Assembly: GCA_902826835.1 (NCBI GenBank)
Contig: CADEGH010000023.1
Span: 6,220-70,219, forward strand
Reading direction: 5' to 3'
Length of the DNA stretch: 64,000 nucleotides
Source: an uncultured bacterium
Lineage (GTDB): Bacteria; Planctomycetota; GCA-002687715
Below are positions 1-64,000 of this stretch, piece by piece. Both the position numbers and the translations under genes were made by a program. How positions within the stretch are numbered: position 1 is the stretch's first letter; each line of letters starts with the position of its first letter. Below the pieces are notes generated by a model. The model was not told the DNA's origin. It did no database searches and saw nothing but the letters and a program-made list of their open reading frames with translations.

Positions 1-268
1 GCCCGGACTCGCGCTCAAATCGAATGGTTCGTTCATCGACGCCGAACTCGTCGCCAAGGCATGGCACAAGAAGTACAAGGTGATCCAGATCGGGGTCGAC
101 TACTTCCCCCGCACGATCGGAGTCTCCAAGCTCTCAAGCCTCAAAACCATCAAGCGCATGACCGGCGAGATGTTCCGACTCCGAGGCGAAGTGCTGCGCG
201 GTGACCCAGAGGCCCCCACTCCAGTGCCACCGGCGGAGTCGATCGTGATCCATCCGACTGCGCTATGA
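1..268 (+). CDS. Glycosyltransferase family 2 protein, C-terminal fragment; the gene starts upstream of the window
   Basis: Frame-2 translation from position 2 reads PGLALKSNGSFIDAELVAKAWHKKYKVIQIGVDYFPRTIGVSKLSS..., typical of the C-terminal region of GT2 / dolichyl-phosphate-mannose-synthase-like enzymes. The stop TGA at 266-268 overlaps the next start (ATGA). Confidence 0.55.
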   Translation, partial: PGLALKSNGSFIDAELVAKAWHKKYKVIQIGVDYFPRTIGVSKLSSLKTIKRMTGEMFRLRGEVLRGDPEAPTPVPPAESIVIHPTAL

Positions 269-930
269 GTCACCCGCTCAAAGACCAGGTGCTCACCCGA
301 TTTGCCGGCGCGTCGGCCCGCACCAAAGCTCACGTGCGTGCGAGGTTGGCCTCGGTCCCCTGGCCAGCGCTCCTCGAACGCCTGCCGAAATCGGGCCTGA
401 TTGCCTCGCTGGGATGTGGGCACGGCGCCATCGAGATCGCCGCCGCCCTCGATTCTGCGTCACGACAATTCGTGGCCTGCGACATCGACGATGCGAAGCT
501 CACTCAGGCCCGGAACGCCCAGGGATCGCTGCCGATTCAATTCTGTTCCGGCGACCTCTGGCAAGCCTTGGCAACGAGGAACACCCGAGCAGATGCGGTG
601 ATGGCCATCGATGTGCTCTACTTGTTCGACACCGCTGCGCAGATCCGTTTCGTGAACCAGGCGTGGCAACACTTGCCGCCTGGGGGCCGGTTGCTAATCA
701 AGGAGATGGCCGCCACCCCCCGCTGGAAGTGGGGCTGGAACCGGCTGCAAGAATGGCTCGCGTGTCACGTCCTGCGCATCACCGCGAGCGTCGAGGGCGT
801 CGTCGGCCTGCGCCCGACTTCATGGTGGGCCGAGGTTTTGGCGCGGGAGGGGTTTGCCGCAGTGCGGATCCAGCCTCTCGATGCCGGGTACTTCCACCCT
901 CACGCCCTGGTGACGGGGGTGAAGCCTTAG
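265..930 (+). CDS. Class I SAM-dependent methyltransferase
   Basis: 221 aa with an LGCGHG glycine-rich SAM-binding motif I and an acidic motif II (VACDID). Start overlaps the upstream GT2 stop by 4 nt, consistent with an operon. Confidence 0.7.
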   Translation: MSHPLKDQVLTRFAGASARTKAHVRARLASVPWPALLERLPKSGLIASLGCGHGAIEIAAALDSASRQFVACDIDDAKLTQARNAQGSLPIQFCSGDLWQALATRNTRADAVMAIDVLYLFDTAAQIRFVNQAWQHLPPGGRLLIKEMAATPRWKWGWNRLQEWLACHVLRITASVEGVVGLRPTSWWAEVLAREGFAAVRIQPLDAGYFHPHALVTGVKP

Positions 931-1702
931 GCGACACCGCGACCCGCGGGGCGGCAACCGGGGTCGTTCCCGGAACCAACTTCTCCACCTCTTCTGGGGT
1001 CAATTTCCTTATGACCCCACTCGCGAGCTTGCCCAAGACCAAGGTGCCAATCCTAAGTCTGATCAACTGCGTGACCGGGTGACCGACGCCCTCGCACATC
1101 CGCCGCACTTGGCGGTACTTCCCTTCGACGATGATGATGGAGAGCCAGGTGCTCTTCTCCACTTGGCGATCGATCCGCACTTTGGCGGGCAAGGTGATCG
1201 TCCCGTCGTCCAAATAGACCCCGGCTCGCAGCGTGTGGAGGGCCTCATCACCGACATGACCCTCCACTTTGGCGAGGTACTCTTTCTCGAGCTTTTTCTC
1301 CGGCGCGGTGATGTTCTCGCTCCAGTCTGTGTCGTTGGTGAAAAGGAGCAGGCCCGAGGTATCTCGATCGAGCCTTCCCACCGGAAACACCCACGAGCCG
1401 AAGTCGCCCAAACACTCGTACACCGTCCGGCGACCCTGTTCGTCCGAGCGAGTGGTCACCAATCCCCGCGGTTTGTGCAGGGCGAGGTAGACCTTCTCGG
1501 CGGGCTTGGCGACCGCCCCATCGACCACGATGCGGTCGACGCCGAGGGTCACCCACTTTCCGGGGGAATCGATCATCCGCCCGTTGACCTTGACGCGCTG
1601 CTCTTGGATCGCGAGCTGCGCTTGTTTGCGGGAGGTGAGCCCGAGCTTGGAGAGAGCCCGATCGAGGGTGACACGGGTCGGAGGAGGGTTCGGCTCGCTC
1701 AT
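779..1702 (-). CDS. Pseudouridine synthase, RsuA/RluB family, with S4 domain and a basic C-terminal tail
   Basis: S4-like N-terminus (LDRALSKLGLTSRKQAQLAIQEQRVKVNG), catalytic motif GRLDRDTSGLLLFTNDTDW, and an Arg/Pro-rich tail. The last ~50 codons overlap the convergent methyltransferase gene, so the 3' end is uncertain. Confidence 0.7.
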   Translation of the reverse strand: MSEPNPPPTRVTLDRALSKLGLTSRKQAQLAIQEQRVKVNGRMIDSPGKWVTLGVDRIVVDGAVAKPAEKVYLALHKPRGLVTTRSDEQGRRTVYECLGDFGSWVFPVGRLDRDTSGLLLFTNDTDWSENITAPEKKLEKEYLAKVEGHVGDEALHTLRAGVYLDDGTITLPAKVRIDRQVEKSTWLSIIIVEGKYRQVRRMCEGVGHPVTQLIRLRIGTLVLGKLASGVIRKLTPEEVEKLVPGTTPVAAPRVAVSPKASPPSPGREGGSTRHREAGSALRQTPPAPKPRPTMKSGAGRRRPRRSR

Positions 1703-1793
1703 GGTCAGGCCCGGAAGTTACCCGACTCCGCGAGTCCGGCCTCCTGCGCGCTATCGTTCACCATCTCCGCCGCTCATTCCAGGAGTCTCCCCG

Positions 1794-2723
1794 ATGCGAC
1801 CGATTACCGTGCTGCCTTTCGTTTTCCTGCTCTGTGGATCCCTTTGCTTGGTGGGGCAAGGAAGCCCCGCGGAAGACGCCGCGTTGCGGCGGGCCTCCTC
1901 GGCCGCCAAGCTGAGCCTGGTCGACGCGGTGAATATGGCACTGGCCAAAATCCCGGGCCAAGCCATCTCCGCAGAGCTCCTCACGAGAAGCGAAGCCGGC
2001 GCGGCGACCCAGGTCTGGGAAGTCGTTCTTCTGGCTGGTGAGGCCGTGCACGAACTGCGCTTCGACGCCGTCACCGGCGGAATGCTCAGCGCCAGGGAAC
2101 GGCGTCGTCTCGCGGCGGAGACCACCTCCGCAGCTCTCGTCGTGACCGAGGATTCCTTCGAGTTCGAAGCCCTGAGCGCGTGGAGGACGGCGGAGACCAA
2201 CGGGAGCGGAGACGTGGCCACCTGGCGTTCTGTCGCCGTCGACAAGTCCTGGCACGGCTCCCGCGCCCTCGAAGTGGAATCGAAGAACGCCGGTCAGACT
2301 TACAACCTCCTGCTCTCGGATGCGATCATGCCCGCCGATTTAGACATGTCCGTGCGCGTCCAGGGCTGGAAGGGCGACGAGGACCAGGGCGGTGGTTTGG
2401 TCTGGCGTGCCAAGGACGCCGCGAACTACTGGGTCGCGCGCTGGAATCCGATGGAGCGCAACTTGCGCGTGTACACCGTGATCGATGGGAAGCGCAGCCC
2501 GGCGATCAAGTCGGCGACTTTCGATGCCGCCGCCGGCGAGTGGCACGAGCTCCGAGTGCACCACGTCGGCGCCAAACTCCGGATCTCGTTCGACGGCGAA
2601 CTCAAGTTCGAGTTCGAGGACCCGAGCTTCCCCGCCGCCGGCAAGGTCGGATTTTGGACCAAGGCCGACGCCTCCACCCGCTTCGACGACTTTCGCTATC
2701 GCTCCGTCGCGCTGACCAAGTGA
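1794..2723 (+). CDS. Secreted protein with a PepSY-like region and a DUF1080 / LamG-like jelly-roll C-terminal domain
   Basis: The ATG at 1794 is preceded by AGGAG (1781-1785) and opens a signal peptide MRPITVLPFVFLLCGSLCLVGQG. The listed 1506 start would overlap the upstream RluB gene. The C-terminal region (WRAKDAANYWVARWNP...GEWHELRVHHVG...FDDFRY) resembles DUF1080 / 3-keto-disaccharide-hydrolase-like domains. Confidence 0.6.
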   Translation: MRPITVLPFVFLLCGSLCLVGQGSPAEDAALRRASSAAKLSLVDAVNMALAKIPGQAISAELLTRSEAGAATQVWEVVLLAGEAVHELRFDAVTGGMLSARERRRLAAETTSAALVVTEDSFEFEALSAWRTAETNGSGDVATWRSVAVDKSWHGSRALEVESKNAGQTYNLLLSDAIMPADLDMSVRVQGWKGDEDQGGGLVWRAKDAANYWVARWNPMERNLRVYTVIDGKRSPAIKSATFDAAAGEWHELRVHHVGAKLRISFDGELKFEFEDPSFPAAGKVGFWTKADASTRFDDFRYRSVALTK

Positions 2724-2724
2724 G

Positions 2725-4291
2725 TCAGTTCCGCTTGGCCTTGCGGCTGGCTCCCGTCCAGCCTGGCAGGCCCGCGCCCAACGAGTCCTTGGGATCCGCC
2801 ACGAGCACAACCGCCCACGCCGCGGTCGTCCAGACTTGGCCGAGATCCACGTCCGAGTTGGACTGCATCGAAATCGACTCGTGCCAGGGACGCGGTTGCA
2901 GAGAACCGTCGGGAGCTCGCGCCAGCACCAACTCGGCTTCGGCCGTTTCGAGGTAACGCTTCCAACTCTCGGGACCGTGGGCCGAAGCCGCCACGCCGGC
3001 CAGCAAAATGTGCTGCATCAACGAGGCGTGCCCCTCGAAAATTTCGCCCGAGTGCCGCCCCACGTACGACCTCATCTTCGCCGTGAAGCCCTGCTTCCCG
3101 AGCCCGAGGTTTTCGGCCCCGAGCCACGAACCGGCGGTCCGGCCAATGTTGCCCTGGCCCTGCTGACCGGGGGAGGTCGAATACGCCACCCCACCGTCTC
3201 CACCCCCACTTGCCTCGAGATAGCCCATCGCCTTGTCCAGAACCTTCTCGTCGATCGTGCAGCCGGCCAAAGCCGCCATTCCGAGTCCGGACAACGCGAG
3301 GGAGCTCACGATATTGAGCTCGAGGTACCCGAGCGCGTTTTTCCCGCCCGGGCCATGCGCCCAGCCACCACTCGCTTCTTGGCGCCGCCCGATCTCCGTC
3401 GCGATGCGCTGCAGTTCGCGTTGCACGAGTGGAGCCGGCCTTCTCAGGTGAAGCTCACCCAAGAAGATCGCGGCGTGCACAAAGGCCCAGTTCGTTTGAT
3501 TCCAATTCGGGCCCGAACTCGGGCCGGGGAGTTCATCCGGGGCATCCACGTGGCGAAAGACGAAGTCACGCGCCTTCTCGATCGCCGCGAGATACGGCCC
3601 CTCCCCCTGGGCGTCTTGGGCTCCGAGCCAGGCAAGCCCCGCGAGCGAAACCTGCACCACCACTCCGGTCGTTCCGCAGAGGGTCGCCGGGAAGCCGCCG
3701 TCCTCCGTCTGGCGCGCCACGAGCCAGTCGAGCGCGGCTCGGCTCGTCGCGTGGCGGGCTGCCCCCTTGAACGGGAGGAGAGCATCCCGTTTGCCACCGG
3801 GCAACTCGACCCGGATCGACTCATTTTTCTTCCCGCGTTCGAGGACCAAGGTGAGACCGGGCTTTTCGGCCGCTTCGCCCTTGCGAAGGGCCGCCGCGAG
3901 CGGTTCCATCGATCCCTTGGCGAAGTTGGCCTTGTTGACGCCGACAATCACGTCCCCAGGCTTGATGCCAGCCTTTTCCAAGGGCCCCCCCGGATAGATC
4001 AGGGCGACGCGCAGACGCTCCGGCCCCAGGGTCGTCTTCGGGTCCCCGCCGCCGGTGATGCGTCGCCCCTCGGCCCTCTGCTTCAGTTGGGGGGGCGGGT
4101 CATCGGCGTTGTTGGCTTTGCCACCGAGAATTCCCAGGTTGAAGAGGTCGAGGCCGCCGGTGATGGTGGCGCTGGAGGGCCCGAAGGGCCAGGCCAGGCC
4201 TCGGGGTTCCTCTTGGCCACAAGCGGTGGTGCCGAGAGTTGTCACCGACAGTGTTAAGGCCACCCAAAAACCGTATCTACGAAGGTCCATC
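2725..4291 (-). CDS. Lipoprotein with a PDZ domain and prenyltransferase/squalene-cyclase-like alpha-alpha toroid repeats
   Basis: The internal Met at 4291 gives MDLRRYGFWVALTLSVTTLGTTAC (signal plus Cys). PDZ-like GIKPGDVIVGVNKANF; repeats QTEDGGF and QEASGGW are typical of terpenoid-cyclase/prenyltransferase-like repeats. Confidence 0.55.
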
Positions 4292-4311
4292 GCGTGGAAG
4301 AATAACGCCCG

Positions 4312-4971
4312 ATGATCCGAACCGCCCGCATCCTGACCCTGGTCGTGCTGATCCTGTCCCAAGGCGGGCTGGGTCAGTCCGGCGAACCGCACGCGAACAC
4401 CAATCCGGTCGCACGACTTCGCCTGGATTCCGCCCGAAGACGGGTGGTGATTCAGGCTTGCACCAAGATGGTGGACGGCCTGATCGAGTACGGGCTGGTA
4501 GGCCCGGGGGGCAAGGACCACGAGACCCTCTTTGTCACCGACGTCCCCCCCTCGCAGATTCACGCGGCGTGTTTGATCGTGGGGGCTCCCGACGCTCCCC
4601 ATCCACCCAAAGAGCCGGAGGCCCCCATCGTCAGCCCCGCGGCACCGGTTCGCATCGAGGTCACTTGGTCCCAAGGCTACCGCTCGTTCCGATATGACCT
4701 GGCGGATCTGATCGCCCGCGAGCGGGATCGTTGGTTCAGGTCGCGGCCTCCCCTCGTTCCGGGGGCTTGGATCTACAACGCTTCAGTCCAAGGCGACGGC
4801 TTTTTTCTCGCCGACCGCCTCGGGTGCGTGATCGCGTTGGCCGAGGATGTGGCCGCGTTGGCGAATCATCGCGACGGTGATCCCGAGGACGACGATCACT
4901 TCGTGCCGGCCCGATCGAAATTGCCTCCGGTTGGTACGCCGGTTGAAATTCACCTGATCTTTCGCCGCTAG
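4312..4971 (+). CDS. Hypothetical secreted protein
   Basis: 219 aa ORF with an N-terminal hydrophobic signal (ILTLVVLILSQGGLGQSG). No family recognised. Its stop overlaps the end of the convergent membrane-protein gene. Confidence 0.45.
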   Translation: MIRTARILTLVVLILSQGGLGQSGEPHANTNPVARLRLDSARRRVVIQACTKMVDGLIEYGLVGPGGKDHETLFVTDVPPSQIHAACLIVGAPDAPHPPKEPEAPIVSPAAPVRIEVTWSQGYRSFRYDLADLIARERDRWFRSRPPLVPGAWIYNASVQGDGFFLADRLGCVIALAEDVAALANHRDGDPEDDDHFVPARSKLPPVGTPVEIHLIFRR

Positions 4972-6563
4972 CGGGGGACCCTGAGCAGCCAGTAGCGACG
5001 GTTTTCGAGACAAACCGGGAGCCCCGCCGCATCGCTCAGCGCAAACGGAGCCCCCTTGCGGAGTTCGTCCAAGAGCCGGTCATGCGGCGCGTCCACCACC
5101 TCCAGGCTCGGCCAGTCGCGGTTCTCCACCAGCGCTTTTTCGATGACGAGGTGGGTGACTCCGTAGTGCGCCGCTAACTCCCAAAAGCGATTGCCGTCGC
5201 TACCGAACCCGAGATGCAGGCTCGCTTCGGTGCGTTCGCGGACCCGCCGATCGTGATGCTCGTAGTAGGGAAGTGAAAGTTCACGGTTGATCAACACCCG
5301 ACGTCGGGATCGGAGAGGAACATCATCGAGCGCCTCCGGTCGTCCCGCGACCAGGCAGTCCTTCGGCAGCGCGGCAATGGCTTCGTACAGTGCGACCTCC
5401 TCCGGGTCGGGGGCTTTGCTTTGGGCCAGCGAGCCGGCCAATAACGACGCCAGTACGAGCAAGGTAAGCCCCACCGTGGCAGCGCGCACTCGGCCCCGAT
5501 GTCGCACGAGTAGGCCATAGTCCCCGATCCATGTCCCCAGATTGATGGCGAGCAAGATCCCCAAGGCCGCGGGCCACGCGTACAGGGTGTAGCGACTGGG
5601 CAGGAACAGGCGGAACAGGAGGGCGTGCGCGAGGAAGAACAGCAATCCGCCGGACAAAAAGAGCCACCCAAGCAACGGAGGAGCGACGAACTTCTTCCGA
5701 CGGACCACCGCCACCAGGAGGAGCCCGAGGAGCGGCAGCATGACCTGGTTGCTCAGAAGCCCGCAGGCGCTGCGGTTGTAGGACCAATCGCCAAGCCAGA
5801 ATCGGACCGAATCCTCGACCCAAAATTCGGCTCTCCCATTTTCCTGAAACTCGGGCCGAGCCTTGGCAGTCTCGACATCAATGAACCGGCCAAAATCGGC
5901 TTCGCCGCTGCCCCCGTAACTCGCGAGCGTGATTCCGGCGGCGACCAGGATCGGCCCCCCAAGGCTAGGCAGGGTCGCCCACGGGGTGCGCAAGAGGGTC
6001 GGCAAGAAGAAGGTAGCCAGAGCCGCGAGGTTAAAGATCATCGGGGGATAAAAGAGCGCCGCGACCACGAACGTGAGGCCGAAGGCGACTCGTCGTTTGT
6101 TCGCGACGGCGAGGAGCCCCAAGAGCAGAATGGGGAACGCAAACGCCCTGGGCAAACCCCCGCGAAGGTTGTCGAACATCAATCCTCCGGCCGCCAAAAC
6201 CGCCAAGAAACCGGACAGGTCTCCTCCCCACCGTTTGCCGAGGCGGTAGGCTGCCCAGGCCACAACCGCGCACAAAGCCAGACCCAAGAGCTTCGAGAAG
6301 AGAAGAGCATCGAGAACTCGGGCGCCCGCGGCGTACAGGGTCGAATAGCCGGGCGGGTCAAACCGAGGCGAGGCTATGAAATCGACCAGGGGGTCATTCG
6401 GAAACAGGCCCGGGTCGGCGTAGCGGTATGTCCAAAAGACGTGTTGGCGGGCGTCTCCGTCGATGCGCCACGGATCGAGAATGCCCGCCCAGTGAAATTT
6501 GATCGCCAAAGCCAACGCCAAGAGCGCGGCAAGTCGGGGCCAGGGAGAGCGCATGCGGGGCAC
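4968..6563 (-). CDS. Polytopic integral membrane protein, possibly a glycosyltransferase-like (ArnT/PMT-type topology)
   Basis: 531 aa with more than 10 hydrophobic segments and a large C-terminal soluble domain. Family not recognised with certainty. Confidence 0.5.
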   Translation of the reverse strand: MPRMRSPWPRLAALLALALAIKFHWAGILDPWRIDGDARQHVFWTYRYADPGLFPNDPLVDFIASPRFDPPGYSTLYAAGARVLDALLFSKLLGLALCAVVAWAAYRLGKRWGGDLSGFLAVLAAGGLMFDNLRGGLPRAFAFPILLLGLLAVANKRRVAFGLTFVVAALFYPPMIFNLAALATFFLPTLLRTPWATLPSLGGPILVAAGITLASYGGSGEADFGRFIDVETAKARPEFQENGRAEFWVEDSVRFWLGDWSYNRSACGLLSNQVMLPLLGLLLVAVVRRKKFVAPPLLGWLFLSGGLLFFLAHALLFRLFLPSRYTLYAWPAALGILLAINLGTWIGDYGLLVRHRGRVRAATVGLTLLVLASLLAGSLAQSKAPDPEEVALYEAIAALPKDCLVAGRPEALDDVPLRSRRRVLINRELSLPYYEHHDRRVRERTEASLHLGFGSDGNRFWELAAHYGVTHLVIEKALVENRDWPSLEVVDAPHDRLLDELRKGAPFALSDAAGLPVCLENRRYWLLRVPR

Positions 6564-6634
6564 GATAGCCCGTCGCCCGGCTCGGCGACCCTCGAGCTGA
6601 CAATCCGGCCTCCGACCCTACGTATACTCCCCCC

Positions 6635-7198
6635 GTGCGTTACCTCATCAGTCTTGCGTTCGTAGTTGCCGCCACCGGTCTTCTCTGCCATGGCCTCTTC
6701 GAGGACGACGCCGCCCAGGCCGCCCTCCGCTCCGGAGGACCCGCGGCCGCCATTCCCGAGCTCGAGCGGCACTGGCCCTACTCCCCGACGACCATCGAAG
6801 CCAGGAAGACGCTGATTCCCCGGTGGCGATCCGAGGGCAAAGGGCCGAGCATCGAACCCGACTTCGGCCATGCGGTCGCCCGCGTCGAACGAGCCTTCTC
6901 CAACCGGATGCCCTGGGTCGACCCGTTTGGCGCCGCCGCCATCGGGTTAGCCGGCCTCGCCCTCGCGGTCCTGCTCCCCGGGACGCGCTTCAGAGGAATG
7001 GCGTTGATGGGGTTGCTGCTGGGATTGGTCGCCTCCTTTCCGCTGTACTTGGATGAAGGATCCCAGGTGGGGCTCGTTGACACCGCCGCCTTCGTGGAAC
7101 CGGTCATGGCCGAGTTCCCTCGGGTCGCCATCGGCCTCCTCTTCCTGGCGGGGTTTGTCCTCGGGCCCCGGGCTCGACGCCGATCCGACGACGATTAA
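6635..7198 (+). CDS. Hypothetical membrane protein
   Basis: 187 aa with an N-terminal TM segment plus three C-terminal TM segments. Confidence 0.4.
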   Translation: MRYLISLAFVVAATGLLCHGLFEDDAAQAALRSGGPAAAIPELERHWPYSPTTIEARKTLIPRWRSEGKGPSIEPDFGHAVARVERAFSNRMPWVDPFGAAAIGLAGLALAVLLPGTRFRGMALMGLLLGLVASFPLYLDEGSQVGLVDTAAFVEPVMAEFPRVAIGLLFLAGFVLGPRARRRSDDD

Positions 7199-7319
7199 AC
7201 GAGAATAACTTGGGAGATACGGGGCCGCGGCCAAGAATGTGCGGCGCCCGCGAATGGGTGAAAGCCCGCCGCCCGGAGGCGGGGTTTGGAATCCGTTTGG
7301 TCTCCCATGGAGTCTCGTC

Positions 7320-9269
7320 ATGAAGCAGTTCGTCCTCGGGGCCGTCCTCGCTCTTTCCCTCGGCCTCCCGAGCCTTGGCCAAACCCTGGCCCACTCGGCC
7401 CCGTCTAGCACGCTGGTTTACGTCCGCCAGACCGACCCCATCGCGGGCTTTCAGAAGTTCCTGGGCAGCAGCCTCTTTTGGGCCTCCCCGATCGACCTTC
7501 AAAAAGACGTGCTGTCTCAGATGGACGAAGCCCTGGGCCAGGTCGATGGCATGCTCGGGATCGAGGTGGGGAGCATTGGAGGGTACCTCCGGTCCGTGAA
7601 GGTCTTCGAAGGAGTCCTTTACTCGCTCCAGTTGACCGACGCCTTCCCGGAGATCGAGTTCGCCGTTTCCATTGAAACTCCTCAGGCCGAGGCGATCTAT
7701 AAACTTCTCTCCGGAAAGTTGATCGAGGAGCAGATCGCCGAGCAATCCGGTCCCGAGGACCTGAACGTGAGCATCGGGGATGCCTTCGGAATTGCCATCG
7801 CCCGCCGTGGCGACCGCGTGATCATCGCCAACGACCAGCGGCGACTGAACGAGACCGTCAAGGGATTCGGCTCGAGTTCGGCGGACAGTCTGGCGAAGTC
7901 CAAAGAATTCCAGAACGCGATTGGCGGCGACAGCGTGCCCGACATCGTGGCCTTCTCGCGCATCGCGCCTTTCTTGGATATGGCCATGCAGGAAGGACCA
8001 CGTTTCCTTCGCCGCGAGCAAGGGCCACTCGCGGTCGCCCGCGCGCTCGGCATCTTCAAGTTGGCGGGTGCCGGCTACGTCGAAACCGACAAGTACTCGC
8101 GATTCGGGATCACCGCCAACGAGGATGTCCTTCTCATGGACGTGTTTGCCACCCAGGGTGGCTCACCGGAAATCCTCGCGGACATGCCGATCGATTCGGT
8201 GTTCAGCGCGGTCTACGGCGCCGAGATGGCAACGTGCTGGAAGAAGGCCTCGAGCGTGATTCTCGACCCGAAGAAGTTCCCATTCGCGGAGGCCGTCGAG
8301 CGGGGTATTGCCGAGTTCCAGCAGAAGGTCGGAGTGAAGGTCGAGGAACTCGCCGCCATTGCCACCCGGGGAATCGGTTTTGCCTACGTCCCGAGGGCAG
8401 ACGGCCAACTCGATGATGATCCCGAGAATTTCATCTTTGTCCTCCCCTTCTCCGATCGCGCCAAGGCGATGGAATTGGGAAGCAAGTTGATGGGACTCGC
8501 GGCGGCACGGATGCAGCGCGAGCTCGAGACCAAAGAGGACGGCGAGGTTACCTACTTCTCGACCCCCTCGGAGAGTAAGCGGGAACAGCCTTCCCTCGCG
8601 TTCACGAAGGATCGGGCGATCTTCAGCGCCGCGACCAACATCCGAAGGCTCCTCGAAATCCAGCGCGGGAAGGTCCCCGGACTCGGAAGCGCCGGGGTGC
8701 TGAAGGGGCTGAAGCCGGGGGCCGCCGGGTACGGCTACGTTGGCCTGAAGTCGATTTTTGCCCAGGAGCGGGAGTTCGGGCCCGCCCACGCACAGATGAA
8801 AGACTCGGCCGGCATCGCATTCACCTACGAGATCACGCCGCAGTCTTTCACGCTGACCACCAACGCACCCCTCTCGGAGATCGCCGCCGGCTTCGCCACC
8901 GCAGCCAGCATGTACGAAGCGCAGGAAGCCCAGCGATCGGCCGCGCTGCGCGACCTGGAGAAGATCGGCAAGGCCTGGCGCGAGTACCGCGGAGCGCAGC
9001 AGAAGAACCCCAACTCGCTTTCGGATCTGGGATTTGTCGGTGACAAAGCGCTTGTCTTCCCACCCAATCCGGCGGTGGGAGTGACCACGAAGCCCTACGT
9101 CCTCACCAATCCCCCCGCTCCCACGGACGAGTTGCGCGAGAGTGAAATCGTGATCGCCTACGCGCCGGATGGCTCGCTTGGCCGACTCGCGGTCATGATG
9201 GACGGCTCCACGCGGACGACTTCGGAGGTGCGATTCCAGGCCTGGTTGCGCAACCAGGCCGGGAAGTAG
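7320..9269 (+). CDS. Hypothetical secreted protein, about 650 aa
   Basis: The internal ATG at 7320 opens the signal peptide MKQFVLGAVLALSLGLPSLGQTLA. The listed 7239 start adds a non-signal extension. No family recognised. Confidence 0.55.
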   Translation: MKQFVLGAVLALSLGLPSLGQTLAHSAPSSTLVYVRQTDPIAGFQKFLGSSLFWASPIDLQKDVLSQMDEALGQVDGMLGIEVGSIGGYLRSVKVFEGVLYSLQLTDAFPEIEFAVSIETPQAEAIYKLLSGKLIEEQIAEQSGPEDLNVSIGDAFGIAIARRGDRVIIANDQRRLNETVKGFGSSSADSLAKSKEFQNAIGGDSVPDIVAFSRIAPFLDMAMQEGPRFLRREQGPLAVARALGIFKLAGAGYVETDKYSRFGITANEDVLLMDVFATQGGSPEILADMPIDSVFSAVYGAEMATCWKKASSVILDPKKFPFAEAVERGIAEFQQKVGVKVEELAAIATRGIGFAYVPRADGQLDDDPENFIFVLPFSDRAKAMELGSKLMGLAAARMQRELETKEDGEVTYFSTPSESKREQPSLAFTKDRAIFSAATNIRRLLEIQRGKVPGLGSAGVLKGLKPGAAGYGYVGLKSIFAQEREFGPAHAQMKDSAGIAFTYEITPQSFTLTTNAPLSEIAAGFATAASMYEAQEAQRSAALRDLEKIGKAWREYRGAQQKNPNSLSDLGFVGDKALVFPPNPAVGVTTKPYVLTNPPAPTDELRESEIVIAYAPDGSLGRLAVMMDGSTRTTSEVRFQAWLRNQAGK

Positions 9270-9270
9270 C

Positions 9271-9471
9271 TCACTCCGAAGGCTCCGGGCCTTGGCCGTC
9301 CTCCCCCGCCCGCGGGCGGGGCCGATCCTCCCCACGCCGGGCCCGCACCGCTTTGGTCAAGACAAATTCGATCTGCGCGTTGACACTGCGGAGATCGTCC
9401 CGAGCCCAGCGCTCGAGCTCGGCGTACAGCTCCGGAGGGATGCGGAGCAAGAATCCCTTGCGCTCAGACAT
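9271..9471 (-). CDS. Ribbon-helix-helix (Arc/CopG-type) DNA-binding protein
   Basis: 66 aa; [32 protein letters not shown] is the canonical RHH beta-strand plus two helices. It lies 4 nt downstream of the SPFH gene on the same strand. Confidence 0.6.
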
Positions 9472-9475
9472 GGCA

Positions 9476-10474
9476 TCAGGTGTAGAGGGTGCCTGCGTTC
9501 AGAACAGGCTGCGCTCCCTCGTGTGCGCACAGGACGACCAGGAGGTTCGAGACCATCGCGGCGCGGCGCTCGACGTCCAGTTCCACGATCTTGTCGTGAT
9601 CGAGGCGCTCGAGCGCGAGCTTCACCATCCCCACCGCTCCGTCGACGATGCGGGTCCGAGCCGAGACCACGGCGTCGGCCTGTTGGCGCTGGAGCATGGC
9701 GCCGGCGATTTCGGGAGCGTAGGCGAGGTGGGAGAGTCTCGATTCGATGATCTCGACTCCGGCGTTTTGGACACGGGCTTGGAGCTCGCGTTCGAGCACC
9801 TCCGCCACCTGCTCGCGTCCCGCCCGGAGTGACACCACCGGATGGCTCGGATCCTCCGAGTGTCCGTCGTACGGATAGGTACCGGCGAGATGACGCACCG
9901 CCGCCTCGCTCTGGGTGACCACGTAGGAGTTGTAGTCATCGACTTCGAAAGTGGCGCGGTAGGTGTCCTTGACACGCCACACCACGACCGCCGCGATCTC
10001 GATGGGGTTGCCCGCCAGATCATTGACCTTGATTCGCTCCCCATTCAGGTTGCGGGCACGCCGGCTGACCTTCTTTTTGGACATGAACGGGTTGGTCCAG
10101 TAGAAGCCGTTTTCGAGCACACTGCCCTTGTAGGTGCCGAACAGAGTCAGAACCCGAGCTTCGTTCGGATTGACGACAAAGAACCCGAACATGAGCACGA
10201 GCGCGGTGACAAAAACCACAAGGGAGGTGAGAACCGCTGGAATCGGAGCGAGCCCCAAGATGCTCTGGGGTTCGACCGCTCGCGGAACCGGGTCGGCCCC
10301 GGTTGAGGCGGCGCGTCGATGCGCCTCGGCCATGGCCGCAGACCGGGCCCTACTGAATTGCAGGTCTCCGCGAACGCCGGAAGCGAAGAGCCAAACGGAG
10401 AAGGCCAGGGACGCGAGAAGGACAACCAGAACCAACGCCCCCGGAAGCGGGGTGACGGCGGATTCAGCTTTCAT
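9476..10474 (-). CDS. SPFH/band-7 (stomatin/prohibitin-like) membrane protein
   Basis: The internal Met at 10474 (MKAESAVT...) precedes an N-terminal TM helix and an SPFH-like core, with a coiled-coil C-terminus. Confidence 0.65.
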
Positions 10475-10545
10475 GGAGGAACTCCGGTGAGTTATCGGAA
10501 TGATATCACGCCGATATTCTCCAAGCCCCCCCAAGATTTCCGGGT

Positions 10546-12651
10546 CTAATCCTCCAAAACCGCATCCAGGAAGGCGAGCCGGTCGGACGCCTCCTCGATC
10601 AGCTTGGCCATGGGCACCCCGGCGCCATGGCCCGCCTGCGTCTCGATGCGGATGAGGCAGGGGGCCGGTCCTCCCTGAGCCGCCTGGAGTGCGGCGGCAA
10701 ACTTAAAACTGTGAGCCGGCACCACGCGATCGTCGCGGTCGGCAGTGAGAACCATGGTGGCGGGGTAAGCAGTGCCTGGCTTCAGGGTGTGGAGGGGCGA
10801 GTAGCCCCGCAGAACGGGGAACATCCCGGGATCGGCCGAGGACCCGTACTCGGAGACCCAGGCCCACCCGATCGTGAACTCGTGGAACCGCAACATGTCC
10901 ATGACGCCCACGGCCGGAAGAACGGCGCCGAAGAGGTCTGGACGCTGGGTCATGCAGGCTCCCACCAGGAGTCCCCCGTTGCTCCCCCCGTAGGTGGCAA
11001 TGCGCGAGGGCGTCGTCCACCCTTCGGCGATCAGCCACTCCGCCGCGCCGATGAAGTCGTCAAAGACGTTTTGTTTCTTCTCCAGCATGCCCGCTTCATG
11101 CCACGCCTCACCGTATTCGCTGCCGCCTCGAAGTGCAGGCTGGGCATAAATGCTGCCCTCCTCAAGCCAAACCGCGTTGGGCACGGAGAAACCGGGCATG
11201 ATGGGAATGTTGAAGCCGCCGTAGCCGTAGAGGAGGACGCGGTGGTCGCCGGTGGGCTTCAGTCCACGCCGATGCACGAGGTACATCGGGATCCTCGTCC
11301 CGTCTTTGCTCGGGTACCAGACCTGGCGGGTTTCAAATCGATCAGCGTCGAAATCCACCTTGGGTGCGGAGTGCAAGGAAAGGCCGGAAGAGTCGAGCGA
11401 GTAGCGGTACACCGAGGTCGGGCTCAGGAAGGAACTGAAGGTCAAGAAGAGTTCACGATCCTCGCGCCGACCTGTGATCTGACCGACGGTCCCCGCGCTC
11501 GGCAGGAGAATCTCCCCCGCTTTGCCGCCCGAGTGGGTGAACAGCCGGATCAGATGTTTGACATCCTCCATCGTCACCACGACCAGCCGATCCCCCACCG
11601 CTCGGACTTCGGAGATCGTGCCGGCCGACTCGGGAATCAGGGTCTTCCAGTGGGACCGTTCCGGCCGATCCAAGGCGACCTCGATCACTCGCCCTCGCGG
11701 GGCTTCCTGGTCCGTGCGGAACCAGAAGCGAGGGCCATCGTTCCCGACGTAGTCGTAGGCGGCGTCGAAGTCCACGAAGACCCCCACGACCTCGCCCGAC
11801 GTCAGATCCTTGATGAACACGCGGTTGCGCCGGTCGGTTCCGAGCGATGCGTGGATGATCAGATAGCGATCATCGTCCGAGATGGCAGCCTGAAAACCCC
11901 AGTCCGGCTGATCGGTACGTTCGTACACCAACTGGTCCTCATCCTGAGTCGTACCGAGTCGATGGAACCAGAGCTTTTGGTTGCGGTTGACCGCTTGCAG
12001 CTCCGCGCCCGGCTCCGGAGACGGATACCTTGCGTAGAAGAACCCGCTCCCGTCGGGATGCCAGGTAGGACTGCTGAACTTCACCCATTGGATGCGGTCC
12101 ATGAGTTTGCTGCCGGTGGACACCTCGACGACTTCGATCTCGTTCCAGTCGCTGCCGCCGGTCGAGACTCCGTAGGCGATGTAGCGACCGTCGTCGCTCA
12201 GATCCATCGAGGCGAGGGACTTCGTACCGTCGGCGGACCATGTGTTCGGGTCGAGCAGGATGCGCTCCGCTCCCCCGAGCCCCTCGCTCCAGTAGAGCAC
12301 CGCTTGGTTCTGCAGGCCGTCGTTGCGGCTCCAAAACCACCGCCCGCCGCGGCGGCTCGGAGGTGAGGTGCGCGGGAAGTTCCACAGCGCGGAGAGCCGC
12401 TGCTCGTAGGACTTGCGCTTCGGGATCGCCTGGAGGAAACCCTGAGTCGCCGCGTTTTGGCGAGCCACCCAGTCTTGGGTCTCCGCGCTGTCCGGGTCCT
12501 CGAGCCAGCGGTAGGGATCTTTGACGGCCACCCCGTGGTAGACGTCGACGTGGTCACTTTGCCGGGTGCTCGGAATCTCTGGTGCCATAGGAGTGGGATG
12601 CGCGCAGGAAAGAGTCAGACAAAACAGGCAGAGAGCGGCGAGATTGCGCAT
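10546..12651 (-). CDS. Prolyl oligopeptidase (S9A family), lipoprotein
   Basis: Lipoprotein signal [16 protein letters not shown]; N-terminal beta-propeller (YRWLEDPDS..). Catalytic domain [22 protein letters not shown] (GxSxGG with the Ser nucleophile) plus downstream Asp/His, as in POP-family enzymes. Confidence 0.85.
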
Positions 12652-12725
12652 AGGGAAATCCTCGATTCGCCCGCAGTTCTACCCGAGTGCGCTGCCGAAT
12701 CGAGCGCCGATCGGTAGAGTCGGCC

Positions 12726-13835
12726 ATGACGACGCTGACCCGCGACGTAATCCGCCGCATGCCCAAGGTCTCTCTTCACGATCATCTGGACGGCGGACTT
12801 CGTCCGGAAACCATCATCGAACTCGCCCAGACTTGCGGGGTGGAGTTGCCGTCACGGGACCCGGCGGCCCTCCGCAGTTGGTTCGAGCGAGGCGCCAATC
12901 GAGGCAGCCTGAAGGAGTACCTCGAGGGATTTGGCGTGACCTGCGCGGTGATGCAAACCCACGACGCCCTGGAGCGGGTCGCGACCGAAGCGCTTTTGGA
13001 TCTCCATCAGGATGGTGTCGTCTACGCAGAATTGCGCTTCGCCCCGCAGTTCCACACCGAGGGTGGTCTTCCCCTCGAGGCCGTCATGGACGCGGTGCTC
13101 TCGGGCCTCGAGAAGGGAGCGGCGACCACCGGGGTACGCTGGGGGCTCATCGTGTGCGGGATGCGCAGTTCCCCCCCGGAACTTTCCCTCAAGATGGCGG
13201 AATTGGCGTTGAGCTTCCGGGATCGTGGCTGCGTCGGATTCGACCTCGCGGGCGACGAGTTCGGCCATCCCGCGAAGGATCACCAGGACGCCTTCAGCCT
13301 CTGCAAGCGGGAAAACTTCAACATCACGATTCACGCCGGCGAAGCCTTCGGACCGCCGAGCATTTGGCAGGCGCTCCAATACTGCGGCGCCCATCGAATC
13401 GGACATGCGACCCGCCTCATGGAAGACATGGTCGTTCGTGAGGGACGGGTGATCAGCATGGGGCGTTTGTCGCAGTACGTGTTGGATCATCGCATCCCCC
13501 TCGAGATTTGTTTGTCATCGAATGTGCAGACGGGGGCGGTGAAAAAGCTGGAGGACCACCCGCTTCGCTGGTACCTCCGCCACAACTTCCGCGTCACGTT
13601 GAACACCGACAATCGCCTGATGTCCGCCACCACGGTCACGGACGAACACTGGCTCGCCGTCACTCGTTTTGGTCTCGACTTCAACGACATCGAGAAAATC
13701 GTCATCAACGGGATGAAGTCGGCGTTCATTCGCTACGACCGCCGTTGCGACATCATCTACGATGCCCTGAAGCCCGGATTCGCTTCGATCCGTGCCGAGC
13801 TCGAGCTCGCACCATCGCAATATCCCAAGCGCTGA
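12726..13835 (+). CDS. add: Adenosine deaminase
   Basis: Metal-binding motifs SLHDHLDG, HAGE and SLNTDN. The ATG at 12726 (MTTLTRDVIRR...) is preferred over the listed 12687. Confidence 0.8.
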   Translation: MTTLTRDVIRRMPKVSLHDHLDGGLRPETIIELAQTCGVELPSRDPAALRSWFERGANRGSLKEYLEGFGVTCAVMQTHDALERVATEALLDLHQDGVVYAELRFAPQFHTEGGLPLEAVMDAVLSGLEKGAATTGVRWGLIVCGMRSSPPELSLKMAELALSFRDRGCVGFDLAGDEFGHPAKDHQDAFSLCKRENFNITIHAGEAFGPPSIWQALQYCGAHRIGHATRLMEDMVVREGRVISMGRLSQYVLDHRIPLEICLSSNVQTGAVKKLEDHPLRWYLRHNFRVTLNTDNRLMSATTVTDEHWLAVTRFGLDFNDIEKIVINGMKSAFIRYDRRCDIIYDALKPGFASIRAELELAPSQYPKR

Positions 13836-13849
13836 GTCGCGGCGCCTCG

Positions 13850-15514
13850 TCACTTCGCGGGCTTCGCGACTTCGACATCCGCGAGCGACCAATTGAGAAC
13901 GTGACCGGAGAAGCCCTTCACCCGCTTCTGAAGGACGTGCAGGCGGCGCAGGTGGCCCAAGGGAAGGATTGGCACCTCCTCTTCGACGATTTTGGCGGCC
14001 TCCGCGACCCGGTTCGCGCGGTCCTTGGTCGCTCCCATGGTGGCAATGCGGTCATAGAGCGCATCGAAGCCTTCGTGCCGCCACCCTCCGTAATTGGAAC
14101 CGCCTGGCTCGTCCTCGCCGTGGCTGCGCAGAAACACGAGGAAGTTCTCCGGATCGAGATAATCCGCGTACCAGGAAACCCAGGCGAAGTCGAAGTCTTG
14201 GCGCTGCGAGCGGCCTCGCCATTCACCAAAACTGCACTCACGAATCCGCACCCGGATCCCGACCTCCGCGAGGTTGCGGACGAGACCCTCGACGGCGTCC
14301 TTCAGGGCGGGCGTCGGAACCCCTCCCGGCACATCCAGCGTCAACTCGGAGATCCCCGCCCCGTTTTCGTGGCCGGCTGCCATGAGCAACGCCCGTGACT
14401 TGGCCACGTCCCGCGTCGCATAACGATCCGGTAAGAGCGCGACGATCCGTTGTTCGGCCAGGCCGGTCGGGACCGGTCCGTGGGCCAGTTCGCCTCGGGT
14501 CCCATAGGCCTTTTCGGCAAAAGCTTTGCGATCGAGAGCGTGGGCGATCGCCTGGCGCACTCCTTTTTTCGCCAGCACTTTGTGGTGCAAGCCGAACACG
14601 AGGTAACTCGTGTCCAACGAGGGCCCGGTCGCGATGTGGAGGCCCTTCTTTTTGTGCTCGGCACGGAGCGCGCCCCAACGGTCGAGAAAGACGTCGTGCA
14701 GGTCCGGGCCGAGCTCCAAGAGGTCGAGATCCTGGGACAAGAACCGGGCACTCCTCGCCTCGGCAGCGCTCACGACATCGAGTCGCAATTCATCGACCTT
14801 GGGAACACCGGTCAGGTGGTAGCCGCGATGGCGCACGAGGCGCAGGTTCCCGAGTGCGTCTTTGGACTCGAGACGAAACGGACCCGCCCCGACCGGATGT
14901 TCGCCCAACCCGGTTCCGTACGTTCGGACCGCCTCAACCGGTACCGCCGACGCCCACGGCTGGGTGAGCAAGGGGACAAGCTGGGGATAAGGCCGGGTGA
15001 GTTTGAGCCTGAACGCTCCGCTCTCGAGGGCGATTCCCGAAACGGCGGCGTCGTAGTCCGCAACGCCGTCCTTCGCGGCCTGCGCGCGCCACTCGTCGAG
15101 GCCGGCGATTCGCCCCTCCAAGAACGACGCGTAAAAGGGGCTCTGGACCGCCGGGTCCGCGTGGCGCAAGAGGACGTAGCGCCAGTCCGCCGGAGCGAGC
15201 TCTCTTCCCTTGCCGCCCGGGAAGCAAGCATCGTCGTGGAAGCGCACTTTGGGTACGAGGGTGAATCGCAACTCGAGCCCGTCCTCGGCGACGGTGGGAG
15301 GGTTGCATCCCCCCGCTTCCACCGAGACCACGCCATCTGGTCCGGCCCGGGTGAGGAGCGGCGGCAGGTAGAGCTGCGCGAAGGTCTTGAAGTCCTCGAG
15401 GTTGTTCGAGCGGGCGGGATCCAAGGTCGCAGGGGAGTGGCCGATTGGATACCGCAGAATGGACTGCGCCAGGACAGGGGAGGCCAGGGCAAGTCCAAGA
15501 ATGATCGCACGCAT
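13850..15514 (-). CDS. ABC transporter substrate-binding protein, family 5 (peptide/nickel/opine-type)
   Basis: The internal Met at 15514 gives the signal [17 protein letters not shown], followed by an SBP_bac_5-like sequence. It is convergent with add, leaving a 14-nt gap. Confidence 0.7.
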
Positions 15515-15630
15515 ACGGACTCTCTCCGGTTGGCGCGGCAGGCGCTCCATGGCTATGGTACGCAACGCCCACCCGGCCCCGTTGGACACAGTTTTTCCAC
15601 GCCGGTCCAGAGGGCCTCGGAGCACGAATC

Positions 15631-16881
<1,251 letters not shown>

Positions 16882-16960
16882 GGAGCCGCCGGGTGGGAGG
16901 CTCGCGCCGCTTAGCCGAGCGCGCCCCGGTCTCGATTCGCTGCCTTTTTCCCACCGAGGG

Positions 16961-19123
16961 TCAGCGGATGCATCTGGCCGCGGGAAGGCTCCATCCCACG
17001 CTTTTCGGCCCAGGCCCGATATTCATGACTCGCATTGTTTCCGCAAAGTACTGGAATCGGCGTTGCAAGCCGACTTGCGTTTGCCGCTGTTCGAATCGGC
17101 CGAGTCCGACCCTGTAAGCACCCGGCAGGATCCCCGTGACACGAATCGTCCCGTCAATGTCGGCAACATAGGGATAGAGGTCCTCGGCCCGTGGCTCAGA
17201 GTCGGGGCGAACTCGCTCATCGCCGTGCAAAGAGGTGAGCAGCAGAAAGAGGCCATCAGGCAACGAACCACTCTCGGAAAAGACACGAACCCGCAGCGCG
17301 CCCAAGTCGGGTTGAGGCACGAGGACTATGGGAGTCGCGGCGTCCAGTTCCGCCTTCGGAAACACCCACGCCCCTACGCCGACCTGGAATACAGTCAGCC
17401 AAGGATTCGAAGCTTGATGTCGTTCGAGCGCGAATGTCCCGTCTTCCTCCACGCGAGCCACGCAACTGGCACGACGCTCCAAGGGCAGATCAATGATCGA
17501 GGGAATCAGAGTCAAAGGGAGGCGACCATCCACAACGGACATTGTGCCGGGGTCGGCCCCATCCAGTCGAATGCGTCCTTGGAGTCGGCCGGACGAAGCC
17601 TCGAATCCGAGTTGAGGGGCTTCGCAGCTTCCGTCGATACCGACCTCGAATTCGCACTGGCTCGAACCCAACTCGGGCACGAGCATGACAACCCGATAGC
17701 GGCCCACCGGAAGTACTCCCAGATCCACGAGACTGCCGTCGACGCCCTTCCTGAGCCATCCGTCCCTCAGGCGAGCGGTATACGATCGCAGGGAATCGGC
17801 CCCCCATTCCAGAGCGGTAATCGGTTGTACGTAGAACAGGGTCGGTCCGCTGGAGCGGGTTCCGACGCGGACTAAACCGGAGTCGGCCGAGATTCCGACC
17901 CGAACGGAAGGCTGGCGCCGAAAACGAAAGAGTGCCACGGGGTCGGCCGAAGTCACCCACGGGCGTTCGGAAGAAAATCCGGATGGCGAGACCAGCATCG
18001 ATCGGTCATGAGTGGAGGGCTCGACATAGTACTGGAGCGGCAATTGAACGCAGTCGATCCAAGCCTCCCCGGTTGCGTCCAAGTGAACAGAAACAGCCTG
18101 AAAATTGCCCGAATCCCGATCACTGAAATTAACCGTAACGGAAAGCGGTCCCCGATCCTCCGGATTGTCGGGGAGCGCTCGAACGAGGAAACGGTCCTCG
18201 TGCTTTCGAACGGTGAATCGAGATCTACTGAGTCGCCCGGAATCGGTCGGGATCGAAAGCGGGAGTTCCACGAGGTCATCGTAAGACGGACTTGTGAAGA
18301 TGATCACCGGAGCCGATGGAGGAAGAGAAAAAACGAAGTGCTCCTTGGGTATGACTCCGCACCAAACCCCCTTGTCGGCAATCCCCGATGGCCGCAAATC
18401 GCAGCCTCCCGCACCCCACAGCACCGTCGCGGTTCGGACGCGGTCGTAGGGGATCGGATCTCCCGCCTGGTCTCGTAGTTCGACCTCGAAGACGAATGGT
18501 CCGGTCGGCCTCGCTTCGACCGTTACTGTCACTCTCGATACCCGATCGGGAGCGACGGTGATCTCCGTCACCCGGAGTCCCCGGCTGTCCGATAAATAAT
18601 ATACCAGGTCCAGTTCCATGGCAGGCGGGAGGTATGTTCCGACCGGAATGCGCCGCTCCCTGCCAAGGTCGAACTCGTCGAAGTCGATTTGCACCAGCTT
18701 GTCGTGCGTTGACAGGGAGAACCCGTCGACGGCCGTATTTGGCGCGAGAGTCGAGTCCAGGGCCACTTCGATTTGTCCGCCCGGGAACAAACGAGATTCT
18801 ATTTTCAGCGGCTCCACCGAGCCGGGTTTTCGATCCAATTTGAACCGGTCAGGGACAATGGCCAATGACGATCCCTCGGGAGGAGCGAGTCCGTAGACTC
18901 CGGGTGCGAGCAAAATCGCCCCTATTCCGGACCCACACAACTGGACAGTGGATTCGCGTCCGCTCTCCGAAGTCAGCCGGAGGTGGGAAGGGAGTGCGAT
19001 CATGCCGGGTTGCGAGGAAACAACCGAGAATTCGACCCGGATGTCCGACTCGGCTCGACAATCGGATGCCTCGTGGAGGCACGACGCGACAGCGAGGATG
19101 CAGGCAAGGAGTAGGCTGCTCAT
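16961..19123 (-). CDS. Hypothetical large secreted protein (720 aa)
   Basis: N-terminal signal MSSLLLACILAVASC. No recognisable catalytic motifs; predicted beta-rich. It lies 22 nt downstream of the previous secreted-protein gene on the same strand. Confidence 0.5.
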   Translation of the reverse strand: MSSLLLACILAVASCLHEASDCRAESDIRVEFSVVSSQPGMIALPSHLRLTSESGRESTVQLCGSGIGAILLAPGVYGLAPPEGSSLAIVPDRFKLDRKPGSVEPLKIESRLFPGGQIEVALDSTLAPNTAVDGFSLSTHDKLVQIDFDEFDLGRERRIPVGTYLPPAMELDLVYYLSDSRGLRVTEITVAPDRVSRVTVTVEARPTGPFVFEVELRDQAGDPIPYDRVRTATVLWGAGGCDLRPSGIADKGVWCGVIPKEHFVFSLPPSAPVIIFTSPSYDDLVELPLSIPTDSGRLSRSRFTVRKHEDRFLVRALPDNPEDRGPLSVTVNFSDRDSGNFQAVSVHLDATGEAWIDCVQLPLQYYVEPSTHDRSMLVSPSGFSSERPWVTSADPVALFRFRRQPSVRVGISADSGLVRVGTRSSGPTLFYVQPITALEWGADSLRSYTARLRDGWLRKGVDGSLVDLGVLPVGRYRVVMLVPELGSSQCEFEVGIDGSCEAPQLGFEASSGRLQGRIRLDGADPGTMSVVDGRLPLTLIPSIIDLPLERRASCVARVEEDGTFALERHQASNPWLTVFQVGVGAWVFPKAELDAATPIVLVPQPDLGALRVRVFSESGSLPDGLFLLLTSLHGDERVRPDSEPRAEDLYPYVADIDGTIRVTGILPGAYRVGLGRFEQRQTQVGLQRRFQYFAETMRVMNIGPGPKSVGWSLPAARCIR

Positions 19124-19144
19124 CGTTCAGAATCGTCCTCGATC

Positions 19145-21127
19145 TTACCGGGTCAAGATCAGCGTGAATTCGAGGGTCGGGCCACCATCACCCAACGACA
19201 TCCGCACGGTCGCCGGATCCCCGGATTCGCTGCTCACCTGCCAAAATATGGCGGCTTCGTCCGATCCGGAAACCCTGCGGACGAAGGGTGGAACGGTCCA
19301 ATTCAAGGGACTCCCGCTCGTCTGCTCCCAATTCAACGAGAGTGCTTCGAAATTCGGCGACGTGGATACTGGTACCAAAGGAACATAATTCGCCATCGGA
19401 CCAGTACTGCGGACAACGGTGCGGTGCTCTGCCCATGGTTGGGTATGCATACCGGGACCCCATTCTTGGAGCGTGAACGAATGTGGAATGAGCTCAACTG
19501 CGGTGACGGCCGTCGCGCCGATCGGAAAAGCGGCATCAAAGCTCGACTCGAAACGCACCCACTCACCGGTTCCTCCCGTGAATCGACAGTGGATTTCCCA
19601 GAATCCGGATGCCAGCCGGATCGGCTGGGTGAGATCGACCGAGACGATCGCGGTCGGTAAATGCCTTGCAATCTGCGATGCCGTTGCCCCACCGACCCAG
19701 GCTACTCCCGGTTGATCGGAGGCAATTCTCACGTGGAGGGGAGCGGAGAGCGCCCCGGGAAACGTCTCATCGACTTCCAGGTAGAAGCAGACAGATTTTT
19801 CGTAGACTCCCACTCCGTTTGCCCCGGCACTGCTGCTGAAGGGCTGCCCACCGGTCTTGGTGCCGTTTCTCTCGGCTTCCGTGTCGTCGGTCGGTGGCAG
19901 TACGATGAGTCCTCCGCTCGGTGGAGGCGCCGGAGCACCAGCGGGCCCTCCGGTGGGAACAGGGGTGGGGGTGATCCCGGGAGGAGGAAGAGGCGGAGGC
20001 GTAGTGCCCGGGCCGTATCCTCCGGGATTCGGTGATCCTCCGGGATTGGGCCCGGGCGTCGTGCCTCCGGAGGTACCACACGGTGTTCCTGGCCGCGAAA
20101 CGACGGTAATGGTCTCTCTCCCCCAAATTTCCATCCCGGCTGCGTACTCCGGAGTGTTTCCATCGGGAGCGTGGAGGGCTAGGCTCACGTTCGTGAATAC
20201 GTCAGGATAGGCTTCCAAGGGGATTTCGTGACACTCGGTCGTCCTCTGCAACACGGTAATACCCCCCGCGATGGCCTCCCCCTTGTCGTCCATTGCGGCC
20301 TCCGAAAGGAACTGCTCCGAAAGGAGAGTAACGGTACCGGTTGCGGACAGGCCCAATTCGACGACGCGCCCTCTGGCGGCCTTCTCGCGGTTGGGCCCCG
20401 CCGGTAAGGTGACATCCGCGCTGACTTCGACAGAACCTTCTTCGGTAATACTGTACTTCCGCTCCACCGCTTGGGAGTCTTGAAGGAGAGTCTGAAAGAG
20501 CAATGCATCGTTTTCAAATGGCCTTCGAAACCTGACGCTCATGGATCCCGACTTTCGCACGCCAGCGTCCGCGTACAGATTCTGAAAGCCATCGATCACG
20601 GTGGTAATGGTATGGATGGAGTTTCCCGGAGGCGGATAGCTGTGGATGGGCGCAGGTTCACACTTGGTGGAGAGTATCAAGGTGCCGCTCGCCTGGGCCG
20701 CCACACCTCCCGAGCTCTTCTCACCATCCTCCGCCCAGAGATAGACCACCGATTTTGCATGGAGCACCATACTCTTCTTAATGGCCCCGGGTACGTCGGG
20801 TATCGAAATCTCGCTACCTACATCAGCCCCTGTCTCCGCGTTCACGTAATGTCCCTTGTCCACCGAGCCGGCTCCGGAGGGCGAAAAGCGTAGCTGGAGT
20901 GGCCTAGCCCAGCTACCGGGATTCGATTGACCGACATTCTGGACCTCCAGGATCCGCCCCTCCTCCGGCGATGGAGGCGACCCAGGGGTTTTCCGTTCAG
21001 CCTTCATTTCGATTTGCGGCTTGGGGGTGCAGCCGGTGGCCGGCGCCGTTTGCGCAAATGAAAATTCCGCCGCGAGCCCGAGCGTGACCATCAGGCACGC
21101 CAATGCGTGACTTTTCTGTCGAGCCAT
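19145..21127 (-). CDS. Hypothetical large secreted protein (660 aa) with a Pro/Gly-rich linker
   Basis: Signal MARQKSHALACLMVTLGLAAEFSFAQT. The central linker GTTPGPNPGGSPNPGGYGPGTTPPPLPPPGITPTPVPTGGPAGAPAPPP separates two globular regions. Confidence 0.5.
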   Translation of the reverse strand: MARQKSHALACLMVTLGLAAEFSFAQTAPATGCTPKPQIEMKAERKTPGSPPSPEEGRILEVQNVGQSNPGSWARPLQLRFSPSGAGSVDKGHYVNAETGADVGSEISIPDVPGAIKKSMVLHAKSVVYLWAEDGEKSSGGVAAQASGTLILSTKCEPAPIHSYPPPGNSIHTITTVIDGFQNLYADAGVRKSGSMSVRFRRPFENDALLFQTLLQDSQAVERKYSITEEGSVEVSADVTLPAGPNREKAARGRVVELGLSATGTVTLLSEQFLSEAAMDDKGEAIAGGITVLQRTTECHEIPLEAYPDVFTNVSLALHAPDGNTPEYAAGMEIWGRETITVVSRPGTPCGTSGGTTPGPNPGGSPNPGGYGPGTTPPPLPPPGITPTPVPTGGPAGAPAPPPSGGLIVLPPTDDTEAERNGTKTGGQPFSSSAGANGVGVYEKSVCFYLEVDETFPGALSAPLHVRIASDQPGVAWVGGATASQIARHLPTAIVSVDLTQPIRLASGFWEIHCRFTGGTGEWVRFESSFDAAFPIGATAVTAVELIPHSFTLQEWGPGMHTQPWAEHRTVVRSTGPMANYVPLVPVSTSPNFEALSLNWEQTSGSPLNWTVPPFVRRVSGSDEAAIFWQVSSESGDPATVRMSLGDGGPTLEFTLILTR

Positions 21128-21189
21128 TGTTGAAGTCCTCCTCTATTCGTTCGCCTCGCCAATCGAAGATCTCGGGCAGGACCGAGCCG

Positions 21190-21221
21190 CCGATGCACCG
21201 ATGCACCGATGCACCGATGCA
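21190..21221. repeat. Perfect tandem octamer repeat (CCGATGCA) x 4
   Basis: Read directly: ccgatgca ccgatgca ccgatgca ccgatgca. It lies in the intergenic region between the kinase stop (21354) and the start of the downstream gene (21127). Confidence 0.9.
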
Positions 21222-21353
21222 GGTAGACTATAGGAACGAGTGTGGGCTGTCAACACCTTTTCCGCATCGGTCAGCCGCACACATCCAGACTTCGTACGGT
21301 CTCTTCTGACTCGGTCGGGAAGTGCCGACGGCGTCGGTGCGCAATTTCCATAT

Positions 21354-23885
21354 TCAACGCGATTCGATGGGTTGGCCGTCGCGGACCCATTGCCAGCCGG
21401 TGCCGAGGCGGCCGAAGACGCCGTAGGGGTGAAGGCCGAAGACCATGGAGCGCAAGTAGGTGGCCACGTCGGCGGGCATTTTTTGGCGCCGGGATTGGGC
21501 TTCCACCAAGAGGCGCTCGGCGGCGGCCTCTTTGGATTGGAGTTCCATGACGCGGGCGAGTTCGACGAGCGGCAGGGCCAGGTGTTCGTTGTGATCGGCG
21601 GCAGTGAGGAGCTCGCGCGCCGCGCCATCCAGGTCTCCGGCCAATTCCCGGGCTTTGGCGCGCGCCAATCGCGAAAACACCTCGTCTTGCCAAACCCAAT
21701 CGGGAATGGCCGACCTCCAGGCGACTATGGCCCGCTCGACCTCGGCGAGTCCGTGTGCGTGCGCGGCGTGCCAGGCCCATGCCGCGAGTAAGTGCCGTCG
21801 CGGCTCGGCGTCGAGAATGCCCCCGCGAGGCGCGACCGGGCCGTAGAGGCGCGCCGCCTCGGCGTAGGCCTCGAGCGCTCGCGCGGAGTCCCCGTCCTTC
21901 GAAAACCACGCCGAGTCCACCACCGCGCGCAGGTGCCACGCGATCGCCGATTCGGGCACCCGTGCGCCAAACCGGTGAAGCTCCTGCCGAGCGGCCGCAA
22001 GGTCCCCCTCCCCCATCGCGGCCACCGCGCCGTACCAATTCGGCCACGGTTCATCGGGCAGGGCAAGCTTGGCCTCGTTTGCGGCGCGTCGCAGGTCCTT
22101 CCAGGAGAGACCGGGTTCGCTAGGCTCTTCGAAGCCGGTGAGAATGCGCCACCGTAAGTGGGCAGCCAGGAGTCGCCCCTCCGGCTCCGTCGCTCTAGCC
22201 TCGTGAACCGCGAGGAGGTCTGCGACCTTCTCAAGCGTCGGCGGGGCGAGGCGGCGAATGCGGACCTGATCCGTCTCCTCCATCTCCCTGACCGAGGCCG
22301 CGGTGGCCGGGTAACTCTGCTCGCCGGTGCCTACCGCCGTGGGGCCGACGACCGTAGTTGGACGAGACTCCTCGGTCTTGAGAAGGAGTTCGAGCCAGGC
22401 GCGCATGAGGCGCATCGCTCCCGAATCGGTCGGCTCGGCGGGCCCGAGGACCGCCGACGCCTCCTCCGAGTGCCCGAGGGTGTCGAGAATCCAGGCGGCT
22501 TGAAACCGATGCCCCGGCGCTCGGCTCCGCATAGCCAGGGAGCGCGCATCGCTCAGCCGATCCAACTCCTGGTCCGCCAATGCTTCGTACGGTGCCCCCC
22601 GCCATGGGGCGAGGCGGGCCGCATTTTCCGTCGTGAGCGCGTGAACGCGCCACGTCTGGATTCCCCACCAAGAACACGCCATCACCAAGATCGCCCCCGC
22701 GGCGAGCCAGGGCAGCTTACGCCGATGCCTGAGCACGGCGCGCCGCCACGGCCTGGCCCGACGCAGGGTGGGCTTCGCCGGCATTTCACCGCGCGAGAAG
22801 GCCTCGAGATCCGCGGCAAAATCTCCCATCGTGGCATACCGCCGCGTGGGGTCGATTTCCGTCGCCCGGAGGATGATCGCCTCCAGGTCGAACGGAATCG
22901 ACGGATCCACCGCCGAGGGGCGTGGCGGCCCCTGGGTCTTAATTTGCTCGAATAGAGGCTCCCGCTGCGTCTGTACGAACGCGGGGCCGCCGGTCATCAA
23001 TTCGTAGAGACAGAGACCCAGTCCGTAGAGATCACTCTGCGGCGACACCGCCCCGTTGCCGCGCTGGAGCAACTCGGGGGCGAGATAGCGAGGGGTTCCC
23101 ATCACTCCGTCGATGGTCTGGGTGAGATCGCTTCCCTCGCCGGTGCGTGCGATGCCAAAATCGATGATGACCGGCTCTCCGAGCCGATCGACGAGAATGT
23201 TCGAGGGCTTCACGTCGCGATGCACGATGCCATGGCTGTGGACCGCGCCGAACGTGCGGGCGAGCCGCGCGATCAGGCGAGCCCGTTCTTTCATCGGGTG
23301 GAGCGCGTGCCCCTTCGATTTCACCGCCTCCCGCAAACCGACGAGAGTTTGGCCTTCGATCCATTTCATCGCCATCCACAGGCGGCCGTCCTCTTCGCCC
23401 ACCTCGTAGGCTGGCACCACGCCCACGAGTTCGAGCGCGCGCAGAACCCTCGCTTCGCGGCGGAACCGCTCGAGTTCGCGCCCGTCGGCGACTCCGAACC
23501 GATCGAGTACTTTGAGCGCGACGATGTGGTGATCTTCGCGATGGCGGGCGCGGTAGACCACGCCCCCTCCCCCCTCCGCAATTTTCTCGAGGATTTCGTA
23601 GGCCCCGATCTCGTGCGGAGTGCGTCGATCCCGGAGGGGGGCCACCAATGCGGTGGCGTCTTCGGCGACCGTCGAGCCGGCGCTCCCTCCGAGGGGATCC
23701 TCCAACAAGACCGCCAGGTCCGCCGCGAACCGCGGATAGCGCGCCAAGTAGTCCTCGATGGATGGCCGCGCACCCTCCTCCTGCTCGAAGAGGAACTGCG
23801 CGACGACCTCCTCCAAGTCCTGTTCGCGCCGCGTGCGGGACCGGGGTTCCGGCGACTCGCCGCTGGGCCGCCCCTGGTCAGCCAC
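21354..23885 (-). CDS. Membrane-anchored Ser/Thr protein kinase with a large extracytoplasmic C-terminal domain
   Basis: Hanks kinase motifs: glycine loop GGGGVVYRA, catalytic loop HRDVKPSNILV, DFG, and APE (GTPRYLAPE). One TM helix (LPWLAAGAILVMACSWWGIQTW) precedes a C-terminal helical/repeat domain of about 450 aa. GTG start at 23885. Confidence 0.85.
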   Translation of the reverse strand: MADQGRPSGESPEPRSRTRREQDLEEVVAQFLFEQEEGARPSIEDYLARYPRFAADLAVLLEDPLGGSAGSTVAEDATALVAPLRDRRTPHEIGAYEILEKIAEGGGGVVYRARHREDHHIVALKVLDRFGVADGRELERFRREARVLRALELVGVVPAYEVGEEDGRLWMAMKWIEGQTLVGLREAVKSKGHALHPMKERARLIARLARTFGAVHSHGIVHRDVKPSNILVDRLGEPVIIDFGIARTGEGSDLTQTIDGVMGTPRYLAPELLQRGNGAVSPQSDLYGLGLCLYELMTGGPAFVQTQREPLFEQIKTQGPPRPSAVDPSIPFDLEAIILRATEIDPTRRYATMGDFAADLEAFSRGEMPAKPTLRRARPWRRAVLRHRRKLPWLAAGAILVMACSWWGIQTWRVHALTTENAARLAPWRGAPYEALADQELDRLSDARSLAMRSRAPGHRFQAAWILDTLGHSEEASAVLGPAEPTDSGAMRLMRAWLELLLKTEESRPTTVVGPTAVGTGEQSYPATAASVREMEETDQVRIRRLAPPTLEKVADLLAVHEARATEPEGRLLAAHLRWRILTGFEEPSEPGLSWKDLRRAANEAKLALPDEPWPNWYGAVAAMGEGDLAAARQELHRFGARVPESAIAWHLRAVVDSAWFSKDGDSARALEAYAEAARLYGPVAPRGGILDAEPRRHLLAAWAWHAAHAHGLAEVERAIVAWRSAIPDWVWQDEVFSRLARAKARELAGDLDGAARELLTAADHNEHLALPLVELARVMELQSKEAAAERLLVEAQSRRQKMPADVATYLRSMVFGLHPYGVFGRLGTGWQWVRDGQPIESR

Positions 23886-24498
23886 GCGGATTGGCCTCGA
23901 CCAAGTTTTTCATCTTGAGCCGCAGCCGGGCGTCCGTTTTTGCGAACCGCATCCGGACGGCCCGATCCGTCACTCCGAGTCGCGCGGCAATTTCCGCCGC
24001 CCCGCATCCCCGCATCCGCAGCCGATAGATCAGCCGATCCATGCGCTCGCACTCGCGCAGAAAGCGGTAGCGCCATCGGCGGAGTTCCTCCAAGCTCAAC
24101 CGCGTCATGGGGGTGAGCTCGAGGTCCTGGGGTTCCCGATTCTCGGGCAGTGCGGCCCGCCTGATGACGTACGGCGCACCGGCCTTCCGCAGCACCACTC
24201 GGGTAATGATCCCCCGGAGCCAACGGGCGAAGCTACGCGAGTCCTCCATTTCGAAGCTGCCAATCCGCCGCAGGACGATTTGATACGCATCCTGCAAAAT
24301 GTCCCTCGTGTCGTCGAGGCTCCGCAGAGAGGTGCCCAGTCGCTTCTTCGCAAAGCGCAGCATCATGGGTTCGTGCATGCCGAGGAGGCGAGCCACGGCC
24401 TGGCCGTCGCCCGCTTTTGCCTGCAAAACCAGCCGTCGAACCCCCTCGATGGTGCGATCGAGGTCGTCCACGGGCCCCTGATTCGGAAAAGTCGTCAT
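23878..24498 (-). CDS. RNA polymerase sigma-70 factor, ECF subfamily
   Basis: The internal Met at 24498 (MTTFPNQG...) opens sigma-2 and sigma-4 regions (LRSLDDTRDILQDAYQIVL... and ELRRWRYRFLRECERMDRLIYRLRMRGCGAAEIAARLGVTDRAVRMRF). Its stop TGA overlaps the GTG start of the kinase (GTGGCTGA). Confidence 0.8.
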   Translation of the reverse strand: MTTFPNQGPVDDLDRTIEGVRRLVLQAKAGDGQAVARLLGMHEPMMLRFAKKRLGTSLRSLDDTRDILQDAYQIVLRRIGSFEMEDSRSFARWLRGIITRVVLRKAGAPYVIRRAALPENREPQDLELTPMTRLSLEELRRWRYRFLRECERMDRLIYRLRMRGCGAAEIAARLGVTDRAVRMRFAKTDARLRLKMKNLVEANPRG

Positions 24499-24625
24499 GG
24501 TGGGGGATCGGATCGTAGCGAGTCGCGCCCCGGTCGGCAGTATAGGGCAGGAAGTTCTTGGAGGCGCGGGTTGCTTCGGGATAAGCTCCCACAGTTCCCT
24601 CTCTTCAATCCTGCCTGACACACCC

Positions 24626-26326
24626 ATGAACCGACGCGCGCCCGCCCGCCGCTCCCCCTTCGGCGCTGGCTGCCTCTGCCTCTGCGCTGCCCTTTGGGGC
24701 AGTGCGGGGATGGCGGCGGCGCAGCCGCCCCAACCCGAGAACCAGGGAATCGTCTTTTCGGAGTTCCACCACGTCTCAACGCCGGGTGTCGGCTCGCTTC
24801 CGACTTACATCGAACTGTTGAACCTCAGTATCACCCGCGCCGAGACGGTGTCGGGGGGAATCATCAGCGTGCAGCGGCCAGGCCAATCCCTGGTCCAGAT
24901 CACAATTCCGCCCGGAGTCGTGATCCCGCCGGGAGGAACCCTCGTGCTGTCGGGCGGCGTGATCACCAACCCGTCGGGCACCGGGCAGATCCTGAACGCC
25001 ACCGTCCTCTTCGCCGACCCCCAGATCCTCGCTCAGGGAGCGAGCGTGCGCCTGTGCCTCCAGATTCCCACAGTTCCCCCGAGCTTCGACCAGGTCGACC
25101 TGAACGTCACGATGGCCCAACTCGCGCAGTTGCAAAGCTGCAACCAAGCCACCTGGCGGGGTCCCTCACTCAACAATCCCTTTGCTCGAGTCAATCGGGT
25201 TCTTTACGTCGATTCGGACACCTTTTACGACTGGGATCCGGGCGCCGTCGGATCGCCACCTTCGGTACCTACCCCGGCCGGGGTGAATCTCGATCTCGAT
25301 CACGTCAACGGTTTCTTGTTCCGCAACCCGGCCACCGGCCAGGGAATCCCGATTCCGGGTATGACCAATCCGATCAATGCGCCGGTGTCGGGCCTGCCGC
25401 CGCAGATCATCAGCGGCGCTCAGCCCACGTCCGGCTCCATCACCATCGCGGCCGGCCGATGCCGGGGCGTTTCCGTGCCGAATCACCCGCGCTTCCCGAA
25501 CGGAATCTTCGATCCTCTGTTCGACCCGGTCATTTTCGACAGCACGATGCTCGTCGGAGGGACGGTTGCGATCCAGGGAGCCGTCCTGGGCCAGGATCCC
25601 TTCTTTGGCCAGATGACCATCCCTGCGCTGACCTGGAATCTCACGGTCCCACCGAGTTCCTTGACGGGACCGACTCCCGGCGTCCTCAACATCGACATGG
25701 CGTTGATGACCGAGGTGCCCGGCGGTCAGGAGTTCTTTCCGAACTCAACGGTGGGCAATCTCGGTCGGCCCCGGTTCAGCAAGATCATGACCGACAACAA
25801 TCCCAACGACTCCGGCGCCAGCGGGACGGGGGATCTGAGTGTCTCCCAGATCGACGTCCTGCCGAATTCGACCGGCGGCGGCGACATCTGGTGCGAGGTC
25901 ATCGCCTACAACGAAGCGGGGTACTCGATCATCGCCAAGGTCCGCAACTGGCCGGCCAATCCGAACAGTTGCAGCACTCCTAATTTGGGGATGGGCTCGA
26001 ACGCGGTCGGCAACCTCGACTTGATCGCCCTCTGCTTCCCGGCCAATTCCGAGATCTTCATTCTACCGACCCTGAATGTGGCTTCCCCCACCGGCAGCGG
26101 AGCCCTCCTCGGTATCAACCCGGATCCCGTGACCTTGGGCTTCCTCGCGGCGCCGCTGGGCGTGGACCCGGCCCACGTCACGACCACCGCGGACGGGCTT
26201 TACTTCTACGGTCTCACCGACCCGGGATTGAGCGGCCTGAGCCTCGACGCGATCGCCATCGAGTACCAGAGCGGGACTGGGTTTGTCCTACCGGCAACCC
26301 CGGCGAACACGATCACCGTTCTCTGA
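24626..26326 (+). CDS. Secreted lamin-tail-domain (LTD) protein
   Basis: The ATG at 24626 gives the signal MNRRAPARRSPFGAGCLCLCAALWGSAGMAAAQ. IVFSEFHH...YIELLNLS...SGGIIS matches the LTD signature (I-x-E-x-n-YIEL-N-x-S..L.GW.L). Confidence 0.55.
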   Translation: MNRRAPARRSPFGAGCLCLCAALWGSAGMAAAQPPQPENQGIVFSEFHHVSTPGVGSLPTYIELLNLSITRAETVSGGIISVQRPGQSLVQITIPPGVVIPPGGTLVLSGGVITNPSGTGQILNATVLFADPQILAQGASVRLCLQIPTVPPSFDQVDLNVTMAQLAQLQSCNQATWRGPSLNNPFARVNRVLYVDSDTFYDWDPGAVGSPPSVPTPAGVNLDLDHVNGFLFRNPATGQGIPIPGMTNPINAPVSGLPPQIISGAQPTSGSITIAAGRCRGVSVPNHPRFPNGIFDPLFDPVIFDSTMLVGGTVAIQGAVLGQDPFFGQMTIPALTWNLTVPPSSLTGPTPGVLNIDMALMTEVPGGQEFFPNSTVGNLGRPRFSKIMTDNNPNDSGASGTGDLSVSQIDVLPNSTGGGDIWCEVIAYNEAGYSIIAKVRNWPANPNSCSTPNLGMGSNAVGNLDLIALCFPANSEIFILPTLNVASPTGSGALLGINPDPVTLGFLAAPLGVDPAHVTTTADGLYFYGLTDPGLSGLSLDAIAIEYQSGTGFVLPATPANTITVL

Positions 26327-26395
26327 CCGGCTCACTCAGGCTCGGTAGCCTCGAGCCCACAATCGTGGGATGATGGCCTCCTACCGGGAGCCACC

Positions 26396-27757
26396 ATGCG
26401 CCACGCAATTTTGGGCCTGCTCGTCGCCGCCAAGGTCTCTGTCGCCCAACCTCCGGCGCCCCTGATCACGGGGATCCCCGGCGAAGAATTGGGCCATTCG
26501 ATGGTGTCCGCCGACTTCGACGGAGACGGACTCATCGACATCGCGGTTTCCGCGCCGCGCCACCAACTCGAAGGAACGTACACGAACTCGGGGCGAGTCC
26601 TGATCGTTCGGGGCGGCAAGGGAGACCTCAGCGAACGCCAGGCTCAGTGGAATGCGCGAGATGGGAACTGCCGGTTCGGCGCCTCACTCGGAATCGGAGA
26701 CCTGAATGGTGACCGCGCCCCCGACCTGCTCGTTGGGGCTCCCGGATCGGATCGAGCCCGCGGCGAAGCATTCGTCCTTCGCGGCGGGAAGGGCGATGGC
26801 GAGGCTGCCTTCGGCGGAGATCTTCGCCAGGCCGAGGTGTTCCTCTCGATCAAGGGAATCCAAGAACTCGGCGGCTTCGGCTCCAGCATAGCCGTCGGAG
26901 ATCTGAATGGTGACGGGCTCGCCGAGCTGATCGTGGGCGAGAGCGGCGTCTCGGTCGGGACGACCAAGAACTCGGGACGGGTGTGGGTGTTCGCCGGCCG
27001 CAAAGCCTGGAAGAGCGGAACGGCGAGCCTTCCCGGCGAGGGAGAGTTAGCGGCGTCGCTGGTCATCGTCGGTCGCGAGGGCGATTCCTTGGGTGGTCGC
27101 GTACTCGCCGAGGATGTGAACGGCGATGGAATCTCCGACCTCGTTTGTTCCGGCATCACCGGCACCCACGCGGGAGTCCCGGAGAGCGGTGCCGTCTTCA
27201 TCTGGATGGGCAAGAAAGACCTGCTCTCCAACTCGACCCTGGTGCTCGGCAAGGACGAGGCCGATTACGTCGTGTTCGGCAAAGGCGCCGGCAATCTCGG
27301 ATTCGCCCTGGCCTCACTCGACTTCGACGGAGACGGCAAAAAGGAGCTCCTGATCTCGGAACCCAAACGCAGCGTGAAAGGGGTGAAGGAGTGCGGAGCC
27401 GTGCACGCGGTGTCGATCGGGAGGATCGGTCCGAAGTGCGACCTGGGAGCGGCTGAGCTTGCGGGCGTCGTGTCCCGGTTCGGAATGGCACCGCACGAGG
27501 GCTTCGGCTCCTCGATTTGGGTGGGAGTCGCCGGTGGCGAGCCGGACTTGGATCTCGTCATCGGCGCCGCAAGTGCGGGGCGCGTGATTCTGCTGGAAGA
27601 TCCGGCGGACCTTCTCCTGAAGGAGAGTCGCGCCGTCGTGGGGCCGGGCAATGCTCGAGGTTTCGGCACATCCGCGGTTTTTGCGAAGGATGAGAAGGAC
27701 GGCCCCGGCCATCTCTTCGTGGGGGCTCCCGCCGGCGTGAAGGTCTTCCGCTATTGA
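26396..27757 (+). CDS. Secreted FG-GAP repeat (integrin-alpha-like beta-propeller) protein
   Basis: Signal peptide plus at least 6 repeats of FG..x..GDxNGDGxxDL (for example SADFDGDGLIDIAV, GIGDLNGDRAPDLLV, AVGDLNGDGLAELIV). Confidence 0.7.
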   Translation: MRHAILGLLVAAKVSVAQPPAPLITGIPGEELGHSMVSADFDGDGLIDIAVSAPRHQLEGTYTNSGRVLIVRGGKGDLSERQAQWNARDGNCRFGASLGIGDLNGDRAPDLLVGAPGSDRARGEAFVLRGGKGDGEAAFGGDLRQAEVFLSIKGIQELGGFGSSIAVGDLNGDGLAELIVGESGVSVGTTKNSGRVWVFAGRKAWKSGTASLPGEGELAASLVIVGREGDSLGGRVLAEDVNGDGISDLVCSGITGTHAGVPESGAVFIWMGKKDLLSNSTLVLGKDEADYVVFGKGAGNLGFALASLDFDGDGKKELLISEPKRSVKGVKECGAVHAVSIGRIGPKCDLGAAELAGVVSRFGMAPHEGFGSSIWVGVAGGEPDLDLVIGAASAGRVILLEDPADLLLKESRAVVGPGNARGFGTSAVFAKDEKDGPGHLFVGAPAGVKVFRY

Positions 27758-27800
27758 TTGACGGCCTGAGCGGCGTCGATACGAATGCCCACGCGCTGCG

Positions 27801-30305
27801 TCACTTTTTCTCGGTCTCGACAAATCGAATACCCGGCGCATCCGCGCGAGGAACGACCGGCAAGCGCACATGACTCGGGCGGGCCTCGTCGTGGTACACC
27901 GTGTTGTGAGCCACCAAGCTCTCCATTGCGGTGAGAGGCGAATCCAAAGTGTTCAGATGCCGCGCGTATCCGGGCCACCCCCAGGGAGTAACCCTGAGCT
28001 GAAGGCGATCCCCCTTCTCGAGCCTTTGCCCCGTGGCCCACAAGTCCACGGTAATTTCCACGACCGTCCCGGGCTTCACGAGGTGCACTGCGCGCGGATC
28101 CTTGGCGTAGCGCAGACGCTGGATACCACTAGCCATATGGAGGAGCTTGCCACTCGGCAAGAGTCGGTGGAGATTGACTGCAAAATCGGTGTCCACGGCA
28201 TCCGTGGACACATAGAGCACCGCGCTGAGCGGTCCGACCAATTCACAGGCCTCGGCCAGAGGCGGGGTTGTGTAATCCAGGTCGTCAGCCCGATCCTGCT
28301 CTTGGCTCTGATCGGCGGTGACCTGTGCGCCGGATAGATCGCCGTAGTCCGCATTGGTCTTCGGAAGAATCATGGGGTCGTAGCGCAAGACCTCAGACGG
28401 CTGTCCGGCCTTTCTCGGAGCGGAAAGGAGTCGGCCACCCCCGTCGCGCCGCAGGGCACCACCGTCGCTCGCCAAATAAAGCGAAGTCCACTGAGTTTCG
28501 GGCAGCGGCCAGTCGCGCTCTCCGGACCAACGATTGGCTCCCATGGTGAACACGAAGACCGGCGGTTCCGTGTCGATGCCGTTCTTGGTGCCCTTCAGAT
28601 AGCGATCGAAAAAACGAAGGATCCGAGCATCGAGGTCGATCATCCCCTCCGGTCCGAAATCGACGTCGCCGATGGAGCGCGAGCTGTTGAACAGATGCGT
28701 CCACGGGCCAATCACCAAGTACTGATGCCCTCGGGTGGCTTCGGATTTCGCGTGCTTCCGCATACCCGGAAAATTCTGGATCCCCCCGGGCATGTCGCCG
28801 TCGTACCAGCCGGTGATGTTCATCACCGGGATGTCGATCTTGCCGAAGTGATCTTGGTAACTCGCGGACTCCCAAAAGGCACGATCCTCGGGTGGGTGGG
28901 CCAACCACTCGTTGATGAACGATTTCTTGTCGAGACTCATGCTCTCGTCCAACTTGGAGAGAGGGAGCACCGACATGCCCTTGATCCAATCGATGCCCGT
29001 ACTGAAGTCCACCCCCTTATCCATCGACTCCAAGACCCGCGCCCACCAAGCGGCTCCCAAAAGGAACGCCCCGCCCTCGTAGGGAAAATTCTCGTGCGGA
29101 TCGGGAGGTGAAACTTGCGGCACGATGCACTTGAGCGCCGGATGCCCGGTCTTCGCGGCAAGCCACTGAACGAGGCCCACGTAACTCGCTCCGACCATCC
29201 CGACCTGGCCATCACTCCAGGGCTGTCCAGCGATCCAGGTGAGGGAGTCGGCGCCGTCCCGTGCCTCCGACGTGAACGGGAACCAGACGCCCTCACTCTC
29301 GAAGCGACCTCGAACATCTTGCGCGACGAACACATAGCCACGCTGAGCGTAGAAGTTTCCCTTCAGGGCTCCCTCAGTGGTGCGGTTATAGGGGGTACGC
29401 GCGAAAATCGTCGGGAACTTCCCCTCCCCTACCGGGCGATAAATGTCACAGGCCAGCTTGATTCCGTCGGTCATTGGAACCATGACCTTGCGCTCGATCA
29501 AAACCTTGTGGACCGGTTTAGAAAGCTGCTCTCGCCACGGACCGGAATCGACGATCGAGGTCGGCTGGTCGTCCTGGATGCGCAGGTCCGCGAAGCCGTC
29601 CAGGGAGACCGCAATCTTCTGCGAGGGAATCTCGATCCGCAGCGGCGCCCCATCCTCGCGACTCAAACAGAGCATTTCGAGTTTCGGCGGCGCCAGGAAC
29701 TTGGTGCTGCGAACGCGCAGCGCCTTGCCGCCATGACTGATTTGCATGACCCGGGTCTCGGCGATCTCGATCGGAAAACTCACTCCGCCGGAGAGTAGTA
29801 GGGCTGAGAGTTTGACCTTCGGCGCGAGCTTCCCCTCCGACTCCAGGCGTTCCACCGCCCGTGCGAGATCGACAAAACTCGCCCAGACCAGATTCTCGAA
29901 GACCACCGGAATGGTGCCGGACTCGATCGTGCCTTTCTTCTCCTTATTCGAGCCCTCGGCCTTGACGATGAACTCGGTGCCCACGAGCTCGAGAATCCCT
30001 GCGTGGTCTTTCCCACCCGACTTGGATTTCACGGAAACTCTGAGTCCGTCCTTCGTGGCCACCCGCTCCATCCGATACTCGCCACTGCGGGTGCCGAGTA
30101 GATCGAAGCTGCCCTCCGCGACCCACCCGTTTGGTCGCAGTTCCACCGTCTCGGACCCGATCTCCGCCCCCTGCAAGGTGGCCTTGAGTTCGAGGGGAAC
30201 CACTGGAGCGACCGGATCTGAAGTCTGGCCCAGGAGTGGACCCGAACAACCGATGAGGCAGCCGACCCAGACCCATTGAACGACCAGAGCTGCGTGTCGG
30301 AACAT
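27801..30305 (-). CDS. CocE/NonD family hydrolase (Xaa-Pro dipeptidyl-peptidase-like, S15)
   Basis: Signal from the internal Met at 30305. The region TPYNRTTEGALKGNFYAQRGYVFVAQDVRGRFESEGVW and the GxSYxG-like GASYVG nucleophile motif are typical of the CocE/NonD family. Confidence 0.75.
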   Translation of the reverse strand: MFRHAALVVQWVWVGCLIGCSGPLLGQTSDPVAPVVPLELKATLQGAEIGSETVELRPNGWVAEGSFDLLGTRSGEYRMERVATKDGLRVSVKSKSGGKDHAGILELVGTEFIVKAEGSNKEKKGTIESGTIPVVFENLVWASFVDLARAVERLESEGKLAPKVKLSALLLSGGVSFPIEIAETRVMQISHGGKALRVRSTKFLAPPKLEMLCLSREDGAPLRIEIPSQKIAVSLDGFADLRIQDDQPTSIVDSGPWREQLSKPVHKVLIERKVMVPMTDGIKLACDIYRPVGEGKFPTIFARTPYNRTTEGALKGNFYAQRGYVFVAQDVRGRFESEGVWFPFTSEARDGADSLTWIAGQPWSDGQVGMVGASYVGLVQWLAAKTGHPALKCIVPQVSPPDPHENFPYEGGAFLLGAAWWARVLESMDKGVDFSTGIDWIKGMSVLPLSKLDESMSLDKKSFINEWLAHPPEDRAFWESASYQDHFGKIDIPVMNITGWYDGDMPGGIQNFPGMRKHAKSEATRGHQYLVIGPWTHLFNSSRSIGDVDFGPEGMIDLDARILRFFDRYLKGTKNGIDTEPPVFVFTMGANRWSGERDWPLPETQWTSLYLASDGGALRRDGGGRLLSAPRKAGQPSEVLRYDPMILPKTNADYGDLSGAQVTADQSQEQDRADDLDYTTPPLAEACELVGPLSAVLYVSTDAVDTDFAVNLHRLLPSGKLLHMASGIQRLRYAKDPRAVHLVKPGTVVEITVDLWATGQRLEKGDRLQLRVTPWGWPGYARHLNTLDSPLTAMESLVAHNTVYHDEARPSHVRLPVVPRADAPGIRFVETEKK

Positions 30306-30405
30306 GACCGTCCTCGAAAAGGGAGTGTGAGATCGCGCCCAGTCTACGGGCTGTACTAGGACACATTTTCCCGCGAATCGGCCTGAATCGCTGGTAGGGT
30401 CCCTC

Positions 30406-30777
30406 ATGCCGACCTTCTCCCTGGCCCCGGATGCGCGTGCCGCGCTCGATCAGATCCGAGAGGCCTCCGACCACGCCGTCGTCATGGTCTTCAAGAAGAG
30501 CCCCACTTGCCCGATCAGCCACGAAGCGGAGGCCGAATGGCGGCGCTTCTTGCGCACCGTCCCCGAACCCACCCTCGTCGCGGAGATCGATGTCATTGCG
30601 GAGCGCGCCTTGGCTCGAGGCTTGGTGGCCGAACTGGGAATCCGCCACGAATCGCCCCAGGTCCTCGTGTTCGCACGGCAGGATCTCACTTGGCACGAAA
30701 GCCACGGCGAAATCACCGAAGGGTCCCTGAGGGGTCATCGGGATCAGGCGGCCCACCGGCTTGCCTCGACGACCTGA
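30406..30777 (+). CDS. YtxJ-like thioredoxin-fold protein (DUF2847; monothiol TCPIS motif)
   Basis: 123 aa; VMVFKKSPTCPISHEA matches the YtxJ family linked to the bacillithiol system in other bacteria. Confidence 0.6.
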   Translation: MPTFSLAPDARAALDQIREASDHAVVMVFKKSPTCPISHEAEAEWRRFLRTVPEPTLVAEIDVIAERALARGLVAELGIRHESPQVLVFARQDLTWHESHGEITEGSLRGHRDQAAHRLASTT

Positions 30778-30803
30778 AAGTCTAGCCTCCGGTCGGAATT
30801 CTC

Positions 30804-32057
30804 GTGAAGCCGAGTCCCTGGACGATTCCCCTCCGCACTCTCTGGGTGGCCAATCTGGTGGCGGCCACGGGGATGTTCGCGCTCGTGCCTTTCTTGACGT
30901 GTTTTGTGCAGGAGCTCGGGGTCACCGATGCCGCCGCGCGCCACCGCTGGGCGGGTTGGCTCGTCGGCTCGGCCCCCATCATGGCGGCGCTGGTGGGTCC
31001 GCTGTGGGGCGGGATCGGGGACCGATTTGGCCGTCGGGCCATGGTCGCACGCGCTCTGTTCGGTGGTGCGATCTTTGTCGGCCTCATGTGGTGGGCGGAG
31101 TCCCTGTGGTCCATGCTCGGCCTGCGCGCCCTCCAAGGCTGTGTCGCCGGATTCGTCCCCCCGGCACTGGCACTGGCCTCCTTGTTGGCCCCTGAGGAGC
31201 GGCGCGCCTACCTCACCGGAAGCATCCAAAGTGCGGTGTCGGCGGGCGCCGTCCTGGGTTATCTCCTCGGGGGTTACGTGACCGAGCACGGGAGCCTGCG
31301 CATCATCTTTCCCATTTGCGCTGGCCTCTTGGGCTTGGCCGGGATCTTGGTGGTGGCGCTGGTTCCCGAGGTGCGAACCGCGCCCCGCCCGGACGCCCGT
31401 TCATCGTTGGCAGCGCGCATCGTCGACGATTACCGATACACCCTTGGCATTCCGGCGCTGGCTCGGTTCTTGGCGATCCTCGTGGCGGTGCGCCTCGTCG
31501 GCTCGATGATCGACCCACACTTCGTGGCGTTTGTGGAGGGGCTGGGGGGCAGCCGCGACCTCGCCGGTGCAATCTTGGCGCTCGAACAGGGGGCCATCTT
31601 GATCGCAATGCCACGCTTCGCTCGCGCAAGTGAGCGATTCGGCTACCGACGCACCTTCGCCGCGGCGGCGCTCGGGCTCTGCGCACTCTGGTTTGTCCAG
31701 TCGCGCGTCCAGTCGGCTGGCGCGCTGATCGCGGTTCGTATCGCGAGCGGACTCTGCCTCGGCGGAATCGCGCCGGTGGGCTACGGATTGGCGGCTCGTG
31801 AAACGAGCCCCGAGCGCAGGGGCAGCGCGATGGGAACAGTCTTTCAAGCCCTCGCCTTTGCGCATGCCGCCGGCACTCTCATCGGTGGAGCGGTGGTCGG
31901 AGCGATCGGCTTTCGGCCCGTCATGCTGGGAGTGGGGGCGAGCTTCGGGTGCCTAGCGGCGCTCGCGCTGCGCGAGAGCCGCAAAGACCGCGCGCTCCGC
32001 TCCCTGCCGCCACCGAAAGAGGCACCGAGCTGGACCGCCGAAGGAGAAGACGTTTGA
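30804..32057 (+). CDS. MFS transporter
   Basis: 417 aa with 12 predicted TM segments. The GDRFGRR motif between TM2 and TM3 is the MFS signature. Confidence 0.8.
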   Translation: MKPSPWTIPLRTLWVANLVAATGMFALVPFLTCFVQELGVTDAAARHRWAGWLVGSAPIMAALVGPLWGGIGDRFGRRAMVARALFGGAIFVGLMWWAESLWSMLGLRALQGCVAGFVPPALALASLLAPEERRAYLTGSIQSAVSAGAVLGYLLGGYVTEHGSLRIIFPICAGLLGLAGILVVALVPEVRTAPRPDARSSLAARIVDDYRYTLGIPALARFLAILVAVRLVGSMIDPHFVAFVEGLGGSRDLAGAILALEQGAILIAMPRFARASERFGYRRTFAAAALGLCALWFVQSRVQSAGALIAVRIASGLCLGGIAPVGYGLAARETSPERRGSAMGTVFQALAFAHAAGTLIGGAVVGAIGFRPVMLGVGASFGCLAALALRESRKDRALRSLPPPKEAPSWTAEGEDV

Positions 32058-32125
32058 TCCCGGGAACGAGAACAGCCCGGAAACCTCTCGGTCCCCGGGC
32101 CGCCCCTGCTACGCACTGAGAGATC

Positions 32126-32920
32126 TCAGTTCGCCGCTTCGCGCTTCGCGAAAGACTTGAGCTTGAATTTGCTGCCTTCGAGCAGCTTCTTCACGCCGTC
32201 CTCCGTGATCGCATCGGTCTTCGTGCTCTGGTATTCCACTTTGGAGGTATCGCCGAACGGGAGCACGACGATGGTGCCATCGACCTTGGTCAAGATCTCA
32301 CGGATCTTGAAGCAGGTGTCCTGTCACCCAACGCCGTCTACGACGAGGTCGTACACGGCGGCAGCCTTGGGCTTCGTAACTTGGGTGAGGGACTTGAAAC
32401 GCTGAGGCTTGAGCGCCTCGTCGAGCTTCGCGCGATCGGGCGCAGAGCCGTCCTTGGTCGTGATGAAAGCGAACGCGGTGGTGTCTACGGTCACGCTCTG
32501 CATGCCGTCGATCTTGGACAGGGTCTCACGGATCCTGTTGGCGGTTTTCGCCGCGCTTCACCCACCGCCACCGGAGTAAGCGAGGACCCAGAGGGTCTCG
32601 CCCATCGGCGGCTTGACTCCCTCGACCGTGAGGCCGAGCGACTTCAGAGCCGGGGCCACGGAAGCGGCATCGACGCTCTTGCCGTCTTCGACGGTGAGGG
32701 CGATCTTCGACGCGTTGGCATCGAAGGTGGCTTCCTTGACTCCGGGGATACCGAGGGCGGCCTTGACGACCGCATCGGTGGTGACGTCCGCGGTCGACTT
32801 GACGGCGACCTCGAACACGTTTTTCGCTCTCATGATCGGGAGATCGTCACCCGGGCCGCCGACGGCCCCGAAACAGGCCGTAGCCAGCGTGACGATCACC
32901 CCCGCGCTCAACATGCGCAT
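32126..32920 (-). CDS. Candidate secreted selenoprotein with three HMA-like repeats. The reading frame continues through two in-frame TGA codons (32558-32560 and 32324-32326), proposed to encode Sec.
   Basis: One continuous 265-codon frame: ATG at 32920 preceded by GGAGG. It contains a signal peptide (MRMLSAGVIVTLATAC), HMA-like repeat 1 with no Cys or Sec, TGA, repeat 2 (U-SAAKTANRIRETLSKIDG...), TGA, and repeat 3 (U-QDTCFKIREILTKVDG...), then a terminal TGA at 32126-32128. Segments 2 and 3 contain no usable start codon. Both TGAs sit in the beta1-alpha1 loop, where HMA domains carry their CxxC. A SECIS-like hairpin lies 14-20 nt downstream of each TGA. TGA is an ordinary stop elsewhere in the window. 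Confidence 0.5.
32291..32309 (-). promoter_or_regulatory. SECIS-like hairpin 2, 14 nt downstream of the second in-frame UGA
   Basis: mRNA CAAGAUC-CGUGA-GAUCUUG forms a perfect 7-bp stem with a 5-nt loop CGUGA. The stem uses a UUG Leu codon and a CGU Arg codon. Confidence 0.45.
32518..32538 (-). promoter_or_regulatory. SECIS-like hairpin 1, 20 nt downstream of the first in-frame UGA
   Basis: mRNA ACAGGAUCCGUGAGACCCUGU forms stem ACAGG/CCUGU, one A-C mismatch, then UC/GA, closing a 5-nt apical loop CGUGA containing GU. Confidence 0.4.
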
Positions 32921-33285
32921 GGAAGGGTCCTCCAAAGTGGAAAAGGATGCGATGACCTTACCAGGGATCGGCTGAGCCGGGGCCCTGGCTGTCCCCAAGG
33001 ACGCGGCCTTCGCCCCTGTGTAAACACCGGGCGAGCGGAAATCCTTCCGCCGGTCAAGGTTATGGACCGTCCCGGCCGATCTACCTCCCGGAGCTGAAGG
33101 AAAGTCCGAAGGGTCGCAGGGGCCGGGATCCGGATCAATCGGGCGCGTTCGGGTCTTCCCCGTGCGCACACGCGTCCGACGGGCGGCCGGTCGCCGCCAG
33201 GCTTCGGTTGCCCTCCCAGTTCACCCCGGGTTTTCGCCGAGTTCCCTTGCCTCCTCTTGGCATAGTGGGAGAGGACCCCATTTCC

Positions 33286-34662
33286 ATGCACCCTGCGCTC
33301 GTTCGACGCTTTGTCCTCCCCCGCATGCTCCGCCGGACTTGGCCAGAGCTCACCGCCCGGCGCGGGGAACTGGAAGCCTCACAGTGGGAATCCGCCGCTC
33401 AGCACGAGGAGCGGCAGGTGGAGCGACTCCGCACCCTCCTCGGGGAGGCCGCAAGAAGCCCCTTCCACGGCCCGAGAATTGCCGCCGCCGGCCTCGCCAA
33501 CGGTGGACTCAGCTCCCTCGCCGATCTCCGCCGCCTCCCCATCCTGGAAAAACAGGACCTGAAGGACCGGCGCGAGGACATCCTGGTTACCGGGGTGGAT
33601 CGGTCCACGGTCACTGCGAGTGCCACCGGTGGGACCACCGGGGCCCCGACCCGCTACTACTGGGACGATCGGTACTGGTGCCTCTCCTCCGCGGTTACCC
33701 AGCGCGCCTACGGATTTCTGGGGTTCGAGCCGGGGGATCGCCACGCCATGATCTGGGGAACCGCCTTTCATCAGTCATGGCGCGCACGCGCCAAAGAGAC
33801 CTGGACCCAGCGCCTCAAGAACCTGCTGGTCATTCCCGGCTTCGAGCTCTCCGAGGAGCGCATGGGCGTGTGGGCGAAGCGGCTCGCTCGCCATCGGCCC
33901 AAGGTGGTCGAGGGGTACACCTCGCTGCTCCTACTCTTTGGCGGATTCTTGCTTCGCAACGGAATTCGAGACATCCGTCCGAAGGCCGTGGTCTCCTCGG
34001 CCGAGAAGCTCTACCCCTGGCAGCGCGAGTTCATCGAACGGGCCTTCGGGGCCCCGGTCTACGACCGCTACGGCACTCGCGAAGTCGGCTGCGTTGGCGC
34101 GGAGTGCCCGTCGCGTCAGGGTCTGCACCTTTCGTCCGAACACGTCATCGTGGAAGTGGTGCGCGGGAACGAACCCGTCCCCGTTGGCGAAAGTGGCGAA
34201 CTCGTAATCACTTGCCTCTCGAACCGGGTCTTCCCTTTCCTCAGGTACCGCATCGGGGATTTGGGACGCCTTCTGGCGGGTTCCTGCGATTGCGGTCGCG
34301 GCCTCGCGCGCCTCGAGCTCACCGAGGGAAGAGTGCACGACCTACTCACGACCGCACACGGCACTTACCTGCCGGGCGAATTTTTCCCGCACTTGTTCAA
34401 GGAGTACGCCGGAGTGCACTCGTTCCACATCCATCAGCGAAGTGACAAGAGCGTGCATGTCCGCGTGGTCAAGACACCGGCCTGGGCGCCGGAACAAGAA
34501 GCGAGCTGGACCCGCGAAATCCAAAAGGTGATGGGAAACGTCCAGCTTTCGCTCGAGTACGTCCCGAAGATCGAAGCGACCGCCGCGGGGAAACTGCGAT
34601 TCACCAGCAGCGACGTCCCGGTTGACCTCGTGAACCAAGCCAAAGAAATGGTCGGCGCATGA
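33286..34662 (+). CDS. Phenylacetate-CoA ligase-like (CapK / coenzyme F390 synthetase family) adenylate-forming enzyme
   Basis: ATG at 33286. The P-loop-like SATGGTTGAP, an overall length of about 458 aa and PaaK-like C-terminal domain features fit the family. The listed 33208 start adds an unlikely extension. Confidence 0.7.
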   Translation: MHPALVRRFVLPRMLRRTWPELTARRGELEASQWESAAQHEERQVERLRTLLGEAARSPFHGPRIAAAGLANGGLSSLADLRRLPILEKQDLKDRREDILVTGVDRSTVTASATGGTTGAPTRYYWDDRYWCLSSAVTQRAYGFLGFEPGDRHAMIWGTAFHQSWRARAKETWTQRLKNLLVIPGFELSEERMGVWAKRLARHRPKVVEGYTSLLLLFGGFLLRNGIRDIRPKAVVSSAEKLYPWQREFIERAFGAPVYDRYGTREVGCVGAECPSRQGLHLSSEHVIVEVVRGNEPVPVGESGELVITCLSNRVFPFLRYRIGDLGRLLAGSCDCGRGLARLELTEGRVHDLLTTAHGTYLPGEFFPHLFKEYAGVHSFHIHQRSDKSVHVRVVKTPAWAPEQEASWTREIQKVMGNVQLSLEYVPKIEATAAGKLRFTSSDVPVDLVNQAKEMVGA

Positions 34663-36134
34663 ACTTGCCTGCCGAGGATCTCGTCGCGATCACTACCGGA
34701 GTCTCGGGCTATCCCGAATCTCCGCCCTTCCATCCAGGTGAGAACTACCCCGAGTCCTACTTCGGAGCAGCGGCCCAGGGCGCGACGAATCCGGTGTACT
34801 CCGGCGTGCGCGAGACTCTGCGTCTCCTCGGCCTGGACCTCGAACACTACGGGACACCGCAGTGGAATCCGCTCCGAGGACTGGTCCGACCGGGAGACAG
34901 AGTTGTCCTCAAGCCCAATCTGGTGCGACATCGCAACGGCGCGGAACCCCACATACTGAGTCTGGTCACGCACGGGTCCGTGGTACGCGCCGTGCTCGAT
35001 TACGTGCTCGTCGCCCTCCGCGGCGAAGGCGAAGTCACCATCGGCGATGCCCCAGTGCAAGAAACCGACTTCGAGTCAGTGGTCACGCAGACCGGTCTCC
35101 GTCCGGCCGTCGAATGGGCGGCGGCCCACGAAAAGCGGGTCAAGATCCAACTCGTCGACTTCCGCAAGGAACGAGCCAAGATGCTGGAGGGGGGAGTCGT
35201 CCTCGCTCGCGAAACCTTGGGCGGTGATCCCAAGGGTTTTGTCGAAGTGGATCTTGGCAAGCGTTCTTGGCTCACGCCCCTCGCGGTCGACGCCGAGAAG
35301 TTCCGCGTCACCAACTACGACAAGAACACGATGCCCAATGCGCACGATGCGGAGCACAACCGCTACCTCATCGCACGCAGCGTGCTCGACGCGGACGTCG
35401 TCATCAACCTGCCGAAGATGAAGACCCACGGGAAAGCCGGCATCACTTGCACGCTCAAGAACAACGTCGGCATCAACGGTCACAAGTCTTGGCTCCCTCA
35501 TCATCGTGACGGCTCCCGCGCCGAGGGGGGCGACGAGTACGAACACAAGAGTGTTCGCAAACAACTGATCAATCGCCTGAACGATCAGATCGAAAAGACC
35601 GGCAGTGTGTTGGTGAAGAAGGCAATCCGCACCGGTGGCGCCCTCATCCGACGCACGCGACACTTGTTCCCCCTGAAGGACGAGTACGTCGAGGGAGCCT
35701 GGCACGGCAACGATACGGTCTGGCGCATGGTGCTCGATCTCAATCGCGTCCTCCTCAACGTGGACCGGCAGGGCAATCTGCAGCCAAACCGCCAGCGGCG
35801 CTACTTGGGGCTGGTCGACGGCGTCATCGCCGGTGAGGGGGAGGGTCCGCTCCGTCCCACGAGCAAGGCAGCCGGGCTCCTCATTGCCGGAGGCAATCCG
35901 GTTCCCATCGACCTGGCCTGCGCCCACCTGATGGGGCTCGATTGGCGGAAAATCCCGCTCCTCCGCGAGTCGGTGGCCCCCTCGGATCCGGCCCTGTTCA
36001 GCGGTCGCCGGGACCAGGTTCGCTTCGCCTCCAACCACCCTCCCTATACGAGGCTCTTCGATCTGCCCGCCGCCGAGACCCTGCGTTTCATCCCACCCAG
36101 CGGTTGGCTCGGAAAGATCGAACTCGCGAATTAG
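34659..36134 (+). CDS. DUF362 domain-containing protein
   Basis: Start overlaps the upstream stop (ATGA). LKPNLVRHRNG...THGSVVRAVLDYV...IGDAP and KTHGKAGITCTLKNNVG match conserved DUF362 blocks. Confidence 0.6.
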   Translation: MNLPAEDLVAITTGVSGYPESPPFHPGENYPESYFGAAAQGATNPVYSGVRETLRLLGLDLEHYGTPQWNPLRGLVRPGDRVVLKPNLVRHRNGAEPHILSLVTHGSVVRAVLDYVLVALRGEGEVTIGDAPVQETDFESVVTQTGLRPAVEWAAAHEKRVKIQLVDFRKERAKMLEGGVVLARETLGGDPKGFVEVDLGKRSWLTPLAVDAEKFRVTNYDKNTMPNAHDAEHNRYLIARSVLDADVVINLPKMKTHGKAGITCTLKNNVGINGHKSWLPHHRDGSRAEGGDEYEHKSVRKQLINRLNDQIEKTGSVLVKKAIRTGGALIRRTRHLFPLKDEYVEGAWHGNDTVWRMVLDLNRVLLNVDRQGNLQPNRQRRYLGLVDGVIAGEGEGPLRPTSKAAGLLIAGGNPVPIDLACAHLMGLDWRKIPLLRESVAPSDPALFSGRRDQVRFASNHPPYTRLFDLPAAETLRFIPPSGWLGKIELAN

Positions 36135-36196
36135 CCCCCAGGCCATACAATGACCTCGGATCGGCGCCGCGCGCAGGGCGCCTGGGAGGTCTTCGC

Positions 36197-37456
36197 ATGC
36201 GGTCACGGCTCTGGACGATTCTCGCCCTCGCAATGGGCCCATTCGTGGTGAGTCAGGAAGTCGCGACTCCTGAGCTGCGGCCTGTGCTCTGGAAACTCCA
36301 AAAGGACGGCGGAGAGACGAAAGAGTGGATGGACGCCATGGGTTCCATCCTGGCCCAAGGCCATAACCTGGCCGCCGCTGCGTGGCTCGAAAAGGCCGAG
36401 GCCGCGAAAAAGACCGGACGATTCCCCCCGACCAAACCCGATCCGTTGCCGTCCCTCAAATCCAAACTGCCGAAGCCCAAGCCGGTGGCGGAATCCGCCC
36501 TGCAAAACAAACTGCTCCTGCACGTGGAAAGCTCGGCGACCGCGAAGGACGGAGTGGAAGTAGCCCGAATTACGCAGGTGCTGGACGCGCTCTTCAAGAT
36601 CGTACCGGACGCGGCCGCCGAAAAACGGGTGACTGCCGCGAAGAACAAAGCGCCGGCCACCATGAAATTGCCGGAGAGCGCGGACGTGGAGCGTCGACGC
36701 ACCCAGGGCGACGCCCTCAAGGCCCAAGCTCTCGATGCACTCCTCGCTCGCATCCAGACGGGCGTGACCCAATACGAAGCGGCCGGCTGCTGCGAACTAC
36801 GGATGAAAATCCTGGAACAAATCCAGTGGTTCAAGGCCCTGGACAAAGAGGACGCCCGCACGGACGACCCCGCGGCCACCCTTCGCCGGTTGACCACCGC
36901 CGTCGAACCCACCCTGACCCTCAAGTGGGCACTCGGCGCGGAGGACGGCACGTACTCCGTCTACAAGAATGGCGTCGTCCTCGACGGATTCAAAGACATC
37001 AAGGCGGAAACCGCGGCTATCCAAGAGATTCCGGTTCATCCCGCCGATCTCTTCCAGGTCGTGATCCCCAAGACTCTGTCTTCGCGGGCGCCGCGGCGGA
37101 CGTGGGTGCTCTTTGCCGGTGGTTCCATTGATCAACGACCCATCGCCGAAGCCCAGTACTACCTCGACCGCGACGGCAATGCCGAGAGCCTCGTCACCGA
37201 CCTGAAGCGATTGTTCCAAGCCTCCCGTTCGCAACACCGGATGGAGGATGCGGGCCCTGAGCTCACGGGGGCCGACGGCAAAGTGACCTCGATCGTGATT
37301 CACCCGGAAAAGGACAACGGTGGCATCATGACCGTGCCCCTGGGCCAAACCCTCCTCAAGCAGGCCGCGGAACTCTCGAAGACCGGCTTCCCCCTCCTGT
37401 GGTTCGGATTCGAATCCAAGGAGTGCGTCATCACGATTCGCATTCCGGCTTCCTGA
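36197..37456 (+). CDS. Hypothetical secreted protein (tandem paralog A)
   Basis: ATG at 36197 preceded by GGGAGG. Signal MRSRLWTILALAMGPFVVSQE; contains a YEAAGC motif shared with the next gene. Confidence 0.5.
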   Translation: MRSRLWTILALAMGPFVVSQEVATPELRPVLWKLQKDGGETKEWMDAMGSILAQGHNLAAAAWLEKAEAAKKTGRFPPTKPDPLPSLKSKLPKPKPVAESALQNKLLLHVESSATAKDGVEVARITQVLDALFKIVPDAAAEKRVTAAKNKAPATMKLPESADVERRRTQGDALKAQALDALLARIQTGVTQYEAAGCCELRMKILEQIQWFKALDKEDARTDDPAATLRRLTTAVEPTLTLKWALGAEDGTYSVYKNGVVLDGFKDIKAETAAIQEIPVHPADLFQVVIPKTLSSRAPRRTWVLFAGGSIDQRPIAEAQYYLDRDGNAESLVTDLKRLFQASRSQHRMEDAGPELTGADGKVTSIVIHPEKDNGGIMTVPLGQTLLKQAAELSKTGFPLLWFGFESKECVITIRIPAS

Positions 37457-37617
37457 GTTCGGGCCGCGGCAATCTGCCCGGCTCGGACCAGCGTTCGTGA
37501 TCTCGATTTCATTGGGTTCGCTACAAACAAGGGCTCGAAGCCATTTACACTGGTTCGGTTTCCAAGCGAAGAGTTGTGAGTTGACGATCCGGGTTCCTTC
37601 TCTCTCGGAGTAATCCG

Positions 37618-38898
37618 ATGTCCATCCGCCTCGTGACATGCCTGGTCGCACTCCACCTCTGCTCCTCCGCTATTCCAGCGCAAACCGTCGCGGATAAGCC
37701 GCCACATCCCTGGCGGGCATCGGCCCTCAAGCTGCAGGCGGAGGGCGGAAGCCCCGAGGAATGGGCGACGTTCTTGGCTATAGTTCTCGACGCCGGACAC
37801 TTTGCGGCCGCGCAGTGGTGGAGCGATTTAGCGGCGGAGGCGGAGAAGGCGGGCAAGCTCGAAGTCGTCAAGCCCAATCCCCTGAGCCCCCACCGCGCGC
37901 GAATCCCCGCGGAGACTCCCCTCGCGGACCCCAAACTCGCCCTGCGCTGGGTGGTGCACGGCGAAAGTGCCGCAAACTTGAAGGACCCAAGCGAGGTCGG
38001 ACGAGCCGTGCGCATAGCGGGCGTCATCCTGAAACTCGCCCCGGATACCACGGCTCGTCGACGCCTCGATGCCTTACGTCCCAAAGCCAAGCCGGAGGAA
38101 ACCCAGGCTCCGACCGTCGCGGCCGAGAAAAAACGCAAAGAAGGAGACGCCCTCCTGGAACTCGCGGTGGCCCCATTCCGCGCTCGCATCCAAACGTGGC
38201 TCGGCGACTACGAGGCCGCGGGCTGCCGCATCGGGCGGGACCGGATCCACCTCCTTTTGAACAATCTGCGGAGTCTGCATCCGAGCGATCCCCTCGTCAT
38301 CGAAGCGGAAAATCGGATGCGGGCCGCCGTGGCAGTGGTCGAGCCCCCGAAACGCCTCGCGGTCATGGTCCGCAACCACGCCGGCTCCGTCCGGCTTACC
38401 CGAAACGGCGCGGAATTGCCTCGCGCCTCACGCTGGTCGGCCACCGACGAGGCGCCGGTGGAGATCGCGGTGTGCGCGGGGGACCTGATCCAGATCGAGA
38501 TCTCCGAACCGTGGTCCGACGCCGACGGGAAGCGCCTCTTCGTCGGCGCCATGGGAGCGCGGCTGGACGATGTGGAAATCCCCGCCGAATCCTGGGCCAT
38601 CGACGAGGACGGGAGCCCGGAAGGCCTCACTACGAGCCTTCATAAGCTCCGACCCACCGTCAAGCATCGAGATCCCCTGCCCGACATCGCGAGCGACCAA
38701 GAGAAGGCGATCGCTGAGCAAGGAGGCGGCTGGATCGAACTGCCCGGCAAGACCGAGGCCGATCAGTGGACCTACATGCCGCTCTATCCGGTGCTCGTGA
38801 AACACGAGGACGATTTTGTCCGCGCCAAATTCCCTCAGCAGTGGTTCGGCATCTACACTCCGGCGTTGGTCTTGACGCTCCAAATCCCTCATCAGTGA
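37618..38898 (+). CDS. Hypothetical secreted protein (tandem paralog B)
   Basis: Signal MSIRLVTCLVALHLCSSAIPAQT. Shares an architecture and a DYEAAGC motif with the preceding gene. Confidence 0.5.
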   Translation: MSIRLVTCLVALHLCSSAIPAQTVADKPPHPWRASALKLQAEGGSPEEWATFLAIVLDAGHFAAAQWWSDLAAEAEKAGKLEVVKPNPLSPHRARIPAETPLADPKLALRWVVHGESAANLKDPSEVGRAVRIAGVILKLAPDTTARRRLDALRPKAKPEETQAPTVAAEKKRKEGDALLELAVAPFRARIQTWLGDYEAAGCRIGRDRIHLLLNNLRSLHPSDPLVIEAENRMRAAVAVVEPPKRLAVMVRNHAGSVRLTRNGAELPRASRWSATDEAPVEIAVCAGDLIQIEISEPWSDADGKRLFVGAMGARLDDVEIPAESWAIDEDGSPEGLTTSLHKLRPTVKHRDPLPDIASDQEKAIAEQGGGWIELPGKTEADQWTYMPLYPVLVKHEDDFVRAKFPQQWFGIYTPALVLTLQIPHQ

Positions 38899-38903
38899 AA
38901 CTC

Positions 38904-39173
38904 ATGGATCACTCAAATTCCGAGTGCGAAGCGGTGGTGCTAGGGGCGTGGCCCGATTCGATACGGGCCAACCTCGTGATCATCCGGCTCGCCGCGGAGG
39001 GCATTGAGGCCTGGCTTTCCGACGACTACATCGTGGAAGTGCACCCTCTTCTGTTGCACGCAGTCGGGGGCGTCAAGATTTGGGTGCGGGCCGTCGATCT
39101 CGCCTCGGCCCAAAAAGTTCTGGCCACCAAACCCGATCTGACCGACTGGGAGGCCGAAGGCTCCGAGACTTGA
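38904..39173 (+). CDS. DUF2007-like small protein (putative signal-transducing protein fold)
   Basis: The internal ATG at 38904 lies 5 nt after the upstream stop. VVLGAWPDSIRANLVIIRLAAEGIEAWLSDDY...GGVKIWV matches the DUF2007 pattern. Confidence 0.45.
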   Translation: MDHSNSECEAVVLGAWPDSIRANLVIIRLAAEGIEAWLSDDYIVEVHPLLLHAVGGVKIWVRAVDLASAQKVLATKPDLTDWEAEGSET

Positions 39174-39197
39174 AGGATCTCCCCGTAACCGTGGTCT

Positions 39198-41063
39198 TCA
39201 AAGGAACAAAACCGTCTCCGGATTCGACAGGGCAGCTCCCCCCGGCACCGTCAGCGACGCCACCAGGGCCTGCAGAGTCAGGCTCGCGCCCGAGAAGGCC
39301 CCGATCGGGATCGGGAAGGCGAGCATCGACTCCCCGTTCGCATCCAAAACGCCCAGCGGATTGCCCGAGAACCCGTCGATCAAAAATGCCGGCAGCGGGG
39401 ACAATTGCAAATTGACGAGCCCGGACCCGACCATCGCGCCGGGTTCGACCGCATTCCCCACCGCGATCAGGAACACCCTCGAAGGCGCTCCGCTCACGCT
39501 GACAAATACCGTACGACCGCCGGGCAGTGAGGTCGCAGGACGGCCGCCAAATCCGCCCCGCATCGCCTGGCTGTTGATCCGGAGCGCGGCATCGCAGCTC
39601 GGGGCTTGCACCCCGGCCGGTGCCGGCCCGGTCTGGCGATAAACGCGCCCGGTGTCGTCCAACTCGTCGGTGACGATGATGTCGGTGTCACCGTCGCGAT
39701 CGTGATCCAAGACCACGGCACACGACGTGGCCGTCGTCGACGGAAGCGCGGCCGAGTTGCCGAAGCCGCCCGCTCCGTTATTGCGCCACACCGTGGCGTT
39801 GGCTCCCCCGAAGGCCCCCACGATGATGTCCAGATCATCGTCGCCTTCGACGTCCCCGACGTCGGCGGAGACCGGGAGACTTCCCACCGCGTACAGCGTC
39901 GGCACGGACATCCCCCCCGTTCCGTTGTTGAGTAGCACCGCGGCCTGGCCGACGTTGTTCAGCGCCACGAGCAGGTCCAAAGCGCCATCGCCGTTGAATT
40001 CGCCGAAGGTCATCGACCAGGGCGTCCCGCCGAGGCTACGCGACGATGCGAAGGTGAAGGTCCCAAGCCCGTCTCCGAGCAGGATCGCCACCGCCGCGTC
40101 GAAAAAATTGCCCGACGCAACATCGAGGCGCCCGTCGCTGTTGAAGTCGGCCAGGGCGATCGCCCACTCGCCGTTACCCCCTCCGTTGAAGTAGGTCGCG
40201 GCCGCGAACGTGCCGTTGCCGTTGTTGCGCAAGACGGCGATGTTGGAGAGGTTCGGGGCCAAGACGTCCACGTCACCGTCGCTGTCGATATCCCCGACGG
40301 AAAGTCCGTGCACCTGGCCACTCACCGAATACTGGACCGGTGCCAAATAGGTGCCCGTCCCACTATTCAGGAAAATGCTGACGCTGTTGCCGTTCTGATT
40401 GCCCGTGGCGAGATCGAGCCAACCATCGCCGTTGAAGTCCGCCCCTTCGTTGGGGCTGGGCTCCACCCCGGAGGGAAGCGGAGTGACGGTGATCGGGCCG
40501 AAGTTCCCACACCCGTCATTCTTGAGCAGACGAACATCGTAGGAGACCTCGTTGGCCGCGCTCATGTCGGGGCTGCCATCGCGGTCGACATCCCCGGCAA
40601 AAAACCCATAGGTGCGGACCAGTCCTTCGCCCGGCATCCGGTAAGGGACCGTGGTCTGCACCGCGAAGACCCCGCTCGAAGCCGCACAATCAGTCCACCA
40701 CGTCGAGGCGAAACCGTTCACGAGGAGGTTGCCTCCGACACTCCCGACCGTCCGCGCCACCGCAAGGGTGGCGATTTCGCTGGCGAACAAGGGACGCGAC
40801 GGCGAGAAAGTCACCACCGCGCCATTGACCGTGAGGGACCCGGCGAGCGGGCCGCTCCAGCGTCCGCCCACCCGCACCGACTGCGCCGTGACCGTAAGGG
40901 GGTTGAGCGGCGCGGAGAAAGTCAGCACTACAGGCTCGGCGCAGGACACCCCCTTCGCCCCGTTGGCCGGGCTCACGCTGAGCACGGTCAAAGGCTGGGC
41001 AACAAGGCTGAACGAAAAGCACGCGACCGACAGCGCGATCGACCAAAGACGACAAGGGAACAT
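39198..41063 (-). CDS. Secreted FG-GAP/VCBS repeat protein with an N-terminal Ig-like (SbsA/BIG-type) domain
   Basis: The internal Met at 41063 gives the signal MFPCRLWSIALSVACFSFSLVAQP. Ig-like LSVSPANGAKGVSCAEPVVLTFSAPLNP; many FG-GAP repeats (ADFNGDGWLDLA, VGDIDSDGDVDVLA, LADFNSDGRLDVA). Confidence 0.65.
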   Translation of the reverse strand: MFPCRLWSIALSVACFSFSLVAQPLTVLSVSPANGAKGVSCAEPVVLTFSAPLNPLTVTAQSVRVGGRWSGPLAGSLTVNGAVVTFSPSRPLFASEIATLAVARTVGSVGGNLLVNGFASTWWTDCAASSGVFAVQTTVPYRMPGEGLVRTYGFFAGDVDRDGSPDMSAANEVSYDVRLLKNDGCGNFGPITVTPLPSGVEPSPNEGADFNGDGWLDLATGNQNGNSVSIFLNSGTGTYLAPVQYSVSGQVHGLSVGDIDSDGDVDVLAPNLSNIAVLRNNGNGTFAAATYFNGGGNGEWAIALADFNSDGRLDVASGNFFDAAVAILLGDGLGTFTFASSRSLGGTPWSMTFGEFNGDGALDLLVALNNVGQAAVLLNNGTGGMSVPTLYAVGSLPVSADVGDVEGDDDLDIIVGAFGGANATVWRNNGAGGFGNSAALPSTTATSCAVVLDHDRDGDTDIIVTDELDDTGRVYRQTGPAPAGVQAPSCDAALRINSQAMRGGFGGRPATSLPGGRTVFVSVSGAPSRVFLIAVGNAVEPGAMVGSGLVNLQLSPLPAFLIDGFSGNPLGVLDANGESMLAFPIPIGAFSGASLTLQALVASLTVPGGAALSNPETVLFL

Positions 41064-41190
41064 CGGGGAATCCTCCGAACGTGGCTGCACTCCGAGGTGG
41101 CAGGGACCATGGCACCACGAAACGGGTCCGAATGCAAGTGCCGGATCGAACCCAGGGTGAGCGCCGTCCACGTAGGATCCTCGACGCTCT

Positions 41191-44100
41191 ATGAACTTCG
41201 CCCCTCCCCCTTCCGACTCCCGCCCTGAAACCGCGCCCACTCCCTCGCCCAAAGTCGAGGAGTGGAAACGCCGACTCCTGGACCTTTCGGCCCGCAATCG
41301 TCTCCTGCATTTCCGCACCACGAAGTGCACGATCGAGCTCGGCGAACAACCCCTGGCGGCACTGGCCGCCCGTCTCGAGAAGTCGGAACTGCGATTCGAT
41401 GCACTTCGACCCGAGCGAGAAGACGAAGCCGGGGACGCGCGGCCGCTCGCCCGGGCCGCCGCCATTCAGCGGGGTGTCCTGGAATGCGAACACCCGAAGG
41501 AGGAACTCCCGGAGCGACTCCTCGCGACCTGGCGAGCCGCTCGCACCGAACTCTCGGAGACCGGAACGAGCACTCTGACCTGCATCCTAGGTTTTGTGCG
41601 GTGGGCCGACGAGGATCCGCAGGGGCCAGCTCGCCGAGCCCCGTTGCTCCTCCTGCCCATCGAACTCGAGCGCACGCTCTCCACGCATCGATTCCACATG
41701 CGCTGGCGCGATGCGGACGCACGGCTCAACGAAACCCTGGTGGAGAAACTCCGTCGCGACTTCTCCATCGATCTGAGTTCGGTCAGTGCGTTGCCCGAGA
41801 CCGAAGAGGGCACCCTCGACATTCCCCACTTCTTGGCGCAAGTGCGGACCCAAATCAGCTCTGATCCTCGTCTCTCCCTCGAAGAGACGAGCGCGGTGGG
41901 ATTCCTTTCCTTTTCGCGATTTCTCCTGTGGCACGACCTCGTGGAGCGCGAAGCCACGCTGCTCGACCAGCCTCTCTTGGCGCACCTCGTCCGCGGAACG
42001 CCCCACCCAAGTCTCGAACCCCGCTTCAAGTCGAAGACCTCGTTGCGTCAATCCCGGCCGTGGACGGCCTGGCCACTCGTGCTCGACGCCGACGGCTCCC
42101 AGCTCACCGCCATCGAAGCGGCCCTCTCCGGGCAGAGTTTTGTTCTTCAGGGTCCGCCGGGAACCGGCAAGTCCCAGACCATCACCAACCTGATCGCCGC
42201 CTTCCTCGCGGAGGGCAAGACCGTGCTGTTTGTCGCTGAAAAGCAAGCGGCGCTGCAAGTCGTCGCGGAGCGACTCCGGCGTGTCGGCCTCGGCGACGCC
42301 TGCCTCGAATTGCATTCCACGAAAGCCAGCAAGCGCGAGCTGGCGACCGAACTGGTCCGAGTCTTGGACCTCCCTTTGGTCCAGGACCGACCGAAGCTCA
42401 ACGGGACGCGGGATCTCGACGAGTTGGTCCGTAGCCTCGAAACGAGCGCCGAGGCGTTGCACCAACCGTTCCCCCTCGGAACGAGCGTGTTCGAGTTTGG
42501 CCACGAGGCGAGCCCCGCCGCGGCTTCGCAATTCACCATGGAGTTCGACTCCATCCTCGAAACGACCCGGGACCTCCACGAGCGGCGGCTCGTCGGCCTG
42601 CGCGAGTTGGCAGCGCAAGCGAAGGACCAGGGTGACCTCGCGTTGCATCCGCTCCGGGACTGCCGACGCACGGAGTGGTCACCCCTCATCGAATCCCAGC
42701 TTCGAACCGCTCTCGCGGGGCACCTTGGGGCCCTTCGAGACTGGAGTTCTGCGCACGTGCGAGCTGCGATCCTGCTCGGGATCTCCCCCGAGCGCGCCGC
42801 AGGCGCCACCGATCGGGTGTGCGAGCTTCTGCGCCTCCTGCCCGGTTGCATCCCCACGGAGTTCGCTGACCAGGGCCCGGGCACGATCGATACCCGACTC
42901 GCTCAAGGTCTCGAGGCCTGGCACGAACGCGCTGAAGAACTGGATCGGGTGGGCTGCGCCTTGACCCCGTGGCTTCGCGAGTCGGTTCTCGACTTGGACC
43001 TGAATTCCCTCCTCCGCGAAGCCGAGGGCGCGGCCGAGAAGGCCTTCCCTCTCAAGTGGTGGAAGGAGCGATCACTGTGGAAAGCCCTGGGCAGCGCGCT
43101 CTTGAGCGGAAAGCCGCCCGCGCTCCCTTTGTCCGAACTCCTGCGGCTCGCTCAGCGCTGGCAGTCGCTCCTTCGGGGCCCCAATTCGGCGCTCGCCGCC
43201 GCCCCGAGCGGCCTTGCGGCCACGGTGAGGGAGTCGCTGAACCTCGCCCCGGCGCGAATCCTTGAACTCGCGCAATGGGCCCACCGCTTTGCGGCGGTGG
43301 CGGGACACGGCGGAGCCGTCTCGCTCATTCCGGCGGCGTGGCCAGGCGCCAGTGAAGCCGAGGCCGCGGGCGTTGCCCATGCGCTTGCGGTCGCAAGCGA
43401 GCAAGTCGTTTCGAGTGGACTCCGCATCGCGGACCTCTTGCAGCTCCCCCCTCATCATCCACTGCGTCATCAGCGCGCCCGCGGCGTGGTTCCCGCGGAG
43501 ACCCTCCAGGCCTGGCAGGCTGGTCTGCCTCGCTTGCGGGCGTGGGCACGTTTCATTCAAGCGGAATCCGCACTCCACGGCACGGGGATGGAAAGCCTCC
43601 TCGCCGCCCTTCATTCCGGGAGGGTCGAAGCGGACTCGCTAGTCGCTGCCTACGAAACCGACTTCCGCCGGCAGTGGTTGAGCACCGCCATTGACTCACT
43701 GCCCACTCTGCGGGGATTTCATGGCCCGGAGCACCAGCGCCGACTCTCGGAATTTCGTGAAGGCGATCGGGAGTGGATTGCCGCGGGCGGCGAACAAGTT
43801 TCCCACGCGGTGGCCAAACGGCGGCCGACCGCGAACCATCCGGACTTGCCGCAATCCGAGTTGAAAGTGCTCCGCCACGAAGCCAAGAAAAAGGTCCGTC
43901 ATTGGCCGATTCGCCGGCTCTTGTCCGCGACCACACAGACTTGGCCCCGACTTAAGCCGTGCCTGCTCATGAGCCCGCTCTCGGTCGCCGAGTTCCTACC
44001 GGCCGGAGAATTCCAGGCCGACCTGGTGGTCTTCGACGAAGCAAGCCAGGTGCCCACCCACGTCGCGGTCGGGGCAATCGCGCGCGGCCGGCAAGTCGTG

Positions 44101-45264
44101 ATCGTCGGGGACAGTCAGCAGCTTCCGCCCACGGACTTCTTCGACAAGAAGCTCGACGACGAAGACGAGGTAGCGGAGGAGTCCGGCGTTTTGCCCGACC
44201 TCGAGAGTATTCTCACCACCGCGGAAGCCGAGCTCGTACCGAGCTGGCGACTCCAGTGGCACTACCGAAGCCGCCACGAAGACCTCATCGCGTTCAGCAA
44301 TCGCCACTTCTACGGCGGCGAATTGGTCACCTTCCCGAGCCCCCACTCCGGAGGATCCGACCGCGGGCTGTCGCTGCGGAGGATCGAGGGCGATTATGGC
44401 GGCAGCACCACCCGCACCAATCCGAAGGAGGCCGCGGCGGTGGTGGAGTGGATTGTCGCCACCCTCCGGGATCCGGCGCAGCGGTCGAGGTCGATTGGCG
44501 TCGTCACCTTCAACCAGCCGCAACAGGTCTTGATCGAAGACTTGCTGGACCATGCGCGCGAACAATTCCCGGAAATCGAGCCGGCCTTCGCCCCGACCCA
44601 CTCTCATCCCCTCTTCGTCAAGAACCTCGAAAACGTGCAAGGAGACGAACGGGACATCATGCTCTTCTCCGTGACGTACGGGCCCGACAGCTCCGGGCGG
44701 TTGCGTCAGCATTTTGGCCCCCTCAACAACGAAGGAGGCGAAAAGAGACTCAATGTCGCAATCACGCGGGCTCGCGAACAGTTGATCGTCTTCACTTCGA
44801 TTCCGCCCGGAGCCCTGAATCCCGATCGCATGCAAGCCCGCGGCGCGCGCCTCTTGGCCGAATTTCTCCAATTCGCCGAGTCCGCGGGCGTGGAGCGGTC
44901 CGCCCTCGACCCGCAGGCGTCCCCCGGATCCCACGAGTCCCCCTCACTCGCGAGCCGGATCGCCGATGCTCTGAATAGCCGTGGCTACACCGTGCACTGT
45001 GGTCTGGGCGCGTCCAATCTGCGGATTGACGTGGCGGTGCGTCACCCGCACCAACCGGATCGTTGGATCTTGGGCATTCTGACCGACGCCCCGACCGCCC
45101 TACCCACCGCCAATTTGCGCGACCACGAGCGACTGCGCATCGAGGTCTTGCAGCGCCTCGGCTGGGAATTGCACCAGGCGTGGTCGCCCGACTGGTGGCA
45201 CGACGCCGACGCGGAAATCCGGTGCATCGTGGACAAGCTCGAGTCCTTGACGGCCGCCCCCTGA
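41191..45264 (+). CDS. Large protein combining DUF4011, an SF1 (Upf1/DNA2-like) helicase and a DUF3320 REase-like domain
   Basis: 1357 aa. DUF4011 N-terminus (RLLDLSARNRLLHFRTTK). Walker A FVLQGPPGTGKSQTITNLIA, motif II LVVFDEASQV, VVIVGDSQQLPPT, the motif V/VI block RLNVAITRAREQLIVFTS, and a C-terminal DUF3320-like region. Confidence 0.8.
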   Translation: MNFAPPPSDSRPETAPTPSPKVEEWKRRLLDLSARNRLLHFRTTKCTIELGEQPLAALAARLEKSELRFDALRPEREDEAGDARPLARAAAIQRGVLECEHPKEELPERLLATWRAARTELSETGTSTLTCILGFVRWADEDPQGPARRAPLLLLPIELERTLSTHRFHMRWRDADARLNETLVEKLRRDFSIDLSSVSALPETEEGTLDIPHFLAQVRTQISSDPRLSLEETSAVGFLSFSRFLLWHDLVEREATLLDQPLLAHLVRGTPHPSLEPRFKSKTSLRQSRPWTAWPLVLDADGSQLTAIEAALSGQSFVLQGPPGTGKSQTITNLIAAFLAEGKTVLFVAEKQAALQVVAERLRRVGLGDACLELHSTKASKRELATELVRVLDLPLVQDRPKLNGTRDLDELVRSLETSAEALHQPFPLGTSVFEFGHEASPAAASQFTMEFDSILETTRDLHERRLVGLRELAAQAKDQGDLALHPLRDCRRTEWSPLIESQLRTALAGHLGALRDWSSAHVRAAILLGISPERAAGATDRVCELLRLLPGCIPTEFADQGPGTIDTRLAQGLEAWHERAEELDRVGCALTPWLRESVLDLDLNSLLREAEGAAEKAFPLKWWKERSLWKALGSALLSGKPPALPLSELLRLAQRWQSLLRGPNSALAAAPSGLAATVRESLNLAPARILELAQWAHRFAAVAGHGGAVSLIPAAWPGASEAEAAGVAHALAVASEQVVSSGLRIADLLQLPPHHPLRHQRARGVVPAETLQAWQAGLPRLRAWARFIQAESALHGTGMESLLAALHSGRVEADSLVAAYETDFRRQWLSTAIDSLPTLRGFHGPEHQRRLSEFREGDREWIAAGGEQVSHAVAKRRPTANHPDLPQSELKVLRHEAKKKVRHWPIRRLLSATTQTWPRLKPCLLMSPLSVAEFLPAGEFQADLVVFDEASQVPTHVAVGAIARGRQVVIVGDSQQLPPTDFFDKKLDDEDEVAEESGVLPDLESILTTAEAELVPSWRLQWHYRSRHEDLIAFSNRHFYGGELVTFPSPHSGGSDRGLSLRRIEGDYGGSTTRTNPKEAAAVVEWIVATLRDPAQRSRSIGVVTFNQPQQVLIEDLLDHAREQFPEIEPAFAPTHSHPLFVKNLENVQGDERDIMLFSVTYGPDSSGRLRQHFGPLNNEGGEKRLNVAITRAREQLIVFTSIPPGALNPDRMQARGARLLAEFLQFAESAGVERSALDPQASPGSHESPSLASRIADALNSRGYTVHCGLGASNLRIDVAVRHPHQPDRWILGILTDAPTALPTANLRDHERLRIEVLQRLGWELHQAWSPDWWHDADAEIRCIVDKLESLTAAP

Positions 45265-45286
45265 TTCAGGTCAGCCCGATGCCGGA

Positions 45287-45559
45287 TCAGCTCTCTTCGG
45301 GCTCGTCCGACTTCTTCGCCCCCTCCCGTTCCTCGGGAGGAATGTAGGCGAACTTCTCTTTGAGGGTGGCCAGGAGGCCGTCGATTTCCGGTTTGGTCCC
45401 CGTGACCTTCACGATCGAAGCGTCCTCGTGGAAAGCCGAAAGTGGGGTGGTCTTCGCCCATGTACGCACGAACTCGACGACGGCCGGGGCGTACTCCTCC
45501 TTGTACTTCTTGAAGGTCTTGGTGTAACGCAGAGCGACCTGGGGAGAGACTTGCGACAT
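45287..45559 (-). CDS. Hypothetical small protein (90 aa)
   Basis: Clean ORF, convergent with the helicase gene and 40 nt downstream of rlmN on the same strand. No family recognised. Confidence 0.4.
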   Translation of the reverse strand: MSQVSPQVALRYTKTFKKYKEEYAPAVVEFVRTWAKTTPLSAFHEDASIVKVTGTKPEIDGLLATLKEKFAYIPPEEREGAKKSDEPEES

Positions 45560-45598
45560 GGCACTCTCGAGTGGGTTGATGAGAGCCTACCGGGGGGT

Positions 45599-46690
45599 CT
45601 ATACGGCTTCAACGGAACGACGGAAGGTCTGCCCCTGCTTCAGGAGCGAGGTCCCAAGCTGGCCACAGGCGGCCCCCTGGTCGCGGCCGGAGCTCCGGCG
45701 GATTTTCACCGGAAAGCCCAGCGGCCGAAGCTTGCTCGTCCAGGCTCGCACTTCTTCGAGCGTGGGGGCCGCGAGTTCGGGATCGACGGGGTTGAGCGGA
45801 ATCACGTTGAGGATGAATTTGAAGCCCACGAGGTGCTGCTTGATCGCTTCGATGTCCTCGTCCCCGAGCGTCCAGTCTCGAATTGCGATGTACTCGAGAG
45901 TGACGTGTTTGCCCCCCCGGGACGCCCCATACTCGCGTATCGAATCCAGCAGCGACTCGAAGCCGTAGGTGCGCTGGATCGGCATGAGCTGCGCCCGCTT
46001 TTCGGGCACGGCGCTACCCAGACTGAAAACCAGCTTCATGCGGTGCCCCGCGGCCGTGAAGCGACGGATCGCCGGCACGATCCCGGAAGTCGAGATGACC
46101 ATCCGCTTCTGCGAAATCTGCGCGCCCTTGGTGCTGGCGAGAATCGCACAGCTCTTGTAAACCGCGGCTTCGTTTTGCAGCGGCTCACCCATCCCCATGA
46201 AGACGAGGTCCGAGATCCGTTTCCCGGAGTGGGCGGCCACGGTCAGCACTTGGCCGACGATTTCGTGCACCTCGAGGTTGCGCAAGAGCCCCAACTTGCC
46301 GGTGGCGCAAAAGCCGCAGCGCAGCGCGCAACCCGCCTGGCTCGAGACGCAGGCCGTCCAAAGCCCGTGATGGGGAATCAGAACCGTCTCGATCACCGCC
46401 CCGTCACGCAGTCGGAAGGCATAACGAACGCTCTGATCCCATGAGGGTTCCGCCTCGAGGATTTCGAGCGCCCCAAGTTCGAAGAGCTCAGCGAGGCGGG
46501 CCCGTTTGTGGGCGCCCACGCCGGGCAAGGATCCGAGGTCGAACTGCCCGTTTTGATGGACGAGACGGTAAGCGATCTCGGGGAGCTTGGCGCCAAACGC
46601 GAGCAGACCCGCGTGATCGAGGGCGGCGGTGAGTTCCTCCTCGGTCAAGCTCAGAAATGGGGTCTTTGTGACCTCCGCCGTCAGTCCCAA
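45599..46690 (-). CDS. rlmN: 23S rRNA/tRNA adenine C2-methyltransferase RlmN (radical SAM)
   Basis: 363 aa with the radical-SAM cluster motif CALRCGFCATG, GMGEPL, and the conserved C-terminal catalytic Cys region typical of RlmN/Cfr. Confidence 0.85.
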   Translation of the reverse strand: MGLTAEVTKTPFLSLTEEELTAALDHAGLLAFGAKLPEIAYRLVHQNGQFDLGSLPGVGAHKRARLAELFELGALEILEAEPSWDQSVRYAFRLRDGAVIETVLIPHHGLWTACVSSQAGCALRCGFCATGKLGLLRNLEVHEIVGQVLTVAAHSGKRISDLVFMGMGEPLQNEAAVYKSCAILASTKGAQISQKRMVISTSGIVPAIRRFTAAGHRMKLVFSLGSAVPEKRAQLMPIQRTYGFESLLDSIREYGASRGGKHVTLEYIAIRDWTLGDEDIEAIKQHLVGFKFILNVIPLNPVDPELAAPTLEEVRAWTSKLRPLGFPVKIRRSSGRDQGAACGQLGTSLLKQGQTFRRSVEAV

Positions 46691-47004
46691 CGGTGGCCTC
46701 CCCCCAAGGGGTCCGGCTTGGGCTTTTCCTTCGCCGCCTTGTCTTTGGCTTGCTGGAAGAGGTCGTCCAGCCGTTTCGAGGAGTTCTTGAGGTCTTTCTG
46801 GGCGGCCGTGAAAGCGTCGTCGGCCCGCTTGTCCGCGTCCTTTTTGTTGCGAACCGCCGCCCCGAGGGAGTCCTCCCCCACTCCCCGGTCCTCCTTCAAA
46901 TGGAGGCCCTTGCGGAAGGACAGGACCCGCTCCTCTTCGACGTGGATCTCAAGCACGTGCTGACAGCAGGGGCAGCGCACGTTGATGATGGTGGTGTCGT
47001 CCAT
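46681..47004 (-). CDS. Small zinc-ribbon protein (CPxC...C..H)
   Basis: The internal Met at 47004 (MDDTTIINVRCPCCQHVLEI...) is followed by a Lys/Asp-rich tail. It overlaps the rlmN start by 10 nt. Confidence 0.4.
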   Translation of the reverse strand: MDDTTIINVRCPCCQHVLEIHVEEERVLSFRKGLHLKEDRGVGEDSLGAAVRNKKDADKRADDAFTAAQKDLKNSSKRLDDLFQQAKDKAAKEKPKPDPLGGGHRWD

Positions 47005-47074
47005 GGAGAGACCTCCTCCGGACTCGCCGGGGGCCCCCACCTTATCCTCTGGGGAACCCGCGTAGAATGCCCCC

Positions 47075-47989
47075 GTGGTCGAGAAAGAGCCCGAACTTCC
47101 CGAGCAGTTGAGCCTCTTCCCCGAGGAATTGAAGGGGCGAGAGAGTCCGATCGGGGTCCGCTTTCGAGAAGTTGCCACGGTCGGGCCCGCCCCGACCTTC
47201 ACAGGCGAGCTCATTCCGTTGGTCCAGGCGGTAGCGGAATTCCCTTCGACCACTCCCGTCCGCGTCCAATTCACCGACAATCGTACGGTGCTTCTCTCGG
47301 TCCGACGGCTCGAGGGGGGCCTGATCCTGCGCGCGCACCGCTGCTTCGAATCGGCCCCCCGAGAGGTGGTCGATGCGGTGATCCGCCTCTACCTCACTCG
47401 GTCGCCGAGGACCGAGCGACGCCGCCTCGCCCACCGGGTCGTCGTATGGCACCAGTCCGTGGCCGCGCCCCCGGAAAGTGTGGGAGCGGACCGTATCAAT
47501 CCTGGCCAGCACCACGACTTGCGCGCTACCCTCGAGCGGGTGAATCGCGACCATTTCGACGGCCGACTCGACCTCGATATCACCTTCGGTCTCCGGCCCT
47601 CCCGACGCCAATTGGGGCACCACGAACGCCGCGCGCCGAAAAGCCTGATCGTGCTCAACCCAATCCTCGACCACCCTTGGATCACTGCGTGGTACCTGGA
47701 CTTCTTGGTGTTCCACGAGATGCTGCACGAAGTGGTGCCCCCGGTGCCGACTGCCAAGCGGCTCTTGGTCCACCCCCCGGAGTTCCGCCGCCGGGAACGC
47801 CTCCATCCCGACTACGAACGGTCGCAGCCCTACGAAGAGTGGATCATGGGCGCGGCGTGGAAACAACTCTTGGTGGCAGCTCAGCGCGAGCAGCGCCAAA
47901 GAATGAACAGGATCGCGGAAGGCACCGCCAGCGCCATCCCCCGGCGGAAGAGCCGCGGCAACCGGGGCGAGGGCGCGGGCGACCCGTAA
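47075..47989 (+). CDS. SprT-like / DUF45-type zinc metalloprotease-fold protein
   Basis: 304 aa. The HExxH motif LVFHEMLHEVV follows a 'WITAWYLDF' region, as in SprT/DUF45 proteins. Confidence 0.5.
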   Translation: MVEKEPELPEQLSLFPEELKGRESPIGVRFREVATVGPAPTFTGELIPLVQAVAEFPSTTPVRVQFTDNRTVLLSVRRLEGGLILRAHRCFESAPREVVDAVIRLYLTRSPRTERRRLAHRVVVWHQSVAAPPESVGADRINPGQHHDLRATLERVNRDHFDGRLDLDITFGLRPSRRQLGHHERRAPKSLIVLNPILDHPWITAWYLDFLVFHEMLHEVVPPVPTAKRLLVHPPEFRRRERLHPDYERSQPYEEWIMGAAWKQLLVAAQREQRQRMNRIAEGTASAIPRRKSRGNRGEGAGDP

Positions 47990-48141
47990 GGATGAACCAG
48001 AAGCTCGAGGCGCCGAAATCCCGCGACCTTCGTCGCACACTGGGCACACGACCGCAAGTGACTCTCGACTTCGCTCGAGGGTCGGGGCGACAGCCGGGCG
48101 CCACGAAATCGCACCCACTCGAAACAGGAGAGATCCGTCAG

Positions 48142-48744
48142 ATGCTGGTCCATCCGAGCGCAGTCTACGACGACCCGGCGAAGAGCCGAGTCCCCCGACT
48201 CCGAAGCCTCGTAGCGGGAGGCCTCACCCTCCTGATCTCGTTTGGATGCGCGGGATCCCGCCCAGTCGAGCCAGAAGGGCCCAAAGCAAGCACGGGAGGC
48301 CTCGAAACCACGCAGGCGTTTGTCGCCGCGTTGAACTCGGGGGACTCGGCCGCCGCCGCCCGATTTGTCGACTGGGATCTGTGGGTGGCCGAGGATCCAG
48401 CGCTCGCCTATCTCGTGCATAGCCTGAAGCAGAACTACGTCACCTTCCCCGCCACTCCCGACGACCGGGCTCGGCGGCCGATCGAACACGCCACGATCAC
48501 GGTGGGCGAGCTCCTGGACGCTGCCGAACCAGGCCCGCTCCTCGCTCGATCTGCGGAAGAGCGATTCATCGTCGAAGCCGGGCGAGACTTCGCGCCGACC
48601 GCGCGTCGAACCGACGCCAAGCTCCTCGACTATCACTCAGACCAGCGCGAACGCAGCGCCACCCTGCTCATGCCCAACGGCGAAATTGTCGAGGCTCGGC
48701 TGGTGTGGACCGACGGTAAGTACCGCCTCGTTCCCCGCTGGTGA
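48142..48744 (+). CDS. Hypothetical lipoprotein or secreted protein
   Basis: The ATG at 48142 is preceded by AGGAG (48124-48128). Hydrophobic LVAGGLTLLISFGCAGS with Cys. In-frame alternatives exist at 47992. The 683-aa ORF listed from 46693 is a GC artefact. Confidence 0.35.
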   Translation: MLVHPSAVYDDPAKSRVPRLRSLVAGGLTLLISFGCAGSRPVEPEGPKASTGGLETTQAFVAALNSGDSAAAARFVDWDLWVAEDPALAYLVHSLKQNYVTFPATPDDRARRPIEHATITVGELLDAAEPGPLLARSAEERFIVEAGRDFAPTARRTDAKLLDYHSDQRERSATLLMPNGEIVEARLVWTDGKYRLVPRW

Positions 48745-50049
48745 TCAAAGACCGATGCCGTCGTAAGTGAACCCCAGGCTTTCGAGAGTCGCACGGGGAT
48801 AGATGTTGCGCCCATCAATGATGATCGGCGTGCGCATGCGCTGGCGAATGAGCTGGAAGTTCGGGCGTCGATACTCGTTCCACTCGGTCACCAAGACGAG
48901 CGCGTCCGCCTCGTTCAGGGTGTCGTAGCTCCGCGTGTGAAAATGCAGTCCCGGGAGGTGGCCCAAGATCCGCTCGGCGTTCTCGAGGGCTTCCGGATCA
49001 GTGGCATGAACCGTCGCGCCGCGCGCCAAGAGATCCTCGATCAACACCAGCGACGGAGCCTCGCGCATATCGTCGGTGTTGGGTTTGAACGCGAGGCCCC
49101 ACACCGCCACATTGCGGCCGCGTAGGCTCGAGCCCAGCCGATCCACCACCTTCTCCCCGAGGCGGCGCTTCTGCGCCGCGTTCACGGCCTCGACCGCGCC
49201 GAGAATTTTCAGGTCCAAACCCTGCTGGCGCCCCGTCGCGATCAAGGCCTGCAAGTCCTTCGGAAAGCAGCTTCCCCCGTAACCCGGCCCCGGGAAGAGG
49301 AAGGGGAATCCGATTCGGGAGTCCGTGCCGATTCCCTTCCGCACGTGCTCGACGTTGGCGCCCAAGAGTTCGCAGAGGTGGGCCATCTCGTTCATGAACG
49401 AGATGCGGGTCGCGAGCATCGCGTTCGCCGCGTACTTGGTGAGCTCGGCCGACCGGATGTCCATCGCGAGGATGGGCTTGTTCGTACGCACGAAGGGTGC
49501 GTAAAGATCCAGCATGATGCCCTTGGCTCGCTCGGAGTCGGTCCCGATGACCACCCGATCGGGCTTCATGAAGTCGTCGAGGGCGGCGCCTTCCTTCAGG
49601 AACTCCGGGTTGCTGACGACATCGAACGGCAACGTCGTGTGCCGCGCAATTTCCTCACGCACCCGATCCGCGGTTCCCACCGGGACGGTGCTCTTGTCCA
49701 CCACGACTTTGTACGATTCGAGGTTCTGGCCGATCGTCTTGGCCACATCGAGCACGTACCGCAGGTCGGCTCGCCCGTCGTCGCTCATCGGAGTGCCGAC
49801 CGCGATGAAGATGACCTCCGCACCGCGGACCGCTCCTCCCCCGTCCAGGGTGAAAGAGAGGCGCTCCTCCTCCCGGTTGCGACGGACCAGCTCCTCGAGC
49901 CCCGGTTCGTAGATGGGGATTTTTCCGGCGCGGAGAGCCTCGACCCGGCCCGGATCGACGTCCACGAGGACCACGTCGTTGCCGGAATCGGCAAAACAGG
50001 TTCCAGCTACTAGGCCGACGTATCCGGCCCCAAATACCGCGATCTTCAT
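48745..50049 (-). CDS. ugd: UDP-glucose 6-dehydrogenase (nucleotide-sugar dehydrogenase family)
   Basis: The N-terminal Rossmann motif MKIAVFGAGYVGLV and a GGSCFPKD catalytic-Cys motif are characteristic of UDP-glucose/GDP-mannose dehydrogenases. Start at the internal Met 50049. Confidence 0.85.
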   Translation of the reverse strand: MKIAVFGAGYVGLVAGTCFADSGNDVVLVDVDPGRVEALRAGKIPIYEPGLEELVRRNREEERLSFTLDGGGAVRGAEVIFIAVGTPMSDDGRADLRYVLDVAKTIGQNLESYKVVVDKSTVPVGTADRVREEIARHTTLPFDVVSNPEFLKEGAALDDFMKPDRVVIGTDSERAKGIMLDLYAPFVRTNKPILAMDIRSAELTKYAANAMLATRISFMNEMAHLCELLGANVEHVRKGIGTDSRIGFPFLFPGPGYGGSCFPKDLQALIATGRQQGLDLKILGAVEAVNAAQKRRLGEKVVDRLGSSLRGRNVAVWGLAFKPNTDDMREAPSLVLIEDLLARGATVHATDPEALENAERILGHLPGLHFHTRSYDTLNEADALVLVTEWNEYRRPNFQLIRQRMRTPIIIDGRNIYPRATLESLGFTYDGIGL

Positions 50050-50211
50050 GCCGTCTCGCTCCAAAGCCGCGCGGGCGCTCCCCTTATACCGCCGGGCAAG
50101 GCTTCCGCCTTCCGTTCTCGGCTAGGCGCCCCCCTCGTCTCAAATGCGCGGCGGAACGCCTCGCGGCATTGAAGAACCGGGCCGGGTTGAGAAGAATCCC
50201 CCCCTCTTGCC

Positions 50212-50284
50212 GGGCGATTAGCTCAATTGGCAGAGCACCTCGTTTACACCGAGGGGGTCGCAGGTTCGAGTCCTGCATCGCCCA
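50212..50284 (+). tRNA. tRNA-Val (anticodon UAC)
   Basis: Cloverleaf read directly: acceptor GGGCGAT/ATCGCCC, D-arm GCTC-AATTGGCA-GAGC, anticodon arm CCTCG-TTTACAC-CGAGG, variable loop GGGTC, T-arm GCAGG-TTCGAGT-CCTGC, discriminator A. CCA is not encoded. Confidence 0.85.
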
Positions 50285-50296
50285 TGCCCCACGAGA

Positions 50297-50339
50297 AAAG
50301 CCCTGGCCGCACCTCCGGTGCGACCAGGGCTTTCTCTTT
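50297..50339. terminator. Bidirectional rho-independent terminator (tRNA-Val on plus; astacin/FG-GAP gene on minus)
   Basis: GC-rich hairpin GCCCTGG-C-CGCACC-TCC-GGTGCG-AC-CCAGGGC, flanked by AAAAG upstream and TTTCTCTTT downstream. This gives a U-tract on both strands. Confidence 0.6.
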
Positions 50340-50356
50340 GTGCACTCGGCGAAAGA

Positions 50357-53300
50357 TCAGGTGTCGAACTCGAGGATGAAGGAGACCGCCGTCACCGCCA
50401 TGGACGCATCCTGGAGGATGAAGATGTCGTCGGTGTCGATGCCCACGGGCACCGAGAGCGGCGGGACATCAAGGCGGGCCATGCCACGTTCGTCGAGGAA
50501 TCCGAACCAGGGCGGAGTGGTGTTCAGGATCGCGTAATTGTCGAGCGCATCCGGGCCAAGCCCGACGATGGGTCCGGTGCCTTGGAGGTGGCCCCCGCTG
50601 AAGGTGAACGACCACCGCTCGCCGGCGTGATCGATGCCGGCGTTGATGATCAGGGTGAGGCCTCCACCGAGGCCCGTTCCGTTGAGGCGGACATCCATGC
50701 CGGCGTCGTAGTTGATGGCGCCCGGGACGTCGCTGTTGGCCAGGCCCATGGTCCGAGTCGCCTTCGGGCCGAAGTTGGCGCCCAAGTTGGTGTCCGAGCT
50801 TTGGGCATTGCGGCCGATAGCCCCGTCCCCCGTTCCGGCCCGCGGTGCCGCTCCCTGGAAGCTGTACCAGCTCGACGGAAAGCGCGGGTGGTTATGGGCC
50901 ACCAGGTCGTTGTGCCCGGTCGTTCGCATGCAGTCCATCAAGCGCCCGAAGGAGTCGTAGAGCGCACAATCGTACTCCTCGGTAGTCCAGGGAATGCCCG
51001 GTCCGCCGTTGGCTGCCACGTTGATGTAGGTGACGTTGGCAGGCTTTTCACCGGGAGGCGTCGAGGTGTCGCCGAGCACGATGTAGGCCCGGTTGCCGAT
51101 TCCGGGATTGGGCAGGTTGGCGCCCCAAGGGATCGGGATCCGCGTATGCGTCGAGCCCTGATTCGCGGAAGCCAGAATGTAGTACCCGGATAGATCGATT
51201 TCCCCGATTCCCGACCACGCGATCTCGATGAAATCCGGGCTGTCATCGGTCTCGTTGATGAGGACTCTGATCCCTGGCAACCACGCATCGGTATTGCCCG
51301 AGCCAGAGCAGGCGTTTTCGAGGCCGAAGCTCCTTGGCCCAAACGAGAGCCAGTCCGCCGCGCTGTTCGAGTCCAACCCCCAAGCGCGCTCGGCGTTTCC
51401 GACGATCGAAGTCAGAGTTCCGGCCGCCTCGTTCCTCACCAGGCCCCGGAAGGCACCACCCAGGGATCCCTCGGTGTAGCCGGAGGTCGAGGACGCGACT
51501 CGAACTTCGTCCATCACCACGCCGGAAGCGGAGCGCAGCGCGACTGCGAAGTCACTCGTGGTTGTGCCGATGTTCGGAAGATTGCGCAAAATTTGGCAGT
51601 TGGCCGGTGTCTCCAAGGGGGTCGGCGCCGTCGACTCGAGCACCAAGGCGATCTCGCCCGGCAGAAGGGTCCCGCTCAAGGGCGTCGACACGAGGGTCGA
51701 TCCGTCTTTCCACACCACGGTCCAGCCCGAGAGCGAGGCCGTGGTCGTACCGAAGTTCGCGATCTCGATCCCGTCCGGGTTCCCGGAGGAGACCTCCGTG
51801 ATCAGGACTCGGCCCAGAGCCGGAGGAATCCGCGCCGCAAACACGTCGTAGTCGCCAGCATTGGGACAGGGATAGTCGGAGAGGGGGACGCCGACCAAGA
51901 AGCGGGACTGAGTGTCCCCGTTGGTGTCGCCTACAAACGCCAGAGTCCAGCCGAAGGAGGTGCCGATCGGGGGAGCCCCGAAGACCTGATAGCGCCGCTC
52001 TTTGTGGAGCACCTCGCCAGTGCGCCCCGATCGAACGTGGACGTAGCCGGGACCGGTGACTCCGGTCGCGCTGTTCCCGAACTGGATCGCGCCGACTCCG
52101 AAGTCGCCAGCGCCGTCACCATCGACATCGCCGGCGTCGCAGAGGGACCAGCCGTAACTGTCTCCGACGGCCTCACCGACGTAGGTCGCGAGAGTCGTGT
52201 ATCCGAGGGTGAAAATCGGCGTCGTATTTCCGGCGCCGGAGTAGATCCGGACGTAGCCCGTGCCACCTTCACTCGGGGTCAAACCACCCCCGTCCGAGGC
52301 GCCCGCCACGATGTTGGCCTTCACTCCGTTCGCGGAAATCGAGGCAATCATCGCCACGGAGCGACCGAGGTTGTCGGCGATTCCGTCTCCGTCACGCGTG
52401 GCCACAAGGGTGCCCGAAGCCCCCGAGTAGACGAAGATGCGGCCGCAGTTCGAACCCCCGGTGCCGTCGAAGCCCGACGACCCGATCACGTAGTCCGGCA
52501 CGCCGTCCGTCCCGAGATCGCGCCCGCCGGCCAGCCCTTCACCGAAGCTGTCGAAGAAGTTCGTGCCGTTGTGGGTGCGGATCAGGCCGCCGTTCACCGA
52601 CCAGAGTTCCACCCGCCCGGTGCCAGTGTTGTACGCCTGGGCGCCCACCAGGAACTCGGTGTCGCCGTCACCATCGATGTCCCCCACGCGGGCGAACGAC
52701 TCGCCGAAGCCGCCAAACGCGGTGCCGTAGTTGACGGTCGCGATCGAGACGCCGGTCTGGCCGTTCAGGATCTGCCATCGACCCGCGAAATTGTTGTACC
52801 CGGGGCTGCCAACGACGACGTCCTCGCGGCCATCGCCGGTGACGTCGCCGAGGCTCGCGGTCGCCGCCCCGAATCCGTAGTCGGCGCCGGCGCCTTCGAC
52901 GCTCCAGATCACCGCGCCGGTGTAGCCGGAAATGAGGCGCAGCCGTCCGCGGGCGTTGGAGCCGTAGCCCGGCTCCCCCACGACAAAGTCGGCGTAGCCA
53001 TCACCGTTGATGTCCCCGACGCCCGCGACACCGCTCCCGATTTCATTGTCCTGTGTGGAGCAGGGGGGGTAGGTGATGTTGAAGCTCACGCTGGCGGGAG
53101 CCCGGAAGCCCGCGACCACGTCGTTCTCGATCAGGATGCTGTGGAGGCCGACCGACTGAAGCAGGTTCGACGGCACCCAGGCCCGAACCGTCGTGGGGTT
53201 GATGAATTGGGTCTCGAGCGGGCTGAAATCCCAGAGCACCCGAGTTCCCAGGACCCCGTCTCCGTCGAGGGATCCCTCGAAAAATCGTGTGCCCGAAACT

Positions 53301-54136
53301 TCGACCCAGATCCCTCCACTTCCGGCCGTCACCGAGTTCGGCGAAACCGAGGTGCAGGTCGGCTGCCGTGCGCTGCCGTAGCGTGAGGCCATGGCCTGGG
53401 CATCCAGCACCGTAAGGTGACTGCGATTCCCCATGACGTTTTGGAACTGCGTAAACCCCGGGCGCGCCTGGATTGTGGGGATCGCCGAATTCACCGCAAA
53501 CGCGGTGTCGTTGTAGTGCATGATCGATTCGAAGTCGTACGCCCCGGTGGGAGTCGCCGTGAGCGACTTGGCGAAGTTGTTGTCGCAGGGGTTTCCGTTG
53601 CAAGCGGTCTGCGAGATGTTGCCAAAATTGATCGAGACATAAGTGTCGCGATCCGGGCGGGACTGCTCATGAAGAAAGCCCAGCGCATGGTAGAGCTCGT
53701 GCACCAAAATGTACTTGTCGTCCCAGTGATTGGCTCCCACGCCGAGGTCCTGGACTCCCCCATCCATGCCGACCGCGGAGTAACTCACCGAGTTCGAGGC
53801 CGTGTTTTGGATGATCTGGATCCGGTTCGGTGCGACCGAACTCTCGAAGAAATCGACGTTCGCGATGGACTCGATCTCCCAAAACGCCTTGCGGAAGAGG
53901 TCTCGCCGCGTGGCCGAGATGTTGGCGGCAAATTCGTAGAAAACGTTGCCAGCGGGCCAGGCGGTAGCCGTCCACACTCCTTCCCCGAAGATCGCCTCCG
54001 GCGGGAGGACCATGTCGTCCACCACGATCCGGTCAGGGCGGGGAGCGGGTACGGGGGACTGGCCGGGGGCCAGGGCGCAAGCGAAGAGACAAAGCGCGGG
54101 GAGCGCGTAGCGGCCAACAGAGGCGAGGGAGAGCAT
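50357..54136 (-). CDS. Giant secreted astacin-like (M12A) metalloprotease with FG-GAP beta-propeller repeats, two lamin-tail domains and a conserved C-terminal domain
   Basis: 1259 aa. Signal MLSLASVGRYALPALCLFACALAPGQS. Astacin zinc site HELYHALGFLHEQSRPDRD with a Met-turn SIMHY. Multiple FG-GAP repeats; LTD-like RVLITEVSSGNPDGIEIANF...SGWTVVW and RVLINETDDSPDFIEIAWSG. Confidence 0.8.
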   Translation of the reverse strand: MLSLASVGRYALPALCLFACALAPGQSPVPAPRPDRIVVDDMVLPPEAIFGEGVWTATAWPAGNVFYEFAANISATRRDLFRKAFWEIESIANVDFFESSVAPNRIQIIQNTASNSVSYSAVGMDGGVQDLGVGANHWDDKYILVHELYHALGFLHEQSRPDRDTYVSINFGNISQTACNGNPCDNNFAKSLTATPTGAYDFESIMHYNDTAFAVNSAIPTIQARPGFTQFQNVMGNRSHLTVLDAQAMASRYGSARQPTCTSVSPNSVTAGSGGIWVEVSGTRFFEGSLDGDGVLGTRVLWDFSPLETQFINPTTVRAWVPSNLLQSVGLHSILIENDVVAGFRAPASVSFNITYPPCSTQDNEIGSGVAGVGDINGDGYADFVVGEPGYGSNARGRLRLISGYTGAVIWSVEGAGADYGFGAATASLGDVTGDGREDVVVGSPGYNNFAGRWQILNGQTGVSIATVNYGTAFGGFGESFARVGDIDGDGDTEFLVGAQAYNTGTGRVELWSVNGGLIRTHNGTNFFDSFGEGLAGGRDLGTDGVPDYVIGSSGFDGTGGSNCGRIFVYSGASGTLVATRDGDGIADNLGRSVAMIASISANGVKANIVAGASDGGGLTPSEGGTGYVRIYSGAGNTTPIFTLGYTTLATYVGEAVGDSYGWSLCDAGDVDGDGAGDFGVGAIQFGNSATGVTGPGYVHVRSGRTGEVLHKERRYQVFGAPPIGTSFGWTLAFVGDTNGDTQSRFLVGVPLSDYPCPNAGDYDVFAARIPPALGRVLITEVSSGNPDGIEIANFGTTTASLSGWTVVWKDGSTLVSTPLSGTLLPGEIALVLESTAPTPLETPANCQILRNLPNIGTTTSDFAVALRSASGVVMDEVRVASSTSGYTEGSLGGAFRGLVRNEAAGTLTSIVGNAERAWGLDSNSAADWLSFGPRSFGLENACSGSGNTDAWLPGIRVLINETDDSPDFIEIAWSGIGEIDLSGYYILASANQGSTHTRIPIPWGANLPNPGIGNRAYIVLGDTSTPPGEKPANVTYINVAANGGPGIPWTTEEYDCALYDSFGRLMDCMRTTGHNDLVAHNHPRFPSSWYSFQGAAPRAGTGDGAIGRNAQSSDTNLGANFGPKATRTMGLANSDVPGAINYDAGMDVRLNGTGLGGGLTLIINAGIDHAGERWSFTFSGGHLQGTGPIVGLGPDALDNYAILNTTPPWFGFLDERGMARLDVPPLSVPVGIDTDDIFILQDASMAVTAVSFILEFDT

Positions 54137-54471
54137 CGGGTGACTCCGGAGTCGAGTGAGATCGGCCCGGGAAGGGAGTACCCTTCCACCAGGCGTCGCT
54201 CTTCATTCCGGAGCCACTTCGTTTTCGCAGAAACCCGCGAAATACCAGAAAACCCGAATCACTTCGCCGGCGAGGATCAGCGGACGAGGTGCGTCTCACC
54301 ATGGCGGCCCGTGAACACGATGCGGATTGAGCCACCAGTCACATTCGCGGCTGCGGTAGCTTCGTAATCGGCTTCGGCGGCAGCAACCAGTCTGACCCCG
54401 GCGGAGAAACTGCCGCCAAGCCAACCCCACGGACCAGGTGACGGGGATAAGGATCGCCCGCGTCGACCGGA

Positions 54472-55242
54472 TCAGGTCGTGAAGACGAGGTTGAGGGGAT
54501 TGGTGATCCCGACGTTGCCCGAGGTGTCGACGAGGGCGGCCTGGAGAGTGATGCCCTGCCAGAGCAGAACCGGAACATTGGGGATGATCACTTGCAGCGG
54601 CACGCTCGTCTGGCCGGCCATGTCCAACACACCCTGGAGGTTGTTGAAGAGGAATGGATCAGGCGCGGGGAACGAGAGCTGGAACAAGAGATCGAAATCG
54701 AGGGCGATGAAGTTGGACGGGGGCAGAGGAATGCCGGTGTTCGTGGTGAAGGAGGCCGCTCCGAAGTAGATCGCGGATGGCCACAGGGGCGCGTTGATGT
54801 TGGCGTCGTAGATCGTGCCCAACTGAGGCACCGAAGTCGACGAGAGGACGGGCTTGTTGCCACCCCCCACATCGAAGGGGAGGAAATCCTGCATCAAGGG
54901 TCCGGCTCCGTTCAGCCGGTAATCGACCCGCACGTAGTAGGTTCCCGGCGTCAAGGTCCCCGGCAGATTCAGATTGAGGTTGCGGGAACCGCAGGGCGCA
55001 ATCGTGATCAGGATCAACGGGCAGATGAAGGGCTGAAAGGCGATGGGACCGGCGGGACTGCCGGACACGACAGCGTTGTAGCCGCAGCCCGAGCTGAGCA
55101 CCGCATTTTGAGTGGACCCGTTGGTCATCCGAACCACCACGGTGGTTCCGGCCAAGGGGATTGCGGGAGAAAACACGCCGTGCAACGCCTGAGCGTGGGC
55201 GGTGGCGGCGCAGACCAGAACGAGGAAGGCTATGGTACGCAT
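54472..55242 (-). CDS. Hypothetical secreted protein
   Basis: The internal Met at 55242 gives the signal MRTIAFLVLVCAATAHAQA. It is divergent from the ECF sigma gene, with a 92-nt gap. Confidence 0.5.
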   Translation of the reverse strand: MRTIAFLVLVCAATAHAQALHGVFSPAIPLAGTTVVVRMTNGSTQNAVLSSGCGYNAVVSGSPAGPIAFQPFICPLILITIAPCGSRNLNLNLPGTLTPGTYYVRVDYRLNGAGPLMQDFLPFDVGGGNKPVLSSTSVPQLGTIYDANINAPLWPSAIYFGAASFTTNTGIPLPPSNFIALDFDLLFQLSFPAPDPFLFNNLQGVLDMAGQTSVPLQVIIPNVPVLLWQGITLQAALVDTSGNVGITNPLNLVFTT

Positions 55243-55334
55243 GGGGGCAGGATACGAATTGGGCCGCTTGCCGGGAGGGAATTCTCGGCGGCCCGGTCTC
55301 CCGTGGGCCCGCCCCCTGGTAGTTTCAAGTCCGT

Positions 55335-55931
55335 ATGGGTCTCGATGCAAACACCGATGACACCCCCACCGACGCGGCGGGAAATCCCGCCTTGGGGGCT
55401 AAACAGGCCGAATTTTCAGCTCACTACGAGCGATTGGCACCGGCAGCCGCCACCTGGGTCCGCCTCCGCCTCAGCGGGGCCGTGAAGGACCGCTGTCCCC
55501 CCGAGGACTTTCTTCAGGAACTTTGGTTTCGGGCATTTCGGGCCTACCCCACCTTCGATCCGGCACGGGGCGAGTTTCGGACCTGGCTGTTCGCAATCGC
55601 GCAGAACCTGTTGATCGAGATTCTGAGGTCGATGGCCCGACGCGCGGGGCCGGCGCGCGAGGCCTTTCCGTTCTCGGAAGTGCCCGACGACGCCACCGCG
55701 GTCTCCCGCCGCGCCTGCAAGGACGAAGCGGTGCGCAGCTTTGCCGCGGCGGTGGGCAGCCTCGACGACGAAGAGCGAGAGCTCTTGCTTTGGCGCGGCC
55801 TCGAGGGCCTGTCGCACGACGAAATCGCCACCCGCCTCAAAACCTCTCGCGATGCGGTCATGAAGCGTTGGCAGCGCCTGCGGGATCGGATCGAACCGTG
55901 GCTCCCAGCGGCCGAGCTGATCGCCAGTTGA
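55335..55931 (+). CDS. RNA polymerase sigma-70 factor, ECF subfamily (second copy)
   Basis: Sigma-2 region (DFLQELWFRAFRAYPTFDPARGEFRTWLFAIAQNLLIEILRS) and sigma-4 region (EERELLLWRGLEGLSHDEIATRLKTSRDAVMKRWQRLRDRI). Confidence 0.75.
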   Translation: MGLDANTDDTPTDAAGNPALGAKQAEFSAHYERLAPAAATWVRLRLSGAVKDRCPPEDFLQELWFRAFRAYPTFDPARGEFRTWLFAIAQNLLIEILRSMARRAGPAREAFPFSEVPDDATAVSRRACKDEAVRSFAAAVGSLDDEERELLLWRGLEGLSHDEIATRLKTSRDAVMKRWQRLRDRIEPWLPAAELIAS

Positions 55932-58490
55932 TCACTCGCCCCGCGCGCCGAGAAGCGGCTGAAGACGCGATTTCCATTCGGGACTGATGCCCTCTCCCAA
56001 TCCGTCGAGGGCCTCTCGCGCCGCCGCTCGGGCCTCGCGCTTCTCCCCTACCACTCCAGAAATCACGGCAAACTCGGCGAGGAGTTCCGCGTCTTTCCGC
56101 TCTGTTTCCGCGACCGCGCGCCTCATCCAAGCGTAGGCCGTAAGCTGCTCAGAGGCGCCCGCCGAAGGGGAATCGAGGAGCTGGCGCGCCAGTTTGACAC
56201 GGCGGTGGGGGGTCGTAGGCGCGGCCTCCGCCTCGGCAACCACGGCGTCGAGGCCTGCCCGCCGCTCGAGCTCGGTGTCCTCGTCGGCTTCAGCCGCCCT
56301 CTGGAGACGCTGGTAGGCGGTGAGGACATCGTCCACATGCCCATCCCCCCCTGGCGTCGCGCGTGCGGCATCCGCTTGGAAGCGCGCTGACATATGCCAC
56401 GCCACGATCGCGCCGGGCAAATCCCGCTCCGCCGAAGCCAGATAGGCGCGGAATCGCCAGACATCTGCCAGTCGATCCTGGGCCAGGACACTCTCCGGAT
56501 GCGCCGACGCATAGCTTTCGGCGTGCCGCAGAGCTTGATCGAGCGCCGCCCGAGCCGGCCCCGGGCGTTTTTCATTGACCTCGATCTGGCCGAGCTTCAA
56601 CCAGATCAAGCCGAGGTCGAACTGATCGAAGGCCTGCACACTCGGGTGATTGAGCATTTCCTGCCGCAGGTCTCGACAGAGTTCCATCCGCTCCCGGGCC
56701 CGATTCGCGTCCCCGGTGCGCGCGAGCCCGTCCCCCTCCTGCTCGAGTAGGAGACAGACGAGCCTTCGGGCCCAAGGGTCCTCCTTCAGGCTTAGGAGAA
56801 CCTTGCGTTCCTCGTCCAAGTTTTCGATATGCGTCAACACCGAAGCGAAGTCACCGCGTTGCCATTCCATCTGCATTTCGCAGAGTTCGATGGCCACCGC
56901 CTCACAGACGAGGGAAGTGACCTTCGGCCACTTCTGACGAGCGCCTTCGATCAGAGATCGCGCCTCGGCGAGGGTCGAGCGCGCCGCTGCAGAGTCCTGA
57001 CGTCCTTGCTTTTGAGGAGAACTCTGGGTCTGTGCCTTCTCTCGCAGTGCCGCCGAAACCTCGATGACCAGCGCGGGTTCCGGTTCGGCCGATCTTTCCA
57101 CGGCGCGCAGGGTGGCCAGAGTTTGATCGGCCAATCGACCGCGGTAATCCGCCGCTGCCGGCAGATAACGAAGTTCCTGGCTCAGCGAGGCGGCTAGTGC
57201 GCGCACCACTTCCCGAATCTGAACGAGGCGGGCCCGATCCTGTTCCTGTGCCAACGACAATCGTTGTGTCGCCTCGTTCGCAGTACGCAGAAGCAGCAAG
57301 CTGACAACCAAGCCGGTGACCAAGCTCAGGAGCGCGACCGCGAGGCTGGCGGATACGACGGGGTGCCGCCGCGTGAGTCGGAGCGTGCGGTAGAGAGGCC
57401 CCGCAGGCCGGGCGTGAACGGGTTCGCCGCGCCTCGCACGTCCCAAGTCCTCGGCGAAGGCCTGGGCACTCTGGTATCGGCGGTCCCGATCCTTCTCGAG
57501 CGCCGTGAGGACGATGGCGCGCAGGTCTCGATCCACCCCTGGATCGACACTGCGAGGATCGATGGGGTCCTTGGTCATGATCGCGCGGTAGGTTTCCGCC
57601 CGCGAGGGTGCGTCGAACGGTCGGGATTTCGTGAGGACCTCGTAGAGAGTCACCCCGAGCGCCCAGACATCGACGCGGGGATCGAGCGGAATGCGGCTGC
57701 CCGAGATTTGTTCGGGTGCGAGATAGGAAGGCGTCCCGAGGATGTCGCCGGTGAGGGTCAAGTGGCGCTGGTCCTGGTCGATCTCCTGGGCGAGGCCAAA
57801 ATCCAAAATCATCGGACGCTCACCCGGGGTGAGCATCAGGTTGCCCGGCTTGATGTCGCGATGGAGCACGCCCACGCCATGCGTGGCGTGCAACGCCGCC
57901 GCGGCTTCCTCAAAGTACGCGAGTAGCCGGTCGCGACTCGAAAAGGGCGCCCACATGGGCTTGCCGAATCCCCGCTCTTTCGGCAGACGCTTGGCGAGCG
58001 TCTCGCCCGCGATCAGGGGCATGGCCACGTAGGAAAGGCCGTCCGCCTGCCCGACATCGTGCACGCCGCAAATCGCCGGGTGCTCGACCTTCGAGGCCGC
58101 CATCGCCTCCCGCCGAAACCGCGCGAGAGCGGCGTGGCTCTCGAGGCCGGGCAAGCTGCGGAGGACTTTGAGGGCGACACGTCGGCCCAAACGGGTGTCT
58201 TCCGCCAGATAAACGACCGCTTGACCGCCTCGACCGATTTCCTCGAGCACCGTGTACGGCCCGAGTTCGCGAGGACCGAAATCCGCCGTAGCCGCCTTGG
58301 CTTCCACCGTGGTCTTGGGTGGCTCGCCTTTCTCAATCAACCGGTACTCACGGAGCACGGTGTCGCTGTGGTCGGGCCACAGGGCGATGTACTCCTCCAC
58401 CGAGACCACCTTGCCGGCTTCGCGATCCTTGAGGTAGCGCTCCATGAAGGCGAGCGCGACCCATTCGTCGGTGGGAGCGGCATTCAGCAT
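55932..58490 (-). CDS. Membrane-anchored Ser/Thr protein kinase with a large C-terminal domain (paralog of the kinase at 21354..23885)
   Basis: Hanks kinase motifs: glycine loop GRGGQAVVYLA, catalytic loop HRDIKPGNLML, DFG, and the APE-type motif GTPSYLAPE. TM helix VVSASLAVALLSLVTGLVVSLLLL precedes a C-terminal helical domain of about 480 aa. The stop abuts the convergent ECF sigma stop. Confidence 0.85.
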   Translation of the reverse strand: MLNAAPTDEWVALAFMERYLKDREAGKVVSVEEYIALWPDHSDTVLREYRLIEKGEPPKTTVEAKAATADFGPRELGPYTVLEEIGRGGQAVVYLAEDTRLGRRVALKVLRSLPGLESHAALARFRREAMAASKVEHPAICGVHDVGQADGLSYVAMPLIAGETLAKRLPKERGFGKPMWAPFSSRDRLLAYFEEAAAALHATHGVGVLHRDIKPGNLMLTPGERPMILDFGLAQEIDQDQRHLTLTGDILGTPSYLAPEQISGSRIPLDPRVDVWALGVTLYEVLTKSRPFDAPSRAETYRAIMTKDPIDPRSVDPGVDRDLRAIVLTALEKDRDRRYQSAQAFAEDLGRARRGEPVHARPAGPLYRTLRLTRRHPVVSASLAVALLSLVTGLVVSLLLLRTANEATQRLSLAQEQDRARLVQIREVVRALAASLSQELRYLPAAADYRGRLADQTLATLRAVERSAEPEPALVIEVSAALREKAQTQSSPQKQGRQDSAAARSTLAEARSLIEGARQKWPKVTSLVCEAVAIELCEMQMEWQRGDFASVLTHIENLDEERKVLLSLKEDPWARRLVCLLLEQEGDGLARTGDANRARERMELCRDLRQEMLNHPSVQAFDQFDLGLIWLKLGQIEVNEKRPGPARAALDQALRHAESYASAHPESVLAQDRLADVWRFRAYLASAERDLPGAIVAWHMSARFQADAARATPGGDGHVDDVLTAYQRLQRAAEADEDTELERRAGLDAVVAEAEAAPTTPHRRVKLARQLLDSPSAGASEQLTAYAWMRRAVAETERKDAELLAEFAVISGVVGEKREARAAAREALDGLGEGISPEWKSRLQPLLGARGE

Positions 58491-58512
58491 CGAAGAGATC
58501 CTAAGGCAGAGT

Positions 58513-58541
58513 GCGGCGCAGGGTCAAAAACCCCGCGCCGC
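58513..58541. other. GC-rich hairpin between the astacin gene stop and the kinase start
   Basis: GCGGCGC-A-GGGT-CAAAA-ACCC-C-GCGCCGC: an 11-bp interrupted stem with a 5-nt loop. There is no flanking U-tract on the minus strand. Confidence 0.35.
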
Positions 58542-58555
58542 GGCCAGGTCAGGGA

Positions 58556-61500
58556 TCAGGTGTCGAACTCGAGCACGGCGGTCTGGGCGGCGATCGCGCC
58601 TCCGTTCAGGACGATGAAGATCGCATCGACCTGAATACCGGCGGGAGCGATGCCGGGCGGAGCATCGAGGCGGGCCGAGCCGTCGACGTCCAAGATCCCG
58701 AACCAAGGGGGAGTGGTGCTGAGGGTCAAGTAGTTGTCGATCGCGTCGAGGCCGAGCCCGAAGACCGGCCCGGTGCCCCCGAGGTGCCCACCGCTGAAGG
58801 TGAAGCTCCAGGCCTGTCCCGCCATCGTCGAGCCGCCATTCATGATGATCGTGAGGCCCTGGCCGGCCGCAGTGTCATTGACCCGGACTCCGAAGGGGCC
58901 GGCCGCGGTTCCGATTCCGACCGAACCCGTGAACCCACCGCCGGCGTTGTTAGACCCCATGGTCCGGTTCGTGACGGCCTGCCAGTCACTCCCGACATGG
59001 GAGTCCTGGGTGGTGCTGATGCGAGCGACCGCCACGGTTCCGGGTGCAAACCTGGGAGCTGCCCCCGTGAAATCTTGCGGGTGCGAAGGCGCCCGGGGGT
59101 GGTTGTGCACGATCGGGCCACTGGTCGCGGTCGTCCGCACGGCATCGATGAGACGGCCGTAGGAATCGTAGAGCGCGAGGCTGAACTCCGCGGAGACCAT
59201 CGGGAGGTTGCCGCCGGCCACCGCCTGGAGGTTCACGTAGGGCACGCCGAGCGGGATTTCCGCGGGCGCGGTGGCGTCATCCCCGATCACCAGGAAGTTG
59301 CCGGAGGCCCAGGCGAGCGGATTTGGGAACGGCCGGATTTCGGTGTGCTCGGTATTCTGGCCGGCGCTGGCGAGCAGCGTCCAGTGTTGCAAATCGAGGG
59401 TGGCGATCCCACCGTTACGCAGCTCGACGTAGTCCGGGGAATCGTCGACCTCGGTGATGCGCACGACCGGCACGGGCAAGGGGTCTGTGCCCCTCGGACC
59501 GCTCGACCGATTTTCGAGGCCCATCGAAGAGGCGAACTGCTCGGTCCAATCTGCGCCGGAGTTGGAGTCCAAGCCCCAGATGCGCTCGAGGCTGCCGCCG
59601 AGGGATCCCGCGGTGCGCGTCGCCAATCCCCGGAACGGGCTCCCGAGGGTGCCTTCGGTGTACGTAGCCGACGAGCTCGCGATACGAACCTCGTCCGCGA
59701 CTACGCCGCGAGGCGAAAGCAGAGCGACCACACAGTCCCCGGTCTGAGTCGGAATGTTGCCGGTGAAGGTCGTGAGGGTGGTGGTGCCGACCGGAGTCTC
59801 GGGATAGGTGCCCGCCGAGTCCCGGATGATGATCGAACGGCCGGGCGCCAAGCTGCCGCTCAGCGTGCCGGAGACGGTGGTAGCCCCGTCCTTCCATGTC
59901 ACGCGCCAGCCCGAGAGCGAGCGGGTCACGGTGTCGAAGTTGGTCACTTCGACGCCGTCGACGTTGCCGGTGGTCACCTCGGTGATCATCAGCTTGCGCC
60001 ACTCGGGACGACGATTGAAATCGACGATCCTGGCCAAGCCGGCGTTATCGCAGCGCTCGTCACTCAGGGGTGAGCCGACGATCACTTCGAAGCGTCCATC
60101 GGCATCGAAGTCCCCGGCCGCGGCAACGCTGCGTCCGAATCGTTCGTTGTTGACTTCGCCGGTGTGCGACCCGAGGGCGGCAAAGTCCTCTCCCGACAGA
60201 GCACGGACGTAGCCTGGACCCGAACCGGTTCCGAGCAAGCCGACTCCGGCCTCATCGGCGCCGACCACAACATCCATCCAACCGTCCTGATCGAGGTCGC
60301 CGGCCAACGCCACCGACCGACCGAAACGGTCCCCCGCTTCGGAACCGACTGCTTGCATTACCTGATCCAGAGTGCCTAGACCCACGCGATAGGCCCGCAC
60401 GTATCCGGGGCCCGCGTCGTTGCCGAAGAGGTCACCCGCTTCCGGGGCGCCCGCCACAACCGCGGCGCCAGCCGCGTCCACGCTGTACGGCAACACCGTC
60501 AAGCTCGTGCCGAGTTGGTCCTGCGGCCCGGAGCCGGTCGCGGTGTAGAAGATGCCCGCGGGAGAGATGTAGAGCCGAACGCGGCCGTTGTTGCTGGCGC
60601 CGAAGTTCGGAGCGCCGACCGCCACTTCCGGGATCCCGTCCCCGTTGAAGTCGGCGCCACCCGCCACCGAGGCACCCATCCGTTCGCCGGCCTCGGAGCC
60701 GCCGTAGGTGTTGAGCAGGGCGCCGTTGGTGCCACTGAACGCGTAAGCCGTGCCCGTATCCGCATTCGCGCCGGGAGCGCCAACCAGAAGATCGGGGGTT
60801 CCGTCTCCATTCATGTCGCCAGCGGCCGCCACCGCGTAGCCGTATTCGTCGCCGTTGGCCGCGCCGAGGAAGGTGAGAAGAGCGTTGCCGTTGGTGCCGT
60901 CGAGTACCTGGACCCGACCCCGCGAATTCGAGTGCTCGGGGGCTCCGACGATGAGGTCGTTCACCCCGTCGTTGTTGATGTCGCCCAGATTGGCGAGCGC
61001 AGTGCCATGCGCCGAATCCACCGTCCCGGTGGACACCCACAAAAGTTGCGAGGTCGCTCCCGAGTAGCAGATCACTTCGCCGTCGCCCGAAAGATACTCG
61101 GGCGCACTCACCGCGATGTCGTCGTAGCCGTCGTTGTTCACGTCGCCGAGGCCCACCACCGCGGCGCCGCGCTGTTCACCGGGCAGGAGCCCGTAGAAGC
61201 GGCCGACCACCGGCGCGAGGCTCAGAACGTTGAAGGTCACGGCATTCGAGAGGCCACCGGCGGGAGCCGGGTTTTCGATCTGCACCGTGATGCAGCCGGG
61301 GGTGTCGAGCATCGACTGGGTAGCCGTGAACTGGAACTGCGTCGGGGTGACCCAAGTGCCGGCGACGATTGCGCCGTCCCAGCGCACCCGCGTACCCTGC
61401 ACGCCGAGATTGCTGGGCGAACCGTCGTAGAAGAGGGTGCCGTTGATGGTCACGACGACTGGACCCGCACCTACGAACGCCTGACTCGGAATCATGCTGC

Positions 61501-62266
61501 TGATCGTCGGCGCTGAGGGTGCACCGTAGCGGGCCTGCAGCATGTTGGCGTCGCCGGCCGACATGTATTGGCGCTGGCCGATGATGTTTTGAAACGCGGG
61601 ATCGTCGGTCGTGATCGTGGGAATGCCCCCGATCGCGAAGGCGAAGTCGTTGTAGTGCATGAACGAGGTGTAGTCGTAGGGACCATACATCGTGGCGCCA
61701 AGGCTGATGTTGAAGTTGCCGTTGCAGGATCCGCCACACGCTGTCTGCGAGACCTGTGCGAAATTGACGGTGACAAAGTTGTCGCGATCCGGCCGCTGTT
61801 GCTCGTGCAAGTAACCGAGTGCGTGGCAGAACTCGTGGCAGAGGTGGAAGATGTCATTCCACCGATCCGATCCGACGCTAATGAACTGCTCTCCACCCGC
61901 CATCCCTACCGCGGAGGAGATACTGCAGCTTGCAGGATCACATCCGGTACCCGGATTGGGCCTCACCGTGATGAAGTTGGCTTGATTCGTCCGAGGCACG
62001 AAGTCGATGCCACAGACCGCTTCCATCTCCGACAGGGCTTTGATGATGCTGGCCTGCTGGGGGGCAGTGACTGCCGCGTCGAAGCGATAGGGAACCACGC
62101 CGTTGGTCCAGTCGGTGCCGGCCCCCGCCCCTTCCTGGAGGAAGATCTCCGGCGGTAAGTAACACTCCTGCCCCTCTCCCTGCGCGAGGGAGCGAGCGGG
62201 CAGGAAGAGCGATAGGCAAACCGCCGAGGCCGCGGCAAAACCGGAAAAAGTGCGATGGCGAACCAT
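58556..62266 (-). CDS. Giant secreted astacin-like (M12A) metalloprotease with FG-GAP repeats, two lamin-tail domains and a conserved C-terminal domain (paralog of 50357..54136)
   Basis: The ATG at 62266 gives the signal MVRHRTFSGFAAASAVCLSLFLPARSLAQ (the listed 62290 start is GTG). Zinc site HEFCHALGYLHEQQRPDRD with a Met-turn SFMHY. FG-GAP repeats; LTD-like LMITEVTTGNVDGVEVTNF and VRITEVDDSPDYVELRNGG. The last 18 nt are identical to the 3' end of the paralog. Confidence 0.8.
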   Translation of the reverse strand: MVRHRTFSGFAAASAVCLSLFLPARSLAQGEGQECYLPPEIFLQEGAGAGTDWTNGVVPYRFDAAVTAPQQASIIKALSEMEAVCGIDFVPRTNQANFITVRPNPGTGCDPASCSISSAVGMAGGEQFISVGSDRWNDIFHLCHEFCHALGYLHEQQRPDRDNFVTVNFAQVSQTACGGSCNGNFNISLGATMYGPYDYTSFMHYNDFAFAIGGIPTITTDDPAFQNIIGQRQYMSAGDANMLQARYGAPSAPTISSMIPSQAFVGAGPVVVTINGTLFYDGSPSNLGVQGTRVRWDGAIVAGTWVTPTQFQFTATQSMLDTPGCITVQIENPAPAGGLSNAVTFNVLSLAPVVGRFYGLLPGEQRGAAVVGLGDVNNDGYDDIAVSAPEYLSGDGEVICYSGATSQLLWVSTGTVDSAHGTALANLGDINNDGVNDLIVGAPEHSNSRGRVQVLDGTNGNALLTFLGAANGDEYGYAVAAAGDMNGDGTPDLLVGAPGANADTGTAYAFSGTNGALLNTYGGSEAGERMGASVAGGADFNGDGIPEVAVGAPNFGASNNGRVRLYISPAGIFYTATGSGPQDQLGTSLTVLPYSVDAAGAAVVAGAPEAGDLFGNDAGPGYVRAYRVGLGTLDQVMQAVGSEAGDRFGRSVALAGDLDQDGWMDVVVGADEAGVGLLGTGSGPGYVRALSGEDFAALGSHTGEVNNERFGRSVAAAGDFDADGRFEVIVGSPLSDERCDNAGLARIVDFNRRPEWRKLMITEVTTGNVDGVEVTNFDTVTRSLSGWRVTWKDGATTVSGTLSGSLAPGRSIIIRDSAGTYPETPVGTTTLTTFTGNIPTQTGDCVVALLSPRGVVADEVRIASSSATYTEGTLGSPFRGLATRTAGSLGGSLERIWGLDSNSGADWTEQFASSMGLENRSSGPRGTDPLPVPVVRITEVDDSPDYVELRNGGIATLDLQHWTLLASAGQNTEHTEIRPFPNPLAWASGNFLVIGDDATAPAEIPLGVPYVNLQAVAGGNLPMVSAEFSLALYDSYGRLIDAVRTTATSGPIVHNHPRAPSHPQDFTGAAPRFAPGTVAVARISTTQDSHVGSDWQAVTNRTMGSNNAGGGFTGSVGIGTAAGPFGVRVNDTAAGQGLTIIMNGGSTMAGQAWSFTFSGGHLGGTGPVFGLGLDAIDNYLTLSTTPPWFGILDVDGSARLDAPPGIAPAGIQVDAIFIVLNGGAIAAQTAVLEFDT

Positions 62267-62356
62267 GAAGGTGTCTCCGAGAGGCCCCACAGGTAGGTCG
62301 CCTCTGCCCCCTCGGTTGACGCCCGCGGCCGGATCTGACCAAAAAAATCCTGAGAA

Positions 62357-63904
62357 TCAGGGCGCAGGGTCGTAGACCCACAGCTCGATCGGCCCGGCGA
62401 ACTGTTCGTGCGCTACCAGGACTCGGCCCTCTTTGATCTTCTCGAAAAAAGCCGGCGCCCAGATCGTCTTTTCGGGGTGGACCGTGCGGGTGATGACCAA
62501 GACTCGCGACTGGTCACCCGTGGTCCGGGCGGGCGGGACGGACTTGGGCTCGGACATCGGGAGGTCAGGGGCGTAGGCGCGGTACACCTCGAGGTGCGGG
62601 AAGTAGACCGGCTGGTTCAAGACCGCCGTGTAGAGGCTGGGTCTCCCCGCCCCCCACTCGCGAGCCCGGGCCACCGCGCGGTCGAGCCCCTCCCGAGGCG
62701 CACCGACCACGTGGGCGACGCCCGAAATGGAGCCCAAGACCAGGATGCCGATTACCGCCATTTTGCGGTTGCGTTCCGAGCGGAGGCCTTCGATGGCCGC
62801 CCCGAGCAGGAGCGGCACCATCCACGCGCTGATCGCGAAATACTGAACCGCGACCCGGTTCCAAACGATGGCGGAAGCCGCAGCGAGGAGAAGGGCAGAT
62901 GCAACCCCACCGCCCACCATCGCCCAGAGGCTGCGCCGAAGCCCGGTCCGCTCCCGCCCACCCGCAAGGCCTCGGAGGAGCCCGAAAGCCAAGACGAGGA
63001 GTACCCCCCCCGCCCCTACCATCGCCAGGTGGTTCCAGGGCGTACCCAGCCCATCTCTCATCGGCAGCACCGACCGCAGCGGGACTTGGAGAAGCTCCCC
63101 ACGGTTGCGCTCGACCCGCACCTCCACGGGTACCGCTTTGATCTTGGCCGATCCGAGCGCGAGCTCCGGTTTCTTGAAGACCCAGCGCTCGTCGTACAGC
63201 ACCCAAGGCAGAAACAGCGCTGCCCCCAGGGCGATGGCCGCTCCCGCCCGCCAAGGGCCGAGAGTCGGCGGCGACTTCCGTCGCCAGGCCAAGAGGCTGG
63301 CCACTCCCGCTCCGACCCCCGCGAATGCGGCGAGGTAGTGGGTGTAGAGCCCAAGCGCGACCGCCAGCGTGAGCACCACGAACCGGAGGCGGTGGCTGCC
63401 ACGCGTCGTCACCGCCGCCCAAACCATGAACGCCGCGGCGGTCGCGAGTGGTGCGTAGGGCCGAAGCTCGGTCCCGTACTGGATCTGGAAGGGGATGACC
63501 GCAAATCCGATCGCGACGACAACCCGAGCCCAGCGGGACCAACCAGCCTCCCGCGCAATGAGCAGGAGGGGCACGAGCCCGAGGAGGCCGAGAAGGATCG
63601 GAATGAACCGAAGCAGGTGGGGATTCAGTTCCGCGATCGGATGTAGAAGCAGAAAGAAGAGGGGGGCGTGAAAGTCGGGCCGGAGGCTCTCGCAAACCGC
63701 CGCCGCACTGCCGGCACGTGCGTGCGTGAGCGAGTGCAGCTCATCCAACCAGAGACTCTTGTTGGCCGCCTCCCCGGCGCGCAGGCCAAGCGCCAAGAGG
63801 AGCGCGAGCGCGAGCCAACCGAGCCCCCCGCCTCGCGGATCACGGTCGACCACCCGATCAGAAGCGGCGTCCGGAAGCACAATTGAAGAGGGCTCGGAAT
63901 TCAT
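62357..63904 (-). CDS. Polytopic membrane protein, putative GT39/GT83-like (ArnT/PMT-type) glycosyltransferase
   Basis: 515 aa with more than 10 TM segments. The first extracytoplasmic loop contains a DE motif (LWLDELHSLTHA) and there is a C-terminal soluble domain. It lies 67 nt upstream of the astacin gene on the same strand. Confidence 0.5.
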   Translation of the reverse strand: MNSEPSSIVLPDAASDRVVDRDPRGGGLGWLALALLLALGLRAGEAANKSLWLDELHSLTHARAGSAAAVCESLRPDFHAPLFFLLLHPIAELNPHLLRFIPILLGLLGLVPLLLIAREAGWSRWARVVVAIGFAVIPFQIQYGTELRPYAPLATAAAFMVWAAVTTRGSHRLRFVVLTLAVALGLYTHYLAAFAGVGAGVASLLAWRRKSPPTLGPWRAGAAIALGAALFLPWVLYDERWVFKKPELALGSAKIKAVPVEVRVERNRGELLQVPLRSVLPMRDGLGTPWNHLAMVGAGGVLLVLAFGLLRGLAGGRERTGLRRSLWAMVGGGVASALLLAAASAIVWNRVAVQYFAISAWMVPLLLGAAIEGLRSERNRKMAVIGILVLGSISGVAHVVGAPREGLDRAVARAREWGAGRPSLYTAVLNQPVYFPHLEVYRAYAPDLPMSEPKSVPPARTTGDQSRVLVITRTVHPEKTIWAPAFFEKIKEGRVLVAHEQFAGPIELWVYDPAP

Positions 63905-63936
63905 CGATGGGTCTTCGACGCGGGTAGAGTCTGAAC

Positions 63937-64000
63937 GTGACCGACCCCGCCGTCATTTTTACCCCCGAATACTACGAGCGCCTCAAGGCCATCGAAGGTC
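63937..64000 (+). CDS. Possible 5' end of a gene running out of the window (GTG start)
   Basis: An open frame from GTG 63937 reads VTDPAVIFTPEYYERLKAIEG and diverges from the membrane-protein start at 63904. It is too short to classify. Confidence 0.25.
   Translation, partial: MTDPAVIFTPEYYERLKAIEG

What the first reader, a model, noticed from the sequence alone, without database searches (positions are those of the whole stretch)
32126..32920. Candidate secreted selenoprotein: three HMA-like repeats with two in-frame UGA (Sec) codons at equivalent loop positions
Seen directly: one 265-codon minus-strand frame begins at a good SD plus ATG (32920) with a signal peptide and runs to a terminal TGA (32126-32128). 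It crosses two internal TGAs (32558-32560 and 32324-32326). Segments 2 and 3 contain no usable start codon, so they cannot be separate genes. All three segments have a beta-alpha-beta-beta-alpha-beta pattern typical of heavy-metal-associated (CopZ/MerP-like) domains. Repeat 1 has no Cys or Sec in its beta1-alpha1 loop, so it is degenerate. Both TGAs fall in that same loop, where HMA domains carry their metal-binding CxxC: ...YSGGGG-U-SAAKTANRIRETL... and ...VDGVG-U-QDTC-FKIREIL... (a UxxxC in repeat 3). Two independent nonsense mutations at homologous positions of two repeats are very unlikely, and TGA is an ordinary stop elsewhere in the window. A periplasmic or secreted multi-Sec HMA-type protein is not a selenoprotein family I recognise. 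Sec binds Hg, Cu and Ag more tightly than Cys, which suggests a metal-scavenging or chaperone role (inference).
Basis: partly seen in the sequence, partly recalled or inferred. Interest (0 to 1): 0.85.

Follow-up and report, generated by a model that had tools for sequence, protein, structure and literature searches.

The report
Secreted two-selenocysteine HMA metal-binding protein
This is very probably a real gene for a secreted protein from Planctomycetota bacteria, built from copper/mercury-chaperone-like (HMA) domains, in which two UGA "stop" codons are read as selenocysteine at the metal-binding loops; the family is small and is absent from the protein-family libraries and the literature I searched.

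Summary
One minus-strand frame (32920..32126) keeps GC3 at 0.83-0.85 across in-frame TGAs at 32560-32558 and 32326-32324, while TGA terminates 10 of the 12 longest genes in the window.

Both TGAs recur at the same positions in every relative found. The relatives form seven lineages, 30-83% identical, from metagenomes and three Planctomycetota MAGs. No member has Cys or any other sense codon at either site, and one member ends in TAG while both internal codons stay TGA.

Segments downstream of the TGAs are under strong purifying selection (dN/dS 0.06-0.10). Each of the 15 TGA sites is followed by a hairpin with a CGUGN loop, 27 nt (site 1) or 21 nt (site 2) after the UGA. These hairpins fit the published bacterial SECIS model and show compensatory changes and selected rare codons.

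The domains are HMA-like (profile vs CopA HMA E = 1e-7; Foldseek to CopZ and MerP). The repeat-3 Sec aligns with Cys1 of GMTCxxC.

No NCBIfam or Pfam selenoprotein model matches. Not shown here: Sec machinery in the host genome, and which metal, if any, is bound.

Verdict: a genuine double selenoprotein, and a new variant of the known HMA-type selenoproteins.

The parts
32126..32920 (-). Complete read-through coding sequence: 264 residues including Sec121 and Sec199, plus the terminal TGA at 32126-32128.
   Evidence: One frame with GC3 of 0.83-0.85 throughout. Orthologues are colinear over the whole length.
32929..32933 (-). Shine-Dalgarno-like GGAGG, 8 nt upstream of the ATG at 32920.
   Evidence: Read directly from the sequence.
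32861..32920 (-). N-terminal signal peptide (about residues 1-20, MRMLSAGVIVTLATACFGAV). The LATAC motif is lipobox-like, so the protein may be a lipoprotein.
   Evidence: By inspection: a charged N-terminus followed by a hydrophobic stretch occurs in all members. No predictor was run, so the cleavage site is inferred.
32606..32824 (-). Repeat 1: an HMA-fold domain with no Cys or Sec. Present only in the three-domain members.
   Evidence: AF2 gives beta-alpha-beta-beta-alpha-beta over residues 35-103 with pLDDT 70-85. Foldseek top hits are CopZ, MerP, Atx1 and ZiaA, with TM up to 0.79. The domain is absent from L006, L007 and L008.
32363..32602 (-). Repeat 2: HMA domain A, carrying Sec121 in the motif (V/L)WxxxY-S-G-G-G-G-U.
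   Evidence: The profile of Sec-bearing domains hits the CopA HMA domain at E = 1e-7, NmerA at 2e-4 and ZntA at 3e-4. The motif is invariant across the family.
32558..32560 (-). UGA-1, the codon for Sec121.
   Evidence: It is TGA in all 8 sequenced loci. The called proteins P0002, P0004, P0005 and P0006 all end exactly at this position.
32519..32537 (-). SECIS-1 hairpin CAGGAUC-CGUGA-GACCCUG. The loop (32526-32530) starts 27 nt after the UGA. One A.C mismatch makes this the weakest hairpin in the family.
   Evidence: Folding results (-6.4 kcal/mol for the core, -12.8 for UGA..+48). Conserved with covariation in the orthologues.
32129..32362 (-). Repeat 3: HMA domain B, carrying Sec199 (D-G-V-G-U-Q-D-T-C) and the conserved KFKLKS tail.
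   Evidence: This Sec aligns with Cys1 of GMTCxxC in the HMM alignment.
32324..32326 (-). UGA-2, the codon for Sec199.
   Evidence: It is TGA in all 7 loci that extend this far. On the P0004 contig (no DNA available), a second stop lies 78 codons after the first, in the same frame.
32290..32310 (-). SECIS-2 hairpin UCAAGAUC-CGUGA-GAUCUUGA. The loop (32298-32302) starts 21 nt after the UGA.
   Evidence: Folding results (-8.9 kcal/mol for the core). Compensatory changes appear in L004, L006, L007 and L037.

Best explanation
The gene encodes a secreted tandem-HMA selenoprotein of a planctomycete. It is periplasmic and possibly lipid-anchored.

During translation, SelB with Sec-tRNA(Sec) recognises a small hairpin with a CGUGN apical loop. 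The hairpin is encoded by the conserved K-(V/I)-R-x-x-(L/F) stretch of helix alpha1, 27 nt after the first UGA and 21 nt after the second. Selenocysteine is inserted at both UGAs. Each Sec lies in the beta1-alpha1 loop of an HMA domain, the loop that carries the metal-binding GMTCxxC in CopZ, MerP and Atx1.

The two selenolates, one per domain, are the only conserved soft ligands in the mature protein. They most likely act together, either binding a thiophilic metal ion such as Cu(I), Hg(II) or Ag(I) between the two domains, or cycling as an inter-domain diselenide. The N-terminal third domain has no ligand and is dispensable: two-domain orthologues lack it.

Shown here: the gene is real, translation continues through both UGAs under selection, SECIS-like hairpins are conserved, and the domains are HMA-like. 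Inferred: that the inserted residue is Sec rather than another amino acid, that the protein is exported, and that it binds metal. My confidence is about 0.9 for Sec recoding and about 0.5 for a metal-binding or chaperone role.
For: 1. The coding signal is continuous. GC3 is 0.83-0.85 in all three segments and falls outside the frame.

2. TGA is the normal terminator in this genome.

3. Both TGAs are conserved in every relative: L009 (83% identical), L004, L005 and L037 (about 40-50%), and L006, L007 and L008 in Planctomycetota MAGs (about 35-40%). Called protein fragments in four clusters end exactly at Y[S/L]GGG[G/S]. L037 terminates with TAG but keeps TGA at both internal sites.

4. dN/dS downstream of the TGAs is low: 0.085 and 0.092 for window vs L009, and 0.059 and 0.099 for L007 vs L008. 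Segment 1 gives about 0.17.

5. All 15 sites have a hairpin with a CGUG[A/C/G] loop at fixed spacing. Stems are 6-9 bp, the hairpin cores are -6.4 to -12.3 kcal/mol, and the UGA..+48 regions are -12.3 to -18.7 kcal/mol. This meets the loop, stem and spacing criteria of the bSECIS model: 3-9 nt loop, G in loop positions 1-2 followed by G or U, 4-16 bp stem, 16-37 nt spacing (PMC13188914). Its MFE criterion (<= -7.5 kcal/mol) is met by every UGA..+48 region. For the hairpin core alone it is missed at four site-1 hairpins (window -6.4, L037 -6.7, L007 and L008 -7.0).

6. Covariation supports the stem: 88.4% of cells are paired, against 21-51% in slid registers; 14 cells carry double compensatory changes; 0 of 500 shuffles reach the covariation score.

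7. Codon choice supports RNA-level selection. Arg is CGU at every site, although CGU is 10.7% of Arg codons in window genes. Leu is mostly UUG (16.4% of Leu codons). Synonymous resampling gives P of 0.016-0.12 at 10 of 11 sites, combined about 5e-6.

8. HMA homology and fold: profile vs PDB HMA domains at E = 1e-7, 5 of 7 members hit Pfam HMA with a best E of 2.1e-10, and Foldseek matches repeat 1 to CopZ and MerP.

9. Complete Sec-insertion gene sets are reported for the planctomycetes Isosphaera pallida and Gemmata obscuriglobus (PMC4807772).
Against: No selA, selB, selD or tRNA-Sec lies in the 64-kb window or in any fetched locus. The rest of the host genome could not be read.

No Cys-containing orthologue exists to give the classical Sec/Cys pairing.

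The window's own SECIS-1 has an A.C mismatch and is not better than synonymous resampling (P = 0.69). Whole-region folding z-scores are unremarkable (-0.08 to -1.1).

Part of the hairpin follows from the conserved peptide itself. Rfam has no matching SECIS family.

A single Sec per domain without a conserved partner Cys is atypical for HMA metal sites. There is no metal-resistance or conserved operon context in any lineage.

Confidence: 0.82

Rival explanations
1. Decaying pseudogene: an ancestral three-HMA gene with Cys codons acquired two nonsense mutations (TGY to TGA).
For: There are two in-frame stops. Gene callers split the locus into 120 + 59 + 55 aa. No Sec machinery is seen in the window.
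Against: Both TGAs are conserved in seven lineages down to about 30% identity, with no frameshifts or other stops. dN/dS is 0.06-0.10 downstream of the stops. No TGY version exists anywhere. Hairpins with compensatory changes follow each TGA.
Confidence: 0.01
2. Three separate small cistrons: translation stops at each TGA, and the downstream pieces start at internal ATG/TTG/GTG codons. AAGG...UUG inside the hairpin could act as a Shine-Dalgarno site plus start codon.
For: In-frame ATG (32503) and TTG (32293) exist. In several orthologues a UUG 13 codons after UGA-1 is preceded by an AAGG-like motif.
Against: The candidate starts are not conserved in position or identity. The window's site 1 has CUG there, and site 2 in L004, L007 and L037 has UUC or CUC. 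The residues between each TGA and those starts are conserved as protein (A-x-x-x-A-x-K-V-R-E-T-L). Each HMA domain would lose beta1, or beta1 plus half of alpha1. The putative Shine-Dalgarno site and start codon would be base-paired to each other within the stem.
Confidence: 0.03
3. UGA is recoded to a standard amino acid (Trp, Cys or Gly by near-cognate or suppressor tRNA read-through stimulated by the hairpin), not to selenocysteine.
For: The identity of the inserted residue is not shown by sequence. Sec machinery is unverified for these genomes.
Against: The hairpin fits the SelB-type bSECIS model in loop sequence (G-U at loop positions 2-3), size and spacing. The codon sits at or next to the Cys1 position of an HMA metal site, where Sec is the chemically sensible substitute. 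If Cys, Trp or Gly were wanted, a sense codon should have replaced TGA in at least one of seven lineages. Planctomycetes with full Sec machinery are documented.
Confidence: 0.06
4. It is a genuine double selenoprotein, but its role is redox (an inter-domain diselenide or selenenylsulfide oxidoreductase, or selenium or chalcogen carrier) rather than metal binding.
For: Most bacterial selenoproteins are redox proteins (PMC13188914). There is only one Sec per domain, the partner Cys is not conserved, and there is no metal-resistance operon context. A BrxC-type bacilliredoxin gene lies nearby in the window.
Against: The fold and best homologues are metal-binding HMA domains, with Sec in the metal-binding loop. 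Other HMA-type selenoproteins are annotated as metal-binding. The BrxC neighbour is not conserved outside the window's species.
Confidence: 0.3

Closest known systems
MerP / CopZ / Atx1-type HMA metallochaperones and the N-terminal HMA domains of P1B ATPases (Pfam PF00403)
   Same: Same beta-alpha-beta-beta-alpha-beta fold. There is detectable sequence homology: profile E = 1e-7 to CopA HMA, and Pfam HMA down to 2.1e-10 in family members. The reactive residue sits in the beta1-alpha1 loop. Like MerP, the protein has a signal peptide. Like CopA, it has HMA domains in tandem.
   Different: GMTCxxC is replaced by Y-S-G-G-G-G-U in domain A and G-x-x-U-x-D-[TS]-[CS] in domain B. There is one Sec per domain and no conserved second ligand. 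No mer or cop operon context is present. The window copy scores below Pfam's gathering threshold (20.8 vs 24.8 bits).
NF041115 'UxxU' metal-binding (seleno)protein, NF045683 MerT/CopZ fusion-like selenoprotein, NF045648 MbdU, and the GOS 'MerP' selenoprotein
   Same: These are also HMA-like or metal-binding proteins in which Sec replaces metal-ligand Cys, some with two Sec residues.
   Different: In those families both Sec/Cys ligands lie in one motif (UxxU, UxxC, CU). Here the two Sec residues are in two separate duplicated domains, each with its own SECIS. No family member approaches any of their HMM cut-offs (best E = 0.001, about 12 bits against cut-offs of 95-375).
Bacterial SECIS elements (E. 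coli fdhF type; bSECIS consensus of Zhang and Gladyshev as summarised in PMC13188914)
   Same: An in-frame hairpin lies directly downstream of the UGA, with a small apical loop carrying G-U at positions 2-3, a 6-9 bp stem and 21-27 nt spacing.
   Different: The sequence is unrelated to fdhF, there is no Rfam match, and no bulged U is evident. The element is duplicated within one gene together with the protein domain.

Membership tests
Bacterial selenoprotein gene (UGA-Sec + bSECIS) | An in-frame UGA is conserved among orthologues, with homologous coding sequence continuing downstream under purifying selection. | tested here: met
   TGA is present at all 15 sites in 8 loci. dN/dS is 0.06-0.10 downstream.
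Bacterial selenoprotein gene (UGA-Sec + bSECIS) | A stem-loop downstream of the UGA fits the bSECIS model: 3-9 nt loop with G in positions 1-2, 4-16 bp stem, 16-37 nt spacing, MFE <= -7.5 kcal/mol. | tested here: met
   The loop is CGUGN, stems are 6-9 bp, spacing is 27 and 21 nt, and region MFE is -12.3 to -18.7 kcal/mol. Covariation supports the stem. The window's site-1 core hairpin alone is -6.4 kcal/mol.
Bacterial selenoprotein gene (UGA-Sec + bSECIS) | The Sec position aligns with Cys in homologues. | tested here: inconclusive
   No Cys-form orthologue exists. Against distant HMA domains, the repeat-3 Sec aligns with Cys1 of GMTCxxC, while the repeat-2 Sec falls two residues upstream in the same loop.
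Bacterial selenoprotein gene (UGA-Sec + bSECIS) | The host genome encodes selA, selB, selD and tRNA-Sec. | not testable with these tools
   None of these is in the window or the fetched loci, and the window could not be extended. Literature reports full gene sets in the planctomycetes I. pallida and G. obscuriglobus (PMC4807772).
Bacterial selenoprotein gene (UGA-Sec + bSECIS) | Selenium is demonstrably incorporated into the protein. | not testable with these tools
   This needs 75Se labelling or mass spectrometry.
HMA domain (Pfam PF00403) | A beta-alpha-beta-beta-alpha-beta ferredoxin-like fold that superposes on HMA structures. | tested here: met
   For repeat 1, the AF2 model gives Foldseek matches to CopZ 6ff2 (TM 0.79, rmsd 2.4 A), MerP and Atx1. 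The Sec-bearing domains could not be modelled and are supported by sequence profile only.
HMA domain (Pfam PF00403) | The sequence matches the HMA profile above Pfam's gathering score. | tested here: inconclusive
   The window protein scores 20.8 bits against a 24.8-bit cut-off. Five of seven family members match, with a best E of 2.1e-10. The family profile hits PDB HMA domains at E = 1e-7.
HMA domain (Pfam PF00403) | A GMTCxxC (CxxC) metal-binding motif in the beta1-alpha1 loop. | tested here: not met
   It is replaced by GGGG-U-(S/G)A(A/P) and G-x-x-U-x-D-[TS]-[CS]. A second ligand is not conserved.
NF041115 UxxU metal-binding selenoprotein / NF045683 MerT-CopZ selenoprotein / NF045648 MbdU | The sequence scores above the NCBIfam curated cut-off and carries the family motif (UxxU, or CU). 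| tested here: not met
   Best scores are about 12 bits against cut-offs of 95 and 375. NF045648 is not hit at all. The motifs are absent.
MerP (TIGR02052) | A periplasmic single HMA domain with CxxC, encoded in a mer operon, scoring above 92.55 bits. | tested here: not met
   The score is 12 bits. No merR, merT or merA neighbours occur in any locus.

The most novel reading that the evidence does not exclude
This is an obligate selenoprotein family with no Cys form anywhere. Two single-Sec HMA domains, produced by duplicating a domain together with its embedded SECIS, cooperate to form an inter-domain bis-selenolate site (or a diselenide). That would make it a selenium-dependent periplasmic metallochaperone or scavenger specific to Planctomycetota, and a type of HMA metal site not described before.
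Probability: 0.35. Interest if true: 0.7.

Novelty: new variant of a known kind. Interest (0 to 1): 0.6.

Why it matters
This family would add a selenoprotein family that current annotation misses entirely. Every database entry for it is a truncated 110-127-aa fragment, and NCBIfam and Pfam have no model for it.

It is unusual in three ways. It has two Sec residues in separate duplicated domains, each with its own SECIS. It has no Cys-containing orthologue. And each domain offers only a single selenolate in a fold that normally uses CxxC.

It gives a clean natural case for asking what selenium provides to a metal-binding site rather than a redox site. It also shows a SECIS element being duplicated together with a protein domain, and it extends the known selenoproteome of Planctomycetota.

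Practically, a family HMM and the CGUGN hairpin signature would let annotation pipelines rescue these genes.

Tried and rejected
- The word-indexed homology search with the full U-to-C protein found nothing. It missed even the identical fragment that is in the collection, which is a tool-sensitivity issue.
I used segment 1 instead for the exhaustive search and the first structure job.
- The first metagenome scan with a peptide pattern found no relatives. A DNA pattern that also admitted TGY at the Sec codon gave 36 hits, of which only one (L037, with TGA) was real. All the Cys-codon hits were unrelated.
- Rfam gave no SECIS match, in either gathering or E-value mode.
- Whole-region folding z-scores were not significant. 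The evidence for the hairpins comes from comparison between loci, not from thermodynamics.
- AF2 on segment 2 alone was uninformative (pLDDT 58).
- The promoter and terminator consensus scan found nothing.
- Two attempts to extend the window through exact-protein look-ups of terminal genes failed, as did one earlier look-up of a neighbouring gene.
- I looked for a conserved gene neighbourhood and found none. Neighbours outside the window (GspE-type ATPase and PhoD-like gene in L006, M28 peptidase and transglutaminase-like gene in L007/L008) were identified by eye from motifs, not by a search.
- A TGA reassignment (genetic code 4 or 25) was rejected because TGA terminates most long genes.
- The + strand ORF at 32381-33097 was rejected as a GC-rich shadow ORF.
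- P0003 was a spurious repeat-protein hit.
Full report
OBSERVATION

The minus-strand frame 32920..32126 is exactly as described. A GGAGG lies 8 nt before the ATG. The N-terminus is hydrophobic. There are 265 codons, with in-frame TGA at codons 121 (32560-32558) and 199 (32326-32324) and a terminal TGA.

The window is 64.4% G+C. Third-position GC in this frame is 0.84, 0.83 and 0.85 for the three segments, and the signal disappears immediately upstream of the ATG and downstream of the last TGA. The coding signal therefore does not stop at either internal TGA.

TGA terminates 10 of the 12 longest confident genes in the window, so a TGA reassignment is excluded. A scan of all six frames for stops flanked on both sides by coding-like sequence found only these two clean cases; the rest is antisense noise.

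The 238-aa ORF on the opposite strand (32381-33097) is an R/G/D-rich shadow ORF.

The TGAs are not sequencing errors. Four independent assemblies carry them with 0-3 substitutions across the gene (L001, L002, L003 from Logan, L010 from NCBI GCA_020050275.1).

REPEATS AND FOLD

The three repeats are homologous to each other. Pairwise BLAST gives E = 4e-5 for r1-r2 and for r2-r3.

AlphaFold on segment 1 alone gives beta-alpha-beta-beta-alpha-beta for residues 35-103 at pLDDT 70-85. Foldseek places this model on CopZ (6ff2, TM 0.79, rmsd 2.4 A), on MerP, Atx1 and CCS domain 1, and on the HMA domains of ZiaA and ZntA.

A profile of the eleven Sec-bearing domains (U written as C) hits only HMA domains at the top of the PDB list: CopA at 1e-7, NmerA at 2e-4, ZntA at 3e-4, then CopZ and MerP. 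Five of seven family members hit Pfam HMA individually, with a best E of 2.1e-10. The window copy itself is just below the gathering score at 20.8 vs 24.8 bits.

In the HMM alignment the repeat-3 Sec falls on Cys1 of GMTCxxC. The repeat-2 Sec lies in the same loop, two residues earlier, inside a longer Gly-rich insertion (Y-S-G-G-G-G-U). Gap placement there is arbitrary.

Repeat 1 has no Cys or Sec. In the relatives it reads G-L-T-A where HMA has G-M-T-C.

RELATIVES

An exhaustive phmmer search of 1.84 billion representatives with segment 1 found only four real clusters. All are short proteins (112-127 aa) that end exactly at the residue before the first TGA, with the motif Y-[S/L]-G-G-G-G.

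A profile search of 5.8 billion clusters added one more, P0006, and again returned only such N-terminal fragments. No full-length Cys-containing homologue appeared.

DNA was recovered for L004, L005, L009 and L010, for three Planctomycetota MAGs through a genome scan (L006 Isosphaeraceae, L007 HyVt-576, L008 Planctomycetia), and for L037 through a DNA pattern scan of metagenomes.

In every locus the frame reads through TGA at the position of Sec121, and in every locus long enough, at the position of Sec199. Homologous protein sequence continues on both sides and the conserved KFKLKS-type tail is present. That makes 15 TGA sites in 8 loci, spanning 30-83% protein identity.

L037 ends with TAG while both internal codons are TGA.

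For P0004 no DNA was available. Its contig shows the same split, with the second stop 78 codons after the first in the same frame.

All TGY matches were unrelated sequences.

The MAG versions lack repeat 1. In them a signal peptide is followed directly by the two Sec-bearing domains, so the Sec domains are the conserved core.

The Cys four residues after Sec199 (UQDTC) is kept in L009 and L006 but is Ser in L004, L037, L007 and L008.

SELECTION

Nei-Gojobori estimates were made segment by segment.
- Window vs L009: dN/dS of 0.175, 0.085 and 0.092 for segments 1, 2 and 3.
- L007 vs L008: dN/dS of 0.17, 0.059 and 0.099.

The parts downstream of the stops are therefore translated and are more constrained than the part upstream. 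Together with the conservation of both TGAs, this excludes a pseudogene.

It also argues against three independent cistrons. In-frame ATG, TTG and GTG codons do exist after each TGA, and gene callers used them. But they are not conserved, the residues between each TGA and those codons are conserved as protein, and each HMA domain straddles its TGA.

SECIS

Every TGA is followed by a hairpin whose apical loop is CGUGA, CGUGC or CGUGG. The loop starts 27 nt after UGA-1 and 21 nt after UGA-2. Stems are 6-9 bp. Core energies are -6.4 to -12.3 kcal/mol, and the UGA..+48 regions are -12.3 to -18.7 kcal/mol.

These values satisfy the loop, stem and spacing criteria of the published bSECIS model: 3-9 nt loop, G in the first two loop positions followed by G or U, 4-16 bp stem, 16-37 nt spacing (PMC13188914). 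The model's MFE criterion (<= -7.5 kcal/mol) is met by every UGA..+48 region. Taken on the hairpin core alone, it is missed at four site-1 hairpins.

On a loop-anchored alignment of the 14 distinct hairpins, 88.4% of cells pair, against 21-51% when the 3' arm is slid by 1-3 nt. Five of eight pairs show changes on both sides (14 cells). None of 500 shuffles reaches the observed covariation score or the paired fraction (for the first 11 sites).

Some compensation is achieved through synonymous codons, for example R-to-K (AGG to AAG) together with CUG to UUG.

The Arg codon in the loop is CGU at all sites, although CGU is only 10.7% of Arg codons in the window's genes. Leu in the 3' arm is mostly UUG, which is 16.4% of Leu codons.

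Resampling synonymous codons for each site's own peptide gives P of 0.016-0.12 for forming as long a stem at 10 of 11 sites, combined about 5e-6. The sites are not fully independent.

The exception is the window's own site 1, which has an A.C mismatch (P = 0.69) and is the weakest element in the family.

The Sec-less repeat 1 has no such CGUG hairpin. Rfam has no matching family. Simple folding z-scores are unremarkable, so the case rests on comparison between loci.

WHAT COULD NOT BE SHOWN

No selA, selB, selD or tRNA-Sec lies in the window or in any fetched locus. The window could not be extended.

The literature reports complete Sec-insertion gene sets in the planctomycetes Isosphaera pallida and Gemmata obscuriglobus, and in two Porphyra-associated planctomycetes (PMC4807772). 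The trait therefore exists in this phylum and in the family of L006.

The relative geometry of the two Sec loops is therefore unknown.

Gene neighbourhoods differ between lineages, so context gives no functional hint. The window has CapK-like/DUF362 genes on one side and MFS plus BrxC on the other. L006 has a GspE-type ATPase and a PhoD-like gene. L007 and L008 have an M28 peptidase and a transglutaminase-like gene. The L006-L008 neighbours were identified by eye from motifs, not by a search.

MECHANISM

The step from shown to inferred is as follows.

Shown: a real gene, translated through two conserved UGAs, each followed by a conserved SelB-type hairpin. The domains are HMA-like, with the recoded residue in the metal-binding loop.

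Inferred: the residue is Sec (about 0.9). The protein is exported; a signal peptide is seen by inspection in all members, and several have a lipobox-like [AT][ST]AC or LAGC. The two selenolates are the only conserved soft ligands in the mature protein, and they either bind a thiophilic metal between the two domains or form a diselenide. I put metal binding at about 0.5 and a redox role at about 0.3.

COMPARISON WITH KNOWN FAMILIES

HMA-type and metal-related selenoproteins are already catalogued. They include NF041115 (UxxU), NF045683 (MerT/CopZ fusion), MbdU (NF045648, CU motif), a UxxC cation ATPase and a GOS 'MerP' selenoprotein.

No member of the present family approaches any NCBIfam cut-off. 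The best hit is a generic CopZ model at 7e-6, and the selenoprotein models reach only E >= 0.001.

The architecture also differs. Here there is one Sec per domain in two duplicated domains, each with its own SECIS, a Gly-rich GGGG-U loop, no conserved partner Cys, and no Cys-form orthologues.

No description was found in the searchable literature.

I therefore file it as a new variant of a known kind: a genuine, previously unannotated double selenoprotein family of Planctomycetota.

Noticed in passing
window 30406-30777 (+) and 30804-32057 (+): A BrxC/YtxJ-type monothiol bacilliredoxin gene (PF11009) lies directly upstream of an MFS transporter gene, convergent with the selenoprotein gene. The same arrangement occurs in L001 and L010 (same species) but not in the MAG loci.
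   Followed up: partly
window 50357-54136 (-) and 58556-62290 (-): Two paralogous proteins of about 1250 aa combine astacin (M12A) peptidase, FG-GAP repeats and a lamin-tail domain. They are separated by a Ser/Thr kinase gene (55932-58490).
   Followed up: no
window 41191-45264 (+): A 1357-aa protein carries DUF4011, AAA_11/AAA_12 helicase and MTES_1575 endonuclease domains. This is a helicase-nuclease architecture and could be defence-related.
   Followed up: no
L006 9995-10582, L007 5950-6513, L008 5729-6292: The Planctomycetota MAG orthologues are two-domain forms that lack the Sec-less N-terminal repeat. The family therefore exists in 2- and 3-HMA architectures, and the ligand-less domain is an accessory.
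   Followed up: yes
L037 (Ga0075175_1033747), minus strand: This family member uses TAG as its true terminator while both internal codons remain TGA.
   Followed up: yes
window 32327-32557 vs 32561-32920 (compared with L009): The synonymous rate is lower in segment 2 (dS 0.31) than in segment 1 (dS 0.73). This is consistent with extra RNA-level constraint around the SECIS elements, but the numbers are small.
   Followed up: partly
window 32381-33097 (+): A 238-aa ORF antisense to the selenoprotein gene is a GC-rich shadow ORF (R/G/D-rich), not a gene. Many such shadow ORFs occur throughout this window.
   Followed up: yes
window 32126-32920, database behaviour: Public gene calls split this gene into 120 + 59 + 55 aa. 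The two-domain orthologues have N-terminal fragments too short to be called at all, so the family is nearly invisible in protein databases. The first word-indexed search missed even the identical fragment.
   Followed up: yes

What the first reader, a model, noticed from the sequence alone, without database searches (positions are those of the whole stretch)
32291..32309. Perfect 7-bp hairpin with a CGUGA loop 14 nt downstream of the second in-frame UGA (SECIS-like)
mRNA CAAGAUC-CGUGA-GAUCUUG is a perfect inverted repeat with a GU-containing apical loop, at the distance from UGA expected for bacterial SECIS elements. The stem is built from codons AAG-AUC-CGU-GAG-AUC-UUG (K-I-R-E-I-L). It uses a UUG Leu codon and a CGU Arg codon, both unusual choices in this very GC-rich genome. 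That points to selection on RNA structure rather than on protein sequence alone.
Basis: seen in the sequence. Interest (0 to 1): 0.7.

Follow-up and report, generated by a model that had tools for sequence, protein, structure and literature searches.

The report
Selenocysteine-insertion hairpin in metal-binding gene
The small RNA hairpin after an in-frame UGA "stop" codon is very probably the signal that makes the ribosome insert selenocysteine there; the mechanism is textbook, but the exported metal-binding protein that carries it belongs to a family that current databases annotate only as broken hypothetical fragments.

Summary
The hairpin is real. On the minus strand, CAAGAUC-CGUGA-GAUCUUG lies at 32309-32291, or 8 bp at 32310-32290. 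It sits 14 nt after the in-frame UGA at 32326-32324.

By itself it is no rarer than chance. Its context makes it convincing:

- It lies in one 264-codon gene (32920-32126) with a signal peptide and three HMA (MerP/CopZ-like) domains.
- Both in-frame UGAs fall where HMA domains carry their first metal-binding cysteine.
- The first UGA (32560-32558) has a sister hairpin with the same CGUGA loop.
- In nine homologous genes (38-66% GC), all 21 in-frame UGAs are followed 18-27 nt later by a 5-8 bp stem. The loop is CGUGN in 20 and AGUGU in one.
- Stem pairs covary, including through amino-acid-changing compensatory substitutions.
- The loop arginine codon is CGU in 20 of 20 cases, against 10% at other arginines.
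- The one Cys-containing homolog with DNA keeps the peptide KVRETL but has neither the stem nor the GU loop.
- The element meets the published bacterial SECIS consensus.

Two things are missing: selenocysteine machinery in the window, and any experiment.

Verdict: a canonical bacterial SECIS element in an uncatalogued, multi-selenocysteine HMA protein family found mainly in Planctomycetota-like genomes. It is a new member of a known kind.

The parts
32126..32920 (-). Single coding sequence of 264 codons, with ATG at 32920-32918 and the true stop UGA at 32128-32126. It encodes a signal peptide plus three HMA-like (MerP/CopZ-like) domains. Domain 1 has no Cys or Sec. Domain 2 reads ...YSGGGG-U-SAAK.... 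Domain 3 reads ...VDGVG-U-QDTC....
   Evidence: Translation. Coordinates. High GC3 continues in frame across both UGAs. A gene caller cut the gene into 120-, 59- and 55-aa pieces on the identical Logan contig. A profile of the Sec-bearing domains matches solved HMA domains.
32929..32933 (-). Shine-Dalgarno sequence GGAGG, 8 nt upstream of the ATG.
   Evidence: Read directly from the sequence.
32558..32560 (-). First in-frame UGA, the predicted Sec codon of domain 2.
   Evidence: Homologous protein fragments end exactly here (...YSGGGG; P0001, P0012).
32518..32538 (-). Sister hairpin (SECIS 1): ACAGGAUC-CGUGA-GACCCUGU. It has 7 of 8 pairs with one A.C mismatch. The loop starts 27 nt after UGA 1.
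   Evidence: -6.4 kcal/mol alone. It uses the rare AGG Arg codon (4% of Arg) to complete the stem. Synonymous resampling gives P=0.00057.
32324..32326 (-). Second in-frame UGA, the predicted Sec codon of domain 3. It aligns with the first Cys of the HMA GMTCxxC motif.
   Evidence: Homologous fragments end at ...VDGVG (P0005, P0006, P0008, P0018, P0020).
32290..32310 (-). The loop spans 32302-32298 and starts 21 nt after UGA 2.
   Evidence: -8.9 kcal/mol. Family-wide conservation and covariation.
32234..32247 (-). CCUCCAAAGUGGAA (codons T-S-K-V-E-Y of domain 3). It is perfectly complementary over 14 nt to the Shine-Dalgarno region at 32942-32929. It is a possible long-range anti-SD pairing, and its membership in the system is uncertain.
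   Evidence: I3. In one search, 0 of 200 shuffles reach 14 nt, but the pairing is absent from 7 of 8 homologs.

Best explanation
The hairpin at 32310-32290 is a bacterial selenocysteine insertion sequence (SECIS). While the ribosome approaches the UGA at 32326-32324, the hairpin 14 nt downstream is proposed to expose its G-U-containing apical loop. [quoted passage not shown] This tethers the factor next to the A site, so that UGA is read as selenocysteine and not as stop.

A second copy of the same module (32538-32518) does the same for the UGA at 32560-32558. The product would be an exported three-domain HMA (MerP/CopZ-like) protein. Selenocysteine replaces the first metal-ligand cysteine in two of the three domains.

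Shown here: the structure, its position, its conservation and covariation, its strict association with UGA, and the Cys/Sec alignment. Inferred: SelB binding, actual Sec insertion, and metal binding by the product.
For: 1. Anatomy fits the published bSECIS model. The model requires a 3-9 nt loop, a 4-16 bp stem, G in the first two loop positions followed by G/U, 16-37 nt from UGA to loop, and MFE of -7.5 kcal/mol or lower (PMC13188914). Here the loop is CGUGA, the stem is 7-8 bp, the distance is 21 nt and the MFE is -8.9 kcal/mol.

2. Both UGAs lie inside a continuous coding signal. Both sit at the same structural position in two paralogous domains.

3. A full-library HMMER search found 23 relatives. 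Many are fragments ending exactly before the UGA positions. Three 'full-length' relatives carry W there, and these turned out to be TGA translated with code 4.

4. In 9 genes with 38-66% GC, 21 of 21 in-frame UGAs are followed by the hairpin. The loop starts at 18, 21, 24 or 27 nt.

5. Covariation is strong. 85% of cells are paired, against 69% in shuffles and 47% or less when the partners are slid. Seven of 8 pairs show double-sided changes, and 0 of 500 shuffles reach the observed score. RNAalifold independently predicts the 7-bp stem, with 6 pairs showing compensatory changes. Several compensations change amino acids in a coupled way: Ile with Ile, Val with Thr or Ala, Ala with Ala, in 20 of 21 sites.

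6. The loop codon is CGU in 20 of 20 Arg cases, against 6 of 60 at other Arg codons of the same genes.

7. Control: the Cys homolog L009 (GMV-C-GVRC...KVRETL) uses AAA GUG CGC GAA ACU CUC. It has no closing pair and no GU loop, and folds at -3.0 kcal/mol in a different structure. Domains without U or C have Lys or other residues at the loop position.

8. A profile of the Sec domains matches solved HMA domains (MerP 1afi E=1e-8, CopZ, ATP7B). The U column falls on the first Cys of GMTCxxC.

9. Full Sec machinery is documented in several Planctomycetes (PMC4807772). The one family-bearing genome with a name is a Planctomycetota MAG.
Against: - No selA, selB, selD or tRNA-Sec is present in the 64-kb window. 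The rest of the genome could not be read.
- There is no experimental evidence of any kind.
- The hairpin alone is thermodynamically unremarkable (z=-1.35) and no more frequent than chance in the window.
- The sister hairpin has an A.C mismatch and folds at only -6.4 kcal/mol in isolation, above the model's -7.5 limit.
- The Cys-homolog control is a single sequence.
- The 21 sites are related by descent (orthologs and duplicated domains), and I anchored the alignment on the loop motif. The shuffle statistics therefore overstate independence.
- No Rfam family matches the element.
Confidence: 0.85

Rival explanations
1. The hairpin has no RNA function. It is a by-product of a conserved helix-alpha1 peptide (K/R-I/V-R-E-I/T-L) of the HMA fold, of the self-complementary GAUC that arises from Ile/Glu-Ile codons, and of codon bias.
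For: - Part of the stem comes free from the peptide: GAUC pairs with GAUC.
- Resampling synonymous codons gives the full stem in 8% of trials for this site.
- The 35-nt DNA similarity between domains 2 and 3 extends past the hairpin into the conserved K-x-D-G codons (D2).
- Similar hairpins occur at the chance rate in the window.
Against: - The Cys homolog keeps KVRETL without the stem or the GU loop.
- CGU is used in 20 of 20 loop codons, against 10% elsewhere, across genes of 38-66% GC.
- The amino acids themselves change in pairs that preserve base pairing.
- Domains without UGA lack the Arg altogether.
- The joint synonymous-resampling probability for the two window sites is about 5e-6.
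Confidence: 0.04
2. The hairpin is a functional recoding signal, but not for selenocysteine. It would slow the ribosome or stimulate near-cognate read-through of UGA (Trp, Cys, Arg or Gly), or act with some other factor in a lineage that lacks SelB.
For: - Sec machinery was not seen in the window.
- Downstream stem-loops can stimulate stop-codon read-through in other systems (established knowledge).
- In domain-2-type sites the UGA follows a Gly run (GGGG-U) and no partner Cys is present.
Against: - The UGA aligns with the metal-ligand Cys of HMA domains, and a Cys homolog exists. This is the classical Cys/Sec signature.
- The invariant G-U in a small apical loop and the 16-37 nt spacing are the SelB-SECIS hallmarks. 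They are not features of read-through stimulators.
- Planctomycetes with complete Sec systems are documented.
- UGA is the commonest genuine stop codon in the window, so there is no genome-wide reassignment.
Confidence: 0.07
3. The locus is a decayed pseudogene, or three separate small ORFs, and the hairpin is irrelevant.
For: Automatic gene callers report three separate small ORFs. NCBI labels one homologous fragment a hypothetical protein.
Against: - The two stops are both UGA and fall at the equivalent functional position of two domains.
- The same pattern of 2-3 UGAs recurs in nine diverged homologs with no other stops or frameshifts.
- The pieces after each UGA lack their own beta-1 strand.
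- Coding signal is continuous across the UGAs.
Confidence: 0.02

Closest known systems
Bacterial SECIS element (bSECIS consensus of Zhang and Gladyshev, as summarised in PMC13188914; the prototype is the E. coli fdhF SelB-binding hairpin)
   Same: It lies inside the coding region just 3' of an in-frame UGA. It has a small apical loop with G followed by U in the first positions, a 7-8 bp upper stem, 21 nt (27 nt for site 1) from UGA to loop, and an MFE below -7.5 kcal/mol for this site.
   Different: The loop sequence is unusually stereotyped within the family. C-GUG-N is always read as an Arg CGU codon plus G, in frame. No bulged U is evident. No Rfam family matches. SelB binding was not tested.
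NCBIfam NF041115 'UxxU_metal_bind' metal-binding (seleno)protein, and other HMA-type selenoproteins (cation-transporting ATPase E1-E2 with UxxC; NF045683 MerT/CopZ fusion-like selenoprotein)
   Same: These are HMA-fold proteins in which Sec takes the place of a metal-ligand Cys. A distant family member, L004 (GMT-U-GGSC, three times), scores 113 bits against NF041115 summed over three domains.
   Different: The window protein scores 11.6 bits against a cut-off of 95. Its motifs are U-x3-C or a lone U after a Gly run, not UxxU or UxxC. It has a signal peptide and 2-3 tandem domains, not a single 74-aa domain. It carries 2-3 Sec residues, each with its own SECIS.
MerP / CopZ periplasmic and cytosolic metallochaperones (Pfam PF00403 HMA)
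   Same: A domain of about 70 aa. The family profile matches solved MerP, CopZ, CopA and ATP7B domains, with the U column on the first Cys of GMTCxxC. Like MerP, the protein has an N-terminal signal peptide.
   Different: The single window sequence falls below Pfam's HMA gathering score (20.8 versus 24.8 bits). Sec replaces Cys. The second ligand is shifted by one residue (U-x3-C) or missing. Domain 1 has no ligand at all.

Membership tests
Bacterial SECIS (bSECIS model) | Stem-loop located within the ORF, immediately downstream of an in-frame UGA | tested here: met
   UGA at 32326-32324. The stem starts 14 nt later, and the ORF continues for 65 more codons.
Bacterial SECIS (bSECIS model) | Apical loop of 3-9 nt on an upper stem of 4-16 bp | tested here: met
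   5-nt loop CGUGA on a 7-8 bp perfect stem. The criteria are taken from PMC13188914.
Bacterial SECIS (bSECIS model) | G in the first two loop positions, usually followed by G or U | tested here: met
   The loop C-G-U-G-A has G at position 2 and U at position 3. The GUG core is invariant in all 21 family sites.
Bacterial SECIS (bSECIS model) | [quoted passage not shown] | tested here: met
   21 nt for this site and 27 nt for the first UGA. The family range is 18-27 nt.
Bacterial SECIS (bSECIS model) | Minimum free energy of -7.5 kcal/mol or lower | tested here: met
   -8.9 kcal/mol for the reported hairpin alone. The sister hairpin at the first UGA reaches only -6.4 kcal/mol in isolation.
Bacterial SECIS (bSECIS model) | Conserved structure in orthologous selenoprotein genes, absent from Cys-containing homologs | tested here: met
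   21 of 21 UGA sites in 9 genes have it, with covariation. The single Cys homolog with available DNA lacks it. The control is n=1.
Bacterial SECIS (bSECIS model) | UGA aligns with Cys in homologous proteins (Cys/Sec pair) | tested here: met
   P0010 has GMV-C-GVRC at the aligned position. The profile aligns U with the first Cys of GMTCxxC in solved HMA domains.
Bacterial SECIS (bSECIS model) | Genome encodes the Sec-decoding machinery (selA, selB, selC/tRNA-Sec, selD) | tested here: inconclusive
   None is present in the 64-kb window (ARAGORN; Rfam; Pfam). Sec machinery is known in some Planctomycetes (PMC4807772).
Bacterial SECIS (bSECIS model) | Binds SelB and directs Sec insertion at the UGA | not testable with these tools
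   Requires a SelB binding assay, 75Se labelling or mass spectrometry, or a reporter assay.
Rfam curated RNA families | Match to a curated covariance model | tested here: not met
   No hit at gathering score in the window apart from one tRNA. In 32100-32950 at E up to 10 there were only three chance-level, unrelated hits.
HMA domain (Pfam PF00403; MerP/CopZ fold) | Sequence match to the family profile | tested here: inconclusive
   The window protein alone scores 20.8 bits, below the 24.8 cut-off. A profile of 21 Sec-bearing domains hits 47 solved HMA chains, for example MerP 1afi at E=1e-8. Homologs L011, L005 and L004 hit MerP/CopZ models at E from 1e-5 to 1e-33.
HMA domain (Pfam PF00403; MerP/CopZ fold) | Metal-binding GMxCxxC motif in the beta1-alpha1 loop | tested here: not met
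   The position is kept but the motif is altered. Domain 3 has GVG-U-QDT-C (U-x3-C). Domain 2 has GGGG-U-SAAK with no second Cys. Domain 1 has no ligand.
HMA domain (Pfam PF00403; MerP/CopZ fold) | Beta-alpha-beta-beta-alpha-beta fold | not tested
Only sequence-profile evidence is available.
NCBIfam NF041115 UxxU metal-binding (seleno)protein | Score above the curated cut-off and a UxxU motif | tested here: not met
   11.6 bits against a cut-off of 95. The motifs are U-x3-C or a lone U.

The most novel reading that the evidence does not exclude
Beyond being an uncatalogued selenoprotein family, the mRNA may couple its own translation initiation to successful Sec decoding. A 14-nt perfect anti-Shine-Dalgarno sequence (32247-32234) lies downstream of the second UGA and could sequester the ribosome-binding site (32942-32929). 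Only ribosomes that have read through both UGAs would reach it and melt it, so initiation would rise when selenium and SelB are available. The evidence does not exclude this. The pairing is statistically unusual in this mRNA. However, it is absent from 7 of 8 homologs, with one possible 11-nt analogue in L003.
Probability: 0.06. Interest if true: 0.7.

Novelty: new member of a known kind. Interest (0 to 1): 0.45.

Why it matters
The mechanism is established biology, so the hairpin itself changes nothing conceptually. The value is threefold.

1. It rescues a real gene. Gene callers chop it into three 'hypothetical' pieces, or mistranslate it with genetic code 4 (W at the Sec sites). This adds an exported tandem-HMA protein with 2-3 selenocysteines to the short list of selenoproteins implicated in metal handling.

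2. The family gives an unusually clean natural example of an RNA structure dictating protein sequence. The SECIS loop fixes an Arg (CGU) in helix alpha1. The stem forces coupled amino-acid pairs (Ile/Ile, Val/Thr, Ala/Ala).

3. The stereotyped 'NNC-CGU-GNN' module, duplicated together with the domain, is a simple search key. It could be used to find more selenoprotein genes in Planctomycetota-like metagenomes.

Tried and rejected
Searches and jobs that gave nothing:
- A word-indexed protein search with the read-through protein found nothing. The family only appeared with the exhaustive HMMER library.
- The search for related loci with the single protein found no relatives in genome contigs or metagenome contigs.
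- Two family alignments were too diverged to yield search patterns.
- A trimmed alignment gave one genome locus, L008, identical to L005. It gave nothing in metagenomes.
- DNA for P0005 (the closest relative) and P0017 was unavailable because the JGI files are too large.
I used X at the U positions instead.
- phmmer of domain 3 alone against the PDB found nothing. The profile search did.
- Consensus promoter and terminator scans found nothing around the gene.

Ideas rejected:
- Genome-wide UGA reassignment: most window ORFs end in UGA.
- Other selenoprotein genes in the window: only these two UGAs have coding signal on both sides, and the other candidates are antisense shadows.
- A conserved anti-SD pairing: it is not conserved.
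- A conserved gene neighbourhood: the neighbours differ between loci.

Full report
**Observation.** On the minus strand the sequence reads ...GGC GUU GGG UGA CAG GAC ACC UGC UUC AAG AUC CGU GAG AUC UUG ACC.... The UGA is at 32326-32324. Fourteen nt later comes CAAGAUC (32309-32303), then CGUGA (32302-32298), then GAUCUUG (32297-32291). A flanking U-A pair extends the stem to 8 bp (32310-32290). RNAfold gives this hairpin as both MFE and centroid, at -8.9 kcal/mol for the hairpin alone.

Taken in isolation it is not remarkable. The 66-nt region is only 1.35 sd more stable than dinucleotide shuffles. Hairpins with at least 6 bp and an NGUGN loop occur 8 times in the window, against 7.7 in shuffles. 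This is the only one preceded by an in-frame UGA.

UUG is 16% of Leu codons and CGU 10.5% of Arg codons in a 64% GC window. I resampled synonymous codons for the same peptide using the window's codon usage. The full stem plus a GU loop appears with P=0.0086.

**The gene.** Reading through the two in-frame UGAs gives one 264-codon ORF (32920-32126), with a GGAGG Shine-Dalgarno 8 nt before the ATG. It encodes a signal peptide and three domains of about 75 aa each. Third-position GC stays high in frame on both sides of both UGAs. No other UGA in the window behaves this way apart from antisense shadows of real genes.

The first UGA (32560-32558...YSGGGG-U-SAAKTANRIRETL) is followed by a sister hairpin, ACAGGAUC-CGUGA-GACCCUGU (32538-32518). 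It has the same loop and one A.C mismatch, and it completes its stem with the rare AGG Arg codon (4% of Arg). Synonymous resampling gives P=0.00057.

On the identical public contig, a gene caller cut the gene into pieces of 120, 59 and 55 aa. The neighbours are a convergent MFS transporter, a BrxC-like bacilliredoxin, and a divergent CapK_C-like/DUF362 pair. The 64-kb window contains no selA, selB, selD or tRNA-Sec.

**Relatives.** Word-indexed and pattern-based searches failed. An exhaustive HMMER search of 1.84 billion representatives found 23 relatives. They fall into three groups:
- Fragments that stop exactly before the U positions (...YSGGGG, ...VDGVG, ...IDGLS, ...KGFA).
- 'Full-length' proteins with W at those positions.
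- Proteins with Cys there (P0010, GMV-C-GVRC), or with no ligand (P0004).

Fetching the DNA showed that the W residues are TGA codons translated with code 4. Reading through TGA reconstructs nine homologous genes with 2 or 3 in-frame UGAs each and no other defects: the window gene plus L002, L003, L004, L005/L008, L010, L011/L012, L013 and L014. Their GC content ranges from 38% to 66%.

One homolog lies on a 3.99-Mb contig. It also matches a GTDB genome labelled Planctomycetota bacterium SCS4bin.42. NCBI calls its middle fragment a hypothetical protein (MEE9392674.1). The window's isocitrate dehydrogenase is closest (75%) to proteins from Planctomycetota MAGs, with Myxococcota MAGs nearly as close.

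**The hairpin across the family.** All 21 in-frame UGAs are followed by a 5-8 bp stem whose loop starts 18, 21, 24 or 27 nt after the UGA. The loop always begins at codon position 1. It is CGUGN in 20 sites and AGUGU in one.

On a 25-column alignment anchored on the loop, these results hold:
- 85% of cells form standard pairs, against 69% in column shuffles and 29-47% when partners are slid by 1-3 columns.
- Seven of 8 pairs show changes on both sides.
- 0 of 500 shuffles reach the observed covariation score.
- RNAalifold independently predicts the 7-bp stem and 5-nt loop, with 6 of 7 pairs showing compensatory changes.

The pair types are diverse. For example, one pair is U-A in 12 sites, C-G in 6 and U-G in 3. 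Another is G-C in 14 and A-U in 6.

Stem positions include first and second codon positions, so the compensations are visible in the protein. The residue before the loop Arg and the residue two positions after it co-vary as Ile/Ile, Val/Thr, Val/Ala or Ala/Ala in 20 of 21 sites. The loop Arg is CGU in 20 of 20 cases, whereas CGU is 6 of 60 at other Arg codons of the same genes.

Caveats apply. The sites are related by descent. I chose the anchor. The shuffle control ignores phylogeny.

**Negative control.** The Cys-containing homolog L009 has the same peptide as several Sec sites (KVRETL). It encodes it as AAA GUG CGC GAA ACU CUC. The closing pair is lost, the loop is CGCGA without GU, and the segment folds at -3.0 kcal/mol into a different structure. 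Domains without U or Cys, including domain 1 of the window protein, have Lys or other residues where the Sec domains have the CGU Arg. It rests on a single Cys homolog, because the DNA look-ups were exhausted.

**What the UGA replaces.** The window protein alone is just below Pfam's HMA threshold (20.8 versus 24.8 bits). It matches no NCBIfam model above cut-off. A profile of the 21 Sec-bearing domains hits 47 solved HMA chains, including ATP7B, CopA, MerP 1afi (E=1e-8), CopZ and the mercuric reductase N-terminal domain. In those alignments the U column lies on the first Cys of GMTCxxC.

Intermediate family members hit MerP/CopZ models directly. The GMT-U-GGSC triple-domain member L004 reaches 113 bits on NF041115, the 'UxxU metal-binding (seleno)protein' model, summed over three domains.

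**Comparison with the known.** A 2026 review states the bacterial SECIS consensus: a 3-9 nt loop, a 4-16 bp stem, G in the first two loop positions usually followed by G or U, 16-37 nt from UGA to loop, and MFE of -7.5 kcal/mol or lower. It also describes the SelB mechanism (PMC13188914). The reported hairpin meets every structural criterion. The sister hairpin misses only the energy threshold when folded alone.

The review's table of prokaryotic selenoproteins lists HMA-related entries: cation-transporting ATPase with UxxC, metal-binding protein NF041115 with UxxU, and a mercuric transport protein. It lists several proteins with 2-3 Sec residues. The term searches I ran on it returned no UxxxC motif and no tandem-HMA entry. 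Complete Sec machinery has been reported in several Planctomycetes (PMC4807772). No Rfam family matches the element.

**Conclusion.** The best explanation is that the hairpin is a bona fide bacterial SECIS that recruits SelB carrying Sec-tRNA(Sec) to decode UGA 32326-32324. A duplicate module serves UGA 32560-32558. The gene encodes an exported tandem-HMA selenoprotein. My confidence is about 0.85.

Three rivals remain. A coding by-product has probability about 0.04. A non-Sec read-through signal has about 0.07. A pseudogene has about 0.02. The main gaps are the unseen Sec machinery, the single Cys control, and the lack of any experiment.

This is a new member of a known kind: a canonical mechanism in an uncatalogued protein family. 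It is also a didactically clean case of RNA structure constraining protein sequence.

**Side observation.** A 14-nt perfect complement to the Shine-Dalgarno region lies downstream of the second UGA. It is statistically unusual but is not conserved in homologs.

Noticed in passing
window 32929-32942 and 32234-32247 (minus-strand mRNA): A 14-nt perfect inverted repeat lies within the same mRNA. UUCCACUUUGGAGG contains the Shine-Dalgarno sequence. CCUCCAAAGUGGAA lies in domain 3, about 75 nt after the second UGA. None of 200 shuffles reaches 14 nt. An 11-nt analogue exists in L003, and the 7 other homologs examined have none. It may be an anti-SD pairing or a coincidence.
   Followed up: partly
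L002 287-838, L003 400-969, L004 95-877 (proteins P0003, P0007, P0015): Public protein collections hold these homologs as 'full-length' proteins with Trp at the Sec positions, because the gene caller used a UGA=Trp code on short contigs. The DNA has TGA there. This is an annotation artefact that hides selenoproteins.
   Followed up: yes
family alignment of 21 sites (A4); window 32518-32538 and 32290-32310: The stem imposes coupled amino-acid choices in helix alpha1. The residue before the loop Arg and the residue two positions after it appear as Ile/Ile, Val/Thr, Val/Ala or Ala/Ala in 20 of 21 sites. The window's first site (Ile/Thr) is the one A.C mismatch.
   Followed up: yes
L011 941 and L014 1234 (third-domain UGA sites): Some family members have lost the partner Cys after the Sec (U-ADTA, U-QETA instead of U-QDTC). 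All domain-2-type sites (GGGG-U-xAA) lack it as well. The Sec therefore often stands alone, which is atypical for an HMA metal site.
   Followed up: no
window 30406-30777 (+): A 123-aa BrxC-like monothiol bacilliredoxin gene (PF11009, E=4e-22) lies next to the MFS transporter that converges on the selenoprotein gene. A possible thiol/redox link was not examined.
   Followed up: no
window 50357-54136 (-) and 58556-62290 (-): Two large paralogous proteins share the architecture astacin peptidase + FG-GAP repeats + lamin-tail domain. They flank a Ser/Thr kinase gene at 55932-58490.
   Followed up: no
window 41191-45264 (+): A 1357-aa protein with DUF4011, AAA_11/AAA_12 helicase domains and a C-terminal MTES_1575 restriction-endonuclease-like domain. 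This architecture is reminiscent of defence or DNA-processing helicase-nucleases.
   Followed up: no
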